Assembly: GCF_039583785.1 (NCBI RefSeq)
Contig: NZ_JAVKSG010000006.1
Location: 5,163 to 69,162 of the forward strand
Length of the DNA stretch: 64,000 nt
DNA from: Mycobacterium sp.
GTDB taxonomy: Bacteria; Actinomycetota; Actinomycetes; Mycobacteriales; Mycobacteriaceae
Direction of reading: 5' to 3'
A model generated the notes under the pieces. The model had not been told where the DNA came from. It made no database searches and saw nothing but the letters and a program-made list of their open reading frames with translations. Of this stretch, positions 1-64,000 are shown piece by piece. The position numbers were made by a program, and so were the translations under genes. How positions within the stretch are numbered: the stretch's first letter is position 1; each line of letters opens with the position of its first letter.

Positions 1-426
<426 letters not shown>

Positions 427-427
<1 letters not shown>

Positions 428-1350
428 CAGAAGTACCCCTGCCTCTTGCGGTCTTCCATTCCGGCTTCGGAGATCCGGTCGTCGGCGCGGGTGGCGCCGC
501 GCTCGGTCAGTCGCGACACCGCAGTCTCGGCAACCACCTCGGCCACCGTGGCCGCGGTCGATTCCACGCAGCCGGTGCAGGTGACGTCGCCGACGGTGCG
601 GAATCGGACCGTCTTCTCGATCACCTTCTCGTCGGCGTGCGGCTGCAGGTGCCGGTCGACGGCCAGCAGCATGCCGTCACGCTCGAAGACTTGCCGCTTG
701 TGCGCGTAATAGATCGACGGCAGCTTGATTTTCTCGGCGCCAACGTAGGACCAGATGTCGAATTCGGTCCAGTTGGACAGCGGGAACACCCGGATGTGCT
801 CGCCCTTGTGGTGGCGGCCGTTGTAGATGTTCCACAGCTCGGGCCGCTGGGCCTTGGGGTCCCACTGCCCGAACTCGTCGCGGAAGCTGAACACCCGCTC
901 CTTGGCGCGCGCCTTCTCCTCGTCGCGGCGGGCACCGCCGAACGCGGCGTCGAACTTGTTCTCCCGGATCGCGCGCAGCAGCGTGACGGTCTGCAGCGGG
1001 TTGCGCGACGGAATGGTTTCGACGACCCGGCCGGCGTCGATGTCGTCCTGGACTTTGGCGATCACCAACCGCACCCCGGTCTCGGCGACCAACTCGTCGC
1101 GGGCGGCGATCACCTCGTCGAAGTTGTGGCCGGTATCGACGTGCATCACCGGGAACGGCAGGCGGCCGGGCCGGAAGGCCTTCAACGCCAGCTGCAGCAT
1201 CACGATCGAGTCCTTGCCGCCGGAGAACAGCAGCACCGGACGTTCGAACTCGGCGGCCACCTCGCGGATGATGTGGATCGCCTCGGCCTCCAGCGAACGC
1301 AGATGGCTCAGCTCATACTGCCCGGCAGCGGGCGCCTCTTGGGTGGTCAT
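427..1350 (-). CDS. cysD: Sulfate adenylyltransferase subunit 2
   Basis: [10 protein letters not shown]-loop, [22 protein letters not shown] motifs. Start placed at ATG 1350 (MTTQEAP), not 1440. Confidence 0.96.
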
Positions 1351-1538
1351 CAGACTCCCCGATTCTTGGTAAAGTAGGTAGAGTTGGTCAATATTACAGA
1401 CATTACCCAGTATGGAACCAGCCGTTTGCGCGGCTGTCAACTGAATCGGCTTGGTTGGTGGCCACCCTCAGGGCTCCGAATCTGTCGGGCCGCCATCTCA
1501 TAGTCTGGGCGGATGCGACAGGGGCGAGGCCGGTAGGC

Positions 1539-2516
1539 ATGACCCGGTTTCTGGCACGTCGCGTGGCGAATTATGTGCTGCTGTTGGCGCTGGCCTCGTT
1601 TCTGACGTTCTGCCTGACGTCGGTGGCCTTCTCGCCGCTGGAAAGCCTGATGCAGCGCAGCCCGCGCCCGCCGCAGGCCGTGATCGACGCCAAAGCCGCC
1701 CAACTCGGACTGAACAAGCCCATCCCGCTGCGCTACGCGAACTGGGCGTCGCACGCGGTGCGCGGCGACTTCGGCGCCACCATCACCGGTCAACCCGTGT
1801 CAGGCGAACTGTGGCGCCGGATCGGCGTCAGCCTTCGGTTGCTGCTGATCGGGTCGGTAGCCGGGACGATCATCGGGGTACTGCTCGGCGCCTGGGGGGC
1901 GATCCGGCAGTACCGCATCAGCGATCGCGTCATCACGATGCTGTCGCTGCTGGTGCTCTCCGCCCCGACTTTCGTGATCGCCAACCTGCTGATTCTCGGG
2001 GCGCTGCGGGTGAACTGGGCGCTGGGCTGGCAGCTGTTCCAATACACCGGGGAAACCTCGCCGGCCCTGATCGACGGCACGGCGGCGCGATTCGTGGATC
2101 GCTTGCAGCACTTGGCTTTACCGACGCTCACGCTGACGCTGGGCACTGCGGCGGGGTTCAGCCGATACCAGCGCAACGCGATGCTCGACGTGCTTGGCCA
2201 GGATTTCATCCGGACCGCCCGCGCCAAGGGCCTGAGCCGCCGCCGCGCCCTGATCAAGCACGGGCTGCGGACGGCGCTGATCCCACTGGCGACGCTGTTC
2301 GCTTACGGCGTAGCCGGTTTGGTCACCGGAGCGGTGTTCGTCGAGAAAATCTTCGGCTGGCACGGCATGGGCGAATGGATGGTGCAAGGGGTGGCCACCC
2401 AGGACACCAACATCGTCGCGGCGATCACGGTGTTCGCCGGGGCGGTGGTGCTGCTGGCCGGTCTGCTGTCCGACTTCATCTACGCGGCGCTCGATCCCAG
2501 GGTGCGGGTGTCATGA
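1539..2516 (+). CDS. oppB: Peptide ABC transporter permease (Rv1283c-like)
   Basis: MTRFLARRVANY start; EAA-loop-like RTARAKGLSRRRALIKHGLR; several TM segments. Confidence 0.92.
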   Translation: MTRFLARRVANYVLLLALASFLTFCLTSVAFSPLESLMQRSPRPPQAVIDAKAAQLGLNKPIPLRYANWASHAVRGDFGATITGQPVSGELWRRIGVSLRLLLIGSVAGTIIGVLLGAWGAIRQYRISDRVITMLSLLVLSAPTFVIANLLILGALRVNWALGWQLFQYTGETSPALIDGTAARFVDRLQHLALPTLTLTLGTAAGFSRYQRNAMLDVLGQDFIRTARAKGLSRRRALIKHGLRTALIPLATLFAYGVAGLVTGAVFVEKIFGWHGMGEWMVQGVATQDTNIVAAITVFAGAVVLLAGLLSDFIYAALDPRVRVS

Positions 2517-3382
2517 CCGCTCTTGACGCTCCCGCATTCGCGTCCCGACGGACGTTGGTGCTGCGCCGCTTCCTGCGTCGCCGCTCGGCGGTGGCGTCGC
2601 TGCTGGTGCTGCTAGTGCTGTTCGTCGGCTGTTACACGTTGCCGTCGGTTCTGCCCTACTCCTACAGCGACCTCGACTTCAACGCGCTGCTGCAGCCGCC
2701 CAACGCCCGACACTGGTTGGGTACCAATGCCCTTGGTCAGGATCTGCTGGCCCAGACCTTGCGGGGTATGCAGAAGTCGATGCTGATCGGGGTCTGCGTG
2801 GCGGTCATCTCGACCACTATCGCCGCGACCGCGGGATCGATCTCCGGCTACTTCGGCGGTTGGCGCGATCGCGCGCTGATGTGGTTCGTCGACCTCATGC
2901 TGGTGGTGCCGGCGTTCCTGTTGATCCTGATCCTGACGCCGCGGACCAAGAGTTCCGGCAACGCGCTCATGCTGGTGCTGCTGCTGTCGGGATTCGGCTG
3001 GATGGTCAGCTCGCGCATGGTCCGCGGCATGACGATGAGCCTGCGCGAACGTGAATTCATCCGCGCAGCAAAGTATATGGGTGTACCCAGCTGGCGGATC
3101 ATCACCCACCATGTGGTGCCGAACGTGGCGTCGATCCTGATCATCGACACGGCGCTGAACGTCGCGGTGGCTATCCTCGCCGAGACCGGGCTGAGCTTTC
3201 TCGGCTTCGGCATTCAGCCCCCGGACGTGTCGCTGGGCACGCTGATCGCCGACGGCACCCAGTCCGCGACGACGTTCCCGTGGGTGTTCCTGTTTCCCGC
3301 TGGTGTGCTGGTGCTGATTTTGGTGTGCGCGAACGTGACCGGCGACGGTCTGCGCGACGCGCTGGATCCGGGGAGCCGATGA
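2513..3382 (+). CDS. oppC: Peptide ABC transporter permease (Rv1282c-like)
   Basis: ATGA overlap with oppB; [32 protein letters not shown] motifs. Confidence 0.92.
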
Positions 3383-5214
3383 GCCGGCTCCTGAAGGTCA
3401 CCGGCTTGGCCGTCACCTTCCCGACCGAAGGGCCCCCGCTGAAGGCATTGCGCGGCATCGACTTTCACGTCGACGCCGGCGAAGTCGTGGCGATCGTCGG
3501 CGAATCCGGTTCCGGCAAGTCGACGGCGGCGATGGCGGTGGTCTCGCTGCTTCCCGAATACGCCGACGTCCGCGGATCGGTGAAACTGCAGGGCAACGAG
3601 CTGGTCGGCCTTTCCGATGGCGCCATGTCGCGGTATCGCGGCAACACGATCGGCATGGTGTTCCAGGATCCGATGTCGGCGCTGACGCCCGTCTACACCG
3701 TCGGCGACCAGATCGCCGAGGCCATCGACGTGCACCAGCCGCTCATCGGGAAACGTGCGGCCCGTCAACGCGCGATCGAATTGCTGGAACTAGTCGGCAT
3801 AGTCGAGCCTGTACAGCGTGCCCGCGCCTTTCCGCACGAACTGTCCGGCGGCGAACGCCAGCGCGTGGTGATCGCGATCGCGATCGCCAACAACCCCGAC
3901 CTGTTGATCTGCGACGAGCCGACCACCGCGCTGGACGTCACCGTGCAGGCACAGATCCTCGAGGTGCTCAAGACCGCCCGCGATGTCACCGGGGCCGGCG
4001 TGCTGCTGATCACCCACGACCTGGGCGTGGTCGGCGAATTCGCCGACCGGGCACTGGTGATGTACGCCGGCCGGATCGTGGAATCGGCCGCCGTCAGCGA
4101 CGTCTACCGCGATCGCCGGATGCCCTACACCGTCGGGCTTTTGGGTTCGGTCCCGCGGTTGGACGCGCGGCAAGGCACCCGGCTGGTGCCGATCCCCGGC
4201 GCTCCCCCGTCGCTGACGGCTTTGGAGCCGGGCTGCCCGTTCGCGCCGCGCTGCCCGCTCGTCGTCGACGAATGCCGCACCGCGGAGCCGCCGCTGTCGC
4301 CGGTGGCGCCCGACCACGACGCGGCCTGTATCCGCACCGAGCACGTCGTGGGCCGCAGTGCCGCGGACGTGTACGGAATCAGCACCGAAGCGGAAGCTAC
4401 CGAGACGGGTGCACCGCCCGTCGTGGTGCGGGTCCGTGATCTGGTCAAGACCTACCCATTGACCAAGGGTGTGCTGTTCCGGCGCAATGTCGGCGAAGTC
4501 CGAGCGGTCGACGGCATCAGCTTCGAACTGCGTCAGGGGCGCACGCTAGCCATTGTGGGCGAGTCGGGTTCAGGAAAGTCGACCACGCTGCATGAAATCC
4601 TGGAGTTGGTTGCGCCGCAGTCGGGTTCGATCGACGTGCTGGGCAACGACGTCGCGGCGCTGAACTCGGCGAGTCGCCGGGCGCTGCGACGCGACATCCA
4701 GGTCATCTTCCAAGACCCGGCGGCGGCCCTGGATCCGCGGCTGCCGGTGTTCGAGCTGCTGGCCGAGCCGTTGCACGCCAACGGATTCAGCAAGGCCGAC
4801 ACCAGTGCGCGGGTGGCCGAGCTGCTCGACACCGTCGGGCTACCGCACGGCGATGCCAGCCGGTATCCGGCCGAGTTCTCCGGCGGGCAGAAGCAGCGGA
4901 TCGGGATCGCGCGCGCGCTGGCGTTGCGGCCCAAGATTCTCGCCCTCGACGAGCCGGTGTCCGCCCTGGACGTGTCGATTCAGGCCGGCATCCTCAACCT
5001 GCTGCTCGATCTACAGCAGGAGCTCGGCCTGTCCTATCTTTTTGTGTCGCATAACCTTTCGGTTGTCAAGCATCTGGCCCATGACGTCGTGGTGATGCTG
5101 CGCGGTGCCATCGTCGAACAGGGTGACAGCGACGAGATCTTCAACCGGCCACAGCACGAATACACCTGCCGCCTATTGGCCGCTGTGCCGCAACCGGATT
5201 CGGCCCATGGGTAG
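3379..5214 (+). CDS. oppD: Peptide ABC transporter ATPase with two fused NBDs (Rv1281c-like)
   Basis: Two GESGSGKS Walker A motifs, LSGGERQR and FSGGQKQR signatures, CPFAPRC motif; ATGA overlap with oppC. Confidence 0.95.
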
Positions 5215-6922
5215 CCCGATGACGAAGCGGTCCGTGAAACGGACCGAGGAGGAGTCGAGCCAGTGGCTCCGGCGGATACTGGCGATCGCGTTCGCTGCCA
5301 TGATCACGGCCGGTTGCACGTCGGGGGCCGACCTGGTGCTGTCCGGCCCCGCCACCGCCGTCGGCGCGACCAGCGACATCAACCCGCAGAACCCGGCGAC
5401 GCTACGCAATGGCGGCGATCTGAGATTGGCAATCACCGAATTCCCGCCCAACTTCAACACTTTGCACATCGACGGCAACTCCGCCGACGTCGACGGCATG
5501 CTGAAGGCCACCATGCCACGCGCGTTCGTGATCGGGCCGGACGGCTCCACCACCGTCGACACCGATTACTTCAGCAGCGTCGAACTCACCGGGACCAACC
5601 CGCAGGTGGTCACCTACACCATCAACCCGAAGGCGACCTGGTCCGACGGCACTCCACTCAGCTGGCAGGACATCGCCAGCCAGATCCACGCCACCAGTGG
5701 GGCCGACAAGAACTTCGCGATCGCCGGCACCAACGGCAGCGAGCGGGTCAAGTCGGTGACCCGCGGCGTCAACGACCAGCAGGCCGTGATCACCTTTGCC
5801 AAGCCGTACGCCGAGTGGCGCGGCATGTTCGCCGGCAACACCATGTTGCTGCCCAAGAGCAGCACCGCCACGCCCGAGGCGTTCAACACCGCGCAGCTGT
5901 CCGGCCCCGGGCCGTCGGGCGGCCCGTTCATCGTCTCCGCATTGGATCGGACCAAACAGCGGATTGTGTTGACCCGCAATCCCAAATGGTGGGGCGAGCG
6001 GGCGAGGCTGGATCGCATCACGTTTCTGGTGCTCGACGACGCGGCCAGACTGCCGGCGCTGCAGAACAAGGCCATCGACGCCACCGGTCTCTCCGGGCTG
6101 GACCAGATGACGATCGCCCGGCGCACCAAAGGCATTTCCATCCGCCGGGCGCCCACCCCGAGCTGGTATCACTTCACCTTCAACGGCGCGAAGGGATCGA
6201 TACTGGCCGACCCGGCGTTGCGCCGCGCGATCGCCGAAGGCATCGACCGGCAGAGCATTGCCGCCGTCACCCAGCACGGGCTAGTCAGCAATCCGCGGGC
6301 GCTGAACAACCACATCTATGTCGAAGGTCAACAGGGCTACCAGAACAACAGCGCCGTCGTCGCGTACAACCCGGAGAAGGCCAAGCGTGACCTTGACGCG
6401 CTGGGCTGGAAACTCGACCGACAGTTCCGGGAAAAAGACGGCAAGCCGTTGGTCGTGCGCGACTTGTTCTACGACGCGCAGACCAGCCGGCAATTCGGTC
6501 TGATCGCCCAACACAGCCTTGCCCAGATCGGCGTGCAGCTCGAGCTGATGGCCAAGGCCGGCAGCGGGTTCTTCACCAACTACATCAACGTCGGCGCCTT
6601 CGACATCGCCCAATTCGGGTGGATGGGCGACGCTTTCCCGCTGTCCGCGCTCACGCAGATCTACGCGTCCACCGGGGACAGCAATTTCGGCAAGATCGGC
6701 AGCCCCGAGATCGACGCGAAAATCGAGCAGACCCTCGAAGAACTCGACCCGGTCAAGGCGCGGGCGCTGGCCAACGACGTCGACACGCTGATCTGGGCCG
6801 AGGGCTTCAGCCTGCCGCTGGTCCAGTCCCCCGGCAACGTCGCCGTCAACAGCTCACTGGCCAACTTCGGCGCCCCCGGGCTAGCCGACCTGAACTACTC
6901 CGCGATCGGATTCATGCGTTGA
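5207..6922 (+). CDS. oppA: Peptide ABC transporter substrate-binding lipoprotein (Rv1280c-like)
   Basis: Lipobox-like TAGC, SBP family 5 motifs ([19 protein letters not shown]); fourth gene of the operon. Start could be ATG 5219. Confidence 0.9.
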
Positions 6923-7358
6923 TCCTTGCGATCCGCTGAAGTACGGGATGATGCTCGGCGCCGTGACCGCGACGATCGACAAGCCACGTGCTGTCGGCGG
7001 CGCGGGCTTTGCACACCGGACTGCCACTGCTGAGCGAGGCCGGCGGGCCGGTGACCCGCTTCGTACCGCTGTCGAAGTTCCTCGCCCCGGCCCTTGTGCT
7101 GGTGACCCCGCCTCCCGGGGTGCGCGATGTCTTGGGACGCACGGACGGACTCACCGAGTGCTGCCAGATCCACCAGGACGTGCGAAACGCGTTGGGCCAC
7201 CATCGTCCGGTCGGTCCGAATCCGTTCGACGGACAACGACTTTCCGCTCGAGTCGCCGTGCACCACGGTCGCCAAGGGGCCGATCCCGGCTCGCATCGCC
7301 GCGCGGCGGTGAAAGGTCGGCTTGGACGGATCGCGGCACGAGCTTAAGTCTGAGAAAT

Positions 7359-7374
7359 CAGGCATAGATGCCTG
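7359..7374. promoter_or_regulatory. Inverted repeat CAGGCAT-AG-ATGCCTG, candidate HipB operator
   Basis: Perfect 7-bp inverted repeat about 20 nt upstream of CATACT (7395-7400), which lies 5 nt before ATG 7406. Confidence 0.5.
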
Positions 7375-7405
7375 CTGATGGCATCGGAGGGCGTCATACT
7401 GGCTT

Positions 7406-7687
7406 ATGCATGGTTTTCCAGACATAAGGAGCGGAATGGCAGGTCCTCGACGCACCCAGTCCTCGCGCGATGCGACTATGCCTGAAATAGCACGCATAGC
7501 GCAGACGTTCGCCGAACGCCGGGTGACGCTGCGGCTCACTCAACAAAACTTGGCAGACTTGGCAGGCGTTTCTCGCTACAGTATCCAGTCGCTCGAACGA
7601 GGAACCGGGTCAACCAAGATCAACTCAGTCGTCGAGATCGCTGAAATCCTGGGCATGCGCATCGAAGTGACCGCGACGAGCGAATGA
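7406..7687 (+). CDS. hipB: Xre/HTH antitoxin (HipB-like)
   Basis: RRVTLRLTQQNLADLAGVSRYSIQSLERG HTH_3 motif; ATGA overlap with the hipA-like gene. Start is 7406 (leaderless) or 7478. Confidence 0.85.
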   Translation: MHGFPDIRSGMAGPRRTQSSRDATMPEIARIAQTFAERRVTLRLTQQNLADLAGVSRYSIQSLERGTGSTKINSVVEIAEILGMRIEVTATSE

Positions 7688-8919
7688 CCAATCCTGACGG
7701 ACTTGACCTACGCGAGTCCACCGAAGCCGACGTATACATCGACAACGAAATTGCAGCGCGCCTGACCCGCGACTCCGGCGACAGGATAACCTTCGACTAC
7801 CTGGCAGATCAGGATCGCCCGAGGCACGGCCGCATACGTGACCGGTCCATCTCCTGGTCGCTGCTCCGCTCCGGTGAATATCCCAAAGTTACGGGTGGTG
7901 GTGCGGTTCCCGCATTCTTTGCAGGGCTACTTCCAGAAGGAGTCAGGCTTGGCGTCCTAACTTCGTCGACGAAAACCTCTGCAGACGACCACTTTACGTT
8001 ATTACTTGGGATCGGCGCCGACACCATCGGAAACGTGCGGGTCTTCCCTGCCGGGCATCAGCCAGTACGACCGCTGCCCCTGTTTGACCCGGACCGCGAC
8101 ACCGACTTTCAAATGGTCTACGCGAAACTGACTGGTTCCATCGACGCCGATCCCGTGGGTCTGGCGGGTGTGCAACCAAAGGTCAGCGCCGCCATGCGGT
8201 CGACTTCCGCCCAGACTCGATCAGGGCCGGCGATACTGAAACTCAATCCCGCGCAGTACCCGCAACTGGTCGAGAACGAACACTTCTTCATGAGGATGGC
8301 CGCGGCCTGCGGCCTGCGGGTCGCCGTGACATCGCTGCTCCACGACGCTAATGGCCGAAGCGCCTTGCTGGTAAAGCGTTTTGACCGCGTAGGAACGACG
8401 CGGCTGGCACAAGAGGACGCTTGTCAGGTCGCCGATCTTTACCCGGCTTCCAAATATCGCATCAAAACTGAAGCTGCTCTGTCCCAGCTTGGCGAGGCGT
8501 GCGCGCGCGGCGGTGGCTCGAAGGTCACAACGATCGCAGAATTGCTCAAAACTGTTGCGTTCTCCTGGCTAATCGGAAATGGCGATCTGCACGGCAAGAA
8601 CCTGTCGATCTATGAGCCCGACGGAGTGTGGCAGCCGACTCCCGCCTACGACTTGCTGTGCACGCAGCCCTACGCCAAATGGAAGGACCCGATGGCACTC
8701 ACCTTGTATGACCGCGCCAACCGCCTTTCGCGCGCCGACTTTGTCGTTGCGGGCGAACGACTCGGGTTGCGTTCGCGCGCAACCGAAAAAATGCTTGACG
8801 CGCTTGTCGATGCCGCAACGCTGTGGCCAAGTAGATGCGAGCAGATAGGATTCGCACTCCGTCAAACCGAACTTCTCGCTGAGATGCTGCACGCCAGAAT
8901 CACCAGCCTCAAGGGATGA
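7684..8919 (+). CDS. hipA: HipA-family kinase toxin
   Basis: PAFFAGLLPEG N-terminal motif, LAGVQPK, ENEHFFM, RFDR, QEDACQ, GNGDLHGKNLS catalytic loop, PAYD. Confidence 0.92.
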   Translation: MTNPDGLDLRESTEADVYIDNEIAARLTRDSGDRITFDYLADQDRPRHGRIRDRSISWSLLRSGEYPKVTGGGAVPAFFAGLLPEGVRLGVLTSSTKTSADDHFTLLLGIGADTIGNVRVFPAGHQPVRPLPLFDPDRDTDFQMVYAKLTGSIDADPVGLAGVQPKVSAAMRSTSAQTRSGPAILKLNPAQYPQLVENEHFFMRMAAACGLRVAVTSLLHDANGRSALLVKRFDRVGTTRLAQEDACQVADLYPASKYRIKTEAALSQLGEACARGGGSKVTTIAELLKTVAFSWLIGNGDLHGKNLSIYEPDGVWQPTPAYDLLCTQPYAKWKDPMALTLYDRANRLSRADFVVAGERLGLRSRATEKMLDALVDAATLWPSRCEQIGFALRQTELLAEMLHARITSLKG

Positions 8920-8962
8920 ATCGACGACGCAGCCCCTGAGCGCGCGGCCAACGCAGGTCACC

Positions 8963-11575
8963 CTACGCGCACAACTCGATTCGCTGCGCATCCTTGACGC
9001 CGTCGTATCGGGCCGGCGTGCAGGTCAACACGATGACCTGGCCGCGCTCGCCCAGTGTGTCGAACACCGCGGCCATCTTGACCAGCCGTTCGGGATCGGT
9101 GAAGCCGAGCGCATCGTCGATCAGGATCGGCACCGCGTCCTCTTTGGCGACCAATGCCGCGCCGGCCAGCCGCGCCAGGATGCCGAGTTGCTCCTTGGCC
9201 CCGCCCGACAGCGATTCATAGGGGACGGTGCGACCGTCGAGCGTGCGGGTTTGGATACACAAGTCGCTGTCGACATCGACCTCGAAGCTCTCACCGAAGA
9301 CGGGACGGCCGAGCCGCTGCAGTTCGGCGCGGAACGGTTCGACGTAGCGCAACCGGGTGGTGTCGCGGTGACGCGTCATCACCTCCCGCAGCATCTGCAC
9401 CGCCCGGGCCCGGCGGCCGACCCGATCGTGCTCGCTGCGCGCGTGCTCGAACTCGATCTCCGCGGCGTCGAGTTTGCCGTAGCGGCCTTCAGTCCCGAAA
9501 ACCGTGAGCTGCGCTGCGATCTCATGCAGGGTGCGCGCGACGTCGTCATGGCGCTGACGCAAAGCCGCGGCCGCCTGAACCGCGTCGGTCAGCTCGGTTG
9601 CGACGACGTCGGGCTCCTTGGCCGCCAACTGCTCGGTCAACTCGGCGACCCGGCTCGCGGCGGCCTCCGCCTTGGCGGCGTCGGCCGCAACGTCGGCGGC
9701 CAGCTTCTCATCGGGCCCCGCGGCGCGCTGTGCGGTCAACCGGTCGGCCACGGCCAGCAACTCGGCGCGCTGGCTGACCAGGTTGTCCTGCACACGCGTT
9801 GCCTGAGCAGAAATTTCGGTGAACTTCTTCATCGCCAGGGCGGCAAGGTTGCGGTACGCCTCGCACGCCACACCGGCCTGGGCGCGGGCCGCGATCGCCT
9901 CGAGCAGCTCGGCGCGTGCGGCGCAGGCATCGATGTCGTCGGAAACCGCTGGCAACGACTGCAATTCGTCCAACCGAGCGCGCAGTTCATCGATGTCGTC
10001 GTCGCCGGACAGTCCAGCCAGCGTCGCCGTCAGCTGATCGCGTGTGCTCTGCAATTCGCGGCGGCGCTGATCGGTCTGCCGCGCCGCTTCCAGGTCGGCG
10101 ACCTGCGCCCTCGCCAACATCGCAGCCAACTTCTCTTGCTCCGCGGCATATTTCGCTTTTATCTCGACCGCCGACGTTCCGGGCGTGACGCGGGCCGTGA
10201 CGATCCCGGGGATCTCGACCTCGGTGGCGATGTTCGCGACCGTCGACCAGGTTTCACCGGCCGGCAGCTGCACCCGCTCACTGCTGATGACCAGTTCGAT
10301 ATCGGCGGCCGCGACGAATTCAACTGTCGCCGAGACCAATGCCAGCTGGCCTTCGGCTCGATCGACCGCCGAGGCGGCCTGTTCGATCTGACGCAGCAGG
10401 TCCTCGGTCATGGCTATGGTCGCGAGCTCTTTGGCTATCGCGTCGCGCTCGCTCAGCGCGGCATCGATTTTCGTCAACTTGGTGGCCAGCCGCTGCGTCT
10501 CGTCGCGACGGGCCAGGTCCTCGACCGCGCGCTGGGCGGTGTCGGCGCGCTGCTGGACGGCAGCGAGGTCCTGGACCACCCGCTCGACCGCGGCGTCGGC
10601 CTCCACCGTGACGTCGCGGGCGGTCGCCTGGGCTTCGAGGGCCTCGCGGGCCTGGTCCTCGAGAACCGCGACTGCCGCTGTGCGCGAGTCGTTTTCGGTG
10701 CCCAGCCGAATCCGTTCGGCGAGGGCAGCCGTCGACGCGGTGCTGGTCGCGGTTGCGGCGGCGGCGATCAGCTCGGCTTCGCGCACCTGTTCGGTGAGCC
10801 GGGCGATCTCGTCGGCGGCGGCCTGAGCGGTGGCTTGCCGCGTTGTTGCCGACTGCTGCTGCTCGGTGAGCTCGGCCAGCTCAGCCGTGAGCGCGGCATG
10901 CCACTGCACCTTGTCGTCGACCTCGGCGACCGCCGTGGCGCAACGATCGACTTCCTGGCTGGCGGCCGCCAAGGCCTTGATCGCCGCCGTCCACTCGCCG
11001 GTGGGGCGGCCGGTCGGGGTGAAGTAACGCGCGTACTCGCTGTCGATTCGCTCGATGAGCAACGGCTCGGTGCCCGATAGCGCGGCCGTGTCGCCCGCGG
11101 CGACGTCGAGGGCGCGGGTCAATGCGTCGCAGCCCGACAGGTTTACCACGTCGGTTGACGTGGCTTGCAAAACCCTTTGGGCGTGCCACAATTCGGTGTC
11201 TACCGTCTCGGCGAGCATGGCCTGCACGCGGTCGTGCGCCTCGTCACCACTGCGCTGTTCGCGACGCGGCTCCAGAACCGTCAGCTGCGTCTCGGGCTTC
11301 TTGTGGAAGCGCTTGCGGTAGATGAAACGGTAAGTGCCGGCGCTGATCTCGGCGGTGATCTCGGATCCGACGTCGGCGTGGGTCGGTTTGACCTGCTTGA
11401 CCTCTTTCTTCGTCGAGCGGTCCTTGGATTCCAGCAGCAGATCCAACGCCTCGAGCATCGAAGACTTGCCGATCTCGTTGGCGCCCGACACCACCACTAC
11501 CCCGTGGTCGGGGAAGTCGATCTCGCGGTGGTCGATTCCACGGTAGTTCTGCAAGATCAGCCGATGCAATTTCAT
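8963..11575 (-). CDS. Rad50/SbcC-like AAA ATPase with long coiled coil (Rv1278-like)
   Basis: Walker A GANEIGKSS at N-terminus; LSGGAKEQL signature and LIDDALGFTD Walker B/D-loop at C-terminus; Ala/Glu-rich coiled coil between. Confidence 0.9.
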   Translation of the reverse strand: MKLHRLILQNYRGIDHREIDFPDHGVVVVSGANEIGKSSMLEALDLLLESKDRSTKKEVKQVKPTHADVGSEITAEISAGTYRFIYRKRFHKKPETQLTVLEPRREQRSGDEAHDRVQAMLAETVDTELWHAQRVLQATSTDVVNLSGCDALTRALDVAAGDTAALSGTEPLLIERIDSEYARYFTPTGRPTGEWTAAIKALAAASQEVDRCATAVAEVDDKVQWHAALTAELAELTEQQQSATTRQATAQAAADEIARLTEQVREAELIAAAATATSTASTAALAERIRLGTENDSRTAAVAVLEDQAREALEAQATARDVTVEADAAVERVVQDLAAVQQRADTAQRAVEDLARRDETQRLATKLTKIDAALSERDAIAKELATIAMTEDLLRQIEQAASAVDRAEGQLALVSATVEFVAAADIELVISSERVQLPAGETWSTVANIATEVEIPGIVTARVTPGTSAVEIKAKYAAEQEKLAAMLARAQVADLEAARQTDQRRRELQSTRDQLTATLAGLSGDDDIDELRARLDELQSLPAVSDDIDACAARAELLEAIAARAQAGVACEAYRNLAALAMKKFTEISAQATRVQDNLVSQRAELLAVADRLTAQRAAGPDEKLAADVAADAAKAEAAASRVAELTEQLAAKEPDVVATELTDAVQAAAALRQRHDDVARTLHEIAAQLTVFGTEGRYGKLDAAEIEFEHARSEHDRVGRRARAVQMLREVMTRHRDTTRLRYVEPFRAELQRLGRPVFGESFEVDVDSDLCIQTRTLDGRTVPYESLSGGAKEQLGILARLAGAALVAKEDAVPILIDDALGFTDPERLVKMAAVFDTLGERGQVIVLTCTPARYDGVKDAQRIELCA

Positions 11576-12735
11576 GCCGCACCCCGACCTTGCTGGCCGT
11601 GGTCGGTCAGCCGCAACAACAACGCGAGCGCCGCCTGCGCGTCACCCGCAGCCGCGTCGTCCGCGCGCGCGGTCGTCATCAGTTCCTCGACCGCGTCGGC
11701 GGCGAACCCGCCGATGCCCAGGTCGCTGAACTCGCCGTCGGCCGGAATCACCGCGAGATCGCTGTGGCTGTCCCACACCCGTAGCGACGCGAACAGCCGC
11801 GAATACTTGTCCAGGCAGCCGTCGAGCCCGGCCCGGTCGGTGACGGTCAACGAGCCAATCAGGGCCAGCCGCAACACGGTTCGGTCCTTGTCGGGCATCA
11901 GGTCGAGGTTCATCTCGAGGGCGGCGATGTCGCGGCTGGTGTCCACGTGCCGGCTCAGCGTGCTGAATCGCCACCGGCCGATGCGCGGGGCATCGACGGT
12001 CACCGGACGCTGCGGATCCGCCTCGTCGATGTCGACGATCAGTACGTGGCCGGGAACGGCCTCGACGTCGTCGTAGTTGGTGACTTCCGGCGAACCCGAA
12101 TACCAGACCCGACCGGTGCTTCCCACGTCGGTCAGCGAGTGCTTGTCGCCGAGCGCCACGTAGTGAATTGCGCCGCGCGCCAGCGCATCTTCTACCCCGG
12201 CCAGTCGGATCAGTGCGGCCCTGGTGAGGTCGGGGTCGAGCACATCGACGCCGCCGTGGGCGACGAGCACGCGGGTGATCCCGTCGGCCGGCAGTCCCTC
12301 GAGCGCGTCGGCAACCAGGTCGGTGGTCGGCGCCTTGGACCGCCATGGCGCCGCGACGATCTGCAGCCCGGGCCGGACCTCGTGGACGCCGGCGCGATCG
12401 AGCACGCGCACGTTGGCCGAGCGCTCGGCGTTGAACAATGCGCTGGTGTACACCGAGGACGCGTCCAGCGGATCGTGGTTACCGGGCAACAGGTAGACCG
12501 GAATTCCGATGGCGCGCATGGCTTCCAGGGACTGGCTGATGACCGCCGGCGCCAGCTGGTTGTGCTCGAAGACGTCGCCGGAAACCACGACGAACTCGGC
12601 ACCGGCCTCGGCGGCCAGCCGGCCGAGTCCGGCTACCGCGTCGCGCCGGGCGGCCGAGTAGCGCGGCTGGGCTTCGCCGGCGAGGAAGTGACGGGTCATG
12701 CCGAGTTGCCAGTCGGCGGTGTGCACGAATCGCAT
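11572..12735 (-). CDS. Mre11/SbcD-like metallophosphoesterase (Rv1277-like)
   Basis: HTADWQLG, GDVFE, PGNHD, AHGG, LGDKH phosphoesterase motifs; ATGA-coupled to the ATPase. Confidence 0.9.
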   Translation of the reverse strand: MRFVHTADWQLGMTRHFLAGEAQPRYSAARRDAVAGLGRLAAEAGAEFVVVSGDVFEHNQLAPAVISQSLEAMRAIGIPVYLLPGNHDPLDASSVYTSALFNAERSANVRVLDRAGVHEVRPGLQIVAAPWRSKAPTTDLVADALEGLPADGITRVLVAHGGVDVLDPDLTRAALIRLAGVEDALARGAIHYVALGDKHSLTDVGSTGRVWYSGSPEVTNYDDVEAVPGHVLIVDIDEADPQRPVTVDAPRIGRWRFSTLSRHVDTSRDIAALEMNLDLMPDKDRTVLRLALIGSLTVTDRAGLDGCLDKYSRLFASLRVWDSHSDLAVIPADGEFSDLGIGGFAADAVEELMTTARADDAAAGDAQAALALLLRLTDHGQQGRGAA

Positions 12736-12928
12736 CGCGACCGGAGTCCCTTCTACCTGATCACCGGTCGGTGCGACCGGTCATGGCGAAGTTTAGGACC
12801 GCCCACCGACAAGTCCGGGGACCTCCCGCGGCAGGTCCGGCGCCGGTCAACAGTATCGAGACCCATCCATGCGCAGGTGTCACAGCAGCAACACAGGCCC
12901 CCGGGAGAGCTGCCGTAACCTCAACCGG

Positions 12929-13429
12929 ATGAGCGACCGAACCCTGGTTCTGCTGCGTCACGCAAAATCGGCCTACCCCGACGGCGTCGCCGACCACGAC
13001 CGGCCGCTGGCACCCCGCGGTCAGCGCGAAGCCGGACTGGCCGGGGACTGGCTGCGCAGCCATCTGCCCACGATCGACCAGGTGTTGTGCTCGACCGCGA
13101 CCCGCACCCGCGAAACGTTGGCGCGCACCGCGATTGATGCGCCGGTCCGCTACGTCGAGCGACTCTACGACTGCACTCCGGGCATCGTCATCGACGAGAT
13201 CAACGGCGTCAGCGATAACGTCTCGACGTTACTGGTCGTCGGCCATGAGCCGACGACGTCCAGCCTCGCCCTGCAACTGGCTGACCCGGAGAGCGCCAAC
13301 ACTGCGGCCGCCGAACGGATCTCGGTGAAGTTTCCGACGTCGGCGATGGCCGTACTTAGCCTCGACGGCAGCTGGGCGGACCTCGAACTCGGGTCCGCCC
13401 AGCTGGTCGATTTTCACGTGCCGCGCTAG
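12929..13429 (+). CDS. sixA: SixA-family phosphohistidine phosphatase (Rv1276c-like)
   Basis: LVLLRHAKS, CSTATRTRET, VGHEP motifs; start moved to ATG 12929. Confidence 0.88.
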   Translation: MSDRTLVLLRHAKSAYPDGVADHDRPLAPRGQREAGLAGDWLRSHLPTIDQVLCSTATRTRETLARTAIDAPVRYVERLYDCTPGIVIDEINGVSDNVSTLLVVGHEPTTSSLALQLADPESANTAAAERISVKFPTSAMAVLSLDGSWADLELGSAQLVDFHVPR

Positions 13430-13445
13430 CCGCGGCTACGACGGG

Positions 13446-14036
13446 TTATTTGCAGATCTCGACGATCTTCTTGATCTTGTCGTCGAGGCTTTGCCGCAGT
13501 TCGTCCTGCGCGAAGTCCTGCGCCCCGGCGAGGTAGCCGATGCTGAGTTCCTCGAGCTGCGTCCCGAGCGCATTCGCATTGTCCGCCAAGTCTTTCGGCG
13601 TCGCCGACTCGGCGGCCACCCGGTCGCGCAGGAATGCTCCACCGTCGTAGAACGCGAAGCGCTGGGCGGTCGCGACCGACAACGCACCGATCGGCCCGCC
13701 GTTTTCCGGGTTCTTCAGGTGCGAGTTCCTGACCACGGCACGGTCGACAATCTTGAAGGTATCGCAGATTTTCTTCTTGGAGTCGCTCCGTTGCTGGTCG
13801 CTGTACTTGCCCGACGCCGCCGCGCTCTCGTTCGGGTAGAAATACCCGTAAGCAGCGCCCGCGACGCCGAGAATCGCCAGCACCAACGCCGCCACCGCCA
13901 GCCAGAAGGGCAGCTTCGACGGTCTAGCAGCGTGCGACGTCGGCGTCGTTGCTGCAGGCGCGGTGGTGGGTGCGGCGACGGATTCGGTGACGTCCTCGGA
14001 TGCGGACGACGGCTCGTTTGAGGGTGTTTCAGACAT
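13446..14036 (-). CDS. Mycobacterial Ala/Pro/Thr-rich single-pass membrane protein
   Basis: A/P/T-rich N-terminus, TM segment FWLAVAALVLAILGVAGAAYGYF, helical domain bounded by two Cys; TACGAT lies 6 nt before ATG on the minus strand (leaderless-type). Confidence 0.75.
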   Translation of the reverse strand: MSETPSNEPSSASEDVTESVAAPTTAPAATTPTSHAARPSKLPFWLAVAALVLAILGVAGAAYGYFYPNESAAASGKYSDQQRSDSKKKICDTFKIVDRAVVRNSHLKNPENGGPIGALSVATAQRFAFYDGGAFLRDRVAAESATPKDLADNANALGTQLEELSIGYLAGAQDFAQDELRQSLDDKIKKIVEICK

Positions 14037-14249
14037 TCGTCGATCGTATAGGCCACGACTCGCGGCCCGTAACCATTTCAAGAGTGAATAACCCAACTTG
14101 GTTTATCGCTTCCAGCGCTCAACCACCGATCGTCGAGCCACGATTTCCCACCCCAGCTAGCGCTAGCCCGCTGGCAATGCCGCCAGCCAACGTGATTACG
14201 CCGACGGCCGATTTCCTCGGTCGGGCTCGCGCATGGCGTTGGTGGCCAG

Positions 14250-14362
14250 GTCAGGAGTTGCAGCCACGCCTGTTCGGCAGCAAGTGCGTCGTCGAATGTT
14301 GCGAGCCGTGCCTGCTGATGAATTGCGACATCCAGGACGCAGCAGTCCGGCAGTTTTAGCCC
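14250..14362 (-). pseudogene. vapC: C-terminal relic of a PIN-domain VapC toxin
   Basis: GLKLPDCCVLDVAIHQQARLATFDDALAA matches the actinobacterial PIN C-terminal pattern (LKLPDCCVL...ATFD..LA); no start or N-terminal half. Confidence 0.7.
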
Positions 14363-14368
14363 CCTGCC

Positions 14369-14401
14369 GGCGCCGAGTTCGGCGTGGCTGACCTCGGCGC
14401 C
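14369..14401 (-). terminator. Hairpin downstream of lprC
   Basis: GGCGCCGAG (14369-14377) / CTCGGCGCC (14393-14401), 9-bp stem, 35 nt after the lprC stop. Confidence 0.5.
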
Positions 14402-14436
14402 ATGGCCGCGTTCCGCGTAGCGCGTAGCGCGACCGA

Positions 14437-14994
14437 TCAGGAATTGGTCGAGAGCGTGAGCTCCATGAGTTTGATGGCCTGCGCGCAGGCGTCGATGCCA
14501 GGCACTTGCGGATTCACCCACCACCCGACCACGCCCGCCGCGTCGCTGGCGACACCGCACGCGCCGTTGGGGTCGTTCGGTTTCATCACGATCGACGGCA
14601 CACCGGCGATTGCCCGGTTCTCGATCTGATATTTCAAGAATTCGGCAACCTTGCGCTCGTTGTCCAGGCTGCCCTGCTCGAACCAGAACCGGGTGATGTC
14701 GATCAGTCCGCCCGGATTGGCGGCCTGCCAGCGGCAGATCGCACCGACGAAGGTGCTCTGAATGTCCTGCGGGTCCGCGCCGACCGTCTTGGCCAGCACG
14801 TCGGTGGTCAGGACTTCACATTCCTTCTGCAGGTTCGGGTACTGCTGCTCGGAGGTGTTGTTGCGGGGCACATCACCGGCGCCGGCTTTCTGCGCGGTTC
14901 CGCCGACCGACCTGGTACAGCCGGTCGACACCGACAACGCCGTGGCCAGTACCGCCACGCTCACCAGAACCCGGCGACGCACATGGGCACTCAT
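14437..14994 (-). CDS. lprC: Lipoprotein LprC (DUF3558 family, Rv1275-like)
   Basis: Lipobox STGC; QQYPNLQKECEVL, AICRWQAANP, ITRFWFEQGSL; ATGA overlap with lprB. Confidence 0.88.
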   Translation of the reverse strand: MSAHVRRRVLVSVAVLATALSVSTGCTRSVGGTAQKAGAGDVPRNNTSEQQYPNLQKECEVLTTDVLAKTVGADPQDIQSTFVGAICRWQAANPGGLIDITRFWFEQGSLDNERKVAEFLKYQIENRAIAGVPSIVMKPNDPNGACGVASDAAGVVGWWVNPQVPGIDACAQAIKLMELTLSTNS

Positions 14995-15551
14995 TTGCCA
15001 TTCGCAATCGTCTGGCGCGCCAGCTCTTTGGCGATGTTGCAGGCGTCGGGATACGGCTTCTGATTGAAGTTCACCGACCATTCGATGAAGTCGTCGTTGA
15101 ACTGGATTCCTACTTCGCACAGCGAGTCACCCAGCTGCGGGTCGTTGCCGACGGCGATGAAGCCGCCGTGGCCGCTGATGTTGATGTCTTCGACACTCGA
15201 CCGCGACAGCTCCTCGGTTTTGCGCTCACGTCCGATCGGACTCCCCCGGTACCACGAGAAGGAGAAGTGCGGCCCGAGTATCCCGCCGCCGGCCAGCCAC
15301 TGGCAGCCCACCGAGTTTTTGGCGGTGTTGACCAGCCCGTTGATCTGCGTCAGCTTGTTCATCGTCTCGTCGGTGACGCCGCCGCACTGCGGGAACATCG
15401 GACCATGGGTCCCGTTGCCCGACGACCGCGCCGTCGACCCTTGCGACTGGGCCTGATTGGAGCCGGAATCAGAGCATGCGGCCGCCATCGGAACCAAGAC
15501 TGCTGCCGCGCACGCAAGCGCCGCCACACGATGCCGCACCGCTACCCGCAC
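14991..15551 (-). CDS. lprB: Lipoprotein LprB (Rv1274-like)
   Basis: AAACSDSG lipobox; HGPMFPQCGG, GPHFSFSWYRGSPIGRERK. GTG start at 15551 inferred. Confidence 0.85.
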   Translation of the reverse strand: MRVAVRHRVAALACAAAVLVPMAAACSDSGSNQAQSQGSTARSSGNGTHGPMFPQCGGVTDETMNKLTQINGLVNTAKNSVGCQWLAGGGILGPHFSFSWYRGSPIGRERKTEELSRSSVEDINISGHGGFIAVGNDPQLGDSLCEVGIQFNDDFIEWSVNFNQKPYPDACNIAKELARQTIANGK

Positions 15552-15647
15552 CTTCTGGTGATCACAGGTTGCACTGTAGCGGCACCACCTCATGCCAACC
15601 ATCGCACACGCGGTGAGCAGTGGTTTCTTGTGTGCAAGAGTGACGGG

Positions 15648-17387
15648 ATGCTCGTGGCACTGCTGCGCCGGTTCGCGCGGCCGTACCGATGGCTGCTGGC
15701 GGCGGTGCTGGCGCTGCAGTTGGTCAGCACCCTGGCCTCGCTGTATCTGCCGACGGTGAACGCCACGATCATCGACGACGGCATCACCAACGGCGACACC
15801 GCCACCATCGTCCGCCTCGGAGGCCTGATGTTCGGCGTGACGGCGCTGCAGGTGCTCTGCGCGGTCGGCGCGGTCTACTTCGGCTCCCGCGCCGGGATGG
15901 GCTTCGGCCGCGACCTGCGCTCGGCGATGTTCCATCGAGTCACCACGTTCTCCGAGCACGAGACCGCGCGCTTCGGTGCGCCGACGCTGCTGACCCGCAC
16001 CACCAACGACGTGCGCCAGATCCAGTTTCTGATCCAGATGGGCAGCACGGTCCTGGTCGCCGCCCCGATCATGTGCGTGGGCGGCATCGCCATGGCCATT
16101 CGGCAGGACGCCGGGCTGTCCTGGCTGCTACTGGTCAGCGTGCCGGTGCTGGTGGTGGCCAATGGCCGGATCATTTCCCGGACGCTGCCGCTGTTCCGCA
16201 GCATGCAGCGGCTGATCGACAACATCAACCGCGTCGTGCGCGAGCAACTGTCCGGTGTGCGAGTGGTGCGTGCGTTCGCACGGGAGCCCTTCGAGCGTCA
16301 ACGATTCGACGACGCCAACGTGGCACTCTCTGGCACCGCGCAGGCCGCCGGCAACTGGCAGGCGATGATGCTGCCGGTCACCACGCTGACCATCAACTGC
16401 TCCAGCGTGGCGCTGATCTGGTTCGGCGGCTTGCGAATCGACAGCGGCGAGATGCAAGTCGGGTCGCTGATCGCCTTTCTGGTCTACTTCACCCAGATCC
16501 TGATGGCCGTGCTGATGGCGACGATGACCGTGATGGTGTTGCCGCGGGCCGCGGTATGCGCCGAACGGATCACCGAGGTGCTGTCGACAACCCCGGCTGT
16601 CCGCAACCCGTCGAATCCGCTGCGGCCGATTGCGCCTCCGGGCGTGGTTCGGCTCGCCGGTGCATCCTTCCGCTATCCCGGCGCGGAGCGTGCTGTGCTG
16701 CAAGGTATCTCATTGACGGCGCAACCTGGAACCAACACCGCGATCATCGGCAGCACCGGTTCGGGTAAGTCGACCCTGGTGGCGCTGATCTGCCGGTTGT
16801 ACGACGCGACCACCGGCGCCGTCCTGGTCGGCGGGGTCGACGTCCGTGACCGCGATGTCGAGGAGTTGTGGTCCTCGATCGGTCTGGTACCGCAACGCGG
16901 CTACCTGTTCACCGGAACCGTCGCCGAAAACCTGCGCTACGGGAAAGCGGACGCGACCGCCGACGAGATGTGGGAAGCGCTGCGGGTAGCGGCCGCCGAC
17001 TTTGTGCGCGAGCACGCCGACGGCCTGCAGATGCGGGTCGCGCAGGGCGGGGTCAACTTCTCCGGCGGACAGCGGCAGCGGTTGGCGATCGCGCGGGCGG
17101 TAATCCGTCGCCCGGCGATCTACGTGTTCGACGATGCATTCTCCGCACTCGACGTACACACCGACGCCCTGGTGCGCGCCAGGCTCGCCGAGATCGCCGC
17201 GGATGCGACAGTTATCGTTGTGACGCAACGTATTTCGACGATCATCGACGCCGACCAGGTGGTCGTCATCGAGGACGGCCGGATCGTGGCGACCGGGACT
17301 CACGATTTGCTGTTGGCGGAGTCGGCCACCTACCGGGAGTTCGCCGCATCGCAATCGCTGGACGCCGAAGTGGGCGGTGCGCGATGA
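15648..17387 (+). CDS. Heterodimeric ABC exporter subunit with degenerate NBD (Rv1273c-like)
   Basis: TMD plus NBD; [16 protein letters not shown], non-canonical VFDDAFS Walker B and VTQR H-loop. Confidence 0.92.
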
Positions 17388-19291
17388 CTTCCGCCACGAC
17401 GCGCAAGGTCACCGCTCCCCCGACCATGCGACCTCGTGACTTCCGAGGATCAACGGTCCGCCTGGTGAAGCTGCTGGCGCCGCAACGGCGCACGGCCGTC
17501 GCGGTGATGGCGCTGAGCATCCTCGGCACCGTCGTCGGCGTCGTCGTCCCGCGGATCCTCGGCCACGCCACCGACCTGCTCTTCAACGGCGTCATCGGTC
17601 GCCGGCTGCCCGCGGGCATCACCAAGCAACAGGCCGTCGCCGCGGCGCGGGCCCACGGCGACAACACCTTCGCCGACCTGCTGTCCGGTATGCACGTCGT
17701 CCCCGGCCACGGCGTCGACTTCGACGCGGTCGCCCGCACGCTCGCACTCGCGCTGGGCATGTATGTGCTTGCCGCGGCGATGATTTACGCGCAGGCCCGG
17801 CTGCTCAACGTCACCGTCCGACGGTCGCTGCAGGCGCTTCGGTCAGACGTCGAAGACAAGCTGCACCGGCTGCCGCTGACCTACTTCGACACCCGGCGAC
17901 GGGGCGAGATCCTCAGCCGGGTCACCAACGACATCGACAACCTGCAGACGTCGCTGTCGATGACGATCACCCAATTGCTCAGCGCGGTGCTGACGGTCGC
18001 CACCGTATTGCTGATGATGCTGAGTATCTCGGCACTGCTGACCGGGCTGGCCCTACTGACTGTGCCGCTGTCGATCGTCGTCACACGGGCGATCGCCCGG
18101 CGTTCCCAGCGGCTGTTCGTCGCGCAGTGGACCAACACCGGACGGCTCAACGCCCACATCGAAGAGAGCTACAGCGGCTTCACGCTGGTGCGTACCTACG
18201 GCCAGCGGGCTCGGATCGAGGACGAATTCCGTCAGCTCAACCACGACATGTACGAGGCAAGCTTTGGCGCTCAACTGATTTCGGGGATGGTGGCACCGGC
18301 GACCACGTTCATCGGCAACCTCAGCTACGTCGCGGTCGCGGTGGTCGGTGGTATTCAGGTGGCCACCGGGCAGATCACCGTGGGCAACATCCAGGCGTTC
18401 ATCCAGTACGTGCGCCAGTTCAACGCACCGCTGAATCAGGTGGCCTCGATGTACAACGCCCTGCAGTCCGGGTTGGCCAGCGCCGAGCGGGTGTTCGAAC
18501 TGCTCGACGAGCCCGAGGAATCGCCGGACCGCGCTGCATCGCTACCTGATGCCAAAGGGCCAACGGGCCGAGTCGAATTCGACCACGTCAGCTTCGGCTA
18601 TCAGCCGGGCACGACGGTGATCGACGACCTGTCGTTTATTGCCGAACCGGGCAGCACCGTCGCGATCGTCGGACCGACCGGAGTGGGCAAAACGACGCTG
18701 GTGAACCTGCTGATGCGGTTCTACGACGTCGACTCCGGCCGGATCCTGATCGACGGCGTCGACATCACGGAGGTCAGTCGGCAGTCGCTGCGTGCACGCA
18801 TCGGGATGGTGCTGCAGGACACCTGGCTGTTCAGCGGGACGATCGCGCAGAACATCGGCTACGGACGGCCCGACGCCTCCGACGACGAGGTGGTCGCCGC
18901 GGCCAAGGCGGCTTACGTCGACCGGTTCGTGCATTCGCTGCCGGACGGCTACGACACTCAGGTGAGCGATGGCGGGAGCAACATCAGCGCCGGCGAGCGG
19001 CAGTTGATCACCATTGCGCGGGCATTCCTGGCCCGCCCGCAGCTGCTGGTGCTGGATGAAGCGACCAGCGCGGTGGACACCCGGACCGAGTTGCTGATCG
19101 CCAAAGCGACCCATGAGCTTCGCCGTGACCGAACGAGTTTTATTGTCGCTCATCGTCTTTCGACGATCCACGATGCCGACGTGATCTTGGTGATGCAGGC
19201 GGGCAAGATCGTCGAGCGGGGTAACCACGGCGAGCTGCTGGCCCGCCGTGGCACCTATTACCGGATGACCCAGGCTGCTCAGCCACTCTGA
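17384..19291 (+). CDS. Heterodimeric ABC exporter subunit (Rv1272c-like)
   Basis: TMD plus NBD; [28 protein letters not shown]; ATGA overlap. Confidence 0.92.
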
Positions 19292-19422
19292 TCCCACCGT
19301 TGACACCAGCACCGGCACCTCACCTGTTTTCCAAACGACGACACATGCGATATCACCGTCGGTAGGCCGGTGGCCGCGAATTGAAAAAGAGGGCAACCCT
19401 CCAGCCAGTGGCTGCTGAGGAC

Positions 19423-19980
19423 CTAGAGTTCGGGACCTTCGGCACGCAAGTCGTCGACCACGGTCATGGCGTCGCGCAGCCTGGCCAGCCACTCTTCGGT
19501 GTGCTCGCCGACCAACTTGACCGACCAGGCCAGCGCGTCGGAGCGCGAACGTGCCACACCCGCGTCGACCAGGGTGTCGAGCACCTGACGCTCCGGCTGC
19601 TTCAACCGGGTCATCACCGGAACCGCGATGTGGGTGAACAAGACCCGCTCGCCGGCCACCTGCACACCCCAGGAAACCTTGCGGCCGTAGCGGCGCTGCG
19701 CCTCGTCGGCGATGCTCATCCGCTCCGAACGGGTCTGCTCACGAAATCGCGCGGCCCGACCTTCGGCGTGCGCGTCGGATTCGTCCTTGCCGGAGTCCGG
19801 CAGCTTTCCGATGACGGTGATTTCTTCGCGGTCGACCACTACGGTCGGCTCGCCGTCGAACCAGGCGTCCGGCAGACGGCCGGCGAACCAGTTGGCGGCA
19901 TCGCCGGCCTCGGGTTGGCCGGCTTGCTGCCAACCGCCGGGGCGGCCGTGGCGCCGCCTGCCTCCATGATGGTGACTCAT
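19423..19980 (-). CDS. Conserved hypothetical protein (Rv1265-like)
   Basis: WFAGRLPDAWFDG, RYGRKVSWGV, PVMTRLKQPERQVLDTLVDAGVARSRS; syntenic position. Confidence 0.85.
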   Translation of the reverse strand: MSHHHGGRRRHGRPGGWQQAGQPEAGDAANWFAGRLPDAWFDGEPTVVVDREEITVIGKLPDSGKDESDAHAEGRAARFREQTRSERMSIADEAQRRYGRKVSWGVQVAGERVLFTHIAVPVMTRLKQPERQVLDTLVDAGVARSRSDALAWSVKLVGEHTEEWLARLRDAMTVVDDLRAEGPEL

Positions 19981-20166
19981 GCTTACATAATTACATCATT
20001 ACACCGATTGTCACAGCGGTTTCACTCCCCGCGAAACCTGAGAGCAACTGGGCGTAGCAGGTAGCTCAAAGACGCCGGGATGGGCCCACGTCGCGACACC
20101 GCCGTCACGTACGAGACGCTGACCTGGGATATCTCGCCCGACGCGGGGTTTGTGCGCGCGGCGCGC

Positions 20167-21276
20167 TCAGCTTCCGCCCCGACGGGCGCGGAACAGCTTC
20201 ACCTCGCCCTTGATGCCTTTGAGTCGGCGCGCTCCGGCGAACGACCAGGTGAACCCCGCGTTGTCGCCGAGTTCGTCGCGCACCGACTCCGCCGCCAGCA
20301 CCGTGCCCGGTCGGGCCGCCGCCGTCACCCGGCTGGCGGTGTTCACCGGGCTGCCGAACCAGTCTCCGGCCCGGCTGACCGCCGAACCCGACGCGATACC
20401 GGCCCGCAGCCGGGGAAAGTCGTTGTCGCTGTCGGTCATGTCGACCAGCTTGAGCACGGCGTCCAGCAGCGGCGCGGGCTCGGTGCAGATGAACATCACC
20501 GCATCGCCGATCGTCTTGATGAACCGCACCGGCGGAACCGCCACGTCGCGGGCCATCTCGGCGAGCCGGTTGGCCAGCTGCCCGAGCTCTTCGGGGGGCA
20601 CCTCCTCGCCCAGCCGGGTGAACCCGACCAGGTCGGCGAACGCGGCGGTGATGTGCCGCGCCCCAGGCAACGGCGCCCCCGCGGCCCGCTCGCCGGCGTT
20701 GACGGCCTCGGTCTCCATCATGTGCCGCAGCTGCATGAACAGCATGTCCTCGATCATCGGCCCGAGCAGCGGCGCGACGCGGCCCACCAACTCCTGGAAC
20801 GCTTTCGCGGTGTCCACTTCACGGGCGCCGGGTTGCAGGATGGCCGACCATGCGGTGAAACGCATGACTTCGGCGGCGTGCGAAAGCCCTTCGGCGAGAA
20901 CGCGAACGACCTGCACCACCTGGTCGGGGTCGATGCCGAGGTCCAAGAACTGCTTCGCGTGGGCGGCGGCGGCCCCGTCGGCGCGCAGATGCACAGCCGC
21001 GTCGGGATCGTCGACGCGCACCAAACCAATCGCGCGTTGCACGCGCTGCAACAGGTCAAGGTCGATCCCGTACTCGTCGGCGATGTCGCGCGTCGACACG
21101 TAATCGCCGTCGTCACCCATCAGGCGGCGGGAGGCCACCAACATCGGGACCGGCGCCGACCGGATCTCATCGGCGGTGATGCCCTGCTCGACGAGCCACT
21201 CGATCAGCTCGGCGCGCTCGTCACGCGCGTCGCCTTGCAGACCGTCGAGCAGTTTGTCGTTCTCCGCGTGGTCCAC
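20167..21276 (-). CDS. Class III adenylate cyclase with N-terminal regulatory domain (Rv1264-like)
   Basis: [28 protein letters not shown] catalytic motifs. Confidence 0.93.
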
Positions 21277-21371
21277 CTGGTCAAGTTATCCGATGGCCAC
21301 ACCGCTGCTCCACCGGTTCCCGACCGTCGTCGACGACACCGCCCGGCTGCTGATCCTGGGTTATCGCGCCG

Positions 21372-22763
21372 TCATGACACCGGCGGGCGGCGCTGCGCCC
21401 ACGGCCGGGCGACCTCGATCTGCGCGCCCAGCGCCAGCAGCGTCGCCTCGTCGTTCGGGCGGCCGACCAACTGGATCGACAGCGGAACACCCTTGTCGTC
21501 GAGGCCCCACGGCACGGCCGCAGCGGGTTGACCGGTCAGATTCCAGATCTCGAAAAACGGCACCCGCTGCGACACCGCCAGCAGGGTCGCGATGCCGCCG
21601 AGGCGTTGGTAGGCCCCGATCCGCGACGGCCCGGTGGCATTGCCGGGTGTGACGACGACGTCGACGTCGTCGAAGATCGACTGGATCCGCCCGGCCAGCG
21701 CGGCTTCCGCGGCACGGATCTTCGCCATCCGCCGGTCGGGGATCAGCGACCCGATGCGGGCCATGGTGCGGGTGCGCTTCTCGAGCCGGTCTTGATGCGG
21801 CATCACCCGGACGTCGTCGTAGATGCCGCGGAAAAAGCGCGGCAGGAAGTTGCCGTAGACCGCCGACGGCGGATAGTCCGGATCGCGGACGACGACGTCG
21901 TGGCCGAGCTCGCGCAGCAGCGCGCCGGTCGCATCGACCGCGGCCCGCTGCTGGTTACCGACCTTGGCGATCAGCGGCGGTGGAACCTTGGTGCTCAACG
22001 CAATTCGGAGCCGGCCCGGATGCCTGGCCGCGGCGCCGACGAAGCCACCGTCGGGCGCGGGCGTCGTGGTCGTGGCGTCCAGGAACACCGCCGCGTCTTG
22101 CACCGTCCGCGCGAGCGGCCCGTTCACGCTCAACCCGCACCAGGCGTCGTGGTGCGGCGCCAGCGAAACCCGATCCCGCTGCGGCTTGATCCCGAACAGC
22201 CCGCACCAGCCCGACGGGATGCGGATCGAGCCGGCGCCGTCGGAGCCCAGCGCCAGCGGCGCGAGGCCGGCGGCCACCGCGGCGCCGCTACCGCCGCTGC
22301 TTCCCCCCGGCGTGAGCGCAGTGTCCCAGGGATTGCGGGTCGCCCCGAACGTCAACGATTCGGTGAACGGGAAGATCATCAGCTCGGGCACAGCGGTTTT
22401 GCCGATAATCACCGCACCGGCCGCGCGCAGCCGCCGGACCACCTCCGCGTCCTGGGCAGCCGGGGTCGCGACCGCGCTACTGCCGCACGCTGTGAGTTCC
22501 CCGGCGACGTCGATGTCGTCCTTGATCGCGACCGGAACACCGAGCAGTGGCAGTCGCTCGCCGGCGTCGAGGCGGCGCTGGGCGGCCAGCGCTTCCCGGC
22601 GCGCGGTGTGCGCCAGCACCACCCGGTAGCTGCGCAACTGCGGGTCCAACCGCGCGATGCGGTCCAGGTAGACCTCGAGCAGCGCCGGAGCGGTGATGCT
22701 GGCCGCGGCCAGCATCCGCGCCTGCTCGGCCGCTCCCGCGAAGGCCAGATCGGCTATGTCCAC
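21372..22763 (-). CDS. Amidase signature family protein (Rv1263/AmiB2-like)
   Basis: IKD, GGSSGGS, GSDGAGSIRIP amidase triad motifs. Confidence 0.92.
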   Translation of the reverse strand: MDIADLAFAGAAEQARMLAAASITAPALLEVYLDRIARLDPQLRSYRVVLAHTARREALAAQRRLDAGERLPLLGVPVAIKDDIDVAGELTACGSSAVATPAAQDAEVVRRLRAAGAVIIGKTAVPELMIFPFTESLTFGATRNPWDTALTPGGSSGGSGAAVAAGLAPLALGSDGAGSIRIPSGWCGLFGIKPQRDRVSLAPHHDAWCGLSVNGPLARTVQDAAVFLDATTTTPAPDGGFVGAAARHPGRLRIALSTKVPPPLIAKVGNQQRAAVDATGALLRELGHDVVVRDPDYPPSAVYGNFLPRFFRGIYDDVRVMPHQDRLEKRTRTMARIGSLIPDRRMAKIRAAEAALAGRIQSIFDDVDVVVTPGNATGPSRIGAYQRLGGIATLLAVSQRVPFFEIWNLTGQPAAAVPWGLDDKGVPLSIQLVGRPNDEATLLALGAQIEVARPWAQRRPPVS

Positions 22764-22817
22764 GTCGAGGCAGACTACCCACTTGGCCGGCGCCGCGGAC
22801 CGCTACCGTGACGTCTT

Positions 22818-23246
22818 ATGTCCTGTGTGTTCTGCGCGATCGTCGCCGGCCGGGCCCCGGCCATCCGAATCTACGAAGACGACGCGTATCTGGCCTTCCT
22901 CGACATCCGTCCGTTCACCCGCGGCCACACCCTGGTGGTGCCCAAGCAGCACTCGGTGGATCTCACCGACACCCCCGCCGAGACGCTGGCCGGCATGGCG
23001 ACGATCGGGCAGCGCATTGCCAAGGCGGCGCGGGCGACCGAGTTGGCCGACGCCACCAACATCGGGATCAACGACGGCCCGGCCGCTTTTCAGACGGTCT
23101 TCCACGTCCACCTGCATGTGCTGCCGCGGCGCAACGGAGACAAGCTGGCGGTCGCCAAGGGGCTCCTACGACGCCGTGACCCCGACCGCGCGTCGACCGG
23201 CCGAATCCTGCGGGACGCGCTGGCGGAGATCGACGCCGGCAGCTGA
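22818..23246 (+). CDS. HIT-family hydrolase (Rv1262c-like)
   Basis: CVFC start, GHTLVVPK, HVHLHV histidine triad. Confidence 0.92.
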   Translation: MSCVFCAIVAGRAPAIRIYEDDAYLAFLDIRPFTRGHTLVVPKQHSVDLTDTPAETLAGMATIGQRIAKAARATELADATNIGINDGPAAFQTVFHVHLHVLPRRNGDKLAVAKGLLRRRDPDRASTGRILRDALAEIDAGS

Positions 23247-23256
23247 TACTGGGCCT

Positions 23257-23697
23257 ATGACCCTTCCGTTCGAGCAGACCCTGCTGCCCTATGTGCTACG
23301 CGTTCACGACACCGTCTACCAGAAGACCAACGGCTGGATCGGTCACCGCATCCTCGGTATTCCCAGCCTGCTGCTGCACACCGTCGGCGCCAAGACCGGC
23401 AAATCCCGCAGCGCGACGCTGACCTATGCCCGGGACGGCGACGACTACCTGATCGTCGCGTCCAAGGGCGGCGACCCGAAAGCGCCCGGCTGGTACCACA
23501 ACCTGAAGGCCAACCCGAGCGTCGAAATCAACGTCGGGCCGCAGCGTTTCCGGGTGACAGCCCATCCGGTGTTGCCCGACGACACCGACTACCAGCGACT
23601 GTGGCAGATCGTCAACAAGAACAACGGCAACCGCTACCAGGCGTATCAGGAGAAGACGTCGCGACCTATTCCGGTCGTCCGGCTCACGCCGGCTTAA
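23257..23697 (+). CDS. F420/deazaflavin-dependent nitroreductase family (Rv1261c-like)
   Basis: LLLHTVGAKTGKSR, VASKGG.PKAPGWYHNLKANP, YQEKTSRPIPVV. Confidence 0.9.
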   Translation: MTLPFEQTLLPYVLRVHDTVYQKTNGWIGHRILGIPSLLLHTVGAKTGKSRSATLTYARDGDDYLIVASKGGDPKAPGWYHNLKANPSVEINVGPQRFRVTAHPVLPDDTDYQRLWQIVNKNNGNRYQAYQEKTSRPIPVVRLTPA

Positions 23698-24731
23698 AAC
23701 AGCTCTTTCGCCAGTAACTCCAGCGTCTTTTCGCGCGCCGGAGCGGTCGCGGGGTCGGTACCGCGGTGCGCCGACGCGACCGGATGCACCATCACCTCGT
23801 CGACGCCGAACCGCTGCGCCAGCGCGGTCAGCTGGTCGGCGGCCTCGGCGGGCGATCCGACGACTGATTGCTCCAGCCCGCTGTCGACAATGTGCTGCTG
23901 CTGCGATGTCAGCTTGGTGCCCCGGATATCCTCGACGAGCTCGACCGGCCCCAGCGGTTGACCCGTCCGCAGCCGGGCCATCATGTGCAGGTTGGGCATG
24001 ATCAAAGCCGTTGCCTCGTCGCGGGTTTCGGCCACTGCGGCGTTGACGGTCAGAAAGGTCACCGGTTCGGCGGCCAGCTCGCCGGGCACAAACTGCGACC
24101 GGTAGTGCGCCAGCGCCTCTTCGGTCCCCTGGCCGGAGAAGTGGTGGGCGAACACGTAGGGCAAGCCCTTGGCGGCGGCCAGTTGCGCGGAGTACATCGA
24201 CGACCCGAGCAGCCACAGCCTGGGCTCGCTGGCCGCGGCCGGGGTGGCCTTGAGGATGTAGTCGCCGTCGCGCAACTGCACCGGCACGCCCCGGGCGCTC
24301 ATCATCGCGCGCACGTGGTCGAGGTACTGCGGGAACTGGTCGATGTCGCGATCGTCGCGGCCGGCGGCACCGCGCAGCAGCACCGAGGTGACCGGGTCCG
24401 AGCCGGGCGCCCGGCCGATGCCGAGGTCGATGCGGCCCGGCGCCGCCGCCTCCAGCAGGGCGAACTGCTCGGCGACCGCCAGCGGCGCGTGATTGGGCAG
24501 CATCACGCCGCCCGAGCCCAGCCGCAGCTGGGTGGTCTGGGCCGCAAGGTAGGCGATCAGCACCGGTGGGCTGGTGGCGCCGACCGAGGGCATGTTGTGG
24601 TGTTCGGCGACCCAGTAACGGGTGAAACCCAGCCGGTCGGCGGTCTGCGCCAGGCCCACGGTGGCCTTGAGTGCGTCCGCGGTGGTCTGGTCGGTGCGGA
24701 CAGGGACGAGATCGAGGACAGAAAGCCGCAT
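23694..24731 (-). CDS. Luciferase-like monooxygenase (LLM class flavin-dependent oxidoreductase)
   Basis: MRLSVLDLVP, RYWVAEHH, GSGGVMLPNHAPL, RIDLGIGRAPG, WLLGSS. Confidence 0.9.
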   Translation of the reverse strand: MRLSVLDLVPVRTDQTTADALKATVGLAQTADRLGFTRYWVAEHHNMPSVGATSPPVLIAYLAAQTTQLRLGSGGVMLPNHAPLAVAEQFALLEAAAPGRIDLGIGRAPGSDPVTSVLLRGAAGRDDRDIDQFPQYLDHVRAMMSARGVPVQLRDGDYILKATPAAASEPRLWLLGSSMYSAQLAAAKGLPYVFAHHFSGQGTEEALAHYRSQFVPGELAAEPVTFLTVNAAVAETRDEATALIMPNLHMMARLRTGQPLGPVELVEDIRGTKLTSQQQHIVDSGLEQSVVGSPAEAADQLTALAQRFGVDEVMVHPVASAHRGTDPATAPAREKTLELLAKELF

Positions 24732-24813
24732 GAGGCGGTCAACGCCTTCCGGCCGCCGAACGTTCCCTGGTCGTCGATCAGCTCGGGAATGCCCGGTGCT
24801 CGGTCTGGACGCG

Positions 24814-26118
24814 CTAGCCAGCGATCCCGTCGCGAACATCAAGGACAGCCATATCCGCCGCAGCACGCCCCGCGCCCCAGCCTGCACCGTTGGACGCCGC
24901 TACCGGACGAGGCACCGTCGAGGGAAACATTCGGTCGGTGAGCTCGTCGGCCGCCCGGCTGTTTGCCGCCAGCACGGGAAGCAGCCGAGCATCATGCTTG
25001 ATCTCCGCCGTGACCGATGCGCTGACGCTTTCGAGTCGTTCCCCGATGCGCTGTGCGTAAGCGACAAGGAAAGTCTGCCGAAATGACCGGGTGCGTGCCT
25101 GCTCACCGCCCGTGATCTGGCGTCCCGCACCGAGCATGGCCCGGTTGGCTTGGACCAAAAGCGAGGTGGCCAGCAACTCGACCAGCCGGAGGTCGGTTTC
25201 GGAGGCGATTACGGTGATGAATCCAATGTCTTCCGCCCATACTGCGCGGCATCGGTTGGCCCGGCCCACCACTTGCACCAGCACCGCCTTCGCCGCGGCA
25301 TACGGGTTGTCGATCCAGATTCGTCGCGCGCTCGCCAGCGGTACGTGGCGAGGGTCGTGCCCCGCCACCGCTTCCTGAAGGGAATACCTGCTCATCAATT
25401 CTTGGGCCTTGGCCGACAGGGCTTCCGCTTCGTCGGCGAAGTCGGTGGCTTCGGCCTTGGCCAACAGTGCTCGGACCTTGCCGAGGGCCTTGTCGTCGAT
25501 GTCGCTCACCGCCGTCGGCGCCTGCCGAAAGGTGCCGGGTAACGGCAGCAGCGCTGTCAGGACCGGAAGTCGACCGAGCAGGTGCAGCACCGTGAGCACC
25601 ACGTTGACAGCATCGCTTCGTCCGACTCCGTTTGCAGCCGCCCAGCCCCACATGTGCGGAGTGTGCGCCGCAGGACCGAGCGTGGTTGAGATGTCGGCGA
25701 GAGCGGCGCGCCATTGCGGATGCAGGGCCGCTGCCGCATACCGCCGGGACTCCAGAACGACGGCTTCATCGAGATATCGGACCTCGGCGGCCTTGAGCCG
25801 ACGGCGTGCGACCTCATGCAGGTCCGACGGCGTCCAGCCATGCCGCCAGGCCGCTTCGATGGCCTCGTTCACGACGATGTCGGCCGCAGTGTCGAGTTCG
25901 CTCGCGAAGTCCTGGTACTCGTCGAGCAGTTCGGCGGCGACGCGACGAAACGTGTTCCCGTCAGGACACGATGCGGCCGCACTGAACGCAAAGACAAGTC
26001 GTTCGAGAAGCATCACCCGGTCCGGCCCGGGGCCGGACCGAACGCGTTCTCGCGAGGCCTCCGCCCGGCGCCGGTTCTTCAGCTTGGCTGCGCGTTTCTC
26101 GCGGTTGCGTCTGCTCAT
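24814..26118 (-). CDS. DUF2786 domain-containing protein
   Basis: KVRALLAKAEATDFADEAEALSAKAQELMSRYSL and downstream FLVAYAQRIGERL pattern. Confidence 0.8.
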   Translation of the reverse strand: MSRRNREKRAAKLKNRRRAEASRERVRSGPGPDRVMLLERLVFAFSAAASCPDGNTFRRVAAELLDEYQDFASELDTAADIVVNEAIEAAWRHGWTPSDLHEVARRRLKAAEVRYLDEAVVLESRRYAAAALHPQWRAALADISTTLGPAAHTPHMWGWAAANGVGRSDAVNVVLTVLHLLGRLPVLTALLPLPGTFRQAPTAVSDIDDKALGKVRALLAKAEATDFADEAEALSAKAQELMSRYSLQEAVAGHDPRHVPLASARRIWIDNPYAAAKAVLVQVVGRANRCRAVWAEDIGFITVIASETDLRLVELLATSLLVQANRAMLGAGRQITGGEQARTRSFRQTFLVAYAQRIGERLESVSASVTAEIKHDARLLPVLAANSRAADELTDRMFPSTVPRPVAASNGAGWGAGRAAADMAVLDVRDGIAG

Positions 26119-26214
26119 TCATCGAAGTCTGGCCACAGGGTCCGACACGTTGCGACAGGCGCGCCGCGCTCCGTGGGTAGCCGAACGAAACGTTTTGACA
26201 AGCAACAGAGCTCG

Positions 26215-26398
26215 TCATTCCACAATCCGGTAATCGACGTCGAGTGAGCGGTAGATGCGCTCGGCCCGACGGTCACGGGTCAGCAGACTGCGGTCGTTCG
26301 TTAAGGCCGCCTGACCGACGAGGGCGTCATAGGTCGATCCGCCGACGATGTCGAGGGCGGCAAGGCGCTCCCGAAGCTCACGGGTTGCGGCCAGGCCG
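26215..26398 (-). pseudogene. vapC: C-terminal half of a VapC27/VapC40-like PIN toxin abutting the udgB stop
   Basis: LAALDIVGGSTYDALVGQAA...LLTRDRRAERIYRSLDV matches the GG(A/S)xYDALV...L(L/A)TRDxRA pattern; N-terminal half and vapB absent. Confidence 0.8.
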
Positions 26399-27235
26399 TC
26401 ACCGCACACCCGCCATTCCCTTCGCCCGGGCGAGGATGTCGTCGAGCATGGCGGGGGTCAGCTTGCCGGTGAAGGTGTTCTGCTGGCTGGGGTGATAGCA
26501 GCCCAGCAGCGTCACCTCGCCGTGTCCGGCATGCACCGTTGCGGTGGCTGCGTGGCCGAACTTCGGTTGCGGGCGGGGCACCCGGCCGCCGGTCGCGCGG
26601 ATCATGTCGAGCGCCGAGCGCCACCCAAATGCGCCCAGCGCCACGATCACTCGGGTGTCGCCACCGACCAGTCGCCACTCGGCGGTCAGCCACGGCGCGC
26701 AGGTCGACCGCTCGGCCGGCGTCGGCGCGTTGGCCGGCGGTGCGCATCGCACCGCAGCCACCACCCGAATGTCATTGAGCTGCAGGCCATCTGCCGCATC
26801 GACGGCAATCGGCGAGTTCGCCAAACCGGCGCGGTGGATCGCCGCGTACAAAAAGTCACCGGAGCGGTCGCCGGTGAATACCCGGCCGGTTCGGTTGGCG
26901 CCGTTGGCCGCGGGGGCCAGGCCGACGACGATGATCCGCGGACGCTCGTCGCCCCAACCTGGAACCGGTCGGCCCCAGTACGGCTGGTCGGCGAACGACC
27001 GCCGCTTGGTCAGCGCCGAGGATTCGCGCCACTGCACCAGCCGCGGGCAGGCCCGGCACACCGATATCTGCGCATCGAGCTGCTTCAGCGACGTCGCGGC
27101 CTCGGCCATCGCATCGACCCGTTCCGCGTCCGATGCAATCGCCGTGCGAGCGGTTGCCGGATCGCCGGGCCACCCGGTGCCGGGCGGCACCGGGGATTCG
27201 AACAGCGCACCGGTGCGTGGGTGGGCCAGGTTCAC
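26399..27235 (-). CDS. udgB: Family-5 uracil-DNA glycosylase
   Basis: CRACPRL Fe-S motif, [36 protein letters not shown] start at 27235 inferred. Confidence 0.93.
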
Positions 27236-27284
27236 AGCTCCACTGTGTACCAGCGCCGCGGGCAGGTGTCCGTAGGATCGCGGC

Positions 27285-28652
27285 ATGGCCGCTGACGCGC
27301 TGGCCGGCCTGATCGCCGAGCTACCCGAGGGAATGGTCGTCACCGACCCTGCGATCACCGAGGGATACCGGCAGGACCGCGCCCTGGACCCGTCCGCCGG
27401 AAAGCCGATGGCCGTGGTGCGCCCGAAGCGGACCGAAGAAGTCCAGACCGTGCTGCGGTGGGCCACCGCTCATCACATCCCGGTGGTGACCCGCGGGATG
27501 GGTACCGGCCTGTCCGGCGGTGCCACCGCGATCGACGGCGGGATCGTGCTGTCGACGGAAAAGATGCGCGACATCGTCGTCGACCCCGTCACCCGCACCG
27601 CGGTCTGCCAGCCGGGCCTGCTCAACGCCGAGGTCAAGAAGACCGTCGCCGAGCACGGCCTGTGGTATCCACCCGACCCGTCGTCGTATGAGATCTGCAG
27701 CATCGGCGGCAACATCGCGACCAACGCCGGCGGGCTGTGCTGCGTCAAGTACGGCGTCACCACCGACTACGTGCTCGGCGTGCAGGTGGTGCTGGCCGAC
27801 GGCACCGCGGTCCGACTCGGTGGTCCCCGGCTCAAAGACGTCGCGGGACTGAGCCTGACGAAGTTGTTCGTCGGCAGCGAGGGCGCACTCGGTGTGATCA
27901 CCGAGGTGACGCTGCGGCTGGTGCCGGCCCAGCAGCCGTTGAGCACGGTGGTCGCCACCTTCGCGTCGGTGGAGGCCGCCTGTGCAGCGGTGCTCGGGGT
28001 GACCTTGCGGCTGCGCCCGGCGATGCTGGAGTTCATGGATTCGGCGACCATCAACGCCGTCGAGGACAAGCTGCGGATGGGCCTGGACCGCGGTGCGGCC
28101 GCGATGTTGGTGGGCGCGTCCGACGAGCGTGGACGCGGCGGCAGCGACGACGCCGAGTTCATGGCCGCCACATTCACCGAATTCGGTGCGACGGAAGTCT
28201 TTTCGACCGACGACCCGGAGGAGGGCGAGGCATTTGTCGCGGCCCGACGATTCGCGATTCCGGCGGTCGAGGAGAAGGGGCCGCTGCTGCTCGAGGACGT
28301 CGGCGTGCCACTGCCCGCGCTGGCCGATCTGGTCGGCGGGATCGCGCGGATCGCCGAGCAGCGCGACCTGATGATCGCGGTGATCGCGCACGCCGGCGAC
28401 GGCAACACCCATCCGCTGATCGTGTACGACCCCGACGACCCGGCGATGAGCGAGCGGGCCCAGTTGGCCTACGGCGAGATCATGGACCTCGCAGTGGATC
28501 TGGGCGGCACGATCACCGGCGAGCACGGCGTGGGCCGGCTCAAGCGTCCGTGGCTGGAGGGCTACCTCGGCCCCGAGGCGATGGCAGTGAATCGCCGCAT
28601 CAAGGATGCGTTGGATCCCTTGGGCATTTTGAATCCCGGCGCGGGCGTCTGA
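27285..28652 (+). CDS. FAD-linked oxidase, GlcD/D-lactate dehydrogenase family (Rv1257c-like)
   Basis: [47 protein letters not shown]. Confidence 0.92.
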
Positions 28653-28660
28653 CTACGACG

Positions 28661-29365
28661 ATGAGCCGGCCATTTCTTTCCGCCGTGCTGCTGATCCCCT
28701 GTGTGCTCGCGGGTTGCTCGGGGATCGTGCCGGGTCACGCCGTCAGGACGCCGCTCAGCCCAGCGGAGCGGTCGCTGCCCGATTCCGCCGAGCTGTCCCG
28801 GGTCGTGGGTCTGCCTGTGGAGCGTGATTCTGTATTGGAAGCCGGCGGGATCGACACGCTCCGAGATGACAAGGGCGCCGAGTCTCCGGTGGAGTGCGCC
28901 GGGGTCACGCACGCCGGTTATCGCAGCACGTACCAGGGCGCTCCGCTGCGCGCCGCCGCTCGAGGTATGTGGATCACGCCGCAACGCGTCGACGAGCGAG
29001 TGAATATCGTCATATCTGTGGTGGAGCTGGATTCCGCCGACAGTGCACAGACCTGGTATCGCAGGAACGCCGCGCAGTGGGGTCGATGCCGCGACGTCAC
29101 CGTGACCTACCACACTGGAGCTGTTTCGTTCATCCAAAGCATCAGGCAGGTCGACGATTCCGATGGAGAGCTGACGGCAGTGCTATCGGTCTCGACGGAT
29201 AACGGGATCATGACACCAGGCGTGAACCGGCGCGCCTTCCTGGTGACGTCTCAATATCTCGTCGACGCAGAGGTTTTCGGAACTCTGCGTCGTCCGGACG
29301 CTTCCACTCTCGACGCGAGCGCGGTGGCGCGCCTTGTCGTCAACAAGATCAGCCAAAGCCGGTAG
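28661..29365 (+). CDS. Lipoprotein with PknH-like extracellular sensor domain
   Basis: Lipobox LAGC; ECAG, WGRCRDVTVT, NRRAF Cys-containing sensor-domain pattern. Confidence 0.7.
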   Translation: MSRPFLSAVLLIPCVLAGCSGIVPGHAVRTPLSPAERSLPDSAELSRVVGLPVERDSVLEAGGIDTLRDDKGAESPVECAGVTHAGYRSTYQGAPLRAAARGMWITPQRVDERVNIVISVVELDSADSAQTWYRRNAAQWGRCRDVTVTYHTGAVSFIQSIRQVDDSDGELTAVLSVSTDNGIMTPGVNRRAFLVTSQYLVDAEVFGTLRRPDASTLDASAVARLVVNKISQSR

Positions 29366-29993
29366 CCGGCTTCCGCGCAGTTACGCCCGAACGTTATTCA
29401 CGGCTGGCGCCGGTGGAGGTTGGAGAGGTTGCCAGTTTTGAAGTCAGCCCTGACGCAACTGCGATAAAGCTGCTTTTCTTGATAGCTGTCGACGACGTAT
29501 CGAGAGAAGTACGGGTCTTCCGATTTTAGGAATTCCGGCGTGGGCAATGCTCACCGACAACGCGGAAACCACGAATTTTGCGAATCACGACCATAAATTG
29601 GCGCTTGGGGCATAACGAGGTCCCTTCTTTTCTACCACGCCGGTCAAGTCCGGTGTGAAAGTAGTTGCAGTACCCGAACTTGGTTGAGCAGTCAAGGTGA
29701 CCCCGCTCACGCACGACTTCGCGCAGGTCAGCGGTCACAACGGGAGCAGGAAGGAATAGCGGGCGAGGCGCCCGCGAGAAATGTCGGACTGCGTGGCAGC
29801 GTATTCGCAGTAACTTCACAATTTTCTACAGCAAGGTCGCGATCGTCTCAGGAAAATTCAGGGGGCACTTATGCTTCTGACACACTCCTGCTAAAGTCTC
29901 TTCGGGGGGTTGAAAGTTTGTGGGGGTTAGAGGCTTGCTTACCAAGACCGCCGACTTATATGTCACCTGAACAGCCAGAATGAATGGAGCAAT

Positions 29994-30995
29994 TTGATGA
30001 ACCGTCGTATCCCGCTCACCCTGGGCGCCGCAGCCGGTGGGCTGCTGGCCTCCGCGCTCTTACCCGTCGCGATCGCCTTCGCCGACACCAGCGACCCGTT
30101 TACCATCTTTGCTGGACAAGTCGATTCGACCGCCTCAGCGGCCGAGCTGTCCAGCCTGGACTCGGCGCTGACCAGCGGCGACCCCAGCCTGGCTACCTCG
30201 CTGACCACCGATGTGACGGCAGGGACAACCCCGTTCGGCCTCGGGGAAGCGCCGTTCAACGATGACGCATTCGCCAACCTGCTCCCCGCCGACGCCACGA
30301 CGGCACAGATCAACGAGGCGGCCAATTACGATGCTGTGCTGTACAACGGTGACCCCACCCTGGCCGCCACACTGGCCGCCACCGACAGCACCGGGGCGTT
30401 CCCGGATGCACCCGGTTCTGACGCCATCACGCTCGGCAAGTTCACCTTCGACCCCTACACCGGCGGAACCGATTCCACTCCAGGGACCGAAGGCTTCGAC
30501 GCTCTGACCCAGGGAACCGGCACTTCGCCGTTTTTCGACACCGGCAGCGTGGCTGATCAGAACTTCGAGGTCTTCAGCCCGGCCAGCGGCTCCACACCCG
30601 CCGCGGTGCTCGGGACTGTCACCACCACCGAGAACGTCAGCAGCCTTGGCAGCATCACCAACACCGGGTTCGACATCACTGGTGACTCGCCCGTCGCGGG
30701 GGGAACTGCCGCGGACCTGCCGGCCATCGGGACGGCCTATGACGTCACCAACTTCGGCAGCGGCTATGAGAACATCTTCACCGATGTCCCGGATGCCGCT
30801 GGCAGCACCGCCGCCGGCACTGCCACCGACACCCTCGTGACGCCGTTCGGGGACTACGACCTGTCCAGCCTGGTCAGCACGTTTGACCTCACGAGCCTCG
30901 ACCCGGGTGCGGCCTTCGGTCTTGCCGCTGACACAAGCAGCGCTGCCGCTGACGCGGTCTCAAGCATCGACCCGCTGGCGTTCCTCGGCCTGTAA
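29994..30995 (+). CDS. Secreted hyper-acidic low-complexity protein of unknown function
   Basis: Signal peptide MMNRRIPLTLGAAAGGLLASALLPVAIAFA|D; strong GC3 coding pattern; mature part D/T/S/A/G-rich. Confidence 0.85.
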   Translation: MMNRRIPLTLGAAAGGLLASALLPVAIAFADTSDPFTIFAGQVDSTASAAELSSLDSALTSGDPSLATSLTTDVTAGTTPFGLGEAPFNDDAFANLLPADATTAQINEAANYDAVLYNGDPTLAATLAATDSTGAFPDAPGSDAITLGKFTFDPYTGGTDSTPGTEGFDALTQGTGTSPFFDTGSVADQNFEVFSPASGSTPAAVLGTVTTTENVSSLGSITNTGFDITGDSPVAGGTAADLPAIGTAYDVTNFGSGYENIFTDVPDAAGSTAAGTATDTLVTPFGDYDLSSLVSTFDLTSLDPGAAFGLAADTSSAAADAVSSIDPLAFLGL

Positions 30996-31017
30996 GACGT
31001 AGCCGGCTGAGCTCAAC

Positions 31018-31077
31018 GGCTTAACCAAACATCCCGGGCCGCGAGAAGTGCGGCCCGGGATGTTTGGCGTTTAAGCC
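31018..31077 (+). terminator. Long hairpin terminator after the acidic secreted protein
   Basis: CCAAACATCCCGGGCCGC (31025-31042) / GCGGCCCGGGATGTTTGG (31050-31067) perfect 18-bp stem, extended by GGCTTAA/TTAAGCC. Confidence 0.85.
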
Positions 31078-31337
31078 AGAGCAGCAGCCAGCGACAGCGC
31101 CTCTTGGCCTACGACGAGGATCAGCGAGAACGTCGGGGGCGACTGGGTGAAGGTGGCTCGCCGTGTCCTGGCTCGACCAGCCATCCTGCAGTGTCGCGGC
31201 GCAAGCCGAATGGCCGGTAGCTGTCAGCTCGCCCACCCGAGACAAGCTCCGAGCCGTCTCAATGTCTAGAAATTCGACCCCGACGTCGCCTCTACCCGTG
31301 TCTCCGACGGATATCCGCATAGACATATACGCCCATT

Positions 31338-31371
31338 TGTCGTATTAATAATACATGACAGCGAATTTGTC
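31338..31371. promoter_or_regulatory. AT-rich palindromes overlapping the cyp130 start; candidate TetR operator
   Basis: GTATTA-A-TAATAC (31342-31354) directly before ATG 31355; GACA-N7-TGTC at 31357-31371. Confidence 0.4.
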
Positions 31372-32587
31372 TCACAAGCCTCGATTCCACCTGGCCAACG
31401 CTGCGACGTGGCCCGACCCGTGGCCGATGTACCGGGCGCTGCGCGATCACGACCCGGTGCACCACGTCGTGCCGGCGAGCAAGCCCGAGAACGACTACTA
31501 CGTGCTGACCCGGCACGCCGACATCTGGGCCGCGGCAAAAGACCACGAGACCTTCTCCTCAGCAGAGGGTTTGACCGTCAACTATGGCGAACTGGAAATG
31601 ATTGGGCTGGCGGACAATCCGCCGATGGTGATGCAGGATCCGCCGGTGCACACCGAGTTCCGCAAGCTGGTGGCCCGCGGATTCACCCCGCGACAGGTCG
31701 AGGCCGTCGAACCCAAGGTCCGGGAGTTCGTGGTGGAGCGCCTGGAGCGGCTGCTCGCCAACGGCGGCGGCGACATCGTTGCCGAATTGTTCAAGCCGCT
31801 GCCGTCGATGGTCGTGGCACACTACCTCGGCGTCCCCGAAGAAGACCGCGGCCAGTTCGACGGGTGGACCGACGCGATCGTGACGGCCAACACCGCCGAG
31901 GGCGGCGTCGCGGGCGCACTGGCGACCGTCGGCGACGCGGTCGGTTCGATGATGGCCTACTTCAGCGAGCTGATCGAACGCCGTCGCTCCGAGCCCGGCG
32001 ACGACACCATCTCGCATCTGGTTGCCGCGGGCGTCGGCGCCACCGGCGACGTCGCCGGAACGCTGTCAGTCCTGGCGTTCGTCTTCACGATGATCACCGG
32101 CGGGAACGACACCACCACCGGCATGCTCGGCGGCACAGTACAACTGCTGCACCAGCGTCCGGACCAACGGCGTCTGTTGGTGGACAACCCCGACCTGATC
32201 CCCGGCGCCGTCGACGAATTCCTGCGGCTCACCTCGCCGGTGCAGGCGCTGGCTCGCACGGTGACCCGCCACGTCAGCATCGGCGAGACCACCATTCCGA
32301 AGGGCCGTCGGGCGCTGCTGGTCTACGGATCCGCCAACCGCGACGAGCGCCAATTCGGTTCGGATGCAGGCGAACTCGACGTCGAGCGGAAACCGCGTAA
32401 CCTGCTGACCTTCAGCCACGGCGCCCACCACTGCCTGGGCGCGGCCGCCGCCCGGATGCAATCGCGGGTCGCGTTGAACGAATTGCTCATCCGCTGCCCC
32501 GATTTCGAGGTGGACGAGGCCAACGTAGTCTGGGCCGGCGGCAGCTATGTGCGCCGCCCGCTCTCGGTCCCGTTCCGGGTCACGTAG
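31355..32587 (+). CDS. cyp130: Cytochrome P450 CYP130-like (Rv1256c)
   Basis: MVMQDPPVHT, GGNDTTT I-helix, EFLR, FSHGAHHCLG heme motif; synteny. Confidence 0.9.
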   Translation: MTANLSHKPRFHLANAATWPDPWPMYRALRDHDPVHHVVPASKPENDYYVLTRHADIWAAAKDHETFSSAEGLTVNYGELEMIGLADNPPMVMQDPPVHTEFRKLVARGFTPRQVEAVEPKVREFVVERLERLLANGGGDIVAELFKPLPSMVVAHYLGVPEEDRGQFDGWTDAIVTANTAEGGVAGALATVGDAVGSMMAYFSELIERRRSEPGDDTISHLVAAGVGATGDVAGTLSVLAFVFTMITGGNDTTTGMLGGTVQLLHQRPDQRRLLVDNPDLIPGAVDEFLRLTSPVQALARTVTRHVSIGETTIPKGRRALLVYGSANRDERQFGSDAGELDVERKPRNLLTFSHGAHHCLGAAAARMQSRVALNELLIRCPDFEVDEANVVWAGGSYVRRPLSVPFRVT

Positions 32588-33175
32588 ATGCCGGCCAACG
32601 ACTGGCTCGCCGAGCGCCGCACCGAGGCCGCGGCCGACCGGATCCTCGACGCCGCCGAGGAACTGTTCACCCGCCACGATCCCGGCTCGGTCGGCATGAA
32701 TGAGATCGCCAAGGCCGCAGGGTGTTCGCGCGCGACGCTGTACCGCTACTTCGAGAACCGGGAGGCGCTGCGCAGCGCCTACGTGGCCCGCGAAACCCAT
32801 CGGCTGGCCGAGTCGATCGACGTCGACCACATCGAAGACCCGCAGCAACGCCTGGTCACCGGGATCGTCACCGCCCTGCGTCTGGTTCGCGAAAGCCCAG
32901 CGCTGTCAGCCTGGTTCGCGACGACGTCGGGTCCGCTCGGTGCCGAGTTGGCCGAGCAGTCCGACGTGATCACCGGGCTGGCAACCGCCTTCGTCACCTC
33001 ACTCGGCGACGACCATCCGGTCAATGTCGCGGGCCGCGGTCGCTGGCTGGTGCGGGCCATCACGTCGCTGCTGATCTTTCCCGGCCGCGACGAGGCCGAC
33101 GAGCGGGCGATGCTCACCGAGTTCGTCGCCCCGGTGGTGCTGCCCGCCGACCAGGTCAGTCGCGCACCCGGGTGA
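32588..33175 (+). CDS. TetR-family regulator (Rv1255c-like)
   Basis: ILDAAEELF...IAKAAGCSRATLYRYFENREAL. Confidence 0.92.
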   Translation: MPANDWLAERRTEAAADRILDAAEELFTRHDPGSVGMNEIAKAAGCSRATLYRYFENREALRSAYVARETHRLAESIDVDHIEDPQQRLVTGIVTALRLVRESPALSAWFATTSGPLGAELAEQSDVITGLATAFVTSLGDDHPVNVAGRGRWLVRAITSLLIFPGRDEADERAMLTEFVAPVVLPADQVSRAPG

Positions 33176-34292
33176 ACCGGTGCAACGCCCAAGCCGGCGG
33201 AATCGTGATGGCCATCGTCGCCACGAACAACCCGGCCATCGAACCGGTGTACACGTGATCCTGCATGATGTAGACCATCGCAAATTCCATTGTGACCAAA
33301 TGGATCAAGAAGATCTCGTAGGAGATCTCGCCGAGCCAGACCATCGGCCGGCTGGCCAGCAAGCGGGCATACAGACCCTCGTTGCCGAGCGCCAACGGCG
33401 CCACCGCCAGGGCGGCGATCGCCGCGTAGAACACCGCCTTGTACAGCGCCTGCGACAGGCCGAGCGGCGACGTCGTCGGGTCGCCGGCAAGCGGCGTGGA
33501 CGCGATGAGATAGCAGACCGCCGCGAGCGGTAACGCGACAAACCCGTAGCAGCGCGCACCCATCCGTTGCAGAACGGTCAGCGCCATGCCGGCGAGAAAC
33601 CAGATCAGGTAGGTGGGTAGCCACAGCCGGGCGCCGTTGGGAATCGCGGTGGCGAGGTGCACCCCCACCAGCCACGCCGGGGTGATCAGCGCCAGCGCAG
33701 CGAGGCCGAGCAGCAACAGCTTTGGGCGCCACTGCCCTCGGCACAGGACCACCAGCAGCAGGTAGGCCAGCAGCGGGAGGACCACGTAGAACGAGGCTTC
33801 CACCGCCAAACTCCACATCTGGGTCAGGCCCTGATGGAGGTAGCCGCGCATGTAGTTGAAGGTGTAGATCTGGGTCAGCGTCAGGTTGCGGAACAACCCG
33901 AACCAGGTATGGCCGAAATTCGGTCCGGCATGCCGGAAGTGGTAGATGCCGTAGGCGATGAGAACCGTGACGACGTAGGCCGGCATGATGCGTCGCACCC
34001 GGTGCCAGGCGTAGCGACGGACCGACGGCTCCGGAGCACCGGTCGCCGCCGATTTCACCCAAGGCCGGAACAACAGAAACCCGGACAGCACGAAGAAGAT
34101 CGGGACGCCCATCTCCATCCGCGAGCAGAACAGGCCGAAATAGCCCTCGATGTATTTTCCGGTGGTATACGCCGCGTGCGTGGCCACCACCAGAAGTGCT
34201 GCCACGGCCCGGATACCGGTCAACGATGCGACCCGATCCGGCCCGGCTACCTGTTCGAGTCCGCCTTGGGCCGACGTGTCGGCCCGGGTCAT
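33156..34292 (-). CDS. Membrane acyltransferase, AT3/OafA family (Rv1254-like)
   Basis: LTGIRAVAA, FFVLSGFLL, RVRRIMP, WSLAVEASFY, GEISYEIFLIH. Confidence 0.9.
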   Translation of the reverse strand: MTRADTSAQGGLEQVAGPDRVASLTGIRAVAALLVVATHAAYTTGKYIEGYFGLFCSRMEMGVPIFFVLSGFLLFRPWVKSAATGAPEPSVRRYAWHRVRRIMPAYVVTVLIAYGIYHFRHAGPNFGHTWFGLFRNLTLTQIYTFNYMRGYLHQGLTQMWSLAVEASFYVVLPLLAYLLLVVLCRGQWRPKLLLLGLAALALITPAWLVGVHLATAIPNGARLWLPTYLIWFLAGMALTVLQRMGARCYGFVALPLAAVCYLIASTPLAGDPTTSPLGLSQALYKAVFYAAIAALAVAPLALGNEGLYARLLASRPMVWLGEISYEIFLIHLVTMEFAMVYIMQDHVYTGSMAGLFVATMAITIPPAWALHRFTRVRD

Positions 34293-35998
34293 CCCTGGTG
34301 ATCCCGCCGCGGCGCGCCATGGCCACCGCGGCGGTTCTTGTCCGGAGCCAGATCCTGCTGCAGGTTGATCAGCTGACCGGAAATACGGGTCTTCTCAAGC
34401 GCTTTCAGCGTCGCTCGGGGCAATTTTGCCGGCAGTTCCACCAGCGAGAAGTCCGGCTTGATGGTGATGTGCCCGAAATCGCTGCGGTGCAGGCCACCTT
34501 CGTTGGCGATGGCGCCGACGATTGCGCCCGGTCCGATCTTGTGCCGTTTGCCGACCGCGATGCGGTACGTCGCGAACCCTTGCTTCGGGCCGTCACCGGG
34601 GCCGCGCGGCGATCTGGCCGGCCGGTCCTGGTATTCCTTCGAGCGACGCTCGGGCGGCGGCTCGGGTGACAGCAGGAACGCTTCGCCGTCACGCGATTGC
34701 AGCGCCAGCGCCGCCGCGACGTCGGCCATCGGAACATCGTGATCGCGTTCGTAATCCGCGACCAGGCGTCGGAACAGGTCCAGCCCGGGCGAACTGAGAC
34801 TGTCGGTGATCGAGTCGGCGAATTTCGCCACCCGCTGGGCGTTGACGTCGTCGACGCTGGGCAGTTGAGCTTCGGTGAGCTTCTGCCGGGTCATCTTCTC
34901 GATTGCCTTGAGCAGATGGCGTTCTCGCGGCGACACGAACAGCAGTGCGTTGCCCGACCGTCCCGCCCGTCCGGTCCGGCCGATCCGGTGCACGTAGGAC
35001 TCGGTGTCGTGCGGGATGTCGTAGTTGAGCACGTGCGATATCCGCTCGACGTCGAGCCCGCGGGCGGCCACATCGGTGGCGACCAGGATGTCGATTCCTT
35101 TGTTGCCGCCTTCTTTGAGGGCGGCGATGGTGCGCTCACGCACGGCCTGCGGGATGTCGCCGTTGATGGCCGCCGCGGAAAACCCCCGGGCACGTAGCTT
35201 TTCGGCGACCTCTTCGGTGGCCTGCTTGGTGCGGACGAAGACGATCATCGCCTCGAACGCTTCGACTTCGAGCACCCGGGTCAGCGCGTCCATCTTGCGT
35301 GGACCGGCGACCTGAATGTAGCGCTGCGAAATGTTTTCGGCTGTCGCGGTTTTCGCCTCGACCTTGATCTCGGTCGGGTCGTGCAGGTACTTGTTGCTGA
35401 GCTTGCGGATCGCCGGCGGCATCGTCGCGGAGAACAGCGCCACCTGTTTGTATTCCGGAGTTTCGGCCAGGATCCGCTCGACTTCCTCGGCGAAACCCAT
35501 CGTGAGCATCTCGTCGGCCTCGTCGAGCACCAGGTAGTCCACCCGGGACAGATCCAGCGTCCCGCGCTCGAGGTGGTCGATCACGCGACCCGGGGTCCCG
35601 ACCACCACCTGCGCGCCGCGCTTCAGGCCGGCCAACTGCACCCCGTAGGACGAGCCGCCGTAGATCGGCAGCACATTGATCTGCGGAAGGTGCGTGCCGT
35701 ACCGGCTGAACGCCTCGGCCACCTGCAACGCCAGCTCGCGGGTCGGCGCCAGTACCAGCGCCTGAGTGGCTCTACTGCTGGTGTCGATTTTGGACAGGAT
35801 CGGCACCGCGAACGCGGCCGTCTTACCGGTCCCGGTCTGGGCCAGACCCACCACATCCGAGCCCTGCATCAGGGCCGGAATCGTCGCCGCCTGGATCGCC
35901 GACGGCGATTCGTAGCCGACGTCGGAGAGGGCCTGCAGCACCGACGGGTGAATCTGCAGGTCGGCGAAGGTCACGGTGTCATCATGCGAGGCGTTCAT
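34289..35998 (-). CDS. deaD: DEAD-box RNA helicase DeaD/CsdA
   Basis: AQTGTGKT, PTRELA, LDEADEM, SAT, ARGLD, HRIGRTGRAG and DbpA-type C-terminal domain. Confidence 0.96.
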   Translation of the reverse strand: MNASHDDTVTFADLQIHPSVLQALSDVGYESPSAIQAATIPALMQGSDVVGLAQTGTGKTAAFAVPILSKIDTSSRATQALVLAPTRELALQVAEAFSRYGTHLPQINVLPIYGGSSYGVQLAGLKRGAQVVVGTPGRVIDHLERGTLDLSRVDYLVLDEADEMLTMGFAEEVERILAETPEYKQVALFSATMPPAIRKLSNKYLHDPTEIKVEAKTATAENISQRYIQVAGPRKMDALTRVLEVEAFEAMIVFVRTKQATEEVAEKLRARGFSAAAINGDIPQAVRERTIAALKEGGNKGIDILVATDVAARGLDVERISHVLNYDIPHDTESYVHRIGRTGRAGRSGNALLFVSPRERHLLKAIEKMTRQKLTEAQLPSVDDVNAQRVAKFADSITDSLSSPGLDLFRRLVADYERDHDVPMADVAAALALQSRDGEAFLLSPEPPPERRSKEYQDRPARSPRGPGDGPKQGFATYRIAVGKRHKIGPGAIVGAIANEGGLHRSDFGHITIKPDFSLVELPAKLPRATLKALEKTRISGQLINLQQDLAPDKNRRGGHGAPRRDHQG

Positions 35999-36083
35999 GT
36001 CGAGATAAAGTTTACGGCGTGGTCACCGTCTCTCGGCCACGCCTGCCGCGTCGACGCGGCTGGTCACGGTACGGTGCGGCGTT

Positions 36084-36647
36084 GTGTGGATACGAACGCG
36101 GCTGACGGGGCTCACCGCCGCCGCACTCCTCGCCGCAACGCTGAGCGGGTGCGGGTCGGGAGATTCGACCGTCGCCAAGACTCCGGAGCCCACCACCCAC
36201 TCAACCGCCGCTCCGCACCCGACGGCAGCGCCGCCACCTGCGACTACCGCCCCTACCACCCCCGGACCCGTCGACCCGTGCGTGGTCAACCTGGCCGATC
36301 CCGCGATCGCCCGCGGTGTGTCCGAGCTGCCGCAGGACCCGCGCAGCCACCAGCCGTGGAACCCCGAGCCACTGGCCGGCAACTTCAACCAGTGCGCGCA
36401 GCTGTCCGCGGTGATCGTCAAGGCCAACACCAACGCCGAGAATCCGAACACCCGGGCGGTGTTGTTCCATCTCGGCAAGCTGATACCGCCGCAGGGCGTG
36501 CCGGACACCTACGGCTTCAACGGTCTGGACAACTCGGCGTGCACCGGCGACACGGTCGCGCTGAGCTACTCCGGTGGGATCGGCTTGCCCAGCATTGTGA
36601 AGTTCCGCTGGAACGGCAACGGCGTGGAGCTGATCCCTAACAACTGA
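36084..36647 (+). CDS. lprE: Lipoprotein LprE-like (LppP/LprE family, Rv1252c)
   Basis: Lipobox LSGC, P/T-rich linker, CAQLSAVIV, VLFHLGK. Confidence 0.85.
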   Translation: MWIRTRLTGLTAAALLAATLSGCGSGDSTVAKTPEPTTHSTAAPHPTAAPPPATTAPTTPGPVDPCVVNLADPAIARGVSELPQDPRSHQPWNPEPLAGNFNQCAQLSAVIVKANTNAENPNTRAVLFHLGKLIPPQGVPDTYGFNGLDNSACTGDTVALSYSGGIGLPSIVKFRWNGNGVELIPNN

Positions 36648-36694
36648 GGCTCAGCCGGCCCGAGATGTCAGTGCGGCCGCCTACAGTGGCTGCT

Positions 36695-39600
36695 GTGTTC
36701 ATGGCCGGCGACAGCATCGTCTACAGCGCGTCGGACCTCGCTGCCGCAGCGCGCTGTGAATACGCCCTGCTGCGGGAATTCGATGCGAAACTCGGCTGGG
36801 GGCAACGAGTCATTGTTACCGACGAGTTACTGGAACGCACCGCGACTCTCGGTGACGAGCACGAGCGACGCCGGCTCGACCACCTGCGCGACGAGCACGG
36901 CGACGGCGTCGCGATCATCGGCCGACCCGTCCCATTCACCGTCGAGAATGTCACGGCGGCCGCCGTCCAGACCCGGCGAAAGATCGACGACCACGCTGCG
37001 GTCCTCTGTCAGGCCGCGATGTTCGACGGCCGCTTCGTCGGGTTCGCCGACTTTCTGGTGCGCCGCGACGGGATGTATCAGGTGTCTGACACCAAGCTGG
37101 CCCGATCGGCGAAAGTCACTGCGCTGCTTCAGATCGCCGCCTACGCGGACATGTTGCGCCAGGCCGGTGTTCCGGTGCACCCTGCGGCCGAATTGGTTCT
37201 CGGCAACGGCACCGCGGTCACCTACCAGGTCGACGAACTGATCCCGGTGTACCGCGAACAACGCGGGCGACTGCAGCGCCTGCTCGACGAGCACTACGCC
37301 CGCGGCACCCCGGTGCGCTTGGAAGACGCAGGTGTCCGCGCGTGCTTGCGATGCCCGGTCTGCGAGGAGCCGGTGCGCGCCGCCGACGACCTGCTGCTCG
37401 TCGCGGGCCTGCGAGTCAGCCAGCGCGCCAAGCTGGTCCAGGCGGGCATCACCACGGTCGCCGGCCTGGCCGGGCACACCGGACCGGTAGCCGACATGTC
37501 CGCCCGTTCGGTGGACACCCTCGTCGCACAGGCCAGGCTGCAGATTCGCGAACGCGACACTGGCACGCCGCAATTCGAGGTCAAAGATCCGCAGCCGCTG
37601 ACCCTGCTGCCCGACTGCGACGAGGGCGACCTGTTCTTCGACTTCGAGGGCGACCCATTGTGGACCGCCGACGGCGTGGATTGGGGTCTGGAGTATCTGT
37701 TCGGTGTTCTCGAAGGCGGCACAGCGGGCGCCTTCCATCCGCTGTGGGCGCACGGCCGCCCCGACGAGCGCACGGCGCTCACCGACTTCCTCGCGCTGGT
37801 GGCCGAGCGGCGCAAGCAGTTTCCCGACATGCACATCTATCACTACGCCGCGTACGAGAAGACGGCGCTGCTGCGGCTGGCCGGGCGCCACGGCGTGGGA
37901 GAGGACGAGGTCGACGACTTGCTGCGCAGCGGGACGCTGGTCGACCTGTATCCGATTGTGCGCAAGAGCATTCGAGCCGGCAGCGAGTCGCTCAGCCTCA
38001 AGGCGCTGGAGCCGCTCTACATGGGATCGCGGCTGCGGTCGGGCGACGTCACGACAGCCGCCGACTCGATCACGCAGTATGCGCGCTACAGCGAACTGCG
38101 AGCCAACGGCGAGTTCGACGAGGCGGCCGCCGTGCTCAAGGAGATCGAGAGCTACAACCAGTACGACTGCCAGTCCACCCGCGAACTTCGTGATTGGCTG
38201 ATCAGCCAGGCCGTCGAAAACGGCGTCACACCGACAGGCGCCCAACCGGTTTCCGAGTCCGCGGTGATCGAGGCAGCAGACCCGCTCGCGGATACCCTGC
38301 GCGCATTCAGCGGCGACGCCGCGACCGGTGACCGCACCCCCGAGCAGACGGCCGTCGCGCTGGTCTCGGCCGCACGCGGTTTTCACCGACGCGAAGACAA
38401 GCCGTTCTGGTGGGCGCACTTCGACCGACTGATTTACCCCGTCGACGAATGGGCCGACCAGACAGACGTATTCATCGTCAGCGAGGCGAACGTCGCCGTC
38501 GAGTGGAACCGACCACCCAAGGCCCGCAAGCCGCAGCGCCGAGTTCGGTTGACCGGCGAACTGGCCCGCGGCGCGCTCAACACCGAGGTCTTCGCGCTCT
38601 ACGAGCCGCCGGCCCCGGCCGGGTTGACCGACAACCCCGACCGACGCGCGGCCGGCCACGCCGAAGTCGTCGACTACGACGATCCGACCGTGCCGACAAC
38701 CGTGGTCATCTGCGAACGCACACCGGTCGACGGCAGCACTTTTCCCGAACTCCCGTTCGCGCTGACGCCGGGCGGGCCGGTCAATACCACGCCGCTACGT
38801 GCGGCCATCGAAGCGGCGGCGGCCGAATTCGCCGCGGAACTGCCGCAACTCCCCCGCACCGCCGTGGCCGACATCCTGCTCCGCCACCGCCCCCGGACCC
38901 GCAGTGGCGGCGAGCTTCCCAGAAGTGGCGACGCCGTCGACGACATCACCGCCGCCCTGCTCGACCTCGATTCGTCGTACGTCGCGGTACACGGTCCCCC
39001 GGGGACCGGCAAGACCTACACCGCGGCGCACGTCATCACCCGACTGGTTACCGGGCATGGTTGGCGCATCGGCGTCGTCGCGCAATCACACGCGGTCGTG
39101 GAAAACCTGCTCCAGGGCACCGTCAACGCCGGCCTCGAATCGGCGCGGGTGGCCAAGAAAGGCAACCGTCCGGGCGTCGCGTGGCAGCAGATCGGCGTCA
39201 AACAGTACGCCGGATTCATCAGCGGCACACCAGGATGCGTGGTCGGCGGCACCGCCTGGGACTTCGCCAACCCCGGCCGGGTTCCGCCGGGCAGCCTGGA
39301 CCTGCTGGTGATCGACGAAGCCGGCCAGTACTGTCTGGCCAACACCATCGCGGTGGCCGCGTCGGCGGCCAACTTGCTGCTGCTCGGCGATCCCCAGCAG
39401 CTGCCGCAGGTCAGCCTGGGCACTCATCCCGAACCGGTCGACGGGTCCGCGCTGGGCTGGCTCGTCGAAGACCACCGCACGCTGCCCACCGAGCGCGGCT
39501 ACTTCCTGGATCGCTCACGTCGCATGCATCCCGCCGTGTGCGCTCCGGTGTCAGCGCTGTCCTACGAGGGTCGTTTGCAGCCATACGAAGAGCTCACCGG

Positions 39601-40105
39601 GGCGCGCCGACTGGACGGCTATCCGCCCGGGCTGCAGGTGCTTCGCGTTGCCCACCAAGGCAATTCGACCGAGAGCCCGGAGGAAGCCGACGCGATCGTC
39701 GAGCTGATCAGCACGCTGGTCGGCTTGGACTGGACGACCGAGAACGGCACCCGGCCGTTGACGTCCACCGATGTGCTGGTGCTGGCTCCCTATAACGCGC
39801 AGGTGGTGCTGCTGCGCCGGCACCTGGCGGCCGCAGGACTCGGCGACGTCCGGGTCGGGACCGTCGACAAATTCCAGGGCGCCGAGGCACCGGTGGCCAT
39901 CGTGTCGATGACGGCCTCGTCGGTCGACGACATCCCGCGCGGGATTCCGTTCCTGCTCAACCGCAATCGGCTGAACGTGGCGATCAGCCGGGCGCAGTAC
40001 GCCGCCGTGATCGTGCGGGCGCACGCGCTGACCGAGTACCTACCGTCGGCGCCGTCCGGCCTGGTGGAACTCGGCGCGTTCCTGGCGCTGACGGCACCCG
40101 GTTAG
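36695..40105 (+). CDS. TM0106-type RecB-like nuclease / RNase H-like / SF1 helicase fusion (Rv1251c-like)
   Basis: YSASDL, GFADFL..DTKL, FFDFEGDP, HGPPGTGKT, IDEAGQ, GDPQQL, TVDKFQG, NRLNVAISRA. GTG 36695 preceded by TACAGT. Confidence 0.9.
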   Translation: MFMAGDSIVYSASDLAAAARCEYALLREFDAKLGWGQRVIVTDELLERTATLGDEHERRRLDHLRDEHGDGVAIIGRPVPFTVENVTAAAVQTRRKIDDHAAVLCQAAMFDGRFVGFADFLVRRDGMYQVSDTKLARSAKVTALLQIAAYADMLRQAGVPVHPAAELVLGNGTAVTYQVDELIPVYREQRGRLQRLLDEHYARGTPVRLEDAGVRACLRCPVCEEPVRAADDLLLVAGLRVSQRAKLVQAGITTVAGLAGHTGPVADMSARSVDTLVAQARLQIRERDTGTPQFEVKDPQPLTLLPDCDEGDLFFDFEGDPLWTADGVDWGLEYLFGVLEGGTAGAFHPLWAHGRPDERTALTDFLALVAERRKQFPDMHIYHYAAYEKTALLRLAGRHGVGEDEVDDLLRSGTLVDLYPIVRKSIRAGSESLSLKALEPLYMGSRLRSGDVTTAADSITQYARYSELRANGEFDEAAAVLKEIESYNQYDCQSTRELRDWLISQAVENGVTPTGAQPVSESAVIEAADPLADTLRAFSGDAATGDRTPEQTAVALVSAARGFHRREDKPFWWAHFDRLIYPVDEWADQTDVFIVSEANVAVEWNRPPKARKPQRRVRLTGELARGALNTEVFALYEPPAPAGLTDNPDRRAAGHAEVVDYDDPTVPTTVVICERTPVDGSTFPELPFALTPGGPVNTTPLRAAIEAAAAEFAAELPQLPRTAVADILLRHRPRTRSGGELPRSGDAVDDITAALLDLDSSYVAVHGPPGTGKTYTAAHVITRLVTGHGWRIGVVAQSHAVVENLLQGTVNAGLESARVAKKGNRPGVAWQQIGVKQYAGFISGTPGCVVGGTAWDFANPGRVPPGSLDLLVIDEAGQYCLANTIAVAASAANLLLLGDPQQLPQVSLGTHPEPVDGSALGWLVEDHRTLPTERGYFLDRSRRMHPAVCAPVSALSYEGRLQPYEELTGARRLDGYPPGLQVLRVAHQGNSTESPEEADAIVELISTLVGLDWTTENGTRPLTSTDVLVLAPYNAQVVLLRRHLAAAGLGDVRVGTVDKFQGAEAPVAIVSMTASSVDDIPRGIPFLLNRNRLNVAISRAQYAAVIVRAHALTEYLPSAPSGLVELGAFLALTAPG

Positions 40106-40107
40106 CG

Positions 40108-42054
40108 CTACGCGTCGGGATCGACGCGACGGCGCCGGCTGGGCGGCAGCCGGTGCTGGCCGTTGCCCCTGTCGTCGTGCGCGCTGGACCCGCCGTAGGT
40201 GTCGAGGTCATCGAAGAAGGGTTCATCGGGCTCGACGCGACCGCGCTCGACTGGCGCGATCTGCGTGGTCGTCGTCATGTCATCCAGCTGGCTTTGCCAT
40301 GACTCTTCGGGCGTCGGCCAGTGACGCTCGTCGTCGGCGAGCCTGCGGGGCGGCGGTGCGGCGGCGCGGGACGGTCGTGGCGGGGCAGCGGACGCCGGCG
40401 GCAGCGTGTACTCGACGTAGTCGTCGTCGTCGTCGAAGCCGTCCCGGAAGCCGTCCGAGCCGCTCGCGAAACCCTCTGCGGCGCTTGGCCGCACCCGTAC
40501 CCCTCGAGTCGGCGCATCCGGACTGTCACTCTCCGAGGCAGGCGGCCCGTCGTCGCCAGTCGACCCGGTGGATCCGACCAGGAACAGCGCCGCGCCGATC
40601 CCGAACAGCGCCACGAAGGCCGGCAACAGCATCGACTGCGACATCGCGGCGGCGAACGGCACGTGCAGGAACTCCGGCATCTCCAGGCCTGCGCCCGGAC
40701 CGCCGGGCGGTCCCGAACCGCCGTCGGGCAGTGGTCCCAGTGCGGCGGCGATTCGCGACGTCATGAACGACGCCATCCCGGCGCTGCCCAGCACCGCACC
40801 CACCTGGCGTGTCGCGTTGAACACACCGGAACTGGCACCGGCGAACCGCTGGGGCAGGTTGCGGGTTGCGGTCGCGGTGATCGGCGCCCAGATGAACGCC
40901 ATCGCCGCACCCAGCGCGAAGAACGGCAGCACCAACTGCCAAATCGGGGTCGACGGCGTCATCACGATGGAGAGCCACGTCAGGCCGATCGCCAGCGCCG
41001 AAAAGCCGAATCCGACCACCGGCCGCGGGTGCGCCCTGTCGACCAACTTGCCCGCGATCGGCGCGAGCACACCGCTGGTGATCGCCATCGGCGCGGTCAA
41101 CAATGCGGACCGCGTCGGTGACAATCCGCACACCGCCTGGGCGTAGAACATCAGCGGCAAGATCATCCCGGTGACCGCGAAGGCGATGACCACCGCGGCG
41201 GCGTTGCACAAGCTGAAGTCGCGGTCGCGGAAGATGTCCAGCGGGATCAGGGGCTCGTGAATGCTGATCGATTGCCAGTAGAAGAACGCCGTCACGAAGC
41301 CGACACCCGCGACCAGTACCGCCCAGATCCAGGGCGCCCAGTCGTGGGACTGGCCTTCCTGCAGCGAGAACACGACCAGGAACATCCCCACCCCGGACAG
41401 CCCCACCCCGATCAGGTCGAAGCGGTGATTGTGGGTGGGCAGATCGGGGATCAGCCAGAACGCCAGCCCGAGGCCGATGATCCCGACCGGGACGTTGACG
41501 AAGAAGATCCAGGCCCAGCCCATCGAATCGACCAGCACACCGCCGGCCAAGGGACCGACCAGTGTGGCCACACCCGCAGTCGCACCCCACACGCTCATCG
41601 CGATCCCGCGGCGTTCGGACGGGAAGATCCGGGTGATCAACGACAACGTCTGGGGACTCATCAGCGCGGCGCCGACGCCCTGCGCCACCCGCGCAGTGAT
41701 CAGCATCCCGATAGTGCCCGACAGCCCACACCACAACGAGGCGCCGGAGAAGACGGCCAGGCCGATCAGATAGAGGTTCTTCGGGCCGAATCGGTCACCG
41801 AGCCGACCGGATACCAGCAGCGGGACCGCGTACGCCAACAGATAGGCGCTGGTCACCCAAATCACCGTGTCGTAGCCCGTGCCGAGCTTGATCATGATGC
41901 TGGGATTGGCGACCGCGACGATCGTCGAGTCGAGCAGGATCATGAAGAAGCCGACCATCATGGCCCACAGCGCGGTCCAGGGGTTCACCTCGTCGGCGCG
42001 CTTCCCCGCGGCCGGGCCGCCGCCCGGTCGACGGCGAGCAGTCACCGTGGTCAT
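40108..42054 (-). CDS. DHA2-family MFS efflux protein with long acidic C-terminal tail (Rv1250-like)
   Basis: [39 protein letters not shown]. Confidence 0.92.
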
Positions 42055-42272
42055 ATCGCCACCTCGTTCGGTTGTTTCCGCTCTGGCCGCCTACCGTCCC
42101 GCGCGGTCCCGGTCGGCCGGTCGACGACGTAACACTGCGAGCCGGGCCGGACCTGCACCATCGGCTCGGCATGACGTTCGACGAGGGGTTGGAACAGCTC
42201 GTAACCATCCATCGGATGAGTTCTGAGCAGCACCAACACCCAAATATCCAACGAGCTGAGCTGGTAGGCCAT
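42051..42272 (-). pseudogene. Truncated PadR-family regulator
   Basis: LSSLDIWVLVLLRTHPMDGYELFQPLVERHAEPMVQVRPGS resembles the PadR N-terminal wHTH; only 73 codons; stop overlaps the MFS ATG. Confidence 0.65.
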
Positions 42273-42535
42273 CGACTGTCCGTTTTTGCTCGGCGGGCCG
42301 GCCGAGCTCATCGTCGAGCCGGGCGCGACCCCGCATCGTCATCGCAGGTATCCATGTCGGATTATTCCCAACGGACTGCTCGTGCGGACGCCTGGCCCCA
42401 CGTTTGCCGGCACCGACGCTAGCCTGAAAGCACGTCACCACCCGCAAAGAAGCCTGGCAATGCACTTCAGCCCGGCGACGATGCGAGCCGCGAAGCGGCC
42501 CGGGAGGAACTGGGCCATCAGATCCGGAGGCATCC

Positions 42536-43291
42536 ATGAGCGCCCGACGCAACCGGTCATCGCCCGACTCGCTGCCCGCGACCACCGAGGGGAAGCCCAA
42601 ACGGTCGGCGCGAGCGTTAGCCGGCATCATCGAGCGCAGCTCCCGCATCCAGGGACCTGCCGCGGCCGCCTACGTCGAGCGGCTGCGCCGCGCAGATCCC
42701 GACGCCAGCCCGGCCACCGTCGTCGCGAAGCTGGAGAAGCGCTACGTGGCAGCCGTCACGGCCAGCGGCGCAGCGGTCGGTTCCGCCGCGGTGCTGCCCG
42801 GGTTGGGCACGCTGTGGGCGCTGTCCGCCGCCGCCGGCGAGACCGCGGTGTTCCTGGAGGCGACAGCGTTCTTCGCGCTGGCAATCGCGTCGGTGTATGG
42901 GGTTTGGACCGAGGAGCGGGAACGACGGCGCGCCCTGGTGCCGTCGGTGCTGGTCGGCAACGACAGCAAACAGGCGATGACCGAACTCATCGGTGGCGGC
43001 CGCACCAGCGGGGCCTGGCTGTCCGAAGCCATGGCGTCGCTGCCGATGCCGGCGCTGTCACAGCTGAACTCGCGACTGCTCAAGCGCGCGGTGCGGAGAT
43101 TCACGCTGCGTCGCAGCGCGCTGCTGTTCGCCACGATCCTGCCGGTCGGCATCGGCGCCCTGATCGGTGCCGTCGGCAACCGGCTGGCGGGCAAGAAGAT
43201 CGTGCGCAACGCCCGCAACGCCTTCGGGACGCCGCCGGCGAAGTGGCCGGTGACTCTGCACCTGTTGCCGACGGTGTCCGACGCAGGTTGA
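42536..43291 (+). CDS. Conserved hypothetical membrane-associated protein (Rv1249c-like)
   Basis: YVERLRRADP, KLEKRY...SGAAVG, FLEATAFFAL, PVGIGALIGAVGNR; position upstream of kgd. Confidence 0.8.
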   Translation: MSARRNRSSPDSLPATTEGKPKRSARALAGIIERSSRIQGPAAAAYVERLRRADPDASPATVVAKLEKRYVAAVTASGAAVGSAAVLPGLGTLWALSAAAGETAVFLEATAFFALAIASVYGVWTEERERRRALVPSVLVGNDSKQAMTELIGGGRTSGAWLSEAMASLPMPALSQLNSRLLKRAVRRFTLRRSALLFATILPVGIGALIGAVGNRLAGKKIVRNARNAFGTPPAKWPVTLHLLPTVSDAG

Positions 43292-43509
43292 GCGCGGCGT
43301 AACGGCAGCGCTATCCGGCACGAAGTCACATGGCGGATCGTCGACAAAGGGTTAGCCTTTATGAGGCGGTCGGTCGGAGCCGCAGACCGCCGGCGACGAT
43401 GCGGGCGGTCCCGGGGACGATCCGGACAATCAGACCTCCGGCACACGGATGTAGTGGCGAGCGTGACAGAGCGCTTTCACCGACACAGGAATCGAGGCGA
43501 GCAGCCGCT

Positions 43510-46500
43510 GTGAGCAGTACGAGTTCACCATTCGGACAGAACGAATGGCTGGTCGAGGAGATGTACCGCAAATTCCGCGACGACCCCTCCTCGGTCGATC
43601 CGAGCTGGCATGAATTTTTGGTCGACTACAACCCCGAATCGATCGGCGAAACTCCGGCTGAGGTACAGCCGACTCCCGCGCCGGCAGCAACTCCCCGGCC
43701 CGCGGTGACTCCCCCGCAGGCCGCACCCCTGCCCGCCGCGTCCGGCAACGGCGCGCCCAGCACCCCGCCGCCCGCGGCCCAGGCTCCGAGGGCACCGGCA
43801 CCCAAGCCGGCCGCCCCGTCACCCGCCGAGGGCGACGAGGTTCAGGTGCTGCGCGGCGCCGCCGCGGCCGTCGTCAAGAACATGTCGCAGTCGCTGGACC
43901 TGCCGACCGCGACCAGCGTGCGGGCCATCCCCGCCAAGCTGATGATCGACAACCGCGTCGTGATCAACAACCAGCTCAAACGCACCCGCGGCGGCAAGAT
44001 TTCGTTCACCCACATACTGGGCTACGCGCTGGTGCAGGCGCTCAAGAGCTTCCCGAACATGAACCGGCACTACGCTGAGATCGACGGCAAGCCGAACTCG
44101 GTCACCCCCGCGCACGTCAACCTGGGTCTGGCCATCGACCTGCAGGGCAAAGACGGCAAACGGTCGCTGGTGGTCGCCGGCATCAAACATTGCGAAACCA
44201 TGAGCTTCGGCCAGTTCGTCACCGCCTACGAAGACATCGTCAGACGGGCCCGCGACGGGAAGCTGACCGCCGAAGACTTTGCCGGCGTGACGATTTCGCT
44301 GACCAACCCGGGCACTATCGGCACCGTGCACTCGGTGCCGCGGCTGATGGCCGGTCAGGGTGCGATCATCGGTGTAGGCGCGTTGGAATACCCGGCCGAA
44401 CTCCAGGGCGCCAGCGCTGAACGCATTGCCGAGTTGGGCATCGGCAAGCTGATCACGCTGACCTCGACCTACGACCACCGCATCATCCAGGGTGCGGAGT
44501 CGGGCGACTTCCTGCGCACCATCCACGAACTGCTTCTCGCCGACGACTTCTGGGACGAGTTGTTCCGCGAGATGGGTGTGCCCTACCTGCCGATCCGGTG
44601 GAGCACCGACAACCCCGACTCGATCGTCGACAAGAACGCCCGCGTGATGGAGTTGGTCGCGGCCTACCGCAACCGCGGGCATCTGATGGCCGACATCGAT
44701 CCACTTCGGTTGGACAAAACCAGGTTTCGTAGCCACCCCGACCTCGAGGTGGTCACCCATGGGCTGACCCTGTGGGACCTCGACCGGGTGTTCAAGGTCA
44801 ACGGGTTCGGCGGCTGGGAGTACCGGAAGCTGCGTGACATCCTCGGTCTGCTGCGCGACGCGTACTGTCGGCACATCGGCGTCGAGTACACCCACATCCT
44901 TGATCCCGAGCAGCTGGCCTGGCTGGAAGAGCGCGTCGAGATCAAGCATGTCAAACCCACTGTGGCGCAGCAAAAGTACATTCTGAGCAAGCTCAACGCC
45001 GCCGAGGCGTTCGAGACCTTCCTGCAGACGAAATACGTCGGCCAGAAGCGGTTCTCGCTGGAGGGCGCCGAGAGCACCATCCCGCTGATGGACGCGGCAA
45101 TCGACCAGTGCGCCGAGCACGGACTCGACGAGGTGGTCATCGGCATGCCGCACCGGGGCCGGCTCAACGTGTTGGCCAACATCGTCGGTAAGCCGTACTC
45201 GCAGATCTTCAGCGAGTTCGAGGGCAACCTCAACCCGGCCCAGGCGCATGGGTCCGGCGACGTCAAGTACCACCTCGGCGCCACCGGCGCGTATATACAG
45301 ATGTTCGGCGACAACGACATTCAGGTCTCGCTGACCGCTAACCCGTCGCACCTGGAAGCTGTCGACCCGGTGCTCGAGGGTCTGGTCCGGGCCAAGCAGG
45401 ACCTGCTGGACAAGGGCGAGGGCGAACGCGGCAACTCGGTCGTACCGATCATGCTGCACGGCGACGCCGCCTTCGCCGGTCAGGGCGTGGTCGCCGAGAC
45501 GCTGAACCTGGCCAAGCTGCCCGGCTACCGCGTCGGCGGAACGATCCACATCATCGTCAACAACCAGATCGGCTTCACCACTGCGCCGGAGTACTCGCGG
45601 TCCAGCGAGTACTGCACCGACGTCGCGAAAATGATTGGGGCGCCGATCTTCCATGTCAACGGCGACGACCCGGAAGCCTGTGTGTGGGTGGCGAGGCTGG
45701 CCGTCGACTTCCGGCAGAAGTTCAAGAAGGACGTCGTCATCGACATGTTGTGTTACCGCCGCCGCGGGCACAACGAGGGCGACGACCCGTCGATGACGAA
45801 CCCATACATGTACGACGTCGTCGACGTCAAACGCGGCGTCCGCAAGACCTACACCGAAGCGCTGATCGGCCGTGGCGACATCTCGATGAAGGAGGCCGAG
45901 GACGCGCTACGCGACTACCAGGGCCAGTTGGAGCAAGTCTTCAACGACGTCCGCGAACTGGAGAAGCACGGCGTGCAGGCGAGCATGTCGGTGGAGTCCA
46001 ACCAGATGCTCGCCGCCGGCCTGGACACCGCGGTCGACAAGACGCTGCTGGCCCGGATCGGTGACGCATTCCTTGAGCTGCCAGCGGGATTCGCCGCCCA
46101 CCCGCGGGTCACTCCGGTGCTGGAGAAGCGCCGGGAGATGGCCTACGAGGGCAAGATCGACTGGGCCTTCGGTGAGCTGCTGGCGCTGGGTTCACTGGTG
46201 GCCGAAGGCAAATTGATCCGGCTTTCAGGGCAGGACACCCGTCGTGGCACCTTCTCCCAGCGGCATTCGGTGATCATCGACCGCCAGACCGGCGCCGAGT
46301 TCACCCCCTTGCAGCTGCTGACGGTCGACAAGGACGGCAACCCGACCGGCGGAAACTTCATGGTGTTCGACTCGCCACTGTCGGAGTACGCCGCCGTCGG
46401 CTTCGAATACGGCTACACGGTCGGCAACCCGGACGCAGTGGTGTTGTGGGAAGGCCAGTTCGGCGACTTCGTCAACGGGGCGCAGTCGATCATCGACGAG

Positions 46501-47214
46501 TTCATCAGCTCCGGTGAAGCCAAGTGGGGCCAGCTGTCCAGCGTGGTGCTGTTGCTGCCGCACGGACATGAGGGCCAAGGCCCGGACCACACCTCCGGGC
46601 GCATCGAGCGCTTCCTGCAGTTGTGGGCGGAAGGCTCGATGACGATCGCGGTGCCGTCCACGCCGGCCAACTACTTCCACCTGCTGCGCCGCCATGCCCT
46701 CGACGGGGTGAAGCGTCCGCTGATCGTCTTTACCCCGAAGTCGATGCTGCGCAACAAGGCCGCGGTCAGCGACATCAAGGAATTCACCGAAAATCGATTC
46801 CGCTCGGTGCTCGAAGAGCCCACCTACACCGAGGGCGTCGGCGATCGCGACAAGGCCACTCGAATGCTGTTGACCAGCGGCAAGATCTACTACGAGCTGG
46901 CTGCCCGCAAGGCCAAGGACAACCGGGACGACATCGCGATCGTGCGCATCGAGCAACTGGCGCCGCTGCCGTTCCACCGGCTCACCGAGACCCTGGAGCG
47001 CTACCCGAACATCAACCAGTACTTCTGGGTGCAGGAAGAGCCGGCCAACCAGGGCGCCTGGCCCCGGTTCGGTCTGGAGCTGCCCGAGCTCTTCGGAGAC
47101 AAACTGACTGGCATCAAACGGATTTCACGTCGTGCCATGTCGGCGCCGTCGTCGGGCTCGTCGAAGGTGCACGCCGTCGAACAGCAGGACATCATCGACC
47201 TGGCGTTCCGCTGA
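43510..47214 (+). CDS. kgd: Multifunctional 2-oxoglutarate decarboxylase/dehydrogenase (E2-E1 fusion)
   Basis: GTG start [19 protein letters not shown]; [43 protein letters not shown]. Confidence 0.97.
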
Positions 47215-47480
47215 TCGCGGCATGCTCGTGCTGCAGGTGGTGGCTGGTCATGCGCCCTTGATCCGGCAGTGCGGGAACGCGTTCGCTTCGTTCCAGATCT
47301 CGCGGCTTCGACGTGACCGTCGACTGCGGCCCGGCAGCCAATGCTGGTGCTGTCACCCCAGCGTGCTCCCGAACGCCGGTGGCGCTTCGATACGCACGCC
47401 ACCAGTGGGACGAGTCAACCGCAATCAAATCCGGCAAGGATCGGCGGCACCAACCGCGTAGTTTGTCACCCCTGCGCGTC

Positions 47481-47498
47481 TGTCATACTTCCGCGATG
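47481..47498 (+). promoter_or_regulatory. Leaderless-type extended -10 promoter of methyltransferase 1
   Basis: TGT-CATACT-TCCGCG-ATG. Confidence 0.6.
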
Positions 47499-48332
47499 GC
47501 CACCGCGAACCGCCTGACCCGTCGCCCACTAGTTCATCGGCTGGTGATAAACCCGTTCGTCTTCCGGGTGATATTCACGTCATTTGCCACCACCCGGTTC
47601 GCCTCTCAGACACGTCTGCTCGGCGCCGATGACTGGTTGTTCTTCAACTACGGATACGAAGAAGACCCACCAATGGGTATCCCGCTGGACGAGGCCGATG
47701 AACCGCATCGGTACTTCATCCAGCTCTACCACCGCACCGCGACCCAGGTAGACTTGGCCGGCAAGAAGGTGCTGGAGTGCAGCTGCGGCCACGGCGGCGG
47801 GGCCTCATATCTGGTGCGCACGGCACACCCGGCCTCTTACACCGGACTGGACCTGAACCCGGCCGGCATCGAGTTCGCCAAGAACCGGCACCACCTGGCC
47901 AACCTGGATTTCGTGGAGGGCAATGCCCAGGCTCTGCCGTTCACCGACGCGTCGTTCGACGTGCTGGTCAACGTGGAGGCCTCGCACCTCTACCCCGATG
48001 TCCCGAAATTCCTGTCCGAAGTGGCACGGGTGCTGCGTCCGGGCGGGCATTTCCTCTACACCGACTTCCGTCCGCGGTCCGAAGTCGCCGAGTGGGAAGC
48101 GGCGCTGGCCAACTCGTCGCTGCGGCAGATCTCCATGTCGGTCATCGACCAGAATGTGCTGCGCGGCAACGAGAAGAACGCGCCTCGCAAGCACGAGCGG
48201 ATCAGCCGGCACGGCGCGGCAATCAGCCGGATCTTTGCCCGCTACGCCAGCGACATGACCGACTGGGCGTTCAACGGCGCGCTGCGCGGCGGCGAGTACA
48301 CCTACCGCGTGTACTTGTTCACCAAGGACTAG
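47496..48332 (+). CDS. SAM-dependent lipid O-methyltransferase, Rv2952/Fmt family (copy 1)
   Basis: [46 protein letters not shown]-terminal YLFTKD. Confidence 0.88.
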   Translation: MATANRLTRRPLVHRLVINPFVFRVIFTSFATTRFASQTRLLGADDWLFFNYGYEEDPPMGIPLDEADEPHRYFIQLYHRTATQVDLAGKKVLECSCGHGGGASYLVRTAHPASYTGLDLNPAGIEFAKNRHHLANLDFVEGNAQALPFTDASFDVLVNVEASHLYPDVPKFLSEVARVLRPGGHFLYTDFRPRSEVAEWEAALANSSLRQISMSVIDQNVLRGNEKNAPRKHERISRHGAAISRIFARYASDMTDWAFNGALRGGEYTYRVYLFTKD

Positions 48333-48382
48333 AAGCGCCCCGGTACGCTGAAAACTGCTGCTAGACAAATAGAAGGGGTGAC

Positions 48383-49750
48383 ATGGCAACGGCGACGACC
48401 GACCCGGTGCGGCTGCCGCCCGCGCTGCGGTTGCCCAAGCTCGTCACGAGCGTGATTTTCCTGACGTCGCTGCAGTACTCCGTCGCGCCATGGCTGAGTC
48501 GGCACTACGGTGGCCCGTTCACGATCAACCTGCCGCTCTTCGGTAAGACGATCGTCATCCACGACCGCGACATCGTCAAAGAGGTGTACAGCACCAGCTT
48601 CGATCTGATCGAACGCCCGACCAAGATTCTCGGGCAGGCGTTCGGGCCCGGCTCGACCTTCAGCCTGCTCGGCAAGGAGCACTCTGAGCGGCGAAAGCTG
48701 GTGCTGCCCAACTTCTCTGGCAAACGGGTGAAGAATTACGAGCGCATCGTCGAAGACGAGGTGCTGCGCGAAACCGCGAACTGGCCGCAAGGCCAGGAGT
48801 TCGAGACGCTGGAGACGATGACCCGGCTGACGCTCAACGCGATCATGCGGGCCACGTTCGGTGAGCGCGCCGACGCCTTGGACGAACTTCGCATCGTGAT
48901 CCCGCCGCTGATCACACTAGGCTCGCTGATGCAGCGGATGCCGCTGATCGTGCGACGCGAATACGGTCGCTGGAGCCCCGGCGGCAAGCTGGCGGGTTAT
49001 CGGCGGCGGTTCGACGAGGTGATCAACGAACTCATCGCCGAAGCGCGCGCCGAGTCGTCACTGGACGGTCGCACCGACATGCTCGCGCTGCTGCTGCAGG
49101 CCCGCTACGAAGACGGCCGACCAATATCGGATCGCCACATCGCCGACGAGCTACTCACACTCGTCGCGGCCGGCCACGAGACCACCGCTTCGCAGTTGGC
49201 GTGGGCCGTCGAGCGCTTGCGCCGCCATCCCGACGTGATGACGCGACTCGCCGAGGAAGTCGACGCGGGCGGATCGGACCTGCGACAGGCGACGATCTAC
49301 GAAATCCAGCGCGTCCGGCCGACCATCGCGGCGTCGCTGCGCACCACCAAGACCAAAGTTCGGGTGGGCGATTGGGTTCTCCCCCCGGACACCGCGATCA
49401 TGGTCGATTTCCAGCTCGCGCACGAGTCGGACGTCAACTACACCGACCCGGAGGCGTTCAACCCGGACCGATTCATCGGCAACCCGCCGCCGTCGTTCCG
49501 CTGGGTGCCGTTCGGCGGCGGCATAAACCGTTGCGTGGGAGCGTCTTTCGCTCACATGGAGATGGACGTCACGCTGCGGACGCTGTTTCGTGAATTCCGC
49601 TTCACGCCAACCGATGTCCCGGACGAGAGCCGCAACTTTCGCGGCGTGGCCATCGCCCCGGGCAAGGGTGCACGCGCGGTGGTCTACCGTCGCACCGACG
49701 CCGCGGCGAAAGATCGGGACGCGGTCTCGGTCTCCGACCGCAGCAGCTGA
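48383..49750 (+). CDS. Cytochrome P450, CYP138-like
   Basis: VRLPPA, ETANWPQG, AGHETTA, EIQR, PFGGGINRCVGA. Confidence 0.9.
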   Translation: MATATTDPVRLPPALRLPKLVTSVIFLTSLQYSVAPWLSRHYGGPFTINLPLFGKTIVIHDRDIVKEVYSTSFDLIERPTKILGQAFGPGSTFSLLGKEHSERRKLVLPNFSGKRVKNYERIVEDEVLRETANWPQGQEFETLETMTRLTLNAIMRATFGERADALDELRIVIPPLITLGSLMQRMPLIVRREYGRWSPGGKLAGYRRRFDEVINELIAEARAESSLDGRTDMLALLLQARYEDGRPISDRHIADELLTLVAAGHETTASQLAWAVERLRRHPDVMTRLAEEVDAGGSDLRQATIYEIQRVRPTIAASLRTTKTKVRVGDWVLPPDTAIMVDFQLAHESDVNYTDPEAFNPDRFIGNPPPSFRWVPFGGGINRCVGASFAHMEMDVTLRTLFREFRFTPTDVPDESRNFRGVAIAPGKGARAVVYRRTDAAAKDRDAVSVSDRSS

Positions 49751-49764
49751 CTCGAACGCCTGCC

Positions 49765-49783
49765 TGGCATACTTCCCGGCATG
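49765..49783 (+). promoter_or_regulatory. Leaderless-type extended -10 promoter of methyltransferase 2
   Basis: TGG-CATACT-TCCCGGC-ATG. Confidence 0.6.
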
Positions 49784-50587
49784 CCCACGACTACCGAACG
49801 CGTCACCGACATCGGCTACCGCGGCTACAAGGCCTTCATCAACAAGATCTGGTACCCGTTCCTGACGCGTCGGCTCGACACGCAGGACGTCACCTTCCTC
49901 AACTACGGGTATGAGGGTGACCCCCCACTGAACCTTCCGCTGGACGAGAACGACGCGGCCAACCGGTACTCGATCAACCTCTACAACCAGGTCGCCTCTC
50001 AGATCGACCTCGCCGGCAAAAAGGTGCTGGAGTGCAGCTGCGGCCACGGCGGCGGCGCGTCGTACATCGTGCGGACGTTCAAGCCGGCCGAATACACCGG
50101 ACTGGACTACAACCCGGACGGTGTCGCCTACTGCACGGAGCACCACAAGCTGCCCGGCCTGAATTTCGTACACGGCAATGCCGAGGACCTGCCCTTCGGC
50201 GACAACTCGTTCGACGCCGTCGTGAATGTCGAAGCCTCACATGCCTATCCGACGCTCTCGAAGTTCCTGTCCGAGGTGGCCCGAGTCCTGAAGCCGGGCG
50301 GAAGCCTGCTCTACGCCGACTTCCGCGGCCGCCCCGAATTCCCGGTGTGGAAGGGCGCTCTCGAAGCGATGCCGCTGCGCCAGGTTTCCATGCGGGTCAT
50401 CAACGACGGCGTGATCCGCTCACTGGACGCCAGCGCGCAGCACAAGCTCGACCTGATCAGCGCGCAGCTGCCGAAGTTGTTCCGGCCGTTCGGTCGCCAC
50501 TTCGCCGGCGTACCCGGTACCGGGATCTACAACGTCATCTCCAGCGGTGGCGCGGAGTACCGCATCTACCAATTCATCAAGGACTGA
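49781..50587 (+). CDS. SAM-dependent lipid O-methyltransferase, Rv2952/Fmt family (copy 2)
   Basis: [49 protein letters not shown]. Confidence 0.88.
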   Translation: MPTTTERVTDIGYRGYKAFINKIWYPFLTRRLDTQDVTFLNYGYEGDPPLNLPLDENDAANRYSINLYNQVASQIDLAGKKVLECSCGHGGGASYIVRTFKPAEYTGLDYNPDGVAYCTEHHKLPGLNFVHGNAEDLPFGDNSFDAVVNVEASHAYPTLSKFLSEVARVLKPGGSLLYADFRGRPEFPVWKGALEAMPLRQVSMRVINDGVIRSLDASAQHKLDLISAQLPKLFRPFGRHFAGVPGTGIYNVISSGGAEYRIYQFIKD

Positions 50588-50594
50588 TCGACGG

Positions 50595-52088
50595 TCAGGC
50601 TATCGCGTAGTCCGACATCGGGAATCGGTCCTGCTCCTTCACGGCGCTGCGCACCGATGTCGGACGAAACAGCGGCGCCTCGCCCTTGCCGGTGTGGTTG
50701 CGGAACCAGTAGGACCGCGAGCCAACACAATTGCCGAGCTCGAATGCGGAATCTTTCATCAGCGTGGTCATCCGCTCGAGAAAGCGGGCGTTGGCGTCTT
50801 CGGTGACCTCGAAGGTACGAGCGCCGCACTGCCGCAGCTCACCGAACAGTCGTTCCATGTGCTTCATCTGATATTCCACGGTGTTGAACCAGGACAGGCC
50901 CACCCACGCGTACGGGCTGGCCATCGACAGGAAGTTCGGGAAGCCCGGCATCGAAATACCCTCGTAGGCCTGGAATTGCGTCTCGCGCCACCACTTTCCG
51001 AGGTTCTTGCCGTCGCGTCCGATCACTTCGATCGCGGGCAGGTTGGCCTCCCAGACGTCGAATCCGGTTGCCAGCACCAAGGTGTCGATCAAACGCTTGG
51101 TGCCGTCGTTGGCGACGATGCCGTCGACCTCGATCCGATCGATGCCGTTGGTCTCCAGGTGCACGTGGGATTTGGTGAACGCTCGGTAGAAGTCGTTGGA
51201 TATCGTCGGCCGCTTGCAGCCGAAGTCGAAGTCGGGGTCCAGCTTTCGGGACAGCTCACGGTTGCGCACCAGGAGCAGCCGGTACAGCCTGGAGAACTGC
51301 GAGATGCCCTTGTTGAAAACCTTGAAGTAGCGGTACTTCCACATCGTGAGGACCATGGAGAGTTCGAGGATCGCGTCGGTGTAGGAGCGCAGGAGTCGCT
51401 GAGTGAGCGGGAACCGCGCGAAAACGCGCTGCGCCGCCGGGAAGAACTTCACGTCTAATTTCGGCAGCACCCAGATCGGGGTGCGCTGATACACCGTGAG
51501 CTCGGCGACTTCCTTGGCCAATTCGGGAACGACCTGCACGCCGGTGGAGCCGGTTCCGATCACGGCGGCGCGGCGGCCGGTCGGCGAGAAGTCGTCATCC
51601 CACTGAGCGGTGTGGATGATGCGGCCGCCGAACGTCTCGATGCCGGGGATGTCCGGCATCTTGGGTTGACACAGAAAGCCGGTGGCGGCGATCAGGAACT
51701 GGGTGGTCAACGTCTCGCCGCCGACCAACGTAAGGCGCCACACCTGGGCGTCTTCGTCCCAGCGGGCGCCCTCGACGCAGGTGTTGAACCGCATGAAACG
51801 GCGGACGTCGTACTTCTCGGCCACGTGCACGGCGTAGTTCTTGAGTTCGGAACCCGGCGCGTACATCCGCGACCAGTACGGGTTCGGCTCGAAACGGTAG
51901 GAGAAGGTGGGCGACGGTTGATCGACCGAAAGACCGGGATAGTGGTTGACGTGCCACGTTCCACCCAGGTCGTCTTCGCGGTCGACGATCAGAACGTTCT
52001 CGTACCCCAAGCTCTTCAGTTGGATCGCAGCGCCGATTCCGCCGAAACCCGCCCCCACGATGATCACATCGAACTGCTGGTCATCCAT
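50595..52088 (-). CDS. Baeyer-Villiger-type flavin monooxygenase
   Basis: GAGFGG, GGTWHVNHYPG, type I BVMO fingerprint FGGRIIHTAQWD, GTGSTG, ATGF. Confidence 0.92.
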   Translation of the reverse strand: MDDQQFDVIIVGAGFGGIGAAIQLKSLGYENVLIVDREDDLGGTWHVNHYPGLSVDQPSPTFSYRFEPNPYWSRMYAPGSELKNYAVHVAEKYDVRRFMRFNTCVEGARWDEDAQVWRLTLVGGETLTTQFLIAATGFLCQPKMPDIPGIETFGGRIIHTAQWDDDFSPTGRRAAVIGTGSTGVQVVPELAKEVAELTVYQRTPIWVLPKLDVKFFPAAQRVFARFPLTQRLLRSYTDAILELSMVLTMWKYRYFKVFNKGISQFSRLYRLLLVRNRELSRKLDPDFDFGCKRPTISNDFYRAFTKSHVHLETNGIDRIEVDGIVANDGTKRLIDTLVLATGFDVWEANLPAIEVIGRDGKNLGKWWRETQFQAYEGISMPGFPNFLSMASPYAWVGLSWFNTVEYQMKHMERLFGELRQCGARTFEVTEDANARFLERMTTLMKDSAFELGNCVGSRSYWFRNHTGKGEAPLFRPTSVRSAVKEQDRFPMSDYAIA

Positions 52089-52462
52089 AAGCTAAAGGGT
52101 AGCTTCCTACAGCACCAACGGTGAAACGGCGCCGAACCGTTCGCGCTGTTCGGCGGCTCGGGGCCCGGCCTGCGACGGTGTCAAGGGCGCCCAGCTCGCT
52201 ACCGGTGTGATGATTCCGTAGTCTTCCACCCGGGAGGGTCAACCGGCGGACACGGCATGTGTACTGTCTAATGGGATCTGGCTGTTGGCGGGGCACAACT
52301 CAGCTGGACACGAGCCACCCGGGTTACCTGAGATGTTCACGAGAATGAGGCCGTTCCGTACCAGGTCTTTCATTCTCGCCCGGTAGTCTCATGTTCCGAC
52401 TATGCCCATCGATCGCATGTGCGCGAGCCGCATGCCGAACTGGTCCGGAGGGAGGGCTCAGT

Positions 52463-53557
52463 TTGCCGGTCACGCTGGCGATCTTCGTCGTGCTGGGCAC
52501 CGTCCTCTCGGTGAGCCTGCTGCTAGTGCTCGCCTTTTTCGGCGTGGTCAGGCGCATGAAGCGCAACATGGATCTCAGTGCCGACACCGACTACGCCGCC
52601 ACCCTGACGTCACTGTCGGAAGCTTCGGTGCGTCACTTCAATCCCTACACCGACGTCGACTGGGAAGCGCCGATCTTCTCGGTCACCGAGAACGACCCGC
52701 GCTGGGTGCTCTCCACGTCGGACCCGCTGGGAGGTCATCCCTGGTACCAGGCCCAACCGCTGGACACTCGGGTCACGATCGGCATGTGGCGCCAAGCCAA
52801 CATGGCGAAAGTCGGTACGCAGTTCGAGGGCGTTTTGGTCCGCGGCCTGTTGCACTACGCATTCTGGGTGCCGAACGGCTCCCCCGAGTACCGCTACTGC
52901 CTGCACGAATCCATCGAGGAGTGCAGCCACAGCCTGATGTTCCAGGAGATCGTCAACCGCATCGGCGTCGACGTTCCCGGCATGCCTATCTGGATGCGGG
53001 TGCTCTCGCCGCTGATTCCGCTCTACGCGGGTCCGTTACCGAACGCGTTCTTCTTCGGGGTCTTGGCCGGCGAAGTGCCGTTCGACTACCTGCAGACCAA
53101 CTTGCTGCGCGAACCCGATCCTGGCGCGCTGCACCCGATCATGAGGGACCTGTTCGCGATTCACGTCGCCGAAGAAGCCCGCCACATCTCCTTTGCCCAC
53201 GAGTACCTGCAACGGCGGGTTCCGCGGCTGACGTGGTTCAGCCGATTCTGGCTGTCGCTCTACGTGCCGTTCGTGATGCGGATGCTGGGCCAGGCAATGG
53301 TGGTGCCGCCGCGGCGGTTCTTCCGTCAGTTCGACATCCCCCGCATAGTGCGCAGAGAATTGTATTCCGGTGCACCGGACTCGCGTCAGACGCTACGGAA
53401 CATGTTCGGCGATGTCCGCATGCTGTGCGACGAACTGGGGTTGATGAACCCGTTCGCTCTGGTGATGTGGCGTATTTGCCGGATCAGCGGTCCCGCATCG
53501 CGTTACCGCAGTGAGCCGCCGCGCACCAACGTTTCGGTTTCGGCGAACGCCGCTTAA
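52463..53557 (+). CDS. AurF-family di-iron oxygenase (Rv0885-like) with hydrophobic N-terminal extension
   Basis: FNPYTDVDW, FE, EECSH, LAGE, HVAEEARH iron-ligand pattern; TTG 52463 follows GGAGGG. Alternative starts 52391 and 52556. Confidence 0.85.
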   Translation: MPVTLAIFVVLGTVLSVSLLLVLAFFGVVRRMKRNMDLSADTDYAATLTSLSEASVRHFNPYTDVDWEAPIFSVTENDPRWVLSTSDPLGGHPWYQAQPLDTRVTIGMWRQANMAKVGTQFEGVLVRGLLHYAFWVPNGSPEYRYCLHESIEECSHSLMFQEIVNRIGVDVPGMPIWMRVLSPLIPLYAGPLPNAFFFGVLAGEVPFDYLQTNLLREPDPGALHPIMRDLFAIHVAEEARHISFAHEYLQRRVPRLTWFSRFWLSLYVPFVMRMLGQAMVVPPRRFFRQFDIPRIVRRELYSGAPDSRQTLRNMFGDVRMLCDELGLMNPFALVMWRICRISGPASRYRSEPPRTNVSVSANAA

Positions 53558-53675
53558 ATCCTTTGCCGCATAACTCATCAGGCGTTCGCGCGTGGTGTCG
53601 GGGCATCGACGAGTTCGGGTCGTCGAGTGATGTCCGCGTCACAAAGGCAGGCCACCACAAGCACAGCCGACGCTG

Positions 53676-53693
53676 TGCGATACTTCCTGCATG
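53676..53693 (+). promoter_or_regulatory. Leaderless-type extended -10 promoter of methyltransferase 3
   Basis: TGC-GATACT-TCCTGC-ATG. Confidence 0.55.
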
Positions 53694-54527
53694 GTTCGTA
53701 GCCCTTCATTGGACAACGTCGGCGCAAGTCTCGTCTACCGCATCGGTTCGACGGCGACGTACAAGAAACTCTTCCGGTACTGGTACCCGCTGATGACCAA
53801 GCGGCTGCACAACCAGGACGACGTCCAGTTCCTGAACTGGGGCTACGAGGAGGACCCGCCACTGGGCCTGCCGCTCGACCCCGCCGACGAGCCCAACCGA
53901 TACAGCATTCAGCTTTACCACCAGACCGCCACCCAGGACGGCGTCGACCTTGCCGGCAAAAAGGTTTTGGAGTGCAGCTCCGGCCACGGCGGTGGCGCCT
54001 CTTACCTGTCCCGGACGCTGAAGCCGGCGTCCTACACCGGCCTCGACTTCAATGCGGCGGGTGTCAAATTTTGCAACGAGCGGCACAAGGTGCCGGGTCT
54101 GAGCTTCGTGCACGGCGACGCCGAAAACCTGCCGTTCCCGGACGAATCCTTCGACGCGGTGATCAACGTCGAGGCCTCGCACATCTACCCGCACTTCGAC
54201 CGCTTCCTCAGCGAGGTCAACCGGGTGCTGCGGCCCGGCGGGCACTTTCTGCACGTGGACTTCCGCAACCGAGACAATTTCGGGAACTGGGAGTCGGATC
54301 TGGCGAACTCGGGTCTGCGGCAGGTCTCGTCGCGGGTCATCAACAACGAGGTCCTGCGCGGCCTCAAGAAGAACTCGGCTCGGTCGAACGAGATCATCGA
54401 CACTCGCCTGCCGGCATTCCTGCGCAAGTTCGGCCGCGAGTTTGCCGTGGTCGACGGTTCGTGGTTCTACAACGACCTCGAGCGCGGTGAAATCGACTAC
54501 CGCGCATACCATCTCACGAAGGACTGA
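53691..54527 (+). CDS. SAM-dependent lipid O-methyltransferase, Rv2952/Fmt family (copy 3, closest to Rv2952)
   Basis: [56 protein letters not shown]. Confidence 0.9.
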
Positions 54528-54585
54528 CGCCGTTGAAGGGCGATTGCCCTTGCGTCGGTAGGTCTGCACGAGGGGGTTTGTCCGC

Positions 54586-55902
54586 ATGACGCTGGCTCGC
54601 AGGCTGCGATTTCGCGCCAGCCTGATGAAGGTCGGTGTCGACGGGGCACTCGGGGTGGCACGGGACAAGGCCACCTCCTACGGCTACTCGTTGACCGGCC
54701 GGGAAACCGCGCCCGCCACCGACTTCGACCCGTTCTCGGCAGAAGTCATGCACGACCCGTATCCGGGCTACCAGTCCCTGCTGAACGGCGACGACGTTCC
54801 AGGAGTCTGGTACAACCGCAAACGCGGCATCTGGATCATCGCGGGCTACGACGACGTCCGAAAGGCGTTGCGCGACAACGAACAATTGTCGTCAGCACAG
54901 AGCCAGAGCCGATTCCGGGTATACCTGCCGTCGATGAACGCCGCCGACCCGCCTGCCCACACCCGGCTGCGCAAGTTCGTCTCGCGCGCTTTTACCGCGC
55001 GGGCGATGACGGCCTGGCAGAAGAACATCAACGAGGTCGCCGACGAGCTGGTCGACACCGTGATCGCCCAACGTTACACCGAGGCCGTCAACGGCCTGGC
55101 CAAGCCGCTACCGACCCGGTTGATCGCCAGGATGCTCGGCATTCCGCAGCACGATCAGCCGCAGTTTGTGGCATGGTCGGACGACATGGTGGCCGGTGCC
55201 TTCGCGCCGCTGACCCCGCACGGCGTGCGGCTGTCCGCCCGCTCGGGTAGCGCGACCGCGGCGATGCGCCGCAGCCTCGACCCGCTGATCGCGCAGCGAC
55301 GCCGCACTCCCGGCGACGACCTGATCTCGATGATGACGCCGGCCGACGCCGACGATGTGCTCACCGACGACGAAATCTTCTGGAGTGCCGCAATGTTGAT
55401 CGGCGCCGGCAGCGAAACGACGACGAACATGTTGTCCGGTTTGCTGTTGACGCTGGCCCAGCGGCCCGAACTGTACGCGCGGCTGCGTGCGCACCCGGAG
55501 TTGATTCCGGCCGCCGTCGAAGAGCAGCTGCGAATGGGCTCGCCGGTGCAGGGCTTCTACCGCACCGCGACGTGCGATTACACCGTGGGGGCCACCACGA
55601 TTCCGGCCGGCGCGCGGGTGCTGCTGCTGTTCGCCGCCGCCAACCGCGACCCGCGCCGCTACCCCGACCCGGACACCTTCGACCTCGATCGCAATCCGAC
55701 CGACCACCTCGCATTCGGCGGCGGCGTCCATTACTGCCTGGGTGTACCGCTGACCCGGCTGGAGGGCGCCCGGGTGTTCTCCCAACTGCTGCCCCGGGTC
55801 GAACAGATTCGCCTGACCGGTGAGTACCGCTATCTCGACAACCCGACAATGCGTGGGCTGGAACATCTTCCGCTGGAGTTGGTCCCCGCCAAGGGTATGT
55901 GA
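54586..55902 (+). CDS. Cytochrome P450 (bacterial class I type; family not assigned)
   Basis: DPYPGY, DPPAHTRLR, GAGSETTTN, EEQLR, FGGGVHYCLG. Confidence 0.92.
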   Translation: MTLARRLRFRASLMKVGVDGALGVARDKATSYGYSLTGRETAPATDFDPFSAEVMHDPYPGYQSLLNGDDVPGVWYNRKRGIWIIAGYDDVRKALRDNEQLSSAQSQSRFRVYLPSMNAADPPAHTRLRKFVSRAFTARAMTAWQKNINEVADELVDTVIAQRYTEAVNGLAKPLPTRLIARMLGIPQHDQPQFVAWSDDMVAGAFAPLTPHGVRLSARSGSATAAMRRSLDPLIAQRRRTPGDDLISMMTPADADDVLTDDEIFWSAAMLIGAGSETTTNMLSGLLLTLAQRPELYARLRAHPELIPAAVEEQLRMGSPVQGFYRTATCDYTVGATTIPAGARVLLLFAAANRDPRRYPDPDTFDLDRNPTDHLAFGGGVHYCLGVPLTRLEGARVFSQLLPRVEQIRLTGEYRYLDNPTMRGLEHLPLELVPAKGM

Positions 55903-55912
55903 TCGGCGAGGC

Positions 55913-56698
55913 TCAAAGCCCGCGGCTCACGAGCCAGCTGTCGATGCGTTCGGCGACCGCGGCCCAGCCGGGTTCGAGCATCATGTTGTGACCCATGTCG
56001 GGGAAGAACTCGGCCTGGGTGCCGTAAGCGCGGGCGGTGGCGAGGATTTCCTTGCGGGTGTGCGCGCCGTCCTCGTCGGCTCCGAGCACCAGGACCGGCG
56101 CGGTCACCTTCTTGGGTCGCGGCAGCCGCAGCAACAGACTGTCGATGCCGATGCGCGAGCTGTCCTCTTGCAGGCGGGCCGCGTACTTTTCGACGTCGGC
56201 TTCCGGCGTGTGCGTCGAGAAGAACCGCTCCCGCGCCAGCTGCGGCGGATTGATGTACGGCAGTGCTTTGCCAGTGATCGTCATCTTGACGAAATCCGAC
56301 GGGCGTTGCCGTATCCACCGCAACGCATTTCCGAGGTTTCCCTGCGGAGGAACGGACGTCATCAAAACGCCGGCCGGAGCGTCGTGCGACTCCAGATACT
56401 TCTGCACGATCAGACCGCCCATGGAGTGACCGATGACCACCGGGGAGCTGGGCAGCGTGTCGGCGACCGAGCTGACGTCGGCGACATAGTCGGCGACCGA
56501 GCAGGCCCACAGCGGCTTGTCAGTCAGGCTTTCGCCGTGGCCGCGAAAGCTCAACGCGACTGCGCAGTAATCCTTGTCGGCGAAGTAGCTGAGGAAGTTC
56601 TCGTCCCAACACCAAGCGGCATGCCAGACCCCGTGGACAAAAAGCAGCGGGGCGGGATGCGCCTCGCTGACACTGCCCTTCTCGATCACCTCTAGCAC
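55913..56698 (-). CDS. Alpha/beta hydrolase (esterase/lysophospholipase-like)
   Basis: FVHG, FRGHGES, GHSMGG nucleophile, GADED, GHNMM. Confidence 0.9.
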   Translation of the reverse strand: MLEVIEKGSVSEAHPAPLLFVHGVWHAAWCWDENFLSYFADKDYCAVALSFRGHGESLTDKPLWACSVADYVADVSSVADTLPSSPVVIGHSMGGLIVQKYLESHDAPAGVLMTSVPPQGNLGNALRWIRQRPSDFVKMTITGKALPYINPPQLARERFFSTHTPEADVEKYAARLQEDSSRIGIDSLLLRLPRPKKVTAPVLVLGADEDGAHTRKEILATARAYGTQAEFFPDMGHNMMLEPGWAAVAERIDSWLVSRGL

Positions 56699-56766
56699 CG
56701 CGATAGCCTATCTGTCCGCTTTACCGGAACTCAGCAGTGTCCAAGAATCCGTATATCGCCATGTCG

Positions 56767-57576
56767 TCAATGGAGTTTCCTCTCTGCGCGCCACGCAAGC
56801 AGCGGCAGCAGTTGCTCGTGCGGCGCAAAACGACAACACGCCGCGACCAGTCGGTTCATCCGACCCGGAACGACGCGGCACTTGTCTGCGGCCAATCCGT
56901 CGATCGCGGCGCGGGCGACCTGGTCGGCGGACTTCCACATGAAGCCAGGCAGGGTGGCGGCCCGCTCACCGGGGTCGAAGCCGGCCACCACATCGAACCC
57001 GGTGTCGACCGGTCCGGGACACAACGCGCTTGCCACGACTCCGGTTCCGCCCAACTCGCTGCGCAGACTTTCGGTGTAGGACAACACAAATGCCTTCGCC
57101 GCACCGTATGTCGCATGCCCGGGCAGCGGGTAGAGCCCGGCCAGCGAGGACACGTTCAGCACCGCGCCGCGGCCCCGCTCGACCATACCCGGCAGAAACC
57201 GGCTGCACAGGTCCACCACGGCGGCGACGTCGACCTCGACGAGGTTGAGTTGTTGCTCCGGAATCGATTTCGCTACCGGAGCACGCACCGCCAGGCCGGC
57301 GTTGTTGATCAGGATGTCCGGTGTCACGCCCAACGCGGCGACCCGGCCCGGAAGCGCCGCGCGGTCCGCCCTGCTCGACAAGTCAGCGGTCAGGACGTGC
57401 GCCTTGCAATTCAACCCGTCGGCGAGTGCCTGCAGGCGGTCGGTCCGCCGAGCCACCAGCACCAGCTGATGCCCACGTCGCGCAAGCTCGAGCGCAATGG
57501 CCTCACCAATGCCCGACGAGGCGCCGGTGACGACTGCCACGCGGTTTGCCGACGGTTCCGGGAGAGCCACGCGCAC
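56767..57576 (-). CDS. Short-chain dehydrogenase/reductase
   Basis: TGASSGIG, INNAG, NVSS, YGAAK. Confidence 0.92.
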   Translation of the reverse strand: MRVALPEPSANRVAVVTGASSGIGEAIALELARRGHQLVLVARRTDRLQALADGLNCKAHVLTADLSSRADRAALPGRVAALGVTPDILINNAGLAVRAPVAKSIPEQQLNLVEVDVAAVVDLCSRFLPGMVERGRGAVLNVSSLAGLYPLPGHATYGAAKAFVLSYTESLRSELGGTGVVASALCPGPVDTGFDVVAGFDPGERAATLPGFMWKSADQVARAAIDGLAADKCRVVPGRMNRLVAACCRFAPHEQLLPLLAWRAERKLH

Positions 57577-57637
57577 TGACCTTACCCGCGTTAGTCACAC
57601 CGGCAACACGAAACGACCGATCATGCCGCGACGCAGA

Positions 57638-57652
57638 TTCTCAGCCTGAGAA
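57638..57652. promoter_or_regulatory. Inverted repeat TTCTCAG-C-CTGAGAA between divergent SDR and PE-PPE genes
   Basis: Perfect 7-bp inverted repeat, with a further TCTCAG at 57655-57660. Confidence 0.4.
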
Positions 57653-57707
57653 CATCTCAGAGAAGCCTGCAAGGTAGTATTTTGGAGGCCGACTGGGGGG
57701 ATACATT

Positions 57708-58973
57708 GTGAATTGGAATTCGATGCCGTCGTGGAAAGCCCGCGGGCTTGGTTTTGGACTGTTGGCAGGCGCCTGCGCTCTGAACGCAGCACCGGCGTGG
57801 GCGGACGCACCTGACCCAACTGATTACACCGCGCTGGTTCTCGGCCATGCGTTTCTGCCCCAGCCGAACGCGACGTACATGCAGGAGGTGATCGACACCT
57901 ATGTCGATCCCACAACTCCTTTCGAGGGGCAGCCGACGTACAACGTCGTCGGCGATCCGGTCAGCGTGTACACGCCCGAGACCGACTACACCACGGGGCT
58001 GACCCAGGGCGTCGCCGACCTGAACAGCCAGCTCACTCCGCTACTAACGGCGAATCCCGACGCCCACGTCGTCGTCGCCGGCTACTCGATGAGCCCCTCC
58101 GACATCACCCAGGAGATGATCAACCTCCAGGCTACGGGTGTGAAGGACCCGAACCTGGTCTTCGTGTTGGCAGAGGATCTCAACAACCCCGACGGAGGAT
58201 TCTTCACGCGGCTCCCGGGTTTTGGCGGCGAGACCCTGCCTGCGACACCCGCGGATACTCCATACACCACCGACATTTACAGCATCGAATACAGCGGGGC
58301 GTCCGACTTTCCCCAGTACGACGGCAACACGTTTGCGGACCTGAACGCCGCGGACGGTTACATCGACCTTCATCCCTACCTGCTGCCCGGCTGGCCGGCG
58401 TATTTCACGCCATCAGAGCTCGCCGGCGCGGTACCGGAACCCACGTCGGGAGCTGACGTCGCCACCAATTACTACCTCATTCCCACCCAGGATCTGCCGC
58501 TGCTGAACGTGCTTCGTCTGGAGCCCGGCGCACCGTCGGCGGACGCCGATCTGCTCCAGCCCGACATGCGGGTGCTGGTCGACCTGGGTTACAACTGGAC
58601 CGGCGACGCGAACGTCAGCACTCCGGCAACCCTGACAAACCCGGACATCGACACGACCGCGGTCGACTCTTACCTCACCGCCGGGGCCGACCAAGGCATG
58701 ATCAACGCCCTGGTGGACATGGGAGTGCTGCCGAAATCCGACCTGACGGGCTTGGCGGATATGTACCCCTACGTGCCGGATGTCGCGAACCTGATGAGTG
58801 GCGCCCTTACCGACAACACCGCTGCGGCGCTAGACGCGACGACCTCGGCCAGCTTGCTGACCACCGATCTGGCCAGCTCGACCAACCCGCTGGCGGCTGA
58901 CTTTGCCTCCTTCGCCCCGGGAATGGCCACCGATCTCGCCAATTACTTCCAACTTCTCGCCGGCTCGCTCTGA
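57708..58973 (+). CDS. Secreted PE-PPE-domain (cutinase-like fold) protein, highly acidic
   Basis: Signal peptide ending APAWA|D; AGYSMS, NNPDGGFFTR, IEYSGASDFPQY, LHPY, LVDLGY. No PE/PPE N-terminal domain. Confidence 0.82.
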   Translation: MNWNSMPSWKARGLGFGLLAGACALNAAPAWADAPDPTDYTALVLGHAFLPQPNATYMQEVIDTYVDPTTPFEGQPTYNVVGDPVSVYTPETDYTTGLTQGVADLNSQLTPLLTANPDAHVVVAGYSMSPSDITQEMINLQATGVKDPNLVFVLAEDLNNPDGGFFTRLPGFGGETLPATPADTPYTTDIYSIEYSGASDFPQYDGNTFADLNAADGYIDLHPYLLPGWPAYFTPSELAGAVPEPTSGADVATNYYLIPTQDLPLLNVLRLEPGAPSADADLLQPDMRVLVDLGYNWTGDANVSTPATLTNPDIDTTAVDSYLTAGADQGMINALVDMGVLPKSDLTGLADMYPYVPDVANLMSGALTDNTAAALDATTSASLLTTDLASSTNPLAADFASFAPGMATDLANYFQLLAGSL

Positions 58974-58988
58974 CCGCTGCTACATCCG

Positions 58989-59819
58989 TTGAATTCAAAG
59001 CTTGTCGCGCTGATCACCGGTGCGACGAGTGGTATCGGCGAAGCAACCGCCTACCGACTGCACGACCGTGGCTATACGGTGTTCGCCACCGGGCGCAACC
59101 CCGATGCCCTGGATGCCCTGCGGCGCAAGGGTTTACCGGCCCGTGAGCTCGACGTCACCGACGAGGCCGCCGTGGATCGACTCGTCGAGGAGATCAACGC
59201 CGAGCACGGCGGGGTCGACGTCCTGGTCAACAGCGCCGGCTACCCGCTCCCCCGCCCGCTCGAGCAAGTGGAGCTGAGCGAACTGCGGCATCTGTTCGAG
59301 ACCAATGTGGTTGCCACCCTTCATTTGTCGCAGGCGGTGTTGCCGACGATGCGCGCACGCGGTCAGGGCAGGATCGTCACGATCGGCAGCACCGGTGGAC
59401 GGTTCACCAGCCCGGGCGCCGGCGCATATCACGTCGTCAAGTACGGCGTCGAGGCGCTGTCGCTGTCGTTGGGCGCCGAGGTGGCACCGTTCGGTGTCCG
59501 TGTCGTGCTGATCGACCCGACCGGGGTGCGAACGCGTTTCGTCAGTGCGCAATTCGAGACGGAGCACTCCTACCCCGACGACGATCCCTACGGCGACTTC
59601 AAGATTCGCTATTCCCAAACCACCCGCAGGTTGGCCACGGCGAAGGGACTGACAGTGTCTGCCGACACGGTGGCCCGTGTCGTCATGCGGGCCGTGCAGG
59701 CCAAGAATCCCAAGCCCCGCTACGTCGTCGGGGCGTCCGGAAAGGCCTCCGTGCTGGCCCGCACGTTACTGAGCGACCGGATGTGGGACCGCGTCATGAG
59801 GCTGGGCATGCGGGGCTGA
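58989..59819 (+). CDS. Short-chain dehydrogenase/reductase
   Basis: TGATSGIG, NSAG, YHVVK, VVLIDP, PKPRYVVG; TTG start. Confidence 0.9.
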   Translation: MNSKLVALITGATSGIGEATAYRLHDRGYTVFATGRNPDALDALRRKGLPARELDVTDEAAVDRLVEEINAEHGGVDVLVNSAGYPLPRPLEQVELSELRHLFETNVVATLHLSQAVLPTMRARGQGRIVTIGSTGGRFTSPGAGAYHVVKYGVEALSLSLGAEVAPFGVRVVLIDPTGVRTRFVSAQFETEHSYPDDDPYGDFKIRYSQTTRRLATAKGLTVSADTVARVVMRAVQAKNPKPRYVVGASGKASVLARTLLSDRMWDRVMRLGMRG

Positions 59820-59842
59820 GCGTGTGCGGCTGGGCGTGTGCC

Positions 59843-59901
59843 GCGAAACAGAAGCGGCGGCTGCGGAATTCCTCGATGGACGACCCTGGCTTCTGTTTCG
59901 C
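59843..59901. repeat. 13-bp inverted repeat between convergent genes
   Basis: GCGAAACAGAAGC (59843-59855) / GCTTCTGTTTCGC (59889-59901), 33-nt spacer. Confidence 0.7.
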
Positions 59902-59916
59902 AGCAGCGACCTGAAC

Positions 59917-61554
59917 TCAGAACATGCTCAGGAGCGACTGCGGCACGAAGCTGCTGAGGTCTGCGCTGATCTGGGCGCTGACCTCGGCAAGTATTTGACT
60001 TACCGAGTCGGCGCCCGCCGTCGCGCCCAGGCTGGACATCAGCGCGCTCAGATCGGTCGACATCGACGGATCCAAGCTACTCGCGCTGGCCGCCGAGCCC
60101 GTCAGGCCCGGGTCGCCCTGTGTCGGATCGAGGAGGAACCCGACGGTGTTGGCGTTGTTCAAAGACGAGAAGTTCCAGTCGTTGTTGGTCAACAGGGTCA
60201 ACAGGTCCTGCCCGTCGAGATTGGGGTCGTAACCGCCATAGGTCGGGTCGAAGGTTGTCGTCAATGGATCGGCCGCGTACGCCACGTAGTTGGGGTCGGT
60301 CACGATCCCGTCGTTGGTGAACAGCGCCGGCAGTTCGGGGTTGATGGCAGCCAGGTCCGCGTCGTAGGTCGCCAGTTGATCCGGGGTCAGGTTGTAGTAG
60401 CCGGTCTGCAGCAGCGCGACGGCATCGTCGGTTTCGGCCTGGGTCGAGGTGCTATCGGTGGTGCTGCTCAGGTAGTCCTGAATCGTGGTGTTGCTCGGAT
60501 CCCAGGCCAGGATGTCCTGCACCAGCGCTGTCTGCGTGTCGGCAGCGGGGATGTCGCACAGCGCCGGGCAGGCCGGGCTGCCCTCGACGAAGGGGTCGAA
60601 GGCCACCACCGTCGACGCGGCGAAGTTCTGGAAGGCTTGGGTGAGGTCTGTGAGGCTGGGCAGGTCGATGCCGGTGCCGTCGATCCCGGAGGTCGACGGC
60701 GTGGCCAGCAGGCTGTTGTAGAAGTCCTGGAAGGGCCCGAGCAGGTTCAGCTTGAACGTGGCGTTCTCCCACGGCATGTAGTCACCGGCACCCGTACCGT
60801 TGACACCGGTCGTGCCGTCGAAGCCGAAGGCGCTGGCCACTCCGCCACCGGTGCCGGTGTCGGGGCTGGGGTCGATGATGCCGCCCGGGTCGGTGGTGGA
60901 GTTGAACGTGAAGTTACCGCTGGTCAACTCCGAGAGCGGCACCTGCAACCAGTGCGAGAAAAGTCCGAAGGGCTCACCGTTTTGGGTGGTGGCCGTCCCG
61001 CCGAGGGCCTGGAAGAAGCCGATGTCGCGGTCGAAAGCGGTGCTGCCGGTGATGACCTCCGGTGGTGTCATCGGATAGCAGGTCTGCGCGTCGCAGGAGG
61101 CACTGACCGGCAGTTCGGCGGCGGCCAGCATCGCGATCTGCTGCGCCAGACCCGCCGTACCGTCCGACAGCGCGGTCGGATCGATTTCCGGCTGGTCGAG
61201 CCCGGAAATCTGCGAAAACGGGAGCGCTATGTCGAGGAGTCCCATGTAGTGGCCGATGTCGCCGGGGTCGGTTCCCCACAGGTTCGTGGCGTTGGGGACC
61301 CACCAGTCCCCGCCGAAGAACAGCGAATTCGACAGCACATCGAGGCCCTGGATCTCGTTGGACGGGATGTTCGCGATGTCGTCGAACAGGTTGATCGGAA
61401 CGTTGAAGATGTCACTGCTGGCGTCGACCAGTCGGGTGTCGATATGGCGGACCGGGGGTTGCCCCGGTCGCAGCGGGAGTTGCACTCCCGCGATCGCGCC
61501 GGTCGCTAACAATGCCGCACTCGCCAAGATGCACGGACGTCCCGCAGCGCGCAT
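59917..61554 (-). CDS. Secreted hyper-acidic protein of unknown family, paralogue A
   Basis: N-terminus MRAAGRPCILASAALLATGAIA...PPVRHIDTRLVD (mycobacterial export-type leader); GC3-biased coding; collinear with 62105-63802. Start at ATG 61554. Confidence 0.85.
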   Translation of the reverse strand: MRAAGRPCILASAALLATGAIAGVQLPLRPGQPPVRHIDTRLVDASSDIFNVPINLFDDIANIPSNEIQGLDVLSNSLFFGGDWWVPNATNLWGTDPGDIGHYMGLLDIALPFSQISGLDQPEIDPTALSDGTAGLAQQIAMLAAAELPVSASCDAQTCYPMTPPEVITGSTAFDRDIGFFQALGGTATTQNGEPFGLFSHWLQVPLSELTSGNFTFNSTTDPGGIIDPSPDTGTGGGVASAFGFDGTTGVNGTGAGDYMPWENATFKLNLLGPFQDFYNSLLATPSTSGIDGTGIDLPSLTDLTQAFQNFAASTVVAFDPFVEGSPACPALCDIPAADTQTALVQDILAWDPSNTTIQDYLSSTTDSTSTQAETDDAVALLQTGYYNLTPDQLATYDADLAAINPELPALFTNDGIVTDPNYVAYAADPLTTTFDPTYGGYDPNLDGQDLLTLLTNNDWNFSSLNNANTVGFLLDPTQGDPGLTGSAASASSLDPSMSTDLSALMSSLGATAGADSVSQILAEVSAQISADLSSFVPQSLLSMF

Positions 61555-62104
61555 GGCGCCCCCTCTCCCCAGACGGTCAAAACTTCGCGCACTCAAGCTA
61601 CACTAAGGGAATCTAAGTTCGGGCGAGTACCTCAAAACTGGGCGTAAGGATATCGTTAGCAAGCCCTTTATTAGATTGACGCCGAGTAGGCGAGCAACAA
61701 AAGTCCAATTTCTTGGATATCCGCCGGCGAGGGACGCGCCGACTATGTCAATCCCCTTTCCGCGGTAAACACCGACCAGCCTGTGAGATCGGCGTCTAAT
61801 TATGACTCGACGCCGACCCCGCACGCCGCTGATCGCAGTTCTGCAGTCAGGAGTCGACAACCGCAGTCAAGGAGCCCCGACACAGACTCGTCAGATCCGG
61901 GCGGTCAGGCCCGGCGGACCTCCTGCTAGCGGAGTAAGGCGGCTTGACGTCGATGTCCGGTTGGATGGGCGGCGAGCTTTTGGCTAAGCGGCGGTCCTTG
62001 ACAAGTCTTGGCGCCCAGCCCTGAAACTCTCGTGCTGCAGCAAAAGCCACGGACTCGCTGCCGCCCGCCTGCGCGTTGGGGGCCGGCCGACCGACCGTCA
62101 AAGC

Positions 62105-63802
62105 TTAGAACAGGCTCAGCAGGTCCGTCGGCAATGTGGTGCCGAGGTCCGTCGACAATGACGTGCCAAGCTCGGCCGACAATGTCGTGGTGATGTCCGT
62201 CGACAGTTGTGACAGCATGGCACCGAAGTCCGTCGGGAGGGTCGATGCTCCGCCGAGGCCGAGCAATGCGCTGAGGTTGGCGCCATCGTTCGCCATCGAG
62301 CTGGTGTCCGAGCTGGCGGCCGCCGAGCTGGCCGCCGCTGCGCCGGAGTCCGCCACTACATAGCCGGGATCGACCAGGGCCAACAGATTACTGGGGTCAG
62401 ACAGCGCGGTGGCACTGGTGTCGTTGTTGGTCAGCAGGGTCAGGAGGTCTTGCCCCTCAAGTTCGGGATTCAAGCCGCCGTATACCGGGTCAAAGGGCGG
62501 ATTCGCGGCCTGGTTTGCTTCTACGGCGTCCGCGTAGGTCAGGTATCCGGGGTCGGTCAGTATCCCGGAGTTGGTAAACAGCGCCGGCAGTTCGGGATTG
62601 ATGGCGGCCAAGTCCGCGTCCTCGGTCGCTAGCTCTGTCGGGGGCAGGTTGAAGATACCCGTCTGCAAAACTGCTATGGACGCGTCGACTTCGGGGGTAG
62701 TTGCAGCACTGTCGCTCATGTTGGTGCCGGGGACCAGCCCGTTCAGGTAGGTCTGAAGCGTCGTGTTGCTCGGATCCAGGTTTTCGATATCTTGCACCAT
62801 CGCCGCACTGCTCAAACTTTCCGGTACGTCGCACGCCGCCGGGCAGACCGGACTCCCCTCGACAGCCGGATCGAAGGTGACCACCAGGGACGCGGCGAAG
62901 TTCTGAAGGGACTGGGTGAAATCCGTCAGGGTAGGAATCTCGATGCCGGTACCGTCGATGCCGGAGGTCGAGGGCGTGGCCAACAAGCTGTTGTAAAAGT
63001 CCTCGAAGGGGCCGAACAGATTCAGCTTGAAGGTGTCGCCGGCCCACGGCACCAGGCCAGCGGTGGCGCCGTCGGCCCCGGTCGTGCCGTCGAAGCCGTA
63101 AAGGCTGTTTACCGCTCCGTCCGGGCCGGTGTCGGGGCTGGGGTCGACGAGGCCCGCGTCGTCGGCGGAGGTGAACGTGAAGTCGCCGCTGGTCAAATCC
63201 GAAAGCGGTACCGTAAACCAGTGGTCGAAGATTCCGAGGGGCTCCTGCCCGGTAATCGTCTCGAGGAACTCGATGTCGCGGTCGAATTCTGTGCTGCCGG
63301 TGACCACATCTGTGGGGACGATCGGCGCGCAGGTCTCGGCGTCGCAGGACGCACTTATCGGGAGTTCGGCCGCCGCCAGTAGCGCAAGCTGTTGGCCCAG
63401 GCCCGCCGTACCGGCCGCATCGGCGGTCGGATCGATTTCAGGTTGATCGAGCCCGGATATCGATGAGAACGGGATCGCCGTGTCGATGATCCCCATGTAG
63501 TGGCCGATGTCGCCGGGGTCTGTTCCAAAAAGGTTCGTGGCGTTGGGGACGAAAATGTTCCCGCTGAAGAGCAGCGAATCGGAGAGCACGTTCAATCCCT
63601 GGACCTCGTTGTACGGGATGTTCGCGAGGTCGTCGAACAGGTTGACCGGGACGTTGAGCACCGAGCCGGCGTCCACCAGGCGGGTCTCAACACTGCGGAC
63701 GGGAGGGTGGGCGGTCCGCGACGTGAACGGTGCGGCGGCAAGGGCACCGGTCGCCGCCATCGCCGCACCCAGAAGGACATACGAACGTGACACAGCCTGC
63801 AT
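62105..63802 (-). CDS. Secreted hyper-acidic protein of unknown family, paralogue B
   Basis: MQAVSRSYVLLGAAMAATGALAA...PPVRSVETRLVD leader; shares PNATNL.GTDPGDIGHYMG, SCDA.TC, FDRDI, FKLNL.GPF, CPA.C and DLAAINPELPALFTN with paralogue A. Confidence 0.87.
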   Translation of the reverse strand: MQAVSRSYVLLGAAMAATGALAAAPFTSRTAHPPVRSVETRLVDAGSVLNVPVNLFDDLANIPYNEVQGLNVLSDSLLFSGNIFVPNATNLFGTDPGDIGHYMGIIDTAIPFSSISGLDQPEIDPTADAAGTAGLGQQLALLAAAELPISASCDAETCAPIVPTDVVTGSTEFDRDIEFLETITGQEPLGIFDHWFTVPLSDLTSGDFTFTSADDAGLVDPSPDTGPDGAVNSLYGFDGTTGADGATAGLVPWAGDTFKLNLFGPFEDFYNSLLATPSTSGIDGTGIEIPTLTDFTQSLQNFAASLVVTFDPAVEGSPVCPAACDVPESLSSAAMVQDIENLDPSNTTLQTYLNGLVPGTNMSDSAATTPEVDASIAVLQTGIFNLPPTELATEDADLAAINPELPALFTNSGILTDPGYLTYADAVEANQAANPPFDPVYGGLNPELEGQDLLTLLTNNDTSATALSDPSNLLALVDPGYVVADSGAAAASSAAASSDTSSMANDGANLSALLGLGGASTLPTDFGAMLSQLSTDITTTLSAELGTSLSTDLGTTLPTDLLSLF

Positions 63803-63943
63803 TGCCGCTTCCCCCCAAAATCTCGCAAGTGCCGCCCAGAACCCAACTGGAGGCTTCTATCGACCTATCATTCGGAGCCGTGCAGTTGTTGGATCGTATG
63901 CCGAGCCGACTTTTCGGATGGCCACGGATCCCTTGCCCGACGA

Positions 63944-64000
63944 TCAGCCCGTGAGCCAGGCGCGGTTGCCGTAGCGGTCCAAATGCACCACCTGCTCGAC
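63944..64000 (-). CDS. 3' end of an unidentified gene entering the window
   Basis: In-frame ...VEQVVHLDRYGNRAWLTG* with GC3-biased codons; too short to identify. Confidence 0.45.
   Translation of the reverse strand, partial: VEQVVHLDRYGNRAWLTG

Follow-up and report, generated by a model that had tools for sequence, protein, structure and literature searches.

A mycobacterial block of three O-methyltransferases and four oxygenases as the putative tailoring section of a PDIM/DIM-type lipid locus

The nine-gene block

Nine ORFs, all of them full length, occupy 47496-57576 of the window (the whole 64,000-nucleotide stretch of a Mycobacterium sp. contig, C6, that was analysed), and their order and identities are those that a sequence-only reading had proposed, i.e., three methyltransferases, four oxygenases, a hydrolase and a short-chain dehydrogenase/reductase (SDR), with their catalytic motifs intact. 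All nine genes are under purifying selection, with dN/dS values of 0.04-0.20 against three relatives, a pairwise measure that is blind to constraint lost only very recently. The locus contains no redox partner (ferredoxin or reductase) that could serve the P450s or the di-iron enzyme, the block itself has no regulator, uptake system or beta-oxidation gene, and a Pfam search detected neither a carrier protein nor a ligase inside 47496-57576.

The three Rv2952/Fmt-family methyltransferases are MT1 (47496-48332, + strand), a SAM-dependent O-methyltransferase matching Pfam Methyltransf_11, MT2 (49781-50587, +) and MT3 (53691-54527, +). They score 361, 366 and 435 bits, respectively, on the Rv2952-type NCBIfam model NF045823, all above its cut-off of 300 bits, and fall under the cut-off of the Mtf2/Fmt model, though they are full-length matches to both. 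The motif ECSCGHGGGA is intact in their translations, and the start of MT1 is 47496, a 339-aa ORF from 47313 being an over-extended call. Because this genome has seven close paralogues of these methyltransferases, the equivalog name is not applicable to all of them. Conservation within the block is highest for MT3, also the best Rv2952-type match, which is 95-97% identical among close relatives with a dN/dS of 0.04-0.055, below that of kgd; MT1 has a dN/dS of 0.14-0.16. The clades of MT1 (support 100/99) and of MT3 both take in Mycolicibacter and, judging from the trees, are older than the split between Mycobacterium and Mycolicibacter.

MT2 falls in a different clade (support 98/97), one made up of methyltransferases paired with P450s. 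Its neighbor P450a (48383-49750, +; PF00067, 184 bits) has only CYP51/BM3-class relatives in the PDB, at about 85 bits. This genome has three adjacent pairs of a P450a-type and an MT2-type gene (on contigs C6, C7 and C40), relatives carry from zero to three tandem copies of the P450a-type gene, mostly followed by an MT2-type gene, and MT2-type genes always have a P450 partner. The pairs behave as a repeated two-gene cassette, and the pairing of hydroxylase and methyltransferase that had been suggested from the letters was upheld by the three genomic pairs, the tandem units of relatives and the separate methyltransferase clade. The second P450, P450b (54586-55902, +; PF00067), has a dN/dS of 0.04-0.07 and, among solved structures, comes closest to a CYP125 ancestor, TamI and PikC (209-234 bits); the heme Cys loops of both P450s are intact.

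The AurF-family di-iron oxygenase (52463-53557, +; PF11583, 331 bits) is a protein of 364 aa with an N-terminal transmembrane helix, and its ORF begins at a TTG after GGAGGGAGGG, in agreement with the gene call in a related locus (L055). Seven residues (E146, E177, H180, E228, H258, E262 and H265) are invariant across 21 sequences and are read here as putative metal ligands. A phmmer search with the protein matched no PDB chain; the top Foldseek matches of its AF2 model (pLDDT 82) were AurF and CmlI, with TM scores of 0.55-0.61 at 14-18% identity. The company kept by AurF-like genes elsewhere includes a FAAL and a PpsA-like PKS gene, immediately downstream in five other MAG loci, an MmpL gene adjoining one such gene in Hoyosella, and an FprB-like ferredoxin-reductase fusion.

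The remaining three genes are on the minus strand. The type I Baeyer-Villiger monooxygenase (BVMO; 50595-52088) was identified from PDB matches to cyclohexanone and phenylacetone monooxygenases (200-240 bits) and from its motifs, the fingerprint FGGRIIHTAQWD and two GxGxxG (Rossmann) motifs being intact in the translation. The alpha/beta hydrolase (55913-56698; Abhydrolase_6, 97 bits), a candidate esterase with an intact GHSMGG motif, is kept in every complete locus and has a 70% paralogue at C6:88763-89530. SDR1 (56767-57576; adh_short, 147 bits) has intact TGASSGIG and YGAAK motifs, and its top NCBIfam match is mycolate reductase, at 223 bits with the cut-off of 380 not reached.

Gene order in relatives and the lost mmpL

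Of the 46 related loci, about 30 have the genes in the order of the block, an arrangement far beyond chance, and the carriers are Mycobacterium soil MAGs and isolates, M. shimoidei and Mycolicibacter; M. shimoidei DSM 44152, Mycolicibacter nonchromogenicus DSM 44164 and M. arupensis DSM 44942 are carriers that can be cultured. In the clade of the window, the composite order is kgd, mmpL (-), MT1, P450a, MT2 (with more P450-methyltransferase units in some genomes), BVMO (-), an optional PE-PPE gene, the AurF-like gene, MT3, P450b, the hydrolase (-), SDR1 (-), a PE-PPE gene, SDR2, unkA (-), unkB (-), a nitroreductase-family gene (NTR; -), an LCM-type methyltransferase gene, a PapA5-like gene (-), five Pps-like modular PKS genes (-) and a FAAL gene (-). 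The downstream extension covered four relatives. Two were followed to the end, and in them the block is bounded by mmpL on one side and by the run from NTR to FAAL on the other; in the other two, PapA and the first PKS modules were reached within the DNA covered. A PapA5-like gene lies 1-7 kb beyond the locus segment in four of five relative genomes, L013, the fifth, standing outside this count. Mycolicibacter has the same sandwich with other outer flanks, namely ileS-like and PPE genes rather than kgd; there, mmpL comes directly after the BVMO gene and in the same direction, SDR2 is internal to the block, with P450b and MT1 as its neighbors, and in the Mycolicibacter-type genome followed furthest a thioesterase-like ORF comes after FAAL.

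The genes that follow the nine in the window belong to this order. The first (57708..58973, +; PF08237, 129 bits) encodes a candidate secreted PE-PPE-domain serine hydrolase/acyltransferase with a signal peptide and a GYSMS motif, and is kept with the locus in both lineages. SDR2 (58989..59819, +; adh_short, 154 bits) is next, and then come unkA and unkB (59917..63802, -), two secreted paralogues that have no Pfam match, i.e., an unrecognised family, with an unusable AF2 model (pLDDT 55); both lineages keep the pair at a position between the tailoring genes and PapA.

The exporter gene has been lost from the window. Present in 23 related loci, and adjoining kgd in the Mycobacterium clade, mmpL survives here as a remnant with the gene's upstream region (47216..47358, -), to which four relatives (L013, L003, L006 and L002) align in blastn at the 5' end of their MMPL genes of about 1000 aa. 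The stub consists of only the first 12 codons, MTSHHLQHEHAA, from 47251 down to 47216; a deletion has removed the remaining 2.9 kb or so and left the stub directly against the kgd stop codon. This genome has nine paralogous, near-full-length MmpL genes, the best of which is only 63% identical to the cluster MmpL of L013.

The PKS region has also changed, so that in this genome the locus is remodelled. A group made up of a PapA5-like gene, followed by two type I PKS genes, and a FAAL gene (C6:72338-92369) begins about 3 kb after the end of the window and lies 8-28 kb past the block, and its PKS genes are different from the five-PKS set of relatives. The orthologues of those five genes are on contig C4, accompanied there by a separate Drr-like ABC pair, a second PapA and a TesA-like thioesterase upstream of FAAL. 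Downstream of the block there are also an IS605 TnpB gene and duplicates of the NTR and hydrolase genes, and PKS_B has neither a KR domain nor a recognisable AT specificity motif. What had been called an orphan cluster with no scaffold synthase and no transporter is therefore such only within 47496-57576, and the idea that its scaffold is made elsewhere found no support, in view of the PapA5-like, PKS and FAAL genes that flank the block in relatives.

A putative lipid pathway and its alternatives

The nine genes are probably the tailoring section of a conserved PDIM/DIM-type lipid locus of about 55 kb with a putative product, which bears out the lipid-tailoring part of the sequence-only reading. 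Conserved adjacency, however strong, does not prove a single pathway. A FAAL-primed polyketide chain with hydroxyl and keto groups would come from the Pps-like line, further oxygen functions would be put on it by P450a, P450b and the membrane-anchored AurF-like enzyme, and the three methyltransferases would convert secondary alcohols to methoxy groups, with P450a and MT2 acting as a hydroxylate-then-methylate cassette. SDR1 and SDR2 could interconvert keto and hydroxyl groups, and the BVMO could turn a ketone into an ester for cleavage with the hydrolase. The polyol would then be esterified by the PapA5-like enzyme, and MmpL, the secreted PE-PPE hydrolase and unkA/unkB may serve export and assembly.

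The PKS genes of relatives encode, in order, KS-AT-(DH)-KR-ACP, ACP-KS-AT-KR-ACP, KS-AT-DH-KR-ACP twice, and KS-AT-ACP-Condensation. PapA matches only PapA5 models (best 612 bits, under the PapA5 equivalog cut-off of 716), and FAAL scores 880 on its subfamily model against a cut-off of 775. Phthiocerol synthesis uses HAFH-type malonyl ATs, whereas the AT motifs of modules 1-4 are VASH, so the scaffold is not canonical phthiocerol; the third module also has no ER domain, which PpsC carries. With the exporter gone and the orthologous five-PKS line on another contig, the block in this genome may serve a different scaffold or none.

It is possible, though unlikely, that the block is a stranded relic of the mmpL deletion and PKS rearrangement, producing no exported lipid and intact only since the damage is recent. 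The 12-codon stub, the orthologous PKS set elsewhere, which has a PapA and a Drr-like transporter to itself, the TnpB gene and duplicated copies, and the state of PKS_B all fit such a history. Against it are the nine full-length ORFs, the low dN/dS, as low as kgd in MT3 and P450b (with the blindness to recent loss noted above), the PapA5-like, PKS and FAAL genes that are still adjacent, and the nine MmpL paralogues, which could substitute.

P450, SDR, BVMO and hydrolase are also the classic set for subterminal oxidation, and the block, with no carrier protein or ligase inside it, could be a self-standing catabolic or detoxifying island for alkanes or ketones (P450, then SDR, BVMO and esterase), its methyltransferases capping products and its lipid-gene neighbors incidental. 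This is quite improbable, given its setting, flanked by mmpL and PapA/PKS in each of two lineages that differ in their outer flanks, the BVMO gene directly upstream of and co-directional with mmpL in Mycolicibacter, the lipid hydroxyls that characterised members of the methyltransferase family methylate, according to the two NCBIfam model names, and a block that contains no regulator, uptake system or beta-oxidation gene; the detoxification alternative raised earlier gained no specific support. That the block acts instead on mycolic acids, taking keto- to wax-ester mycolates via the BVMO together with hydrolytic, reductive and O-methylating steps, is very improbable, for although SDR1 has mycolate reductase as its top match and both mycolate types occur in the M. 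terrae complex and M. shimoidei, that match is far under cut-off, the methyltransferases are Rv2952/Fmt-type and not of the mycolic acid (CMAS) family, the locus context favours a PKS product as substrate, and wax-ester mycolates occur in many species, whereas no AurF orthologue of the cluster type with more than about 67% identity was found in 22 sampled same-genus genomes.

Comparison with known systems

The tailoring section of a PDIM/DIM-type locus, as preferred here, is best set beside the PDIM/PGL locus of M. tuberculosis (tesA, fadD26, ppsA-E, drrABC, papA5, mas, fadD28, mmpL7, Rv2951c and Rv2952). Shared are a FAAL and five modular PKS ending in KS-AT-ACP-C, a PapA5-family acyltransferase, an MmpL exporter, Rv2952-family O-methyltransferases, a thioesterase by FAAL (TesA-like on contig C4, and the thioesterase-like ORF of one relative) and, on C4, the Drr-like pair. 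The M. tuberculosis locus, as described, is without P450s, BVMO, AurF-like oxygenase, hydrolase, SDR pair, PE-PPE and unkA/unkB, and has one methyltransferase as against three or more here; conversely, the conserved part here has no F420-dependent Rv2951c-type reductase, the locus has no mas/fadD28 pair, and module 3 and the VASH motifs differ as described. The present locus is also found in M. shimoidei, Mycolicibacter lineages and soil Mycobacterium, which are not known as PDIM producers.

Other precedents cover parts of the block. The mymA operon of M. tuberculosis (Rv3083-Rv3089: BVMO, LipR hydrolase, SDR and others) resembles the block in grouping genes for a BVMO, an alpha/beta hydrolase and an SDR, likewise in connection with cell-envelope lipids, but as described it is without methyltransferases, P450s, an AurF-like gene or a PKS/PapA context. 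The AurF/CmlI arylamine N-oxygenases share the Pfam domain, the Glu/His pattern and the best structural match with the di-iron protein, which differs in its membrane helix, its low identity and its partners, lipid genes (MmpL, FAAL, PKS) or the FprB-like fusion in place of arylamine pathways. Rv2952 and Fmt/Mtf2 are matched by MT1-3 over the full length of both models, with the Rv2952-type cut-off exceeded, the differences being the seven paralogues here and the P450 pairing of MT2-type genes. Finally, the Chp1/Chp2-type secreted acyltransferases, which adjoin mmpL8 and mmpL10 in the SL-1 and PAT loci, set a precedent for a secreted PE-PPE serine hydrolase gene within an MmpL/PapA/PKS locus, the putative hydrolase here being distinguished by its GYSMS motif.

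The nine-gene block and its conservation

The nine genes that follow kgd (43330-47214) are, in our judgement, probably the tailoring section of a phthiocerol dimycocerosate (PDIM)-type lipid locus, and not an orphan cluster. The gene order that the sequence-only reading had given for the region after kgd was borne out by an ORF listing with Pfam and NCBIfam scans: MT1 (47496-48332, +), P450a (48383-49750, +), MT2 (49781-50587, +), a BVMO (50595-52088, -), an AurF-family protein (52463-53557, +), MT3 (53691-54527, +), P450b (54586-55902, +), an alpha/beta hydrolase (55913-56698, -) and SDR1 (56767-57576, -). Gene spacing and strand suggest the transcription units MT1-P450a-MT2, BVMO, AurF-MT3-P450b and SDR1-hydrolase, with two more just beyond the nine genes, PE-PPE-SDR2 and unkB with unkA, the last two encoding secreted paralogues of an unrecognised family.

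MT1, MT2 and MT3 are Rv2952/Fmt-family methyltransferases, which scored 361, 366 and 435 bits against the Rv2952-type NCBIfam model NF045823, above its cut-off of 300, and all three fell below the cut-off of the Mtf2/Fmt model. The BVMO is a genuine type I enzyme, with the fingerprint FGGRIIHTAQWD (type I pattern FxGxxxHxxxW[P/D]), two Rossmann motifs and scores of 200-240 bits against the cyclohexanone and phenylacetone monooxygenases of the PDB. Both P450s match Pfam and have the heme-binding loop FxxGxxxCxG (FGGGINRCVG in P450a, FGGGVHYCLG in P450b); P450b is closest to CYP125, TamI and PikC-type enzymes in the PDB, and the PDB relatives of P450a are weak and of the CYP51/BM3 class only. 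A 339-aa ORF for MT1, with window positions 47313-47495 as its extra part, is an over-extension whose first 61 codons cross a leftover mmpL promoter region; similarity to the relatives sets in near 47474, in keeping with a start at the ATG at 47496.

A contig scan of genomes with the AurF-like protein as query yielded 46 loci, and tblastn with all window proteins showed that about 30 share this gene order. Most of these are soil Mycobacterium MAGs, joined by Mycobacterium sp. 1245111.1 and M. shimoidei DSM 44152. Mycolicibacter (arupensis, nonchromogenicus, nativiensis and crassicus) has a rearranged yet contiguous version, in the order BVMO(-), AurF, MT3, P450b, SDR2, MT1, hydrolase(-), SDR1(-), PE-PPE, unkA(-), unkB(-), and the stable core among the loci is BVMO, AurF, MT3, P450b and hydrolase. 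Against three relatives, dN/dS was 0.04-0.20 for all nine genes, with MT3 and P450b constrained as tightly as kgd. No description of the locus was found in the literature searched, and one could still exist in a non-open-access paper.

Two further features of these loci were noted. The gap between BVMO and AurF in the window is a 375-bp divergent intergenic region that lacks the extra PE-PPE-domain gene found there (at about 8400-9500) in loci L004, L007, L014, L016-18, L020-24 and L033, a gene that scores 227 bits in M. shimoidei. The unkA and unkB genes (59917-63802) have no Pfam match, separate the tailoring genes from PapA in both lineages, and change more quickly than the enzymes do (dN/dS 0.31-0.38); the AF2 model of unkA, built from 20 sequences, had a pLDDT of 55, too poor for a structure search.

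The AurF-like protein and the P450-methyltransferase pairs

The start of the AurF-like gene is a TTG at 52463, which gives a protein of 364 aa, and the gene call on an independent assembly agrees. AlphaFold modelled an N-terminal transmembrane helix with confidence. Seven residues, E146, E177, H180, E228, H258, E262 and H265, are invariant in 21 homologues and were read as metal ligands. No PDB relative was found by phmmer; the top Foldseek matches of the model were AurF and CmlI (14-18% identity, TM 0.55-0.61), followed by acyl-ACP desaturases and RNR R2. From its residues, its fold matches and its membership of the AurF Pfam family (PF11583), the protein is therefore a ferritin-like di-iron oxygenase. 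That it would carry out arylamine N-oxygenation should not be assumed, because the 14-18% identity, the membrane anchor and the lipid-gene neighbourhoods argue against such an assumption.

The neighbourhoods of AurF-like genes, which add to the case for a lipid role, are of three kinds. In the first, the AurF-like gene precedes an FprB-like ferredoxin-reductase fusion, as on contig C73 of the same genome and in L043, L045 and L046; the second is the block itself; and in the third, in five other MAG loci (L034-36, L039 and L040), it lies immediately upstream of a fatty acyl-AMP ligase (FAAL) gene and a PpsA-like PKS gene. Those five loci (about 10100-21000) come from soil Actinomycetota MAGs, and their AurF-like genes show 63-70% identity; their FAAL and PKS genes share 60-71% identity with FadD and PKS_A of the window's contig, C6. 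At C73:12753-15652, a 62% AurF-like paralogue is directly followed by a gene that fuses two [4Fe-4S] ferredoxin domains to an FAD reductase; the pairing recurs in Hoyosella and Segniliparus loci as well as on the L043 contig. In Hoyosella an MmpL gene is transcribed divergently from the pair. The C73-type fusion pair may be an electron supply that the AurF-like copy of the block borrows. No function for Rv0885 was found in the literature searched.

The P450a-type gene is present in the relatives in 0 to 3 tandem copies, most of them followed by an MT2-type gene, and P450a-type and MT2-type pairs occur elsewhere in the same genome at C7:15368-17578 and C40:14391-16728. That the extra P450-methyltransferase units of the relatives are relocated copies of the C7 and C40 pairs was ruled out by their identity of only 52-69%. 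A maximum-likelihood tree resolved three old methyltransferase clades, namely MT1, MT3 and the P450-paired enzymes, and the MT1 and MT3 clades include Mycolicibacter; the three methyltransferases of the block, 53-60% identical in pairs, are therefore not the product of a recent local triplication. Two other arrangements were noted. A 6.8-kb contig carries a mini-cluster of P450a-like, PE-PPE and BVMO-like genes (C108:1345-5938), and in the close relative L042 an MMPL gene in three ORFs (4631-7544) lies between MT1 and BVMO, the position held elsewhere by P450a-MT2, where it is either a pseudogene or the result of long-read frameshift errors.

Exporter and scaffold genes

The sequence-only reading had reported neither a transporter nor a scaffold synthase inside the block, and this is true of the block alone. 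An MMPL-family gene of about 1000 aa is part of the locus in 23 related loci, between kgd and MT1 in the Mycobacterium clade and immediately downstream of BVMO on the same strand in Mycolicibacter, where an ileS-like gene and a PPE gene take the place of kgd as outer neighbours. In the window, all that is left of mmpL immediately after the kgd stop is its first 12 codons (MTSHHLQHEHAA, 47251 down to 47216, minus strand) and its upstream region, a stub defined by DNA alignment with four relatives; about 2.9 kb has been deleted. This genome has therefore lost its transporter secondarily, and the closest MmpL found elsewhere in it is 63% identical to that of the L013 cluster.

The window covers positions 5163-69162 of C6, which is 93.7 kb long. 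Searching the genome for KS domains located two PKS genes on C6 beyond the window, in a region that also has a PapA5-like gene and a FAAL gene; calls of an orphan cluster near the edge of a sequence stretch need their flanks checked. In order, this region holds a nitroreductase-family gene (C6:69106-69846, -), an LCM-type methyltransferase (C6:71515-72345, +), the PapA5-like acyltransferase (C6:72338-73798, -), PKS_B, of architecture KS-AT-(DH)-ACP (C6:73659-77657, -), PKS_A, (ACP)-KS-AT-(DH)-KR-ACP (C6:77654-83191, -), a 465-aa ORF with no family match (C6:83578-84975, +), a luciferase-like oxidoreductase (C6:85063-86214, +), a second nitroreductase-family gene (-), an IS605 TnpB (C6:86957-88306, -), a 70% paralogue of the hydrolase (C6:88763-89530, -), a CMAS-family methyltransferase (C6:89564-90430, -), the FAAL (C6:90507-92369, -) and a further methyltransferase (C6:92552-93469, -). 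PapA scored 184 bits against PF16911 and matched only PapA5 models, the best at 612 bits against a cut-off of 716. The TnpB gene lies between the duplicated copies of the nitroreductase-family gene and the hydrolase, and is a possible agent of local rearrangement.

Downstream DNA was examined in four relatives. Of five relative genomes, four (all but L013) have a PapA orthologue 1-7 kb outside the fetched locus. The two relatives followed to the end have unkA/B, NTR, LCM, PapA(-), five PKS genes(-) and FAAL(-), and the stretches obtained from M. shimoidei and M. arupensis extend as far as PapA and the first PKS modules. The five PKS genes (J304, the relative with L051/L052) are Pps-like in architecture, the last being KS-AT-ACP-Condensation; their Pps membership is assigned by architecture alone because NCBIfam holds no Pps-specific models. 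The J304 FAAL, found by tblastn, is 56% identical to that of C6. In the window's own genome, orthologues of the relatives' five PKS genes and FAAL (75-91% identity) lie not beside the block but at C4:68722-96161, with a TesA-like thioesterase ahead of them and, behind them, an ABC ATPase paired with an ABC-2 permease, a further PapA (67% identical to that on C6), another LCM gene and a P450. The Drr-like ABC pair was found only on C4. This genome therefore has two PDIM-like loci whose partners have seemingly been exchanged relative to the relatives.

The two regions, C6:72338-93469 and C4:67539-102605, share one layout: FAAL, PKS genes, an optional ABC pair, PapA and a divergent LCM methyltransferase. 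The relatives' PapA has its orthologue on C6 (79%), while those of their PKS genes sit on C4. This swap suggests a reciprocal recombination or the acquisition of a second locus, and an assembly artefact might also account for it.

A predicted pathway and its likeness to the PDIM locus

In the pathway that we infer, the oxygenases would introduce hydroxyl or keto groups into a FAAL/PKS-derived chain, and the Rv2952/Fmt-family enzymes would methylate the resulting alcohols. The BVMO, hydrolase and SDRs would remodel a ketone, PapA would esterify the product, and MmpL, the PE-PPE protein and unkA/B would export and assemble it. Far more tentatively, and with considerable doubt on our part, the locus might specify a new family of multiply methoxylated, oxidatively trimmed, methyl-branched polyol ester lipids in M. 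shimoidei, Mycolicibacter and related soil mycobacteria, with the membrane-anchored AurF-family enzyme as a lipid-chain oxygenase and the P450-methyltransferase pair as a portable methoxy-installing cassette. If true, PF11583 would gain its first lipid role, and there would be a clue to what the widespread Rv0885-fprB-type gene pair does.

Waxes of the PDIM family are of major importance for permeability and virulence, and to our knowledge they are limited to a few pathogenic slow growers. That environmental and opportunistic mycobacteria have a PDIM-related assembly line with a large oxidation and methylation section built in leads us to predict a new class of envelope lipid, which can be sought in the culturable type strains that carry the locus. 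The locus also places three little-understood enzyme groups in a genomic context: the many paralogues of Rv2952-like methyltransferases, orphan P450s of mycobacteria, and the uncharacterised AurF-like (Rv0885-type) di-iron proteins.

The likeness to the PDIM locus extends to a FAAL-primed line of five PKS genes ending in KS-AT-ACP-Condensation (in the relatives, with orthologues on C4), an Rv2952-type O-methyltransferase (three in the block above the NF045823 cut-off) and an MmpL exporter (in 23 related loci, deleted in the window). Compared with the canonical PDIM locus, however, the related loci have many extra enzymes and no conserved Rv2951c-type F420-dependent ketoreductase; the luciferase-like gene at C6:85063-86214 gave only weak F420-LLM matches, and was rejected as an Rv2951c equivalent because it has no counterpart in the downstream stretches covered in four relatives. 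Unlike the PDIM line, none of the five PKS genes has an ER domain, and there is no fully reducing (DH-ER-KR) third module. Possible counterparts of a mycocerosic acid synthase with its FadD28 partner lie elsewhere in the genome, as PKS ORFs with an ER motif on C29 (with an adjoining FadD), C33 and C5. Modules 1-4 have the AT motif VASH and module 5 has HAFH, which, under the motif-specificity rule that we take to apply, differs from the malonyl-specific ATs of PDIM-type modules 1-3. From the extra enzymes, the lack of a conserved F420 reductase and of an ER domain, and the VASH motifs, the product should therefore be a different lipid from PDIM, probably methyl-branched and more heavily oxygenated.

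Follow-up and report, generated by a model that had tools for sequence, protein, structure and literature searches.

Mycobacterial promoters have been described as carrying a −10 element TANNNT or ANNNT, 6–13 bp before the transcription start site, and no −35 element, with activity increased by a preceding TGN (PMC3898074; PMC6448022). No base preference was found at the NNN of the −10 by Cortes et al. (PMC3898074), and VANNNT promoters are weaker on average (PMC6448022). About 25–40% of mycobacterial transcripts are leaderless (PMC3898074; PMC6448022), and a canonical Shine-Dalgarno (SD) sequence is absent from about half of the leadered genes (PMC6448022). In M. marinum, the −10 was reported as YANNNT, minimal promoters are supported by G at −14, and mRNAs with leaders of 0–3 nt are still translated (PMC8022548). 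Published counts from M. tuberculosis place TGN before only 7% of TANNNT motifs.

Three methyltransferase genes of the lipid type (MT1, MT2, and MT3) were studied in a stretch of 64,000 nucleotides of DNA from a soil-dwelling Mycobacterium sp., here called the window. They resemble mycobacterial leaderless genes (Cortes 2013, PMC3898074; Shell 2015, PMC4633059; Martini 2019, PMC6448022; M. marinum, PMC8022548) in having correctly spaced A−11/T−7, neither a −35 nor an SD, and transcripts predicted to begin with an ATG or GTG codon; position −12, where T is preferred, is C or G, however, and the start sites are predicted from sequence. With extended −10 or minimal “−10 plus G−14” promoters (Agarwal & Tyagi 2003, Zhu et al., as cited in PMC3898074, PMC8022548) they share T−15 G−14 directly before the hexamer and the lack of a recognizable −35; they differ in that TGn here goes mostly with hexamers without T−12 and that the element in its entirety is fixed throughout a gene family.

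Rv2952, a phthiotriol/phenolphthiotriol dimycocerosate O-methyltransferase, and Mtf2/fmt from the glycopeptidolipid locus belong to the same protein family, but the cluster studied here contains P450s, a flavin monooxygenase and an AurF-like oxygenase beside kgd and is not a PDIM or GPL locus. For Rv2952 of M. tuberculosis, Shell et al. (PMC4633059 supplement) list two start sites, at distances of 13 and 162 nt before the annotated start, and report a start site at 3304428. Neither of the two coincides with the start codon, in contrast to what is predicted here for MT1, MT2, and MT3. Thus, Rv2952 is not strictly leaderless, and the family is not expressed from leaderless mRNAs throughout. No start sites for MSMEG_0391–0393 were found in Shell 2015 (PMC4633059), and the M. 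marinum supplements (PMC8022548) contained no match for Rv2952 or its product name.

Organization of the methyltransferase genes

The genes, their neighbours and the predicted promoter cores are listed in Table 1. The three proteins scored 361.9 (MT1), 365.6, and 435.2 bits against NF045823 (NCBIfam cut-off 300), with NF045825 as a close second; since the genomic context differs, the equivalog name of NF045823 is not to be read as a substrate. MT1, MT2, and MT3 showed 50–55% protein identity to each other and fell into three deep clades, with orthologues of each in other species, which rules out a recent local triplication of the genes.

Table 1. Predicted promoter cores and genes of the methyltransferase region (positions within the window; promoter positions relative to the A of the ATG).
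Feature	Position	Strand	Remarks
MT1 promoter core	47481..47495	+	TGT (−15..−13), CATACT (−12..−7), discriminator TCCGCG (−6..−1)
MT1	47496..48332	+	278 aa; Rv2952/Mtf2-family SAM methyltransferase; Pfam Methyltransf_11
P450a	48383..49750	+	455 aa; SD-like GAAGGGG
MT2 promoter core	49765..49780	+	TGG, CATACT, 7-nt discriminator TCCCGGC
MT2	49781..50587	+	268 aa; Rv2952/Mtf2-family methyltransferase
Flavin monooxygenase	50595..52088	−	convergent with MT2
AurF-like di-iron oxygenase	52391..53557	+	upstream of MT3
MT3 promoter core	53676..53690	+	TGC, GATACT, discriminator TCCTGC
MT3	53691..54527	+	278 aa; Rv2952/Mtf2-family methyltransferase
P450b	54586..55902	+	438 aa; SD-like GAGGGGG

The signature that a preliminary description had reported before all three methyltransferases was confirmed as TGTCATACTTCCGCGATG at 47481–47498 (MT1), TGGCATACTTCCCGGCATG at 49765–49783 (MT2), and TGCGATACTTCCTGCATG at 53676–53693 (MT3). 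The 8-mer ATACTTCC contained in it was found three times in the window (both strands), compared to 0.38 copies expected from shuffles. A scan of the whole 4.3 Mb assembly detected 22 copies, and only the three at MT1, MT2, and MT3 were followed by an ATG after 3–4 nt. These three copies are not independent draws, because the genes are paralogues. The DNA around the three sites could not be aligned; at 50–55% protein identity, such unalignable flanks are judged to be stronger evidence against chance than the copy count.

Start codons and promoter geometry

Between the stops at 49748 (MT2) and 53628 (MT3) and the respective ATG codons there is no other possible in-frame start, and the motif could therefore be ruled out as coding sequence. 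For MT1, three in-frame alternatives are present upstream (TTG 47463, GTG 47379, and GTG 47313). In a syntenic relative (G019), a rearrangement has substituted all DNA upstream of MT1, and homology to the MT1 region picks up again exactly at 47481 (−15). ATG and GTG were found to replace each other at the same position in orthologues (42 ATG, 9 GTG), and the N-terminus MVRSPS of MT3 is kept through synonymous changes. The lack of an upstream in-frame start (MT2 and MT3), the homology limit at −15 (MT1), the ATG/GTG swap and the conserved N-terminal peptides indicate that the annotated starts are the true ones.

A search for AGGA, GGAG, GAGG, AAGG, and GGGG in the region −20 to −4 of MT1, MT2, and MT3 found none of the five tetramers, in agreement with the earlier observation that an SD is missing before these genes, and the same check was positive for both downstream P450 genes. 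Besides, ATACTTCC lacks complementarity to the anti-SD tail CCUCC and is presumably not an SD substitute. A scan of 47000–56200 for E. coli-style −35/−10 promoters and terminators gave one unrelated promoter match and fewer terminators than in shuffles, and an Rfam scan of 46500–56500 at E ≤ 0.1 gave no family.

The hexamers of MT1, MT2, and MT3 end 6, 7, and 6 nt, respectively, before the A of the ATG, that of MT2 occupying −13 to −8. If the start site is taken to be the ATG, they place the A−11 and T−7 of ANNNT within 6–13 bp of it, and TG is found at −15/−14, one base before the hexamer. A full TANNNT is not present, as −12 is C, C, and G, and the three sites are assigned to the VANNNT/YANNNT subclass. 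MT2 has a C at the preferred start position in addition to its 7-nt spacer, and a leader of 1–2 nt is therefore possible for this gene.

Recognition of TGn is characteristic of group 1/2 sigma factors. We propose, with a probability of about 0.78, that each methyltransferase gene has its own minimal promoter for a sigma factor of this kind (SigA or SigB type) and is transcribed from it into a leaderless mRNA beginning at the ATG. Such a promoter would consist of an extended −10 (T−15 G−14), a hexamer VATACT with A−11 and T−7 as key bases and a C-rich discriminator of 6–7 nt, without a conserved −35. RNA polymerase would start at the A of the ATG or at most 2 nt from it, and the resulting mRNA, having neither a 5′ leader nor an SD, would be translated in the leaderless mode that is common in mycobacteria. 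Start sites, sigma factor and operon structure are all inferred from the DNA sequence.

Conservation in relatives and occurrence elsewhere in the genome

The 9-mer TGNNATACT was present near the start in 76/79 related loci, compared to a genome frequency of 6.5 × 10−6 per nt, and in 91/106 genes of the family, with all major clades represented. None of the conclusions draws on the unpublished genome G031, which appeared as a weak match only. For a conservation profile, 49 distinct upstream regions of the MT1 type were lined up by their start codons, with the motif left out of account. Matches were found in 45 (T at −15), 45 (G at −14), 45 (A at −11), 46 (T at −10), 46 (A at −9), 46 (C at −8), and 45 (T at −7) of the 49 regions, none of which had T at −12, and most positions between −35 and −16 carried almost no information. 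Across clades, no conserved position was found between −40 and −16; with this region unconserved, a −35/−10 pair of an alternative sigma factor (e.g., GGAAC...GTT or GGTTT...GGGTAT) was sought and not seen.

On the 3′ side of the hexamer, the sequences were shown to vary. Position −6 in the 49 MT1-type regions was T in 23, G in 18, C in 6, and A in 2, and CC was present at −5/−4 in 43. The relative G019 had ATACTGCC at two of its three sites and TGACATACTgcctggcATG at its MT2 orthologue. In 16 orthologous loci of the MT3 type, TGCGATACT was followed by 6 nt and ATG. M. shimoidei DSM 44152 contained an MT1-type TGCAATACT-N6-ATG (L064) and an MT3-type TGCCATACT-N6-GTG (L109), Mycolicibacter species showed TGACATACT or TGAGATACT, and other paralogues had unrelated discriminators. 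Two suggestions of the preliminary description do not agree with these data: the 8-mer is not an invariant unit, as T−6 is replaced by G at two of the three sites in G019 and in many orthologues, and TCC as a shared regulatory site is not supported, as −6 varies and the discriminators of other paralogues are unrelated to it.

A functionless neutral relic of gene duplication is a very improbable explanation of the shared sequence. MT1, MT2, and MT3 are indeed paralogues, but their deep clades each have orthologues in other species, seven promoter positions are fixed while neither the adjoining non-coding DNA nor even the codons of the N-termini can be aligned, and the conservation profile already contradicts such a relic. 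It is also quite unlikely that promoters further upstream produce most of the mRNA of these genes, in leadered or polycistronic form, e.g., by transcription running on from kgd, or from MT1-P450a into MT2, with SD-less translation and without the motif being a working promoter. The leadered mycobacterial genes without a canonical SD (about half; PMC6448022), the start sites at −13 and −162 of M. tuberculosis Rv2952 (PMC4633059) and the location of MT2 30 nt 3′ of P450a, with no space for a terminator, would be compatible with expression from upstream. This leaves unexplained, however, a −10-like element fixed 6–8 nt from the start in more than 90 genes whose upstream neighbours are unrelated, and the homology in G019 that resumes at −15 past the rearrangement.

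Within this genome, A−11/T−7 was found before the first start of long ORFs in 528 cases compared to approximately 250 at other offsets, a peak by which leaderless architecture is judged to be common here. TGNNATACT was located 6–8 nt before a long ORF in 10/56 copies (18%), compared to 25/2438 (1%) for 29 permuted cores. Genes other than methyltransferases with the 9-mer at the same spacing were predicted to encode a TetR regulator, a FAD oxidase, an MFS transporter, an M20 peptidase and a histidine phosphatase. TGn was present in 54/331 cases when −12 was not T and in 5/197 when it was T (Fisher p = 2 × 10−7), a bias that fits TGn compensating for a missing T−12. Among 80 TGn-VANNNT candidates in the genome, 37 different inner triplets were found, and the invariance of the inner TAC in the methyltransferase family exceeds what the promoter class needs.

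The interpretation as an extended −10 giving leaderless mRNAs, which had been put forward in the preliminary description, thus agrees with the exact geometry, the lack of an SD, the conserved element and spacing and the same 9-mer before unrelated genes; the start sites themselves are predicted. An alternative is that TGNVATACT, with or without the following CC, serves mainly to bind a dedicated regulator or an alternative sigma factor through which the methyltransferase family is co-ordinated, and only overlaps or resembles a −10. We consider this unlikely. ATACT is almost invariant across paralogues at 50–60% protein identity, although the TGn-VANNNT class tolerates 37 inner triplets here and no NNN preference was seen by Cortes et al. 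(PMC3898074), and the CC in 43/49 MT1-type sequences also agrees with such a site. On the other hand, the 9-mer is non-palindromic and has no conserved partner half-site, the DNA beyond −15 is unconserved across clades, −6 and the discriminator are free to vary, and the 9-mer occurs at the same spacing before unrelated genes. The TGn, which belongs to group 1/2 sigma factors, and the absence of a conserved ECF-type −35/−10 pair also speak against it.

Under the minimal-promoter reading, the promoter type is ordinary, and the only unusual point is the near family-wide retention of ATACT. It is conceivable, but doubtful, that the near-invariant TG-N-V-ATACT marks a family-specific control element for envelope-lipid methyltransferases as a group. 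Its invariance spans deep paralogues, Mycobacterium as well as Mycolicibacter, and unrelated upstream neighbours. Candidates for such an element include a variant −10 favoured by a single sigma factor, e.g., SigB, or a site for an open-complex factor.

Predicted transcription units and history of the family

The division into three units (MT1-P450a, MT2, and MT3-P450b) that had been suggested earlier is plausible, as both P450 genes have an SD-like sequence, and the operon structure is a prediction. P450a is probably co-transcribed with MT1 and P450b probably with MT3, the transcripts of both methyltransferase genes continuing, as we propose, into the P450 gene with its SD. Transcription of MT2 would begin from the promoter found where P450a ends, the core of this promoter being placed inside the 30-nt gap 3′ of the P450a stop codon; read-through from the MT1 promoter is also possible for MT2. 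The flavin monooxygenase was observed to have its own TACCCT (hexamer 52096–52101), followed by 7 nt and ATG.

In addition to the three units, duplication of a whole methyltransferase-P450 unit including the promoter had been suggested. This did not hold, as P450b is not a close paralogue of P450a (26% identity over 194 residues) and each of the three methyltransferases falls into a deep clade of its own. What is shared is limited to the methyltransferase gene with its approximately 15-bp promoter, and the duplication is old.

These results do not reveal a new mechanism. For annotation, they fix the start codons of the three methyltransferases and predict three transcription units in an uncharacterized lipid-tailoring cluster. 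Because the whole promoter would fit within 15 bp of the start codon, it would have moved with the gene during expansion of the family, and a duplicated or transferred gene would likewise bring its own expression signal. The methyltransferase family would thus have kept its promoter signal through old duplications.

The methyltransferase locus and its start codons

The source genome (Mycobacterium sp., 4.3 Mb, 212 contigs, 65.9% G+C), whose closest named relatives are soil MAGs and M. shimoidei, carries the gene cluster tabulated below. MT1, MT2 and MT3 all exceeded the curated score threshold of NCBIfam NF045823 (Rv2952 type), with NF045825 (Mtf2) near second.

Features of the methyltransferase cluster and of the insertion found in the syntenic relative G019 (window coordinates except where a locus is named)
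Feature	Position	Description
kgd/sucA	43330–47214	cluster lies downstream of this gene
MT1	47496–48332	methyltransferase
P450a	48383–49750	
MT2	49781–50587	methyltransferase
Flavin monooxygenase	50595–52088	minus strand, convergent
AurF-like oxygenase	52391–53557	
MT3	53691–54527	methyltransferase
P450b	54586–55902	
G019 insertion	L040 (G019:C350), reverse complement, about 1915–5400	compared with window 47218–47481

In MT2 and MT3, the stretch from the preceding stop codon to the ATG contains no in-frame start; MT1 has alternative in-frame starts upstream of its ATG. At the equivalent start position orthologues have ATG (42) or GTG (9), and the first codons were kept through synonymous changes, e.g., MVRSPS in the source genome, in G019 and in G152, another genome compared. 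In G019, the DNA between kgd and the MT1 orthologue was replaced by an insertion of about 3.5 kb that includes an oppositely oriented ORF of 1000 aa. Homology restarts precisely at 47481 of the window (position −15 counted back from the A of the ATG), in line with this ATG as the true start of MT1.

The flavin monooxygenase (minus strand, start 52088) is preceded by TACCCT and 7 nt before the ATG (52089–52101) without a clear Shine-Dalgarno sequence, and looks like a putative classic TANNNT leaderless start. The AurF-like gene has no clear-cut start (52375–52404): TAGTCT is separated by 1 nt from ATG 52391 and by 12 nt from ATG 52402. Between 55900 and 57600, the plus-strand ORFs 55820–56695 and 56737–57579 had no match in Pfam or NCBIfam; they are overlapped by long minus-strand ORFs (55913–56698 and 56767–57576), and the coding strand is probably minus.

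Conservation of the upstream element in the gene family

The preliminary description had read the signature before the three genes, which includes the shared 8-mer ATACTTCC, as fitting an extended −10 element (TGn + SATACT) that produces leaderless mRNAs, and the three promoter-like strings do stand exactly at 47481, 49765 and 53676. Three copies of ATACTTCC are present in the window compared to 0.38 expected, and among 22 in the whole genome only the MT1, MT2 and MT3 copies are followed by ATG. Copies on several small contigs (C120, C151, and C53) had AT-rich surroundings compared to the 66% G+C genome, suggesting a small amount of foreign sequence despite a contamination rating of 0.23% for the assembly. 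Positions −20 to −4 contained no SD-like tetramer at MT1, MT2 or MT3, as had been claimed, unlike those of both P450 genes, where one is present.

The DNA surrounding the motif could not be aligned among the three sites and the proteins are only 50–55% identical, so the motif bases common to the three sites have been kept by selection and not by recent copying. A recent local triplication was rejected, as MT1, MT2 and MT3 fell into three different deep clades, all of which include orthologues from other species (midpoint-rooted FastTree tree of 100 non-identical proteins). Nor was an MT–P450 unit duplicated, as previously proposed, since P450a and P450b are only 26% identical over 194 residues.

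Nearly every clade of the tree has the motif. TGn + VATACT was located 5–9 nt before an in-frame ATG/GTG in 91 of 106 family genes (all fetched loci), and TGNNATACT, with a genome-wide frequency of 6.5e-6 per nt, was found in 76/79 Mycobacterium and Mycolicibacter loci (105-nt window about the extrapolated start). The G019 orthologues of MT1, MT2 and MT3 read TGTCATACTgccccgATG, TGACATACTgcctggcATG, and TGCGATACTtccaggATG. An MT3-type gene on a 3.5 kb contig labeled as a Solirubrobacteraceae MAG (L104, JAXDGO010000123.1) has TGCGATACTtcctgcATG, identical to mycobacterial orthologues; this is probably a mis-binned mycobacterial contig. The source genome has seven family members, including two on contigs C7 and C40 (TGGCATACT-N7-GTG and TGGCATACT-N6-ATG) and two tandem paralogues without TGNNATACT (L006 and L007; G000:C99:6569–8310). 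One of the latter has a GAGGAGG Shine-Dalgarno sequence before GTG, and therefore some family members appear to have switched to leadered expression.

In 49 distinct MT1-type upstream regions, anchored on the start codon of the protein alignment and not on the motif, information peaked at −15 (T), −14 (G), −13 (A/T) and −11 to −7 (ATACT), was weaker at −5/−4 (CC) and −2/−1 (CG), and was almost nil at most of −35 to −16. The 8-mer is not an invariant unit: position −6 is G in two of three G019 sites, and T (23), G (18), C (6) or A (2) in MT1-type sequences. A shared TCC regulatory site also found no support, as discriminators (hexamer to start) of other paralogues read gaccgct, cgcggc, ccgccc, cacccg and the like; CC at −5/−4 occurred in 43/49 of the MT1 lineage but is not common family-wide.

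The promoter class in the genome

Ahead of the first start codon of ORFs with at least 150 codons, the combination of A at −11 and T at −7 was counted 528 times in the source genome compared to about 160–310 at other offsets. Leaderless geometry is therefore common in this genome, and the same holds for M. tuberculosis, M. smegmatis, and M. marinum (PMC3898074; PMC6448022; PMC8022548). Typical hexamers at these starts were TAGGCT, TACCGT, TAGGGT and similar. Among these candidates, TGn was rare with T at −12 (5/197) but frequent with C, G or A (54/331; Fisher p = 2e-7), and occurred at 1–12% at control offsets. This fits TGn making up for an absent T at −12, and the near mutual exclusion may reflect two types of minimal promoter used as alternatives, TANNNT and TGn-VANNNT. 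The MT1, MT2 and MT3 sites are members of the latter class.

Ten of the 56 genomic copies of TGNNATACT (18%) lie 6–8 nt before the ATG/GTG opening an ORF of at least 100 codons with a short upstream open frame, compared to 25/2438 (1.0%) for 29 permutations of ATACT. Six of the ten precede non-methyltransferase genes, with Pfam matches to a TetR/EthR-like regulator, an FAD-linked oxidase, an MFS transporter and an M20 peptidase; a histidine phosphatase gene has the same arrangement, and in each example the domain starts near the predicted N-terminus. The element is therefore a promoter form of general use rather than a family tag. Comparative and genome-wide sequence evidence supports the core reading of an extended −10 promoter with leaderless mRNAs.

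Predicted expression and inheritance of the promoter

From the sequence and published genome-wide rules, we infer that a group 1/2 sigma factor would direct RNA polymerase to T-15 and G-14 plus A-11 and T-7 of VATACT, with no −35 element. Transcription would start 7 nt (MT1 and MT3) or 6–8 nt (MT2) past the hexamer, at or adjacent to the A of AUG, and ribosomes would translate the leaderless mRNA directly; leaders of 0–3 nt are still translated in M. marinum (PMC8022548). P450a and P450b, with SD-like sequences 50–58 nt past the stop codons of the methyltransferase genes, would follow MT1 and MT3, respectively, as the second gene of the same transcript, and the upstream part of the MT2 promoter would lie inside the 3′ end of P450a. 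For M. tuberculosis Rv2952, the published start sites are −13 and −162, counted from the start codon as annotated (Shell et al., 2015; PMC4633059), so at least this orthologue, as annotated, is not strictly leaderless.

Within the hexamer, the inner TAC is nearly invariant in the family; 80 TGn-VANNNT candidates of the source genome had 37 different inner triplets, and Cortes et al. (2013) saw no base preference at these positions (PMC3898074). VANNNT promoters have, on average, lower activity than TANNNT promoters (Martini et al., 2019; PMC6448022). The simplest account is that, in a promoter lacking both a −35 element and T at −12, every base is under selection for promoter strength; a family-specific factor is a less likely alternative. 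The three sites are predicted to be ordinary extended −10 promoters of the mycobacterial leaderless type, and their sole notable feature is inheritance across the whole gene family.

What the first reader, a model, noticed from the sequence alone, without database searches (positions are those of the whole stretch)
59917..63802. Tandem ~550-aa secreted paralogues of an unrecognised family, each with exactly one Arg and one Lys at the same conserved positions
After the leader (…TRLVD), each ~510-520-residue chain has, by my reading, one Arg (FDRDI) and one Lys (FKLNL) in identical motifs, two His, and two conserved Cys pairs (SCDAxTC, CPAxC), amid very high Asp/Thr/Ser. DNA identity persists (29 nt at 61241-61269 = 63492-63520). 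Conserved blocks with aromatic and charged residues (PNATNLxGTDPGDIGHYMG, HW, PW, GPFxDFYNSLL) imply a folded domain, not mere low complexity; the retained R, K and H are candidate functional residues. Nearly invisible to tryptic proteomics. With the 29994 and PE-PPE proteins they may form an undescribed acidic surface or capsule system.
Basis: partly seen in the sequence, partly recalled or inferred. Interest (0 to 1): 0.78.

Follow-up and report, generated by a model that had tools for sequence, protein, structure and literature searches.

The report
New acidic exported mycobacterial protein family
Two neighbouring genes encode exported, very acidic proteins with almost no lysine or arginine. 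They belong to an undescribed mycobacterial family with no known fold, they always sit inside a wax-lipid gene cluster, and their odd composition is shared by about 35 other exported proteins of the same bacterium.

Summary
Two co-directional genes (59917-61554 and 62105-63802, minus strand) encode 55%-identical proteins. After the TRLVD leader each has exactly one Arg, one Lys, two His and four Cys.

- **No known relative.** Pfam, NCBIfam and PDB sequence searches found nothing. A confident AlphaFold model (pLDDT 82, pTM 0.79; mostly helical) has no Foldseek match.
- **Conservation.** In 121 close relatives the single Arg (FDRD) is kept in 113. The Lys is kept in only 24. His101 is always a basic residue.
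- **Not unique to this pair.** The genome holds 35 acidic proteins with under 2% Lys+Arg, in at least 19 unrelated families. These include PE-PPE hydrolases, a cellulase, phosphoesterases and a peptidase-like protein. They tend to end in hydrophobic tails such as ...LLSLF.
- **Fixed genomic position.** The family forms tandem arrays of 2-4 copies between papA5/pps genes and an SDR plus PE-PPE hydrolase. Of 74 genomes in a 300-genome genus sample that carry this papA5 type, 70 also carry the family. Some relatives are fused to a PE-PPE domain.

Best reading: non-catalytic cell-envelope partners of a PDIM-like wax-lipid pathway. The function is inferred, not shown. Another first-stage note on this same stretch raised the C-terminal tails; the scan had not seen the family on other DNA.

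The parts
62105..63802 (-). Gene B, 565 aa. Start at ATG 63802; the consensus N-terminus of relatives supports this start.
   Evidence: GC3 0.80
59917..61554 (-). Gene A, 545 aa from ATG 61554, preceded by GGAGAGGGGG. The maximal ORF from TTG 61596 would give 559 aa.
   Evidence: P0030 is 545 aa
63671..63802 (-). B leader, 44 aa: basic N-end, an 18-residue hydrophobic stretch, a Pro-rich linker holding 3 Arg, then TRLVD. It is either a signal peptide or a signal anchor.
   Evidence: leader HMM also hits 4-7 other Lys/Arg-poor proteins
61423..61554 (-). A leader, 44 aa, ending in TRLVD.
62393..63670 (-). B core domain (residues 45-470): a mostly helical fold with a small beta insert. Motifs include NIPxN twice, TNxWGxDPGD, PW..TFxLN and FDPxVxGSPxCPxxC.
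   Evidence: AlphaFold model m4a538bd7c2a5, pLDDT 81.6, pTM 0.79; conservation
60157..61422 (-). A core domain.
62105..62392 (-). B C-terminal tail: low-complexity Ser/Thr/Asp/Leu segment with xTDL repeats, ending DLLSLF (stop codon included).
59917..60156 (-). A C-terminal tail, ending SLLSMF (stop codon included).
63278..63280 (-). B Arg175, the only Arg after the leader (FDRD). It is R in 113/121 close relatives, and the neighbouring Asp174 is invariant.
61027..61029 (-). A single Arg, at the same column as B Arg175.
63026..63028 (-). B Lys259, the only Lys. It is not conserved: Q 52, T 35, K 24 of 121.
60751..60753 (-). A single Lys, at the same column as B Lys259.
63500..63502 (-). B His101 in DPGDIGHYMG. 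It is H in 119/121 close relatives, and H, K or R in 59/61 distant ones.
63329..63346 (-). B Cys153 and Cys158 (CxxxxC), a likely local disulfide.
62831..62845 (-). B Cys320 and Cys324 (CxxxC), a likely local disulfide.
61555..62104 (.). 550-bp spacer between B and A. Relatives L011 and L012 carry two more paralogues between the orthologues of B and A. One terminator-like hairpin lies at 62049-62068.
58989..59819 (+). Short-chain dehydrogenase (SDR2), convergent with A. It is adjacent to the array in 57/74 related loci and was not found in the 5 family-less genomes tested.
57708..58973 (+). Exported PE-PPE-domain hydrolase, itself Lys/Arg-poor (2 K, 3 R) with a hydrophobic C-terminal end. It is a neighbour in 40/74 loci, and its domain type is fused to family members elsewhere.

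Best explanation
A and B are two members of an undescribed protein family that is restricted to Mycobacteriaceae. Each protein has three parts. First comes an N-terminal hydrophobic leader that takes it through the Sec pathway out of the cytoplasm. Next is a core of about 420 residues, mostly helical, held by two short-range disulfides. Last is a flexible acidic tail that ends in a few hydrophobic residues (...LLS(L/M)F). The core keeps no plausible catalytic set. What is invariant is structural (Pro, Gly, Trp, Cys) or Asn/Asp, plus two basic positions (101 and 175). The genes are a fixed part of a variant PapA5/Pps (PDIM-like) wax-lipid locus. They lie beside an exported PE-PPE serine hydrolase or acyltransferase, and in some species are fused to one. 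My reading is that they act outside the plasma membrane as non-catalytic partners, either binding or scaffolding lipid, that help to place or remodel that lipid in the outer envelope, with the tail holding them at the mycomembrane. The locus-bearing contig encodes no MmpL and no LppX-type carrier, so the family may fill the role LppX has in the canonical PDIM locus. The near absence of Lys and Arg is not a catalytic feature. It is the signature of a whole class of this organism's outer-envelope or secreted proteins. Shown here: the family, its conservation, the export-type ends, the predicted fold, the synteny, the fusions and the class-wide composition. Inferred: export itself, localisation, lipid handling and the role of the tail.
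For: Family and fold:
- 366 word-index relatives and 292 representatives at 50% identity.
- No Pfam, NCBIfam or PDB sequence hit.
- Model pLDDT 81.6, pTM 0.79, helical. Foldseek against PDB and BFVD gave nothing below E = 0.68, with TM below 0.15.

Purifying selection: dN/dS 0.30-0.37.

Export features:
- Hydrophobic leader.
- Four near-invariant Cys in CxxxxC and CxxxC.

Locus link:
- Gene order is pps PKSs, papA5, two unknown genes, nitroreductase, the array, SDR2, PE-PPE, SDR, P450.
- Neighbours are kept in related loci: nitroreductase 57/74, SDR2 57/74, papA5 42/74, PE-PPE 40/74.
- In a 300-genome genus sample, 70 of 74 genomes with this papA5 type also have the family, usually 3-12 kb away. 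This holds even for members that match only over the N-terminal third.
- Genomes that carry only a 44-53%-identical papA5 have none.

PE-PPE link: the domain is fused N- or C-terminally in 4 of 51 diverse members.

Missing carriers: no MMPL or LppX_LprAFG gene on the 93.7-kb contig.

Paralogue history: several old paralogue clades are kept in arrays of 2-4 copies.

Class signature:
- The Lys+Arg histogram is bimodal, with 35 acidic proteins under 2% in at least 19 clusters.
- Their last six residues are hydrophobic: mean hydropathy 1.07 against -0.40, p = 4e-11. The last residue is Phe in 26% against 1.9% of other proteins.
- The neighbouring PE-PPE orthologues in 37/38 loci from two genera show the same composition and the same kind of end.
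Against: - Nothing ties the fold to lipid binding. It resembles no known carrier such as LppX or LprG, and I could not inspect the model for cavities.
- Conserved synteny within one genus could be inheritance without functional coupling, because related genomes are not independent samples.
- Extreme acidity and Lys/Arg loss fit released proteins at least as well as envelope-resident ones.
- Whether the leader is cleaved could not be predicted, because no signal-peptide predictor was available.
- There is no expression or proteomic evidence (run search closed).
- Invariant Asp95, Asp98, Asp174, Asn54, Asn90 and the basic residue at 101 could still form an unrecognised active or metal-binding site.
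Confidence: 0.4

Rival explanations
1. They are structural surface proteins. A and B would be abundant building blocks of an outer protein layer or capsule matrix, held to the mycomembrane by the hydrophobic C-terminal tail, as the PS2/CspB S-layer protein of Corynebacterium glutamicum is. They would have no role in lipid handling.
For: - About 500 aa, very acidic, with an export leader and a hydrophobic C-terminal end.
- No conserved catalytic set.
- Several paralogues evolve fairly fast: dN/dS 0.3-0.44.
- The Lys/Arg-free composition is shared with other outer proteins.
- The comparison with PS2 rests on my own knowledge of that protein.
Against: - No sequence relation to any S-layer family.
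- The tail is a short amphipathic end, not a 20-residue hydrophobic anchor.
- To my knowledge no S-layer is known in mycobacteria.
- This reading does not explain the tight linkage to papA5 or the fusions to PE-PPE hydrolases.
Confidence: 0.2
2. The helical core is a new secreted enzyme, a hydrolase, lyase or transferase acting on an envelope glycan or lipid. Its active site would be built from the invariant Asp and Asn residues and the conserved basic residues at 101 and 175.
For: - N54, N90, D95, D98 and D174 are invariant or nearly so across a family that otherwise falls to about 25% identity. Trp83, Trp92 and Trp253 are also kept.
- Position 101 is always H, K or R.
- Other members of the Lys/Arg-free class are real enzymes: a GH5 cellulase, phosphoesterases and PE-PPE hydrolases.
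Against: - No fold match to any enzyme in the PDB despite a confident model.
- No conserved Glu, Ser or His nucleophile across the broad family.
- Arg175 varies in distant members: R 17, Q 8, S 8, K 6.
- Fusion to a hydrolase domain suggests a helper more than a second enzyme.
Confidence: 0.15
3. The composition is only an adaptation to habitat. Loss of Lys and Arg with excess Asp would make these proteins stable and uncharged in acid (as with pepsin), or resistant to trypsin-like proteases, in bog and soil mycobacteria. It would say nothing about sorting or location, and the tails would be incidental.
For: - Many carriers are MAGs from bog, peat or soil. Named relatives include Mycobacterium cookii, Candidatus M. 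methanotrophicum and Mycolicibacter acidiphilus.
- Acid-stable proteins are typically poor in basic residues (my own knowledge).
Against: - Only about 35 of roughly 270 proteins with a signal-like N-terminus are depleted. The rest, including lipobox proteins, have 8-8.5% Lys+Arg.
- The clinical isolates M. shimoidei and Mycobacterium sp. 1245111.1 keep the depletion.
- Within the family, the depth of depletion follows the type of C-terminal end: 0.5% against 2.7%.
- Nitrogen saving is unlikely, because Asn and Gln are abundant.
Confidence: 0.15
4. They are mycomembrane channel or transport proteins, helical and acidic like the PE/PPE proteins reported to carry nutrients across the outer membrane.
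For: Helical, acidic and Lys/Arg-poor like PE/PPE proteins. Several specialised paralogues exist. The PE/PPE transport role is taken from my own knowledge of the literature.
Against: No PE or PPE domain. A Sec-type leader is present instead of type VII secretion features. The model shows no long amphipathic or hydrophobic membrane-spanning elements. There is no evidence of oligomerisation.
Confidence: 0.07

Closest known systems
PE-PPE domain proteins (Pfam PF08237), e.g. the membrane-anchored acyltransferases Chp1 (Rv3822) and Chp2 (Rv1184c) of M. tuberculosis (PMC3318749, PMC4183827)
   Same: Both are exported envelope proteins encoded in or beside outer-lipid loci. In this genome they share the same kind of N-terminal leader, the same Lys/Arg-poor acidic composition and the same kind of hydrophobic C-terminal end. 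They are adjacent in 40/74 loci and fused in 4/51 diverse family members.
   Different: There is no sequence similarity. The family has no GxSxG serine motif, and its predicted fold is all-helical rather than alpha/beta hydrolase. It is a partner of this family, not a member of it.
LppX (Rv2945c), the lipoprotein carrier encoded in the canonical PDIM locus (LppX_LprAFG, PF07161)
   Same: Both are extracytoplasmic proteins encoded inside a PapA5/Pps wax-lipid locus. The present locus lacks an LppX or MmpL gene on its contig, so the family could play the equivalent role.
   Different: The family has no lipobox, no PF07161 match and an unrelated predicted fold. Lipid binding has not been tested.
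PS2/CspB S-layer protein of Corynebacterium glutamicum, and Erp (Rv3810) of mycobacteria: Sec-exported surface proteins held by a hydrophobic C-terminus (from my own knowledge)
   Same: Similar size, acidity, N-terminal signal and hydrophobic C-terminal end. All belong to mycolate-envelope bacteria.
   Different: No detectable homology. The tail here is a short amphipathic end after a low-complexity acidic segment, not a long hydrophobic anchor. Self-assembly is unknown.
PE/PPE proteins of slow-growing mycobacteria
   Same: Mycobacterium-specific, helical, acidic, poor in Lys/Arg and therefore hard to see by tryptic proteomics, expanded by tandem duplication, and associated with the surface.
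   Different: The family has no PE or PPE domain. It carries a Sec-type leader rather than type VII features. The genome has its own 13 PE and about 36 PPE genes elsewhere.

Membership tests
PE-PPE domain (PF08237) | Match to the PF08237 profile | tested here: not met
   No hit at E <= 1 for A or B, while the neighbour at 57708-58973 scores 2.1e-37. BLASTP of B against that neighbour found nothing.
PE-PPE domain (PF08237) | Alpha/beta-hydrolase fold with a GxSxG serine | tested here: not met
   The model is mostly helical. The aligned family has no GxSxG motif.
PE / PPE families (PF00934, PF00823) | N-terminal PE or PPE domain | tested here: not met
   No Pfam hit. The genome's PE and PPE genes are all elsewhere.
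Sec-exported proteins | N-terminal basic region plus a hydrophobic core | tested here: met
   Both leaders have Arg followed by a hydrophobic stretch of about 18 residues; maximum 15-residue hydropathy is 1.9-2.1.
Sec-exported proteins | Signal-peptidase cleavage site (or retention as an anchor) | not testable with these tools
   No signal-peptide predictor was available. B has ALA-A, but the family consensus (IAVTP) is not a clear AxA site.
Twin-arginine (Tat) substrates | RR motif before the hydrophobic core | tested here: not met
   The leaders read MQAVSRSY... and MRAAGRPC..., with no RR. Other Lys/Arg-free proteins of this genome do carry RRR.
LppX/LprG lipid carriers (PF07161) | Profile match and lipobox cysteine | tested here: not met
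   No Pfam hit and no lipobox in the leaders. The only PF07161 gene in the genome is on contig C13.
Porins / beta-barrel outer-membrane proteins | Beta-rich barrel fold | tested here: not met
   The secondary structure of the confident model is helical, with only a few short strands.
S-layer proteins (PS2/CspB type) | Homology to a known S-layer family | tested here: not met
   No Pfam or PDB sequence match and no fold match.
S-layer proteins (PS2/CspB type) | Self-assembly into a surface lattice | not testable with these tools
   This needs purified protein or cryo-electron tomography.

The most novel reading that the evidence does not exclude
Three features would together mark a so far unrecognised sorting class in mycobacteria: near-total absence of Lys and Arg, a short hydrophobic C-terminal end of the D-L-L-S-(L/M)-F kind (often preceded by xTDL repeats), and a Sec or Tat leader. 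Proteins of this class, after export across the plasma membrane, would be passed into or across the mycomembrane. A and B would be cargo of that route, or lipid-coupled parts of it. The signature appears on at least 19 unrelated folds in this genome. It is conserved on two different protein families across two genera. Inside this one family the depth of the depletion follows the type of C-terminal end.
Probability: 0.15. Interest if true: 0.85.

Novelty: new variant of a known kind. Interest (0 to 1): 0.6.

Why it matters
How proteins are assembled into or pass the mycobacterial outer membrane is an open question. [quoted passage not shown] This finding contributes three things.

- **A new family.** It is a well-conserved exported protein family with a confidently predicted fold that matches nothing solved. 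It is tied by position and by domain fusion to outer-lipid biosynthesis (a PapA5/Pps locus) and to PE-PPE lipid hydrolases.
- **A bioinformatic handle.** A sharply separated class of Lys/Arg-free proteins with hydrophobic C-terminal ends could be tested as a sorting signature with simple tail-swap and fractionation experiments in laboratory strains.
- **A practical warning.** Tryptic proteomics of environmental and clinical non-tuberculous mycobacteria will miss this whole class.

If the proteins turn out to be ordinary secreted proteins of unknown role, the gain is a new domain family and a better annotation of a widespread lipid locus.

Tried and rejected
- **Family libraries.** Pfam and NCBIfam scans of A and B found nothing. 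Scanning 51 diverse members singly gave only PE-PPE hits, in the fusion proteins.
- **PDB sequence searches.** Two family profiles found nothing meaningful; best E = 0.53.
- **First structure model.** The shallow alignment gave a poor model (pLDDT 56), and its fold search was meaningless. I replaced it with a deeper alignment built from genome loci.
- **Fold searches.** Foldseek against PDB and against viral models found no match. No AlphaFold-DB library of cellular proteins was available.
- **Homology to the neighbouring PE-PPE protein.** Rejected. The 'PE-PPE domain-containing' names seen in UniRef probably come from cluster representatives that are fusion proteins; this is an inference.
- **Gene conversion between A and B.** Rejected. 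The 29-nt run fits codon-shuffle expectation, P = 0.057.
- **Nitrogen economy as the cause of Lys/Arg loss.** Rejected, because Asn and Gln are plentiful.
- **Acid adaptation as the sole cause.** Weakened. Most signal-bearing proteins are not depleted, and clinical species keep the trait.
- **Profile of the C-terminal tail.** It found no other protein in the genome. The tails share composition and end type, not alignable sequence, so I used hydropathy and motif counts with shuffles instead.
- **Empty-site comparison.** In 5 family-less complete genomes the nitroreductase homologue is not syntenic and SDR2 has no orthologue, so no clean empty site was found.
- **Literature.** Searches found no description of the family or of a Lys/Arg-free exported class.

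Full report
**1. What is in the sequence**

Two ORFs lie on the minus strand. A is 59917-61596 at its longest, and B is 62105-63802. They are 55% identical over their full length.

After the shared TRLVD motif the chains are 501 aa (A) and 521 aa (B). Each has exactly one Arg (FDRDI), one Lys (FKLNL), two His and four Cys (SCDAxTC and CPAxC). Asp, Thr, Ser, Leu and Ala dominate the rest.

The frame is truly coding:
- GC3 is 0.87 for A and 0.80 for B.
- dN/dS is 0.30-0.37 against orthologues and 0.44 between A and B.
- The five other frames would hold 6-25% Arg, so the lack of Arg is selected at protein level.

Gene A most likely starts at the ATG at 61554, which follows GGAGAGGGGG. This gives 545 aa, as in the database copy P0030.

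The 29-nt run lies on the most conserved peptide, DPGDIGHYMG. It is no longer than codon-wise shuffles of the alignment give (P = 0.057), so there is no sign of gene conversion.

**2. An unrecognised but sizeable family**

Pfam and NCBIfam give no hit at E <= 1. Profile searches of all PDB sequences give nothing meaningful.

The word-index search found 366 relatives. They come mostly from soil and bog metagenomes, from MAGs labelled Mycobacterium, and from M. cookii, Candidatus M. methanotrophicum and Mycobacterium sp. 1245111.1. All are named 'hypothetical' or carry names borrowed from a cluster. An exhaustive phmmer scan of 1.84 billion representatives found 292 clusters.

A scan of one genome per species gave 74 loci, in Mycobacterium MAGs, M. 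shimoidei and many Mycolicibacter species. In a sample of 300 species of the genus, 79 have a match at E <= 1e-10 and about 45 have a full-length one. Among 200 genomes spread over the GTDB family, only 5 matched, and only over the N-terminal part.

A still more distant branch occurs in Mycolicibacterium, again wholly unnamed. The window's own genome has two further distant paralogues: C3:21017-22450 and C6:83578-84975 (hhalign 99% and 98%).

**3. Which residues are conserved**

| Position (B numbering) | 121 relatives at >= 48% identity | 61 more distant members |
|---|---|---|
| Arg175 | R in 113 | R 17, Q 8, S 8, K 6 |
| Asp174 | invariant | D in all 51 aligned (10 gaps) |
| Lys259 | K 24, Q 52, T 35 | variable |
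| His101 | H in 119 | H, K or R in 59 |
| His194 | usually Asn | variable |
| Four Cys | near-invariant | near-invariant |

Among the close relatives, 109 have exactly one Arg after the leader, and 48 have no Lys at all.

Over the broad family the invariant residues are N54, N90, G93 and D95. D98, three Trp and several Pro and Gly are nearly invariant. This looks structural, or like a binding or metal site, rather than a classical catalytic set.

So the Arg and the first His are fair candidates for important residues. The Lys and the second His are not.

**4. Fold**

A shallow alignment gave a poor model (pLDDT 56). An alignment of 58 proteins read from genome loci, with B residues 38-475 as target, gave pLDDT 81.6 and pTM 0.79. 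The model has about twenty helices and a small beta insert around residues 205-260.

Foldseek against the PDB found nothing below E = 0.68, with TM below 0.15. The viral library gave nothing either. No library of predicted cellular structures was available, so the correct statement is 'no known solved fold', not 'new fold'.

**5. Architecture**

The proteins have three parts.
- **Leader.** A basic start, about 18 hydrophobic residues, then a Pro-rich linker that carries the last basic residues and ends in (V/T)RLVD.
- **Core.** Residues 45-470 of B.
- **Tail.** A low-confidence Ser/Thr/Asp/Leu segment with xTDL repeats that ends DLLSLF (B) or SLLSMF (A).

A profile of the leader also finds the two distant paralogues and two unrelated large proteins of this genome. 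It finds some PE-PPE hydrolases more weakly.

**6. The composition belongs to a class, not to these genes**

I built a crude gene set of 3005 long ORFs with high GC3. Its median Lys+Arg is 9.6%, and the distribution is bimodal with a separate peak at 0-0.5%.

Thirty-five acidic proteins lie under 2%, in at least 19 BLAST clusters. They include:
- ten PE-PPE hydrolases, among them the neighbour at 57708-58973;
- the family of the ORF at 29994-30995;
- a GH5 cellulase with PGRS repeats;
- two phosphoesterases;
- a PE-PGRS_C peptidase-like protein;
- a beta-propeller with PGRS repeats.

Most proteins with a signal-like N-terminus are not depleted (median 8.1%), and lipobox proteins are not either (8.5%).

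The depleted class ends differently from the other proteins:

| Measure | Depleted class | Other proteins |
|---|---|---|
| Mean hydropathy of the last six residues | 1.07 | -0.40 (p = 4e-11) |
| Last residue is Phe | 26% | 1.9% |
| xDL motifs in the last 60 residues | 16 observed | 3.8 +/- 1.9 in shuffles of the depleted proteins |

The neighbouring PE-PPE orthologues in 37 of 38 related loci, from two genera, have the same composition (0.5-3.3% Lys+Arg) and hydrophobic ends.

Within the family the depth of depletion follows the tail. Members ending in hydrophobic tails have 0.5% Lys+Arg in the core. Members ending GG(R/K)HRA(E/A) after long charged tails have 2.7% (p = 1.6e-6).

**7. Genomic context**

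The order on the contig is: two Pps-type polyketide synthases, a PapA5-type acyltransferase, two unknown genes, a nitroreductase, B, A, then (convergent) SDR2, the PE-PPE hydrolase, a second SDR, a hypothetical gene, a P450 and the methyltransferase block. An earlier follow-up had already read that block as part of a PDIM-like locus.

In the 74 related loci the neighbours recur: nitroreductase 57, SDR2 57, second SDR 53, papA5 42 and PE-PPE 40. These counts are limited by the 6-kb flanks.

Arrays hold 2-4 paralogues. A tree shows several old paralogue clades. A and B both fall in the clade next to SDR2. The closest relatives, L011 and L012, keep two more genes where this genome has a 550-bp spacer.

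The genus sample gave these results:
- 74 genomes carry a papA5 of this type (E <= 1e-150, at least 58% identity).
- 70 of those 74 also have a family match, usually 3-12 kb away on the same contig, even when the match covers only the N-terminal third.
- Genomes with only a 44-53%-identical papA5 have none (I compared the two lists by eye).

Related genomes are not independent samples, so this is strong linkage, not proof of function.

Four of 51 diverse members are fused to a PE-PPE domain, on either side. The 93.7-kb contig has no MmpL and no LppX-type gene.

**8. Interpretation**

The safest statement is that these are exported, disulfide-bonded envelope or surface proteins of a new family. 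I commit to a further step at about 0.4 confidence: they are non-catalytic partners of the wax-lipid pathway and its PE-PPE hydrolase, acting outside the plasma membrane and held near the mycomembrane by the tail.

The rivals are a structural surface layer, a new enzyme, habitat-driven composition with no sorting meaning, and a channel.

The most novel reading that remains open is that Lys/Arg absence plus the hydrophobic C-terminal end marks a sorting class for the outer envelope. A recent paper describes that field as having no known mechanism for any mycobacterial protein (PMC12635105). PE-PPE proteins Chp1 and Chp2 are known membrane-anchored acyltransferases for outer lipids (PMC3318749 and PMC4183827), which makes the partner idea reasonable.

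**9. Limits**

- No signal-peptide predictor was available.
- I had no access to model coordinates.
- No library of predicted cellular folds was available.
- The gene set is my own crude ORF filter.
- The co-occurrence counts are not corrected for phylogeny.

Noticed in passing
own genome, outside the window: C1:81265-83577, C1:128262-130091, C13:33950-35161, C60:7368-9452, C51:8779-10740: PGRS repeats, a PE-PGRS_C peptidase-like domain, a GH5 cellulase and phosphoesterases sit on proteins with Tat-like RRR leaders and a shared mature start (AD-x-D-x-I-x-DPIIQP), not behind PE domains. The genome's 13 PE genes are all short.
   Followed up: partly
related proteins P0146, P0150, P0162, P0164, P0169; loci L076, L080, L082: Distant family members with normal Lys/Arg carry long disordered Ser/Gly/Asp-rich tails. 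These tails end in a conserved GG(R/K)HRA(E/A) motif of unknown meaning.
   Followed up: partly
own genome C6:83578-84975 (about 14.6 kb beyond the window end) and C3:21017-22450: Two further, very divergent paralogues of the family (hhalign 98-99%). One lies on the far side of the pps genes of the same locus.
   Followed up: partly
The members share ends such as ...DPLAFLGL.
   Followed up: partly
own genome C7:33455-35947 and C49:17590-19611: Two large (830 and 673 aa) Lys/Arg-free proteins share only the leader (RPYxxAGVALVGASxIAVTP ... V(R/K)LVD) with A and B. The C7 gene lies directly after two PPE genes.
   Followed up: no
own genome C4:98919-100178: A second PapA5 paralogue (67% identical to the one beside the array). 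Several relatives also have two.
   Followed up: no
window 61555-62104: The 550-bp spacer between B and A is where close relatives carry two extra paralogues, so it is probably a deletion scar. It holds one terminator-like hairpin at 62049-62068.
   Followed up: partly
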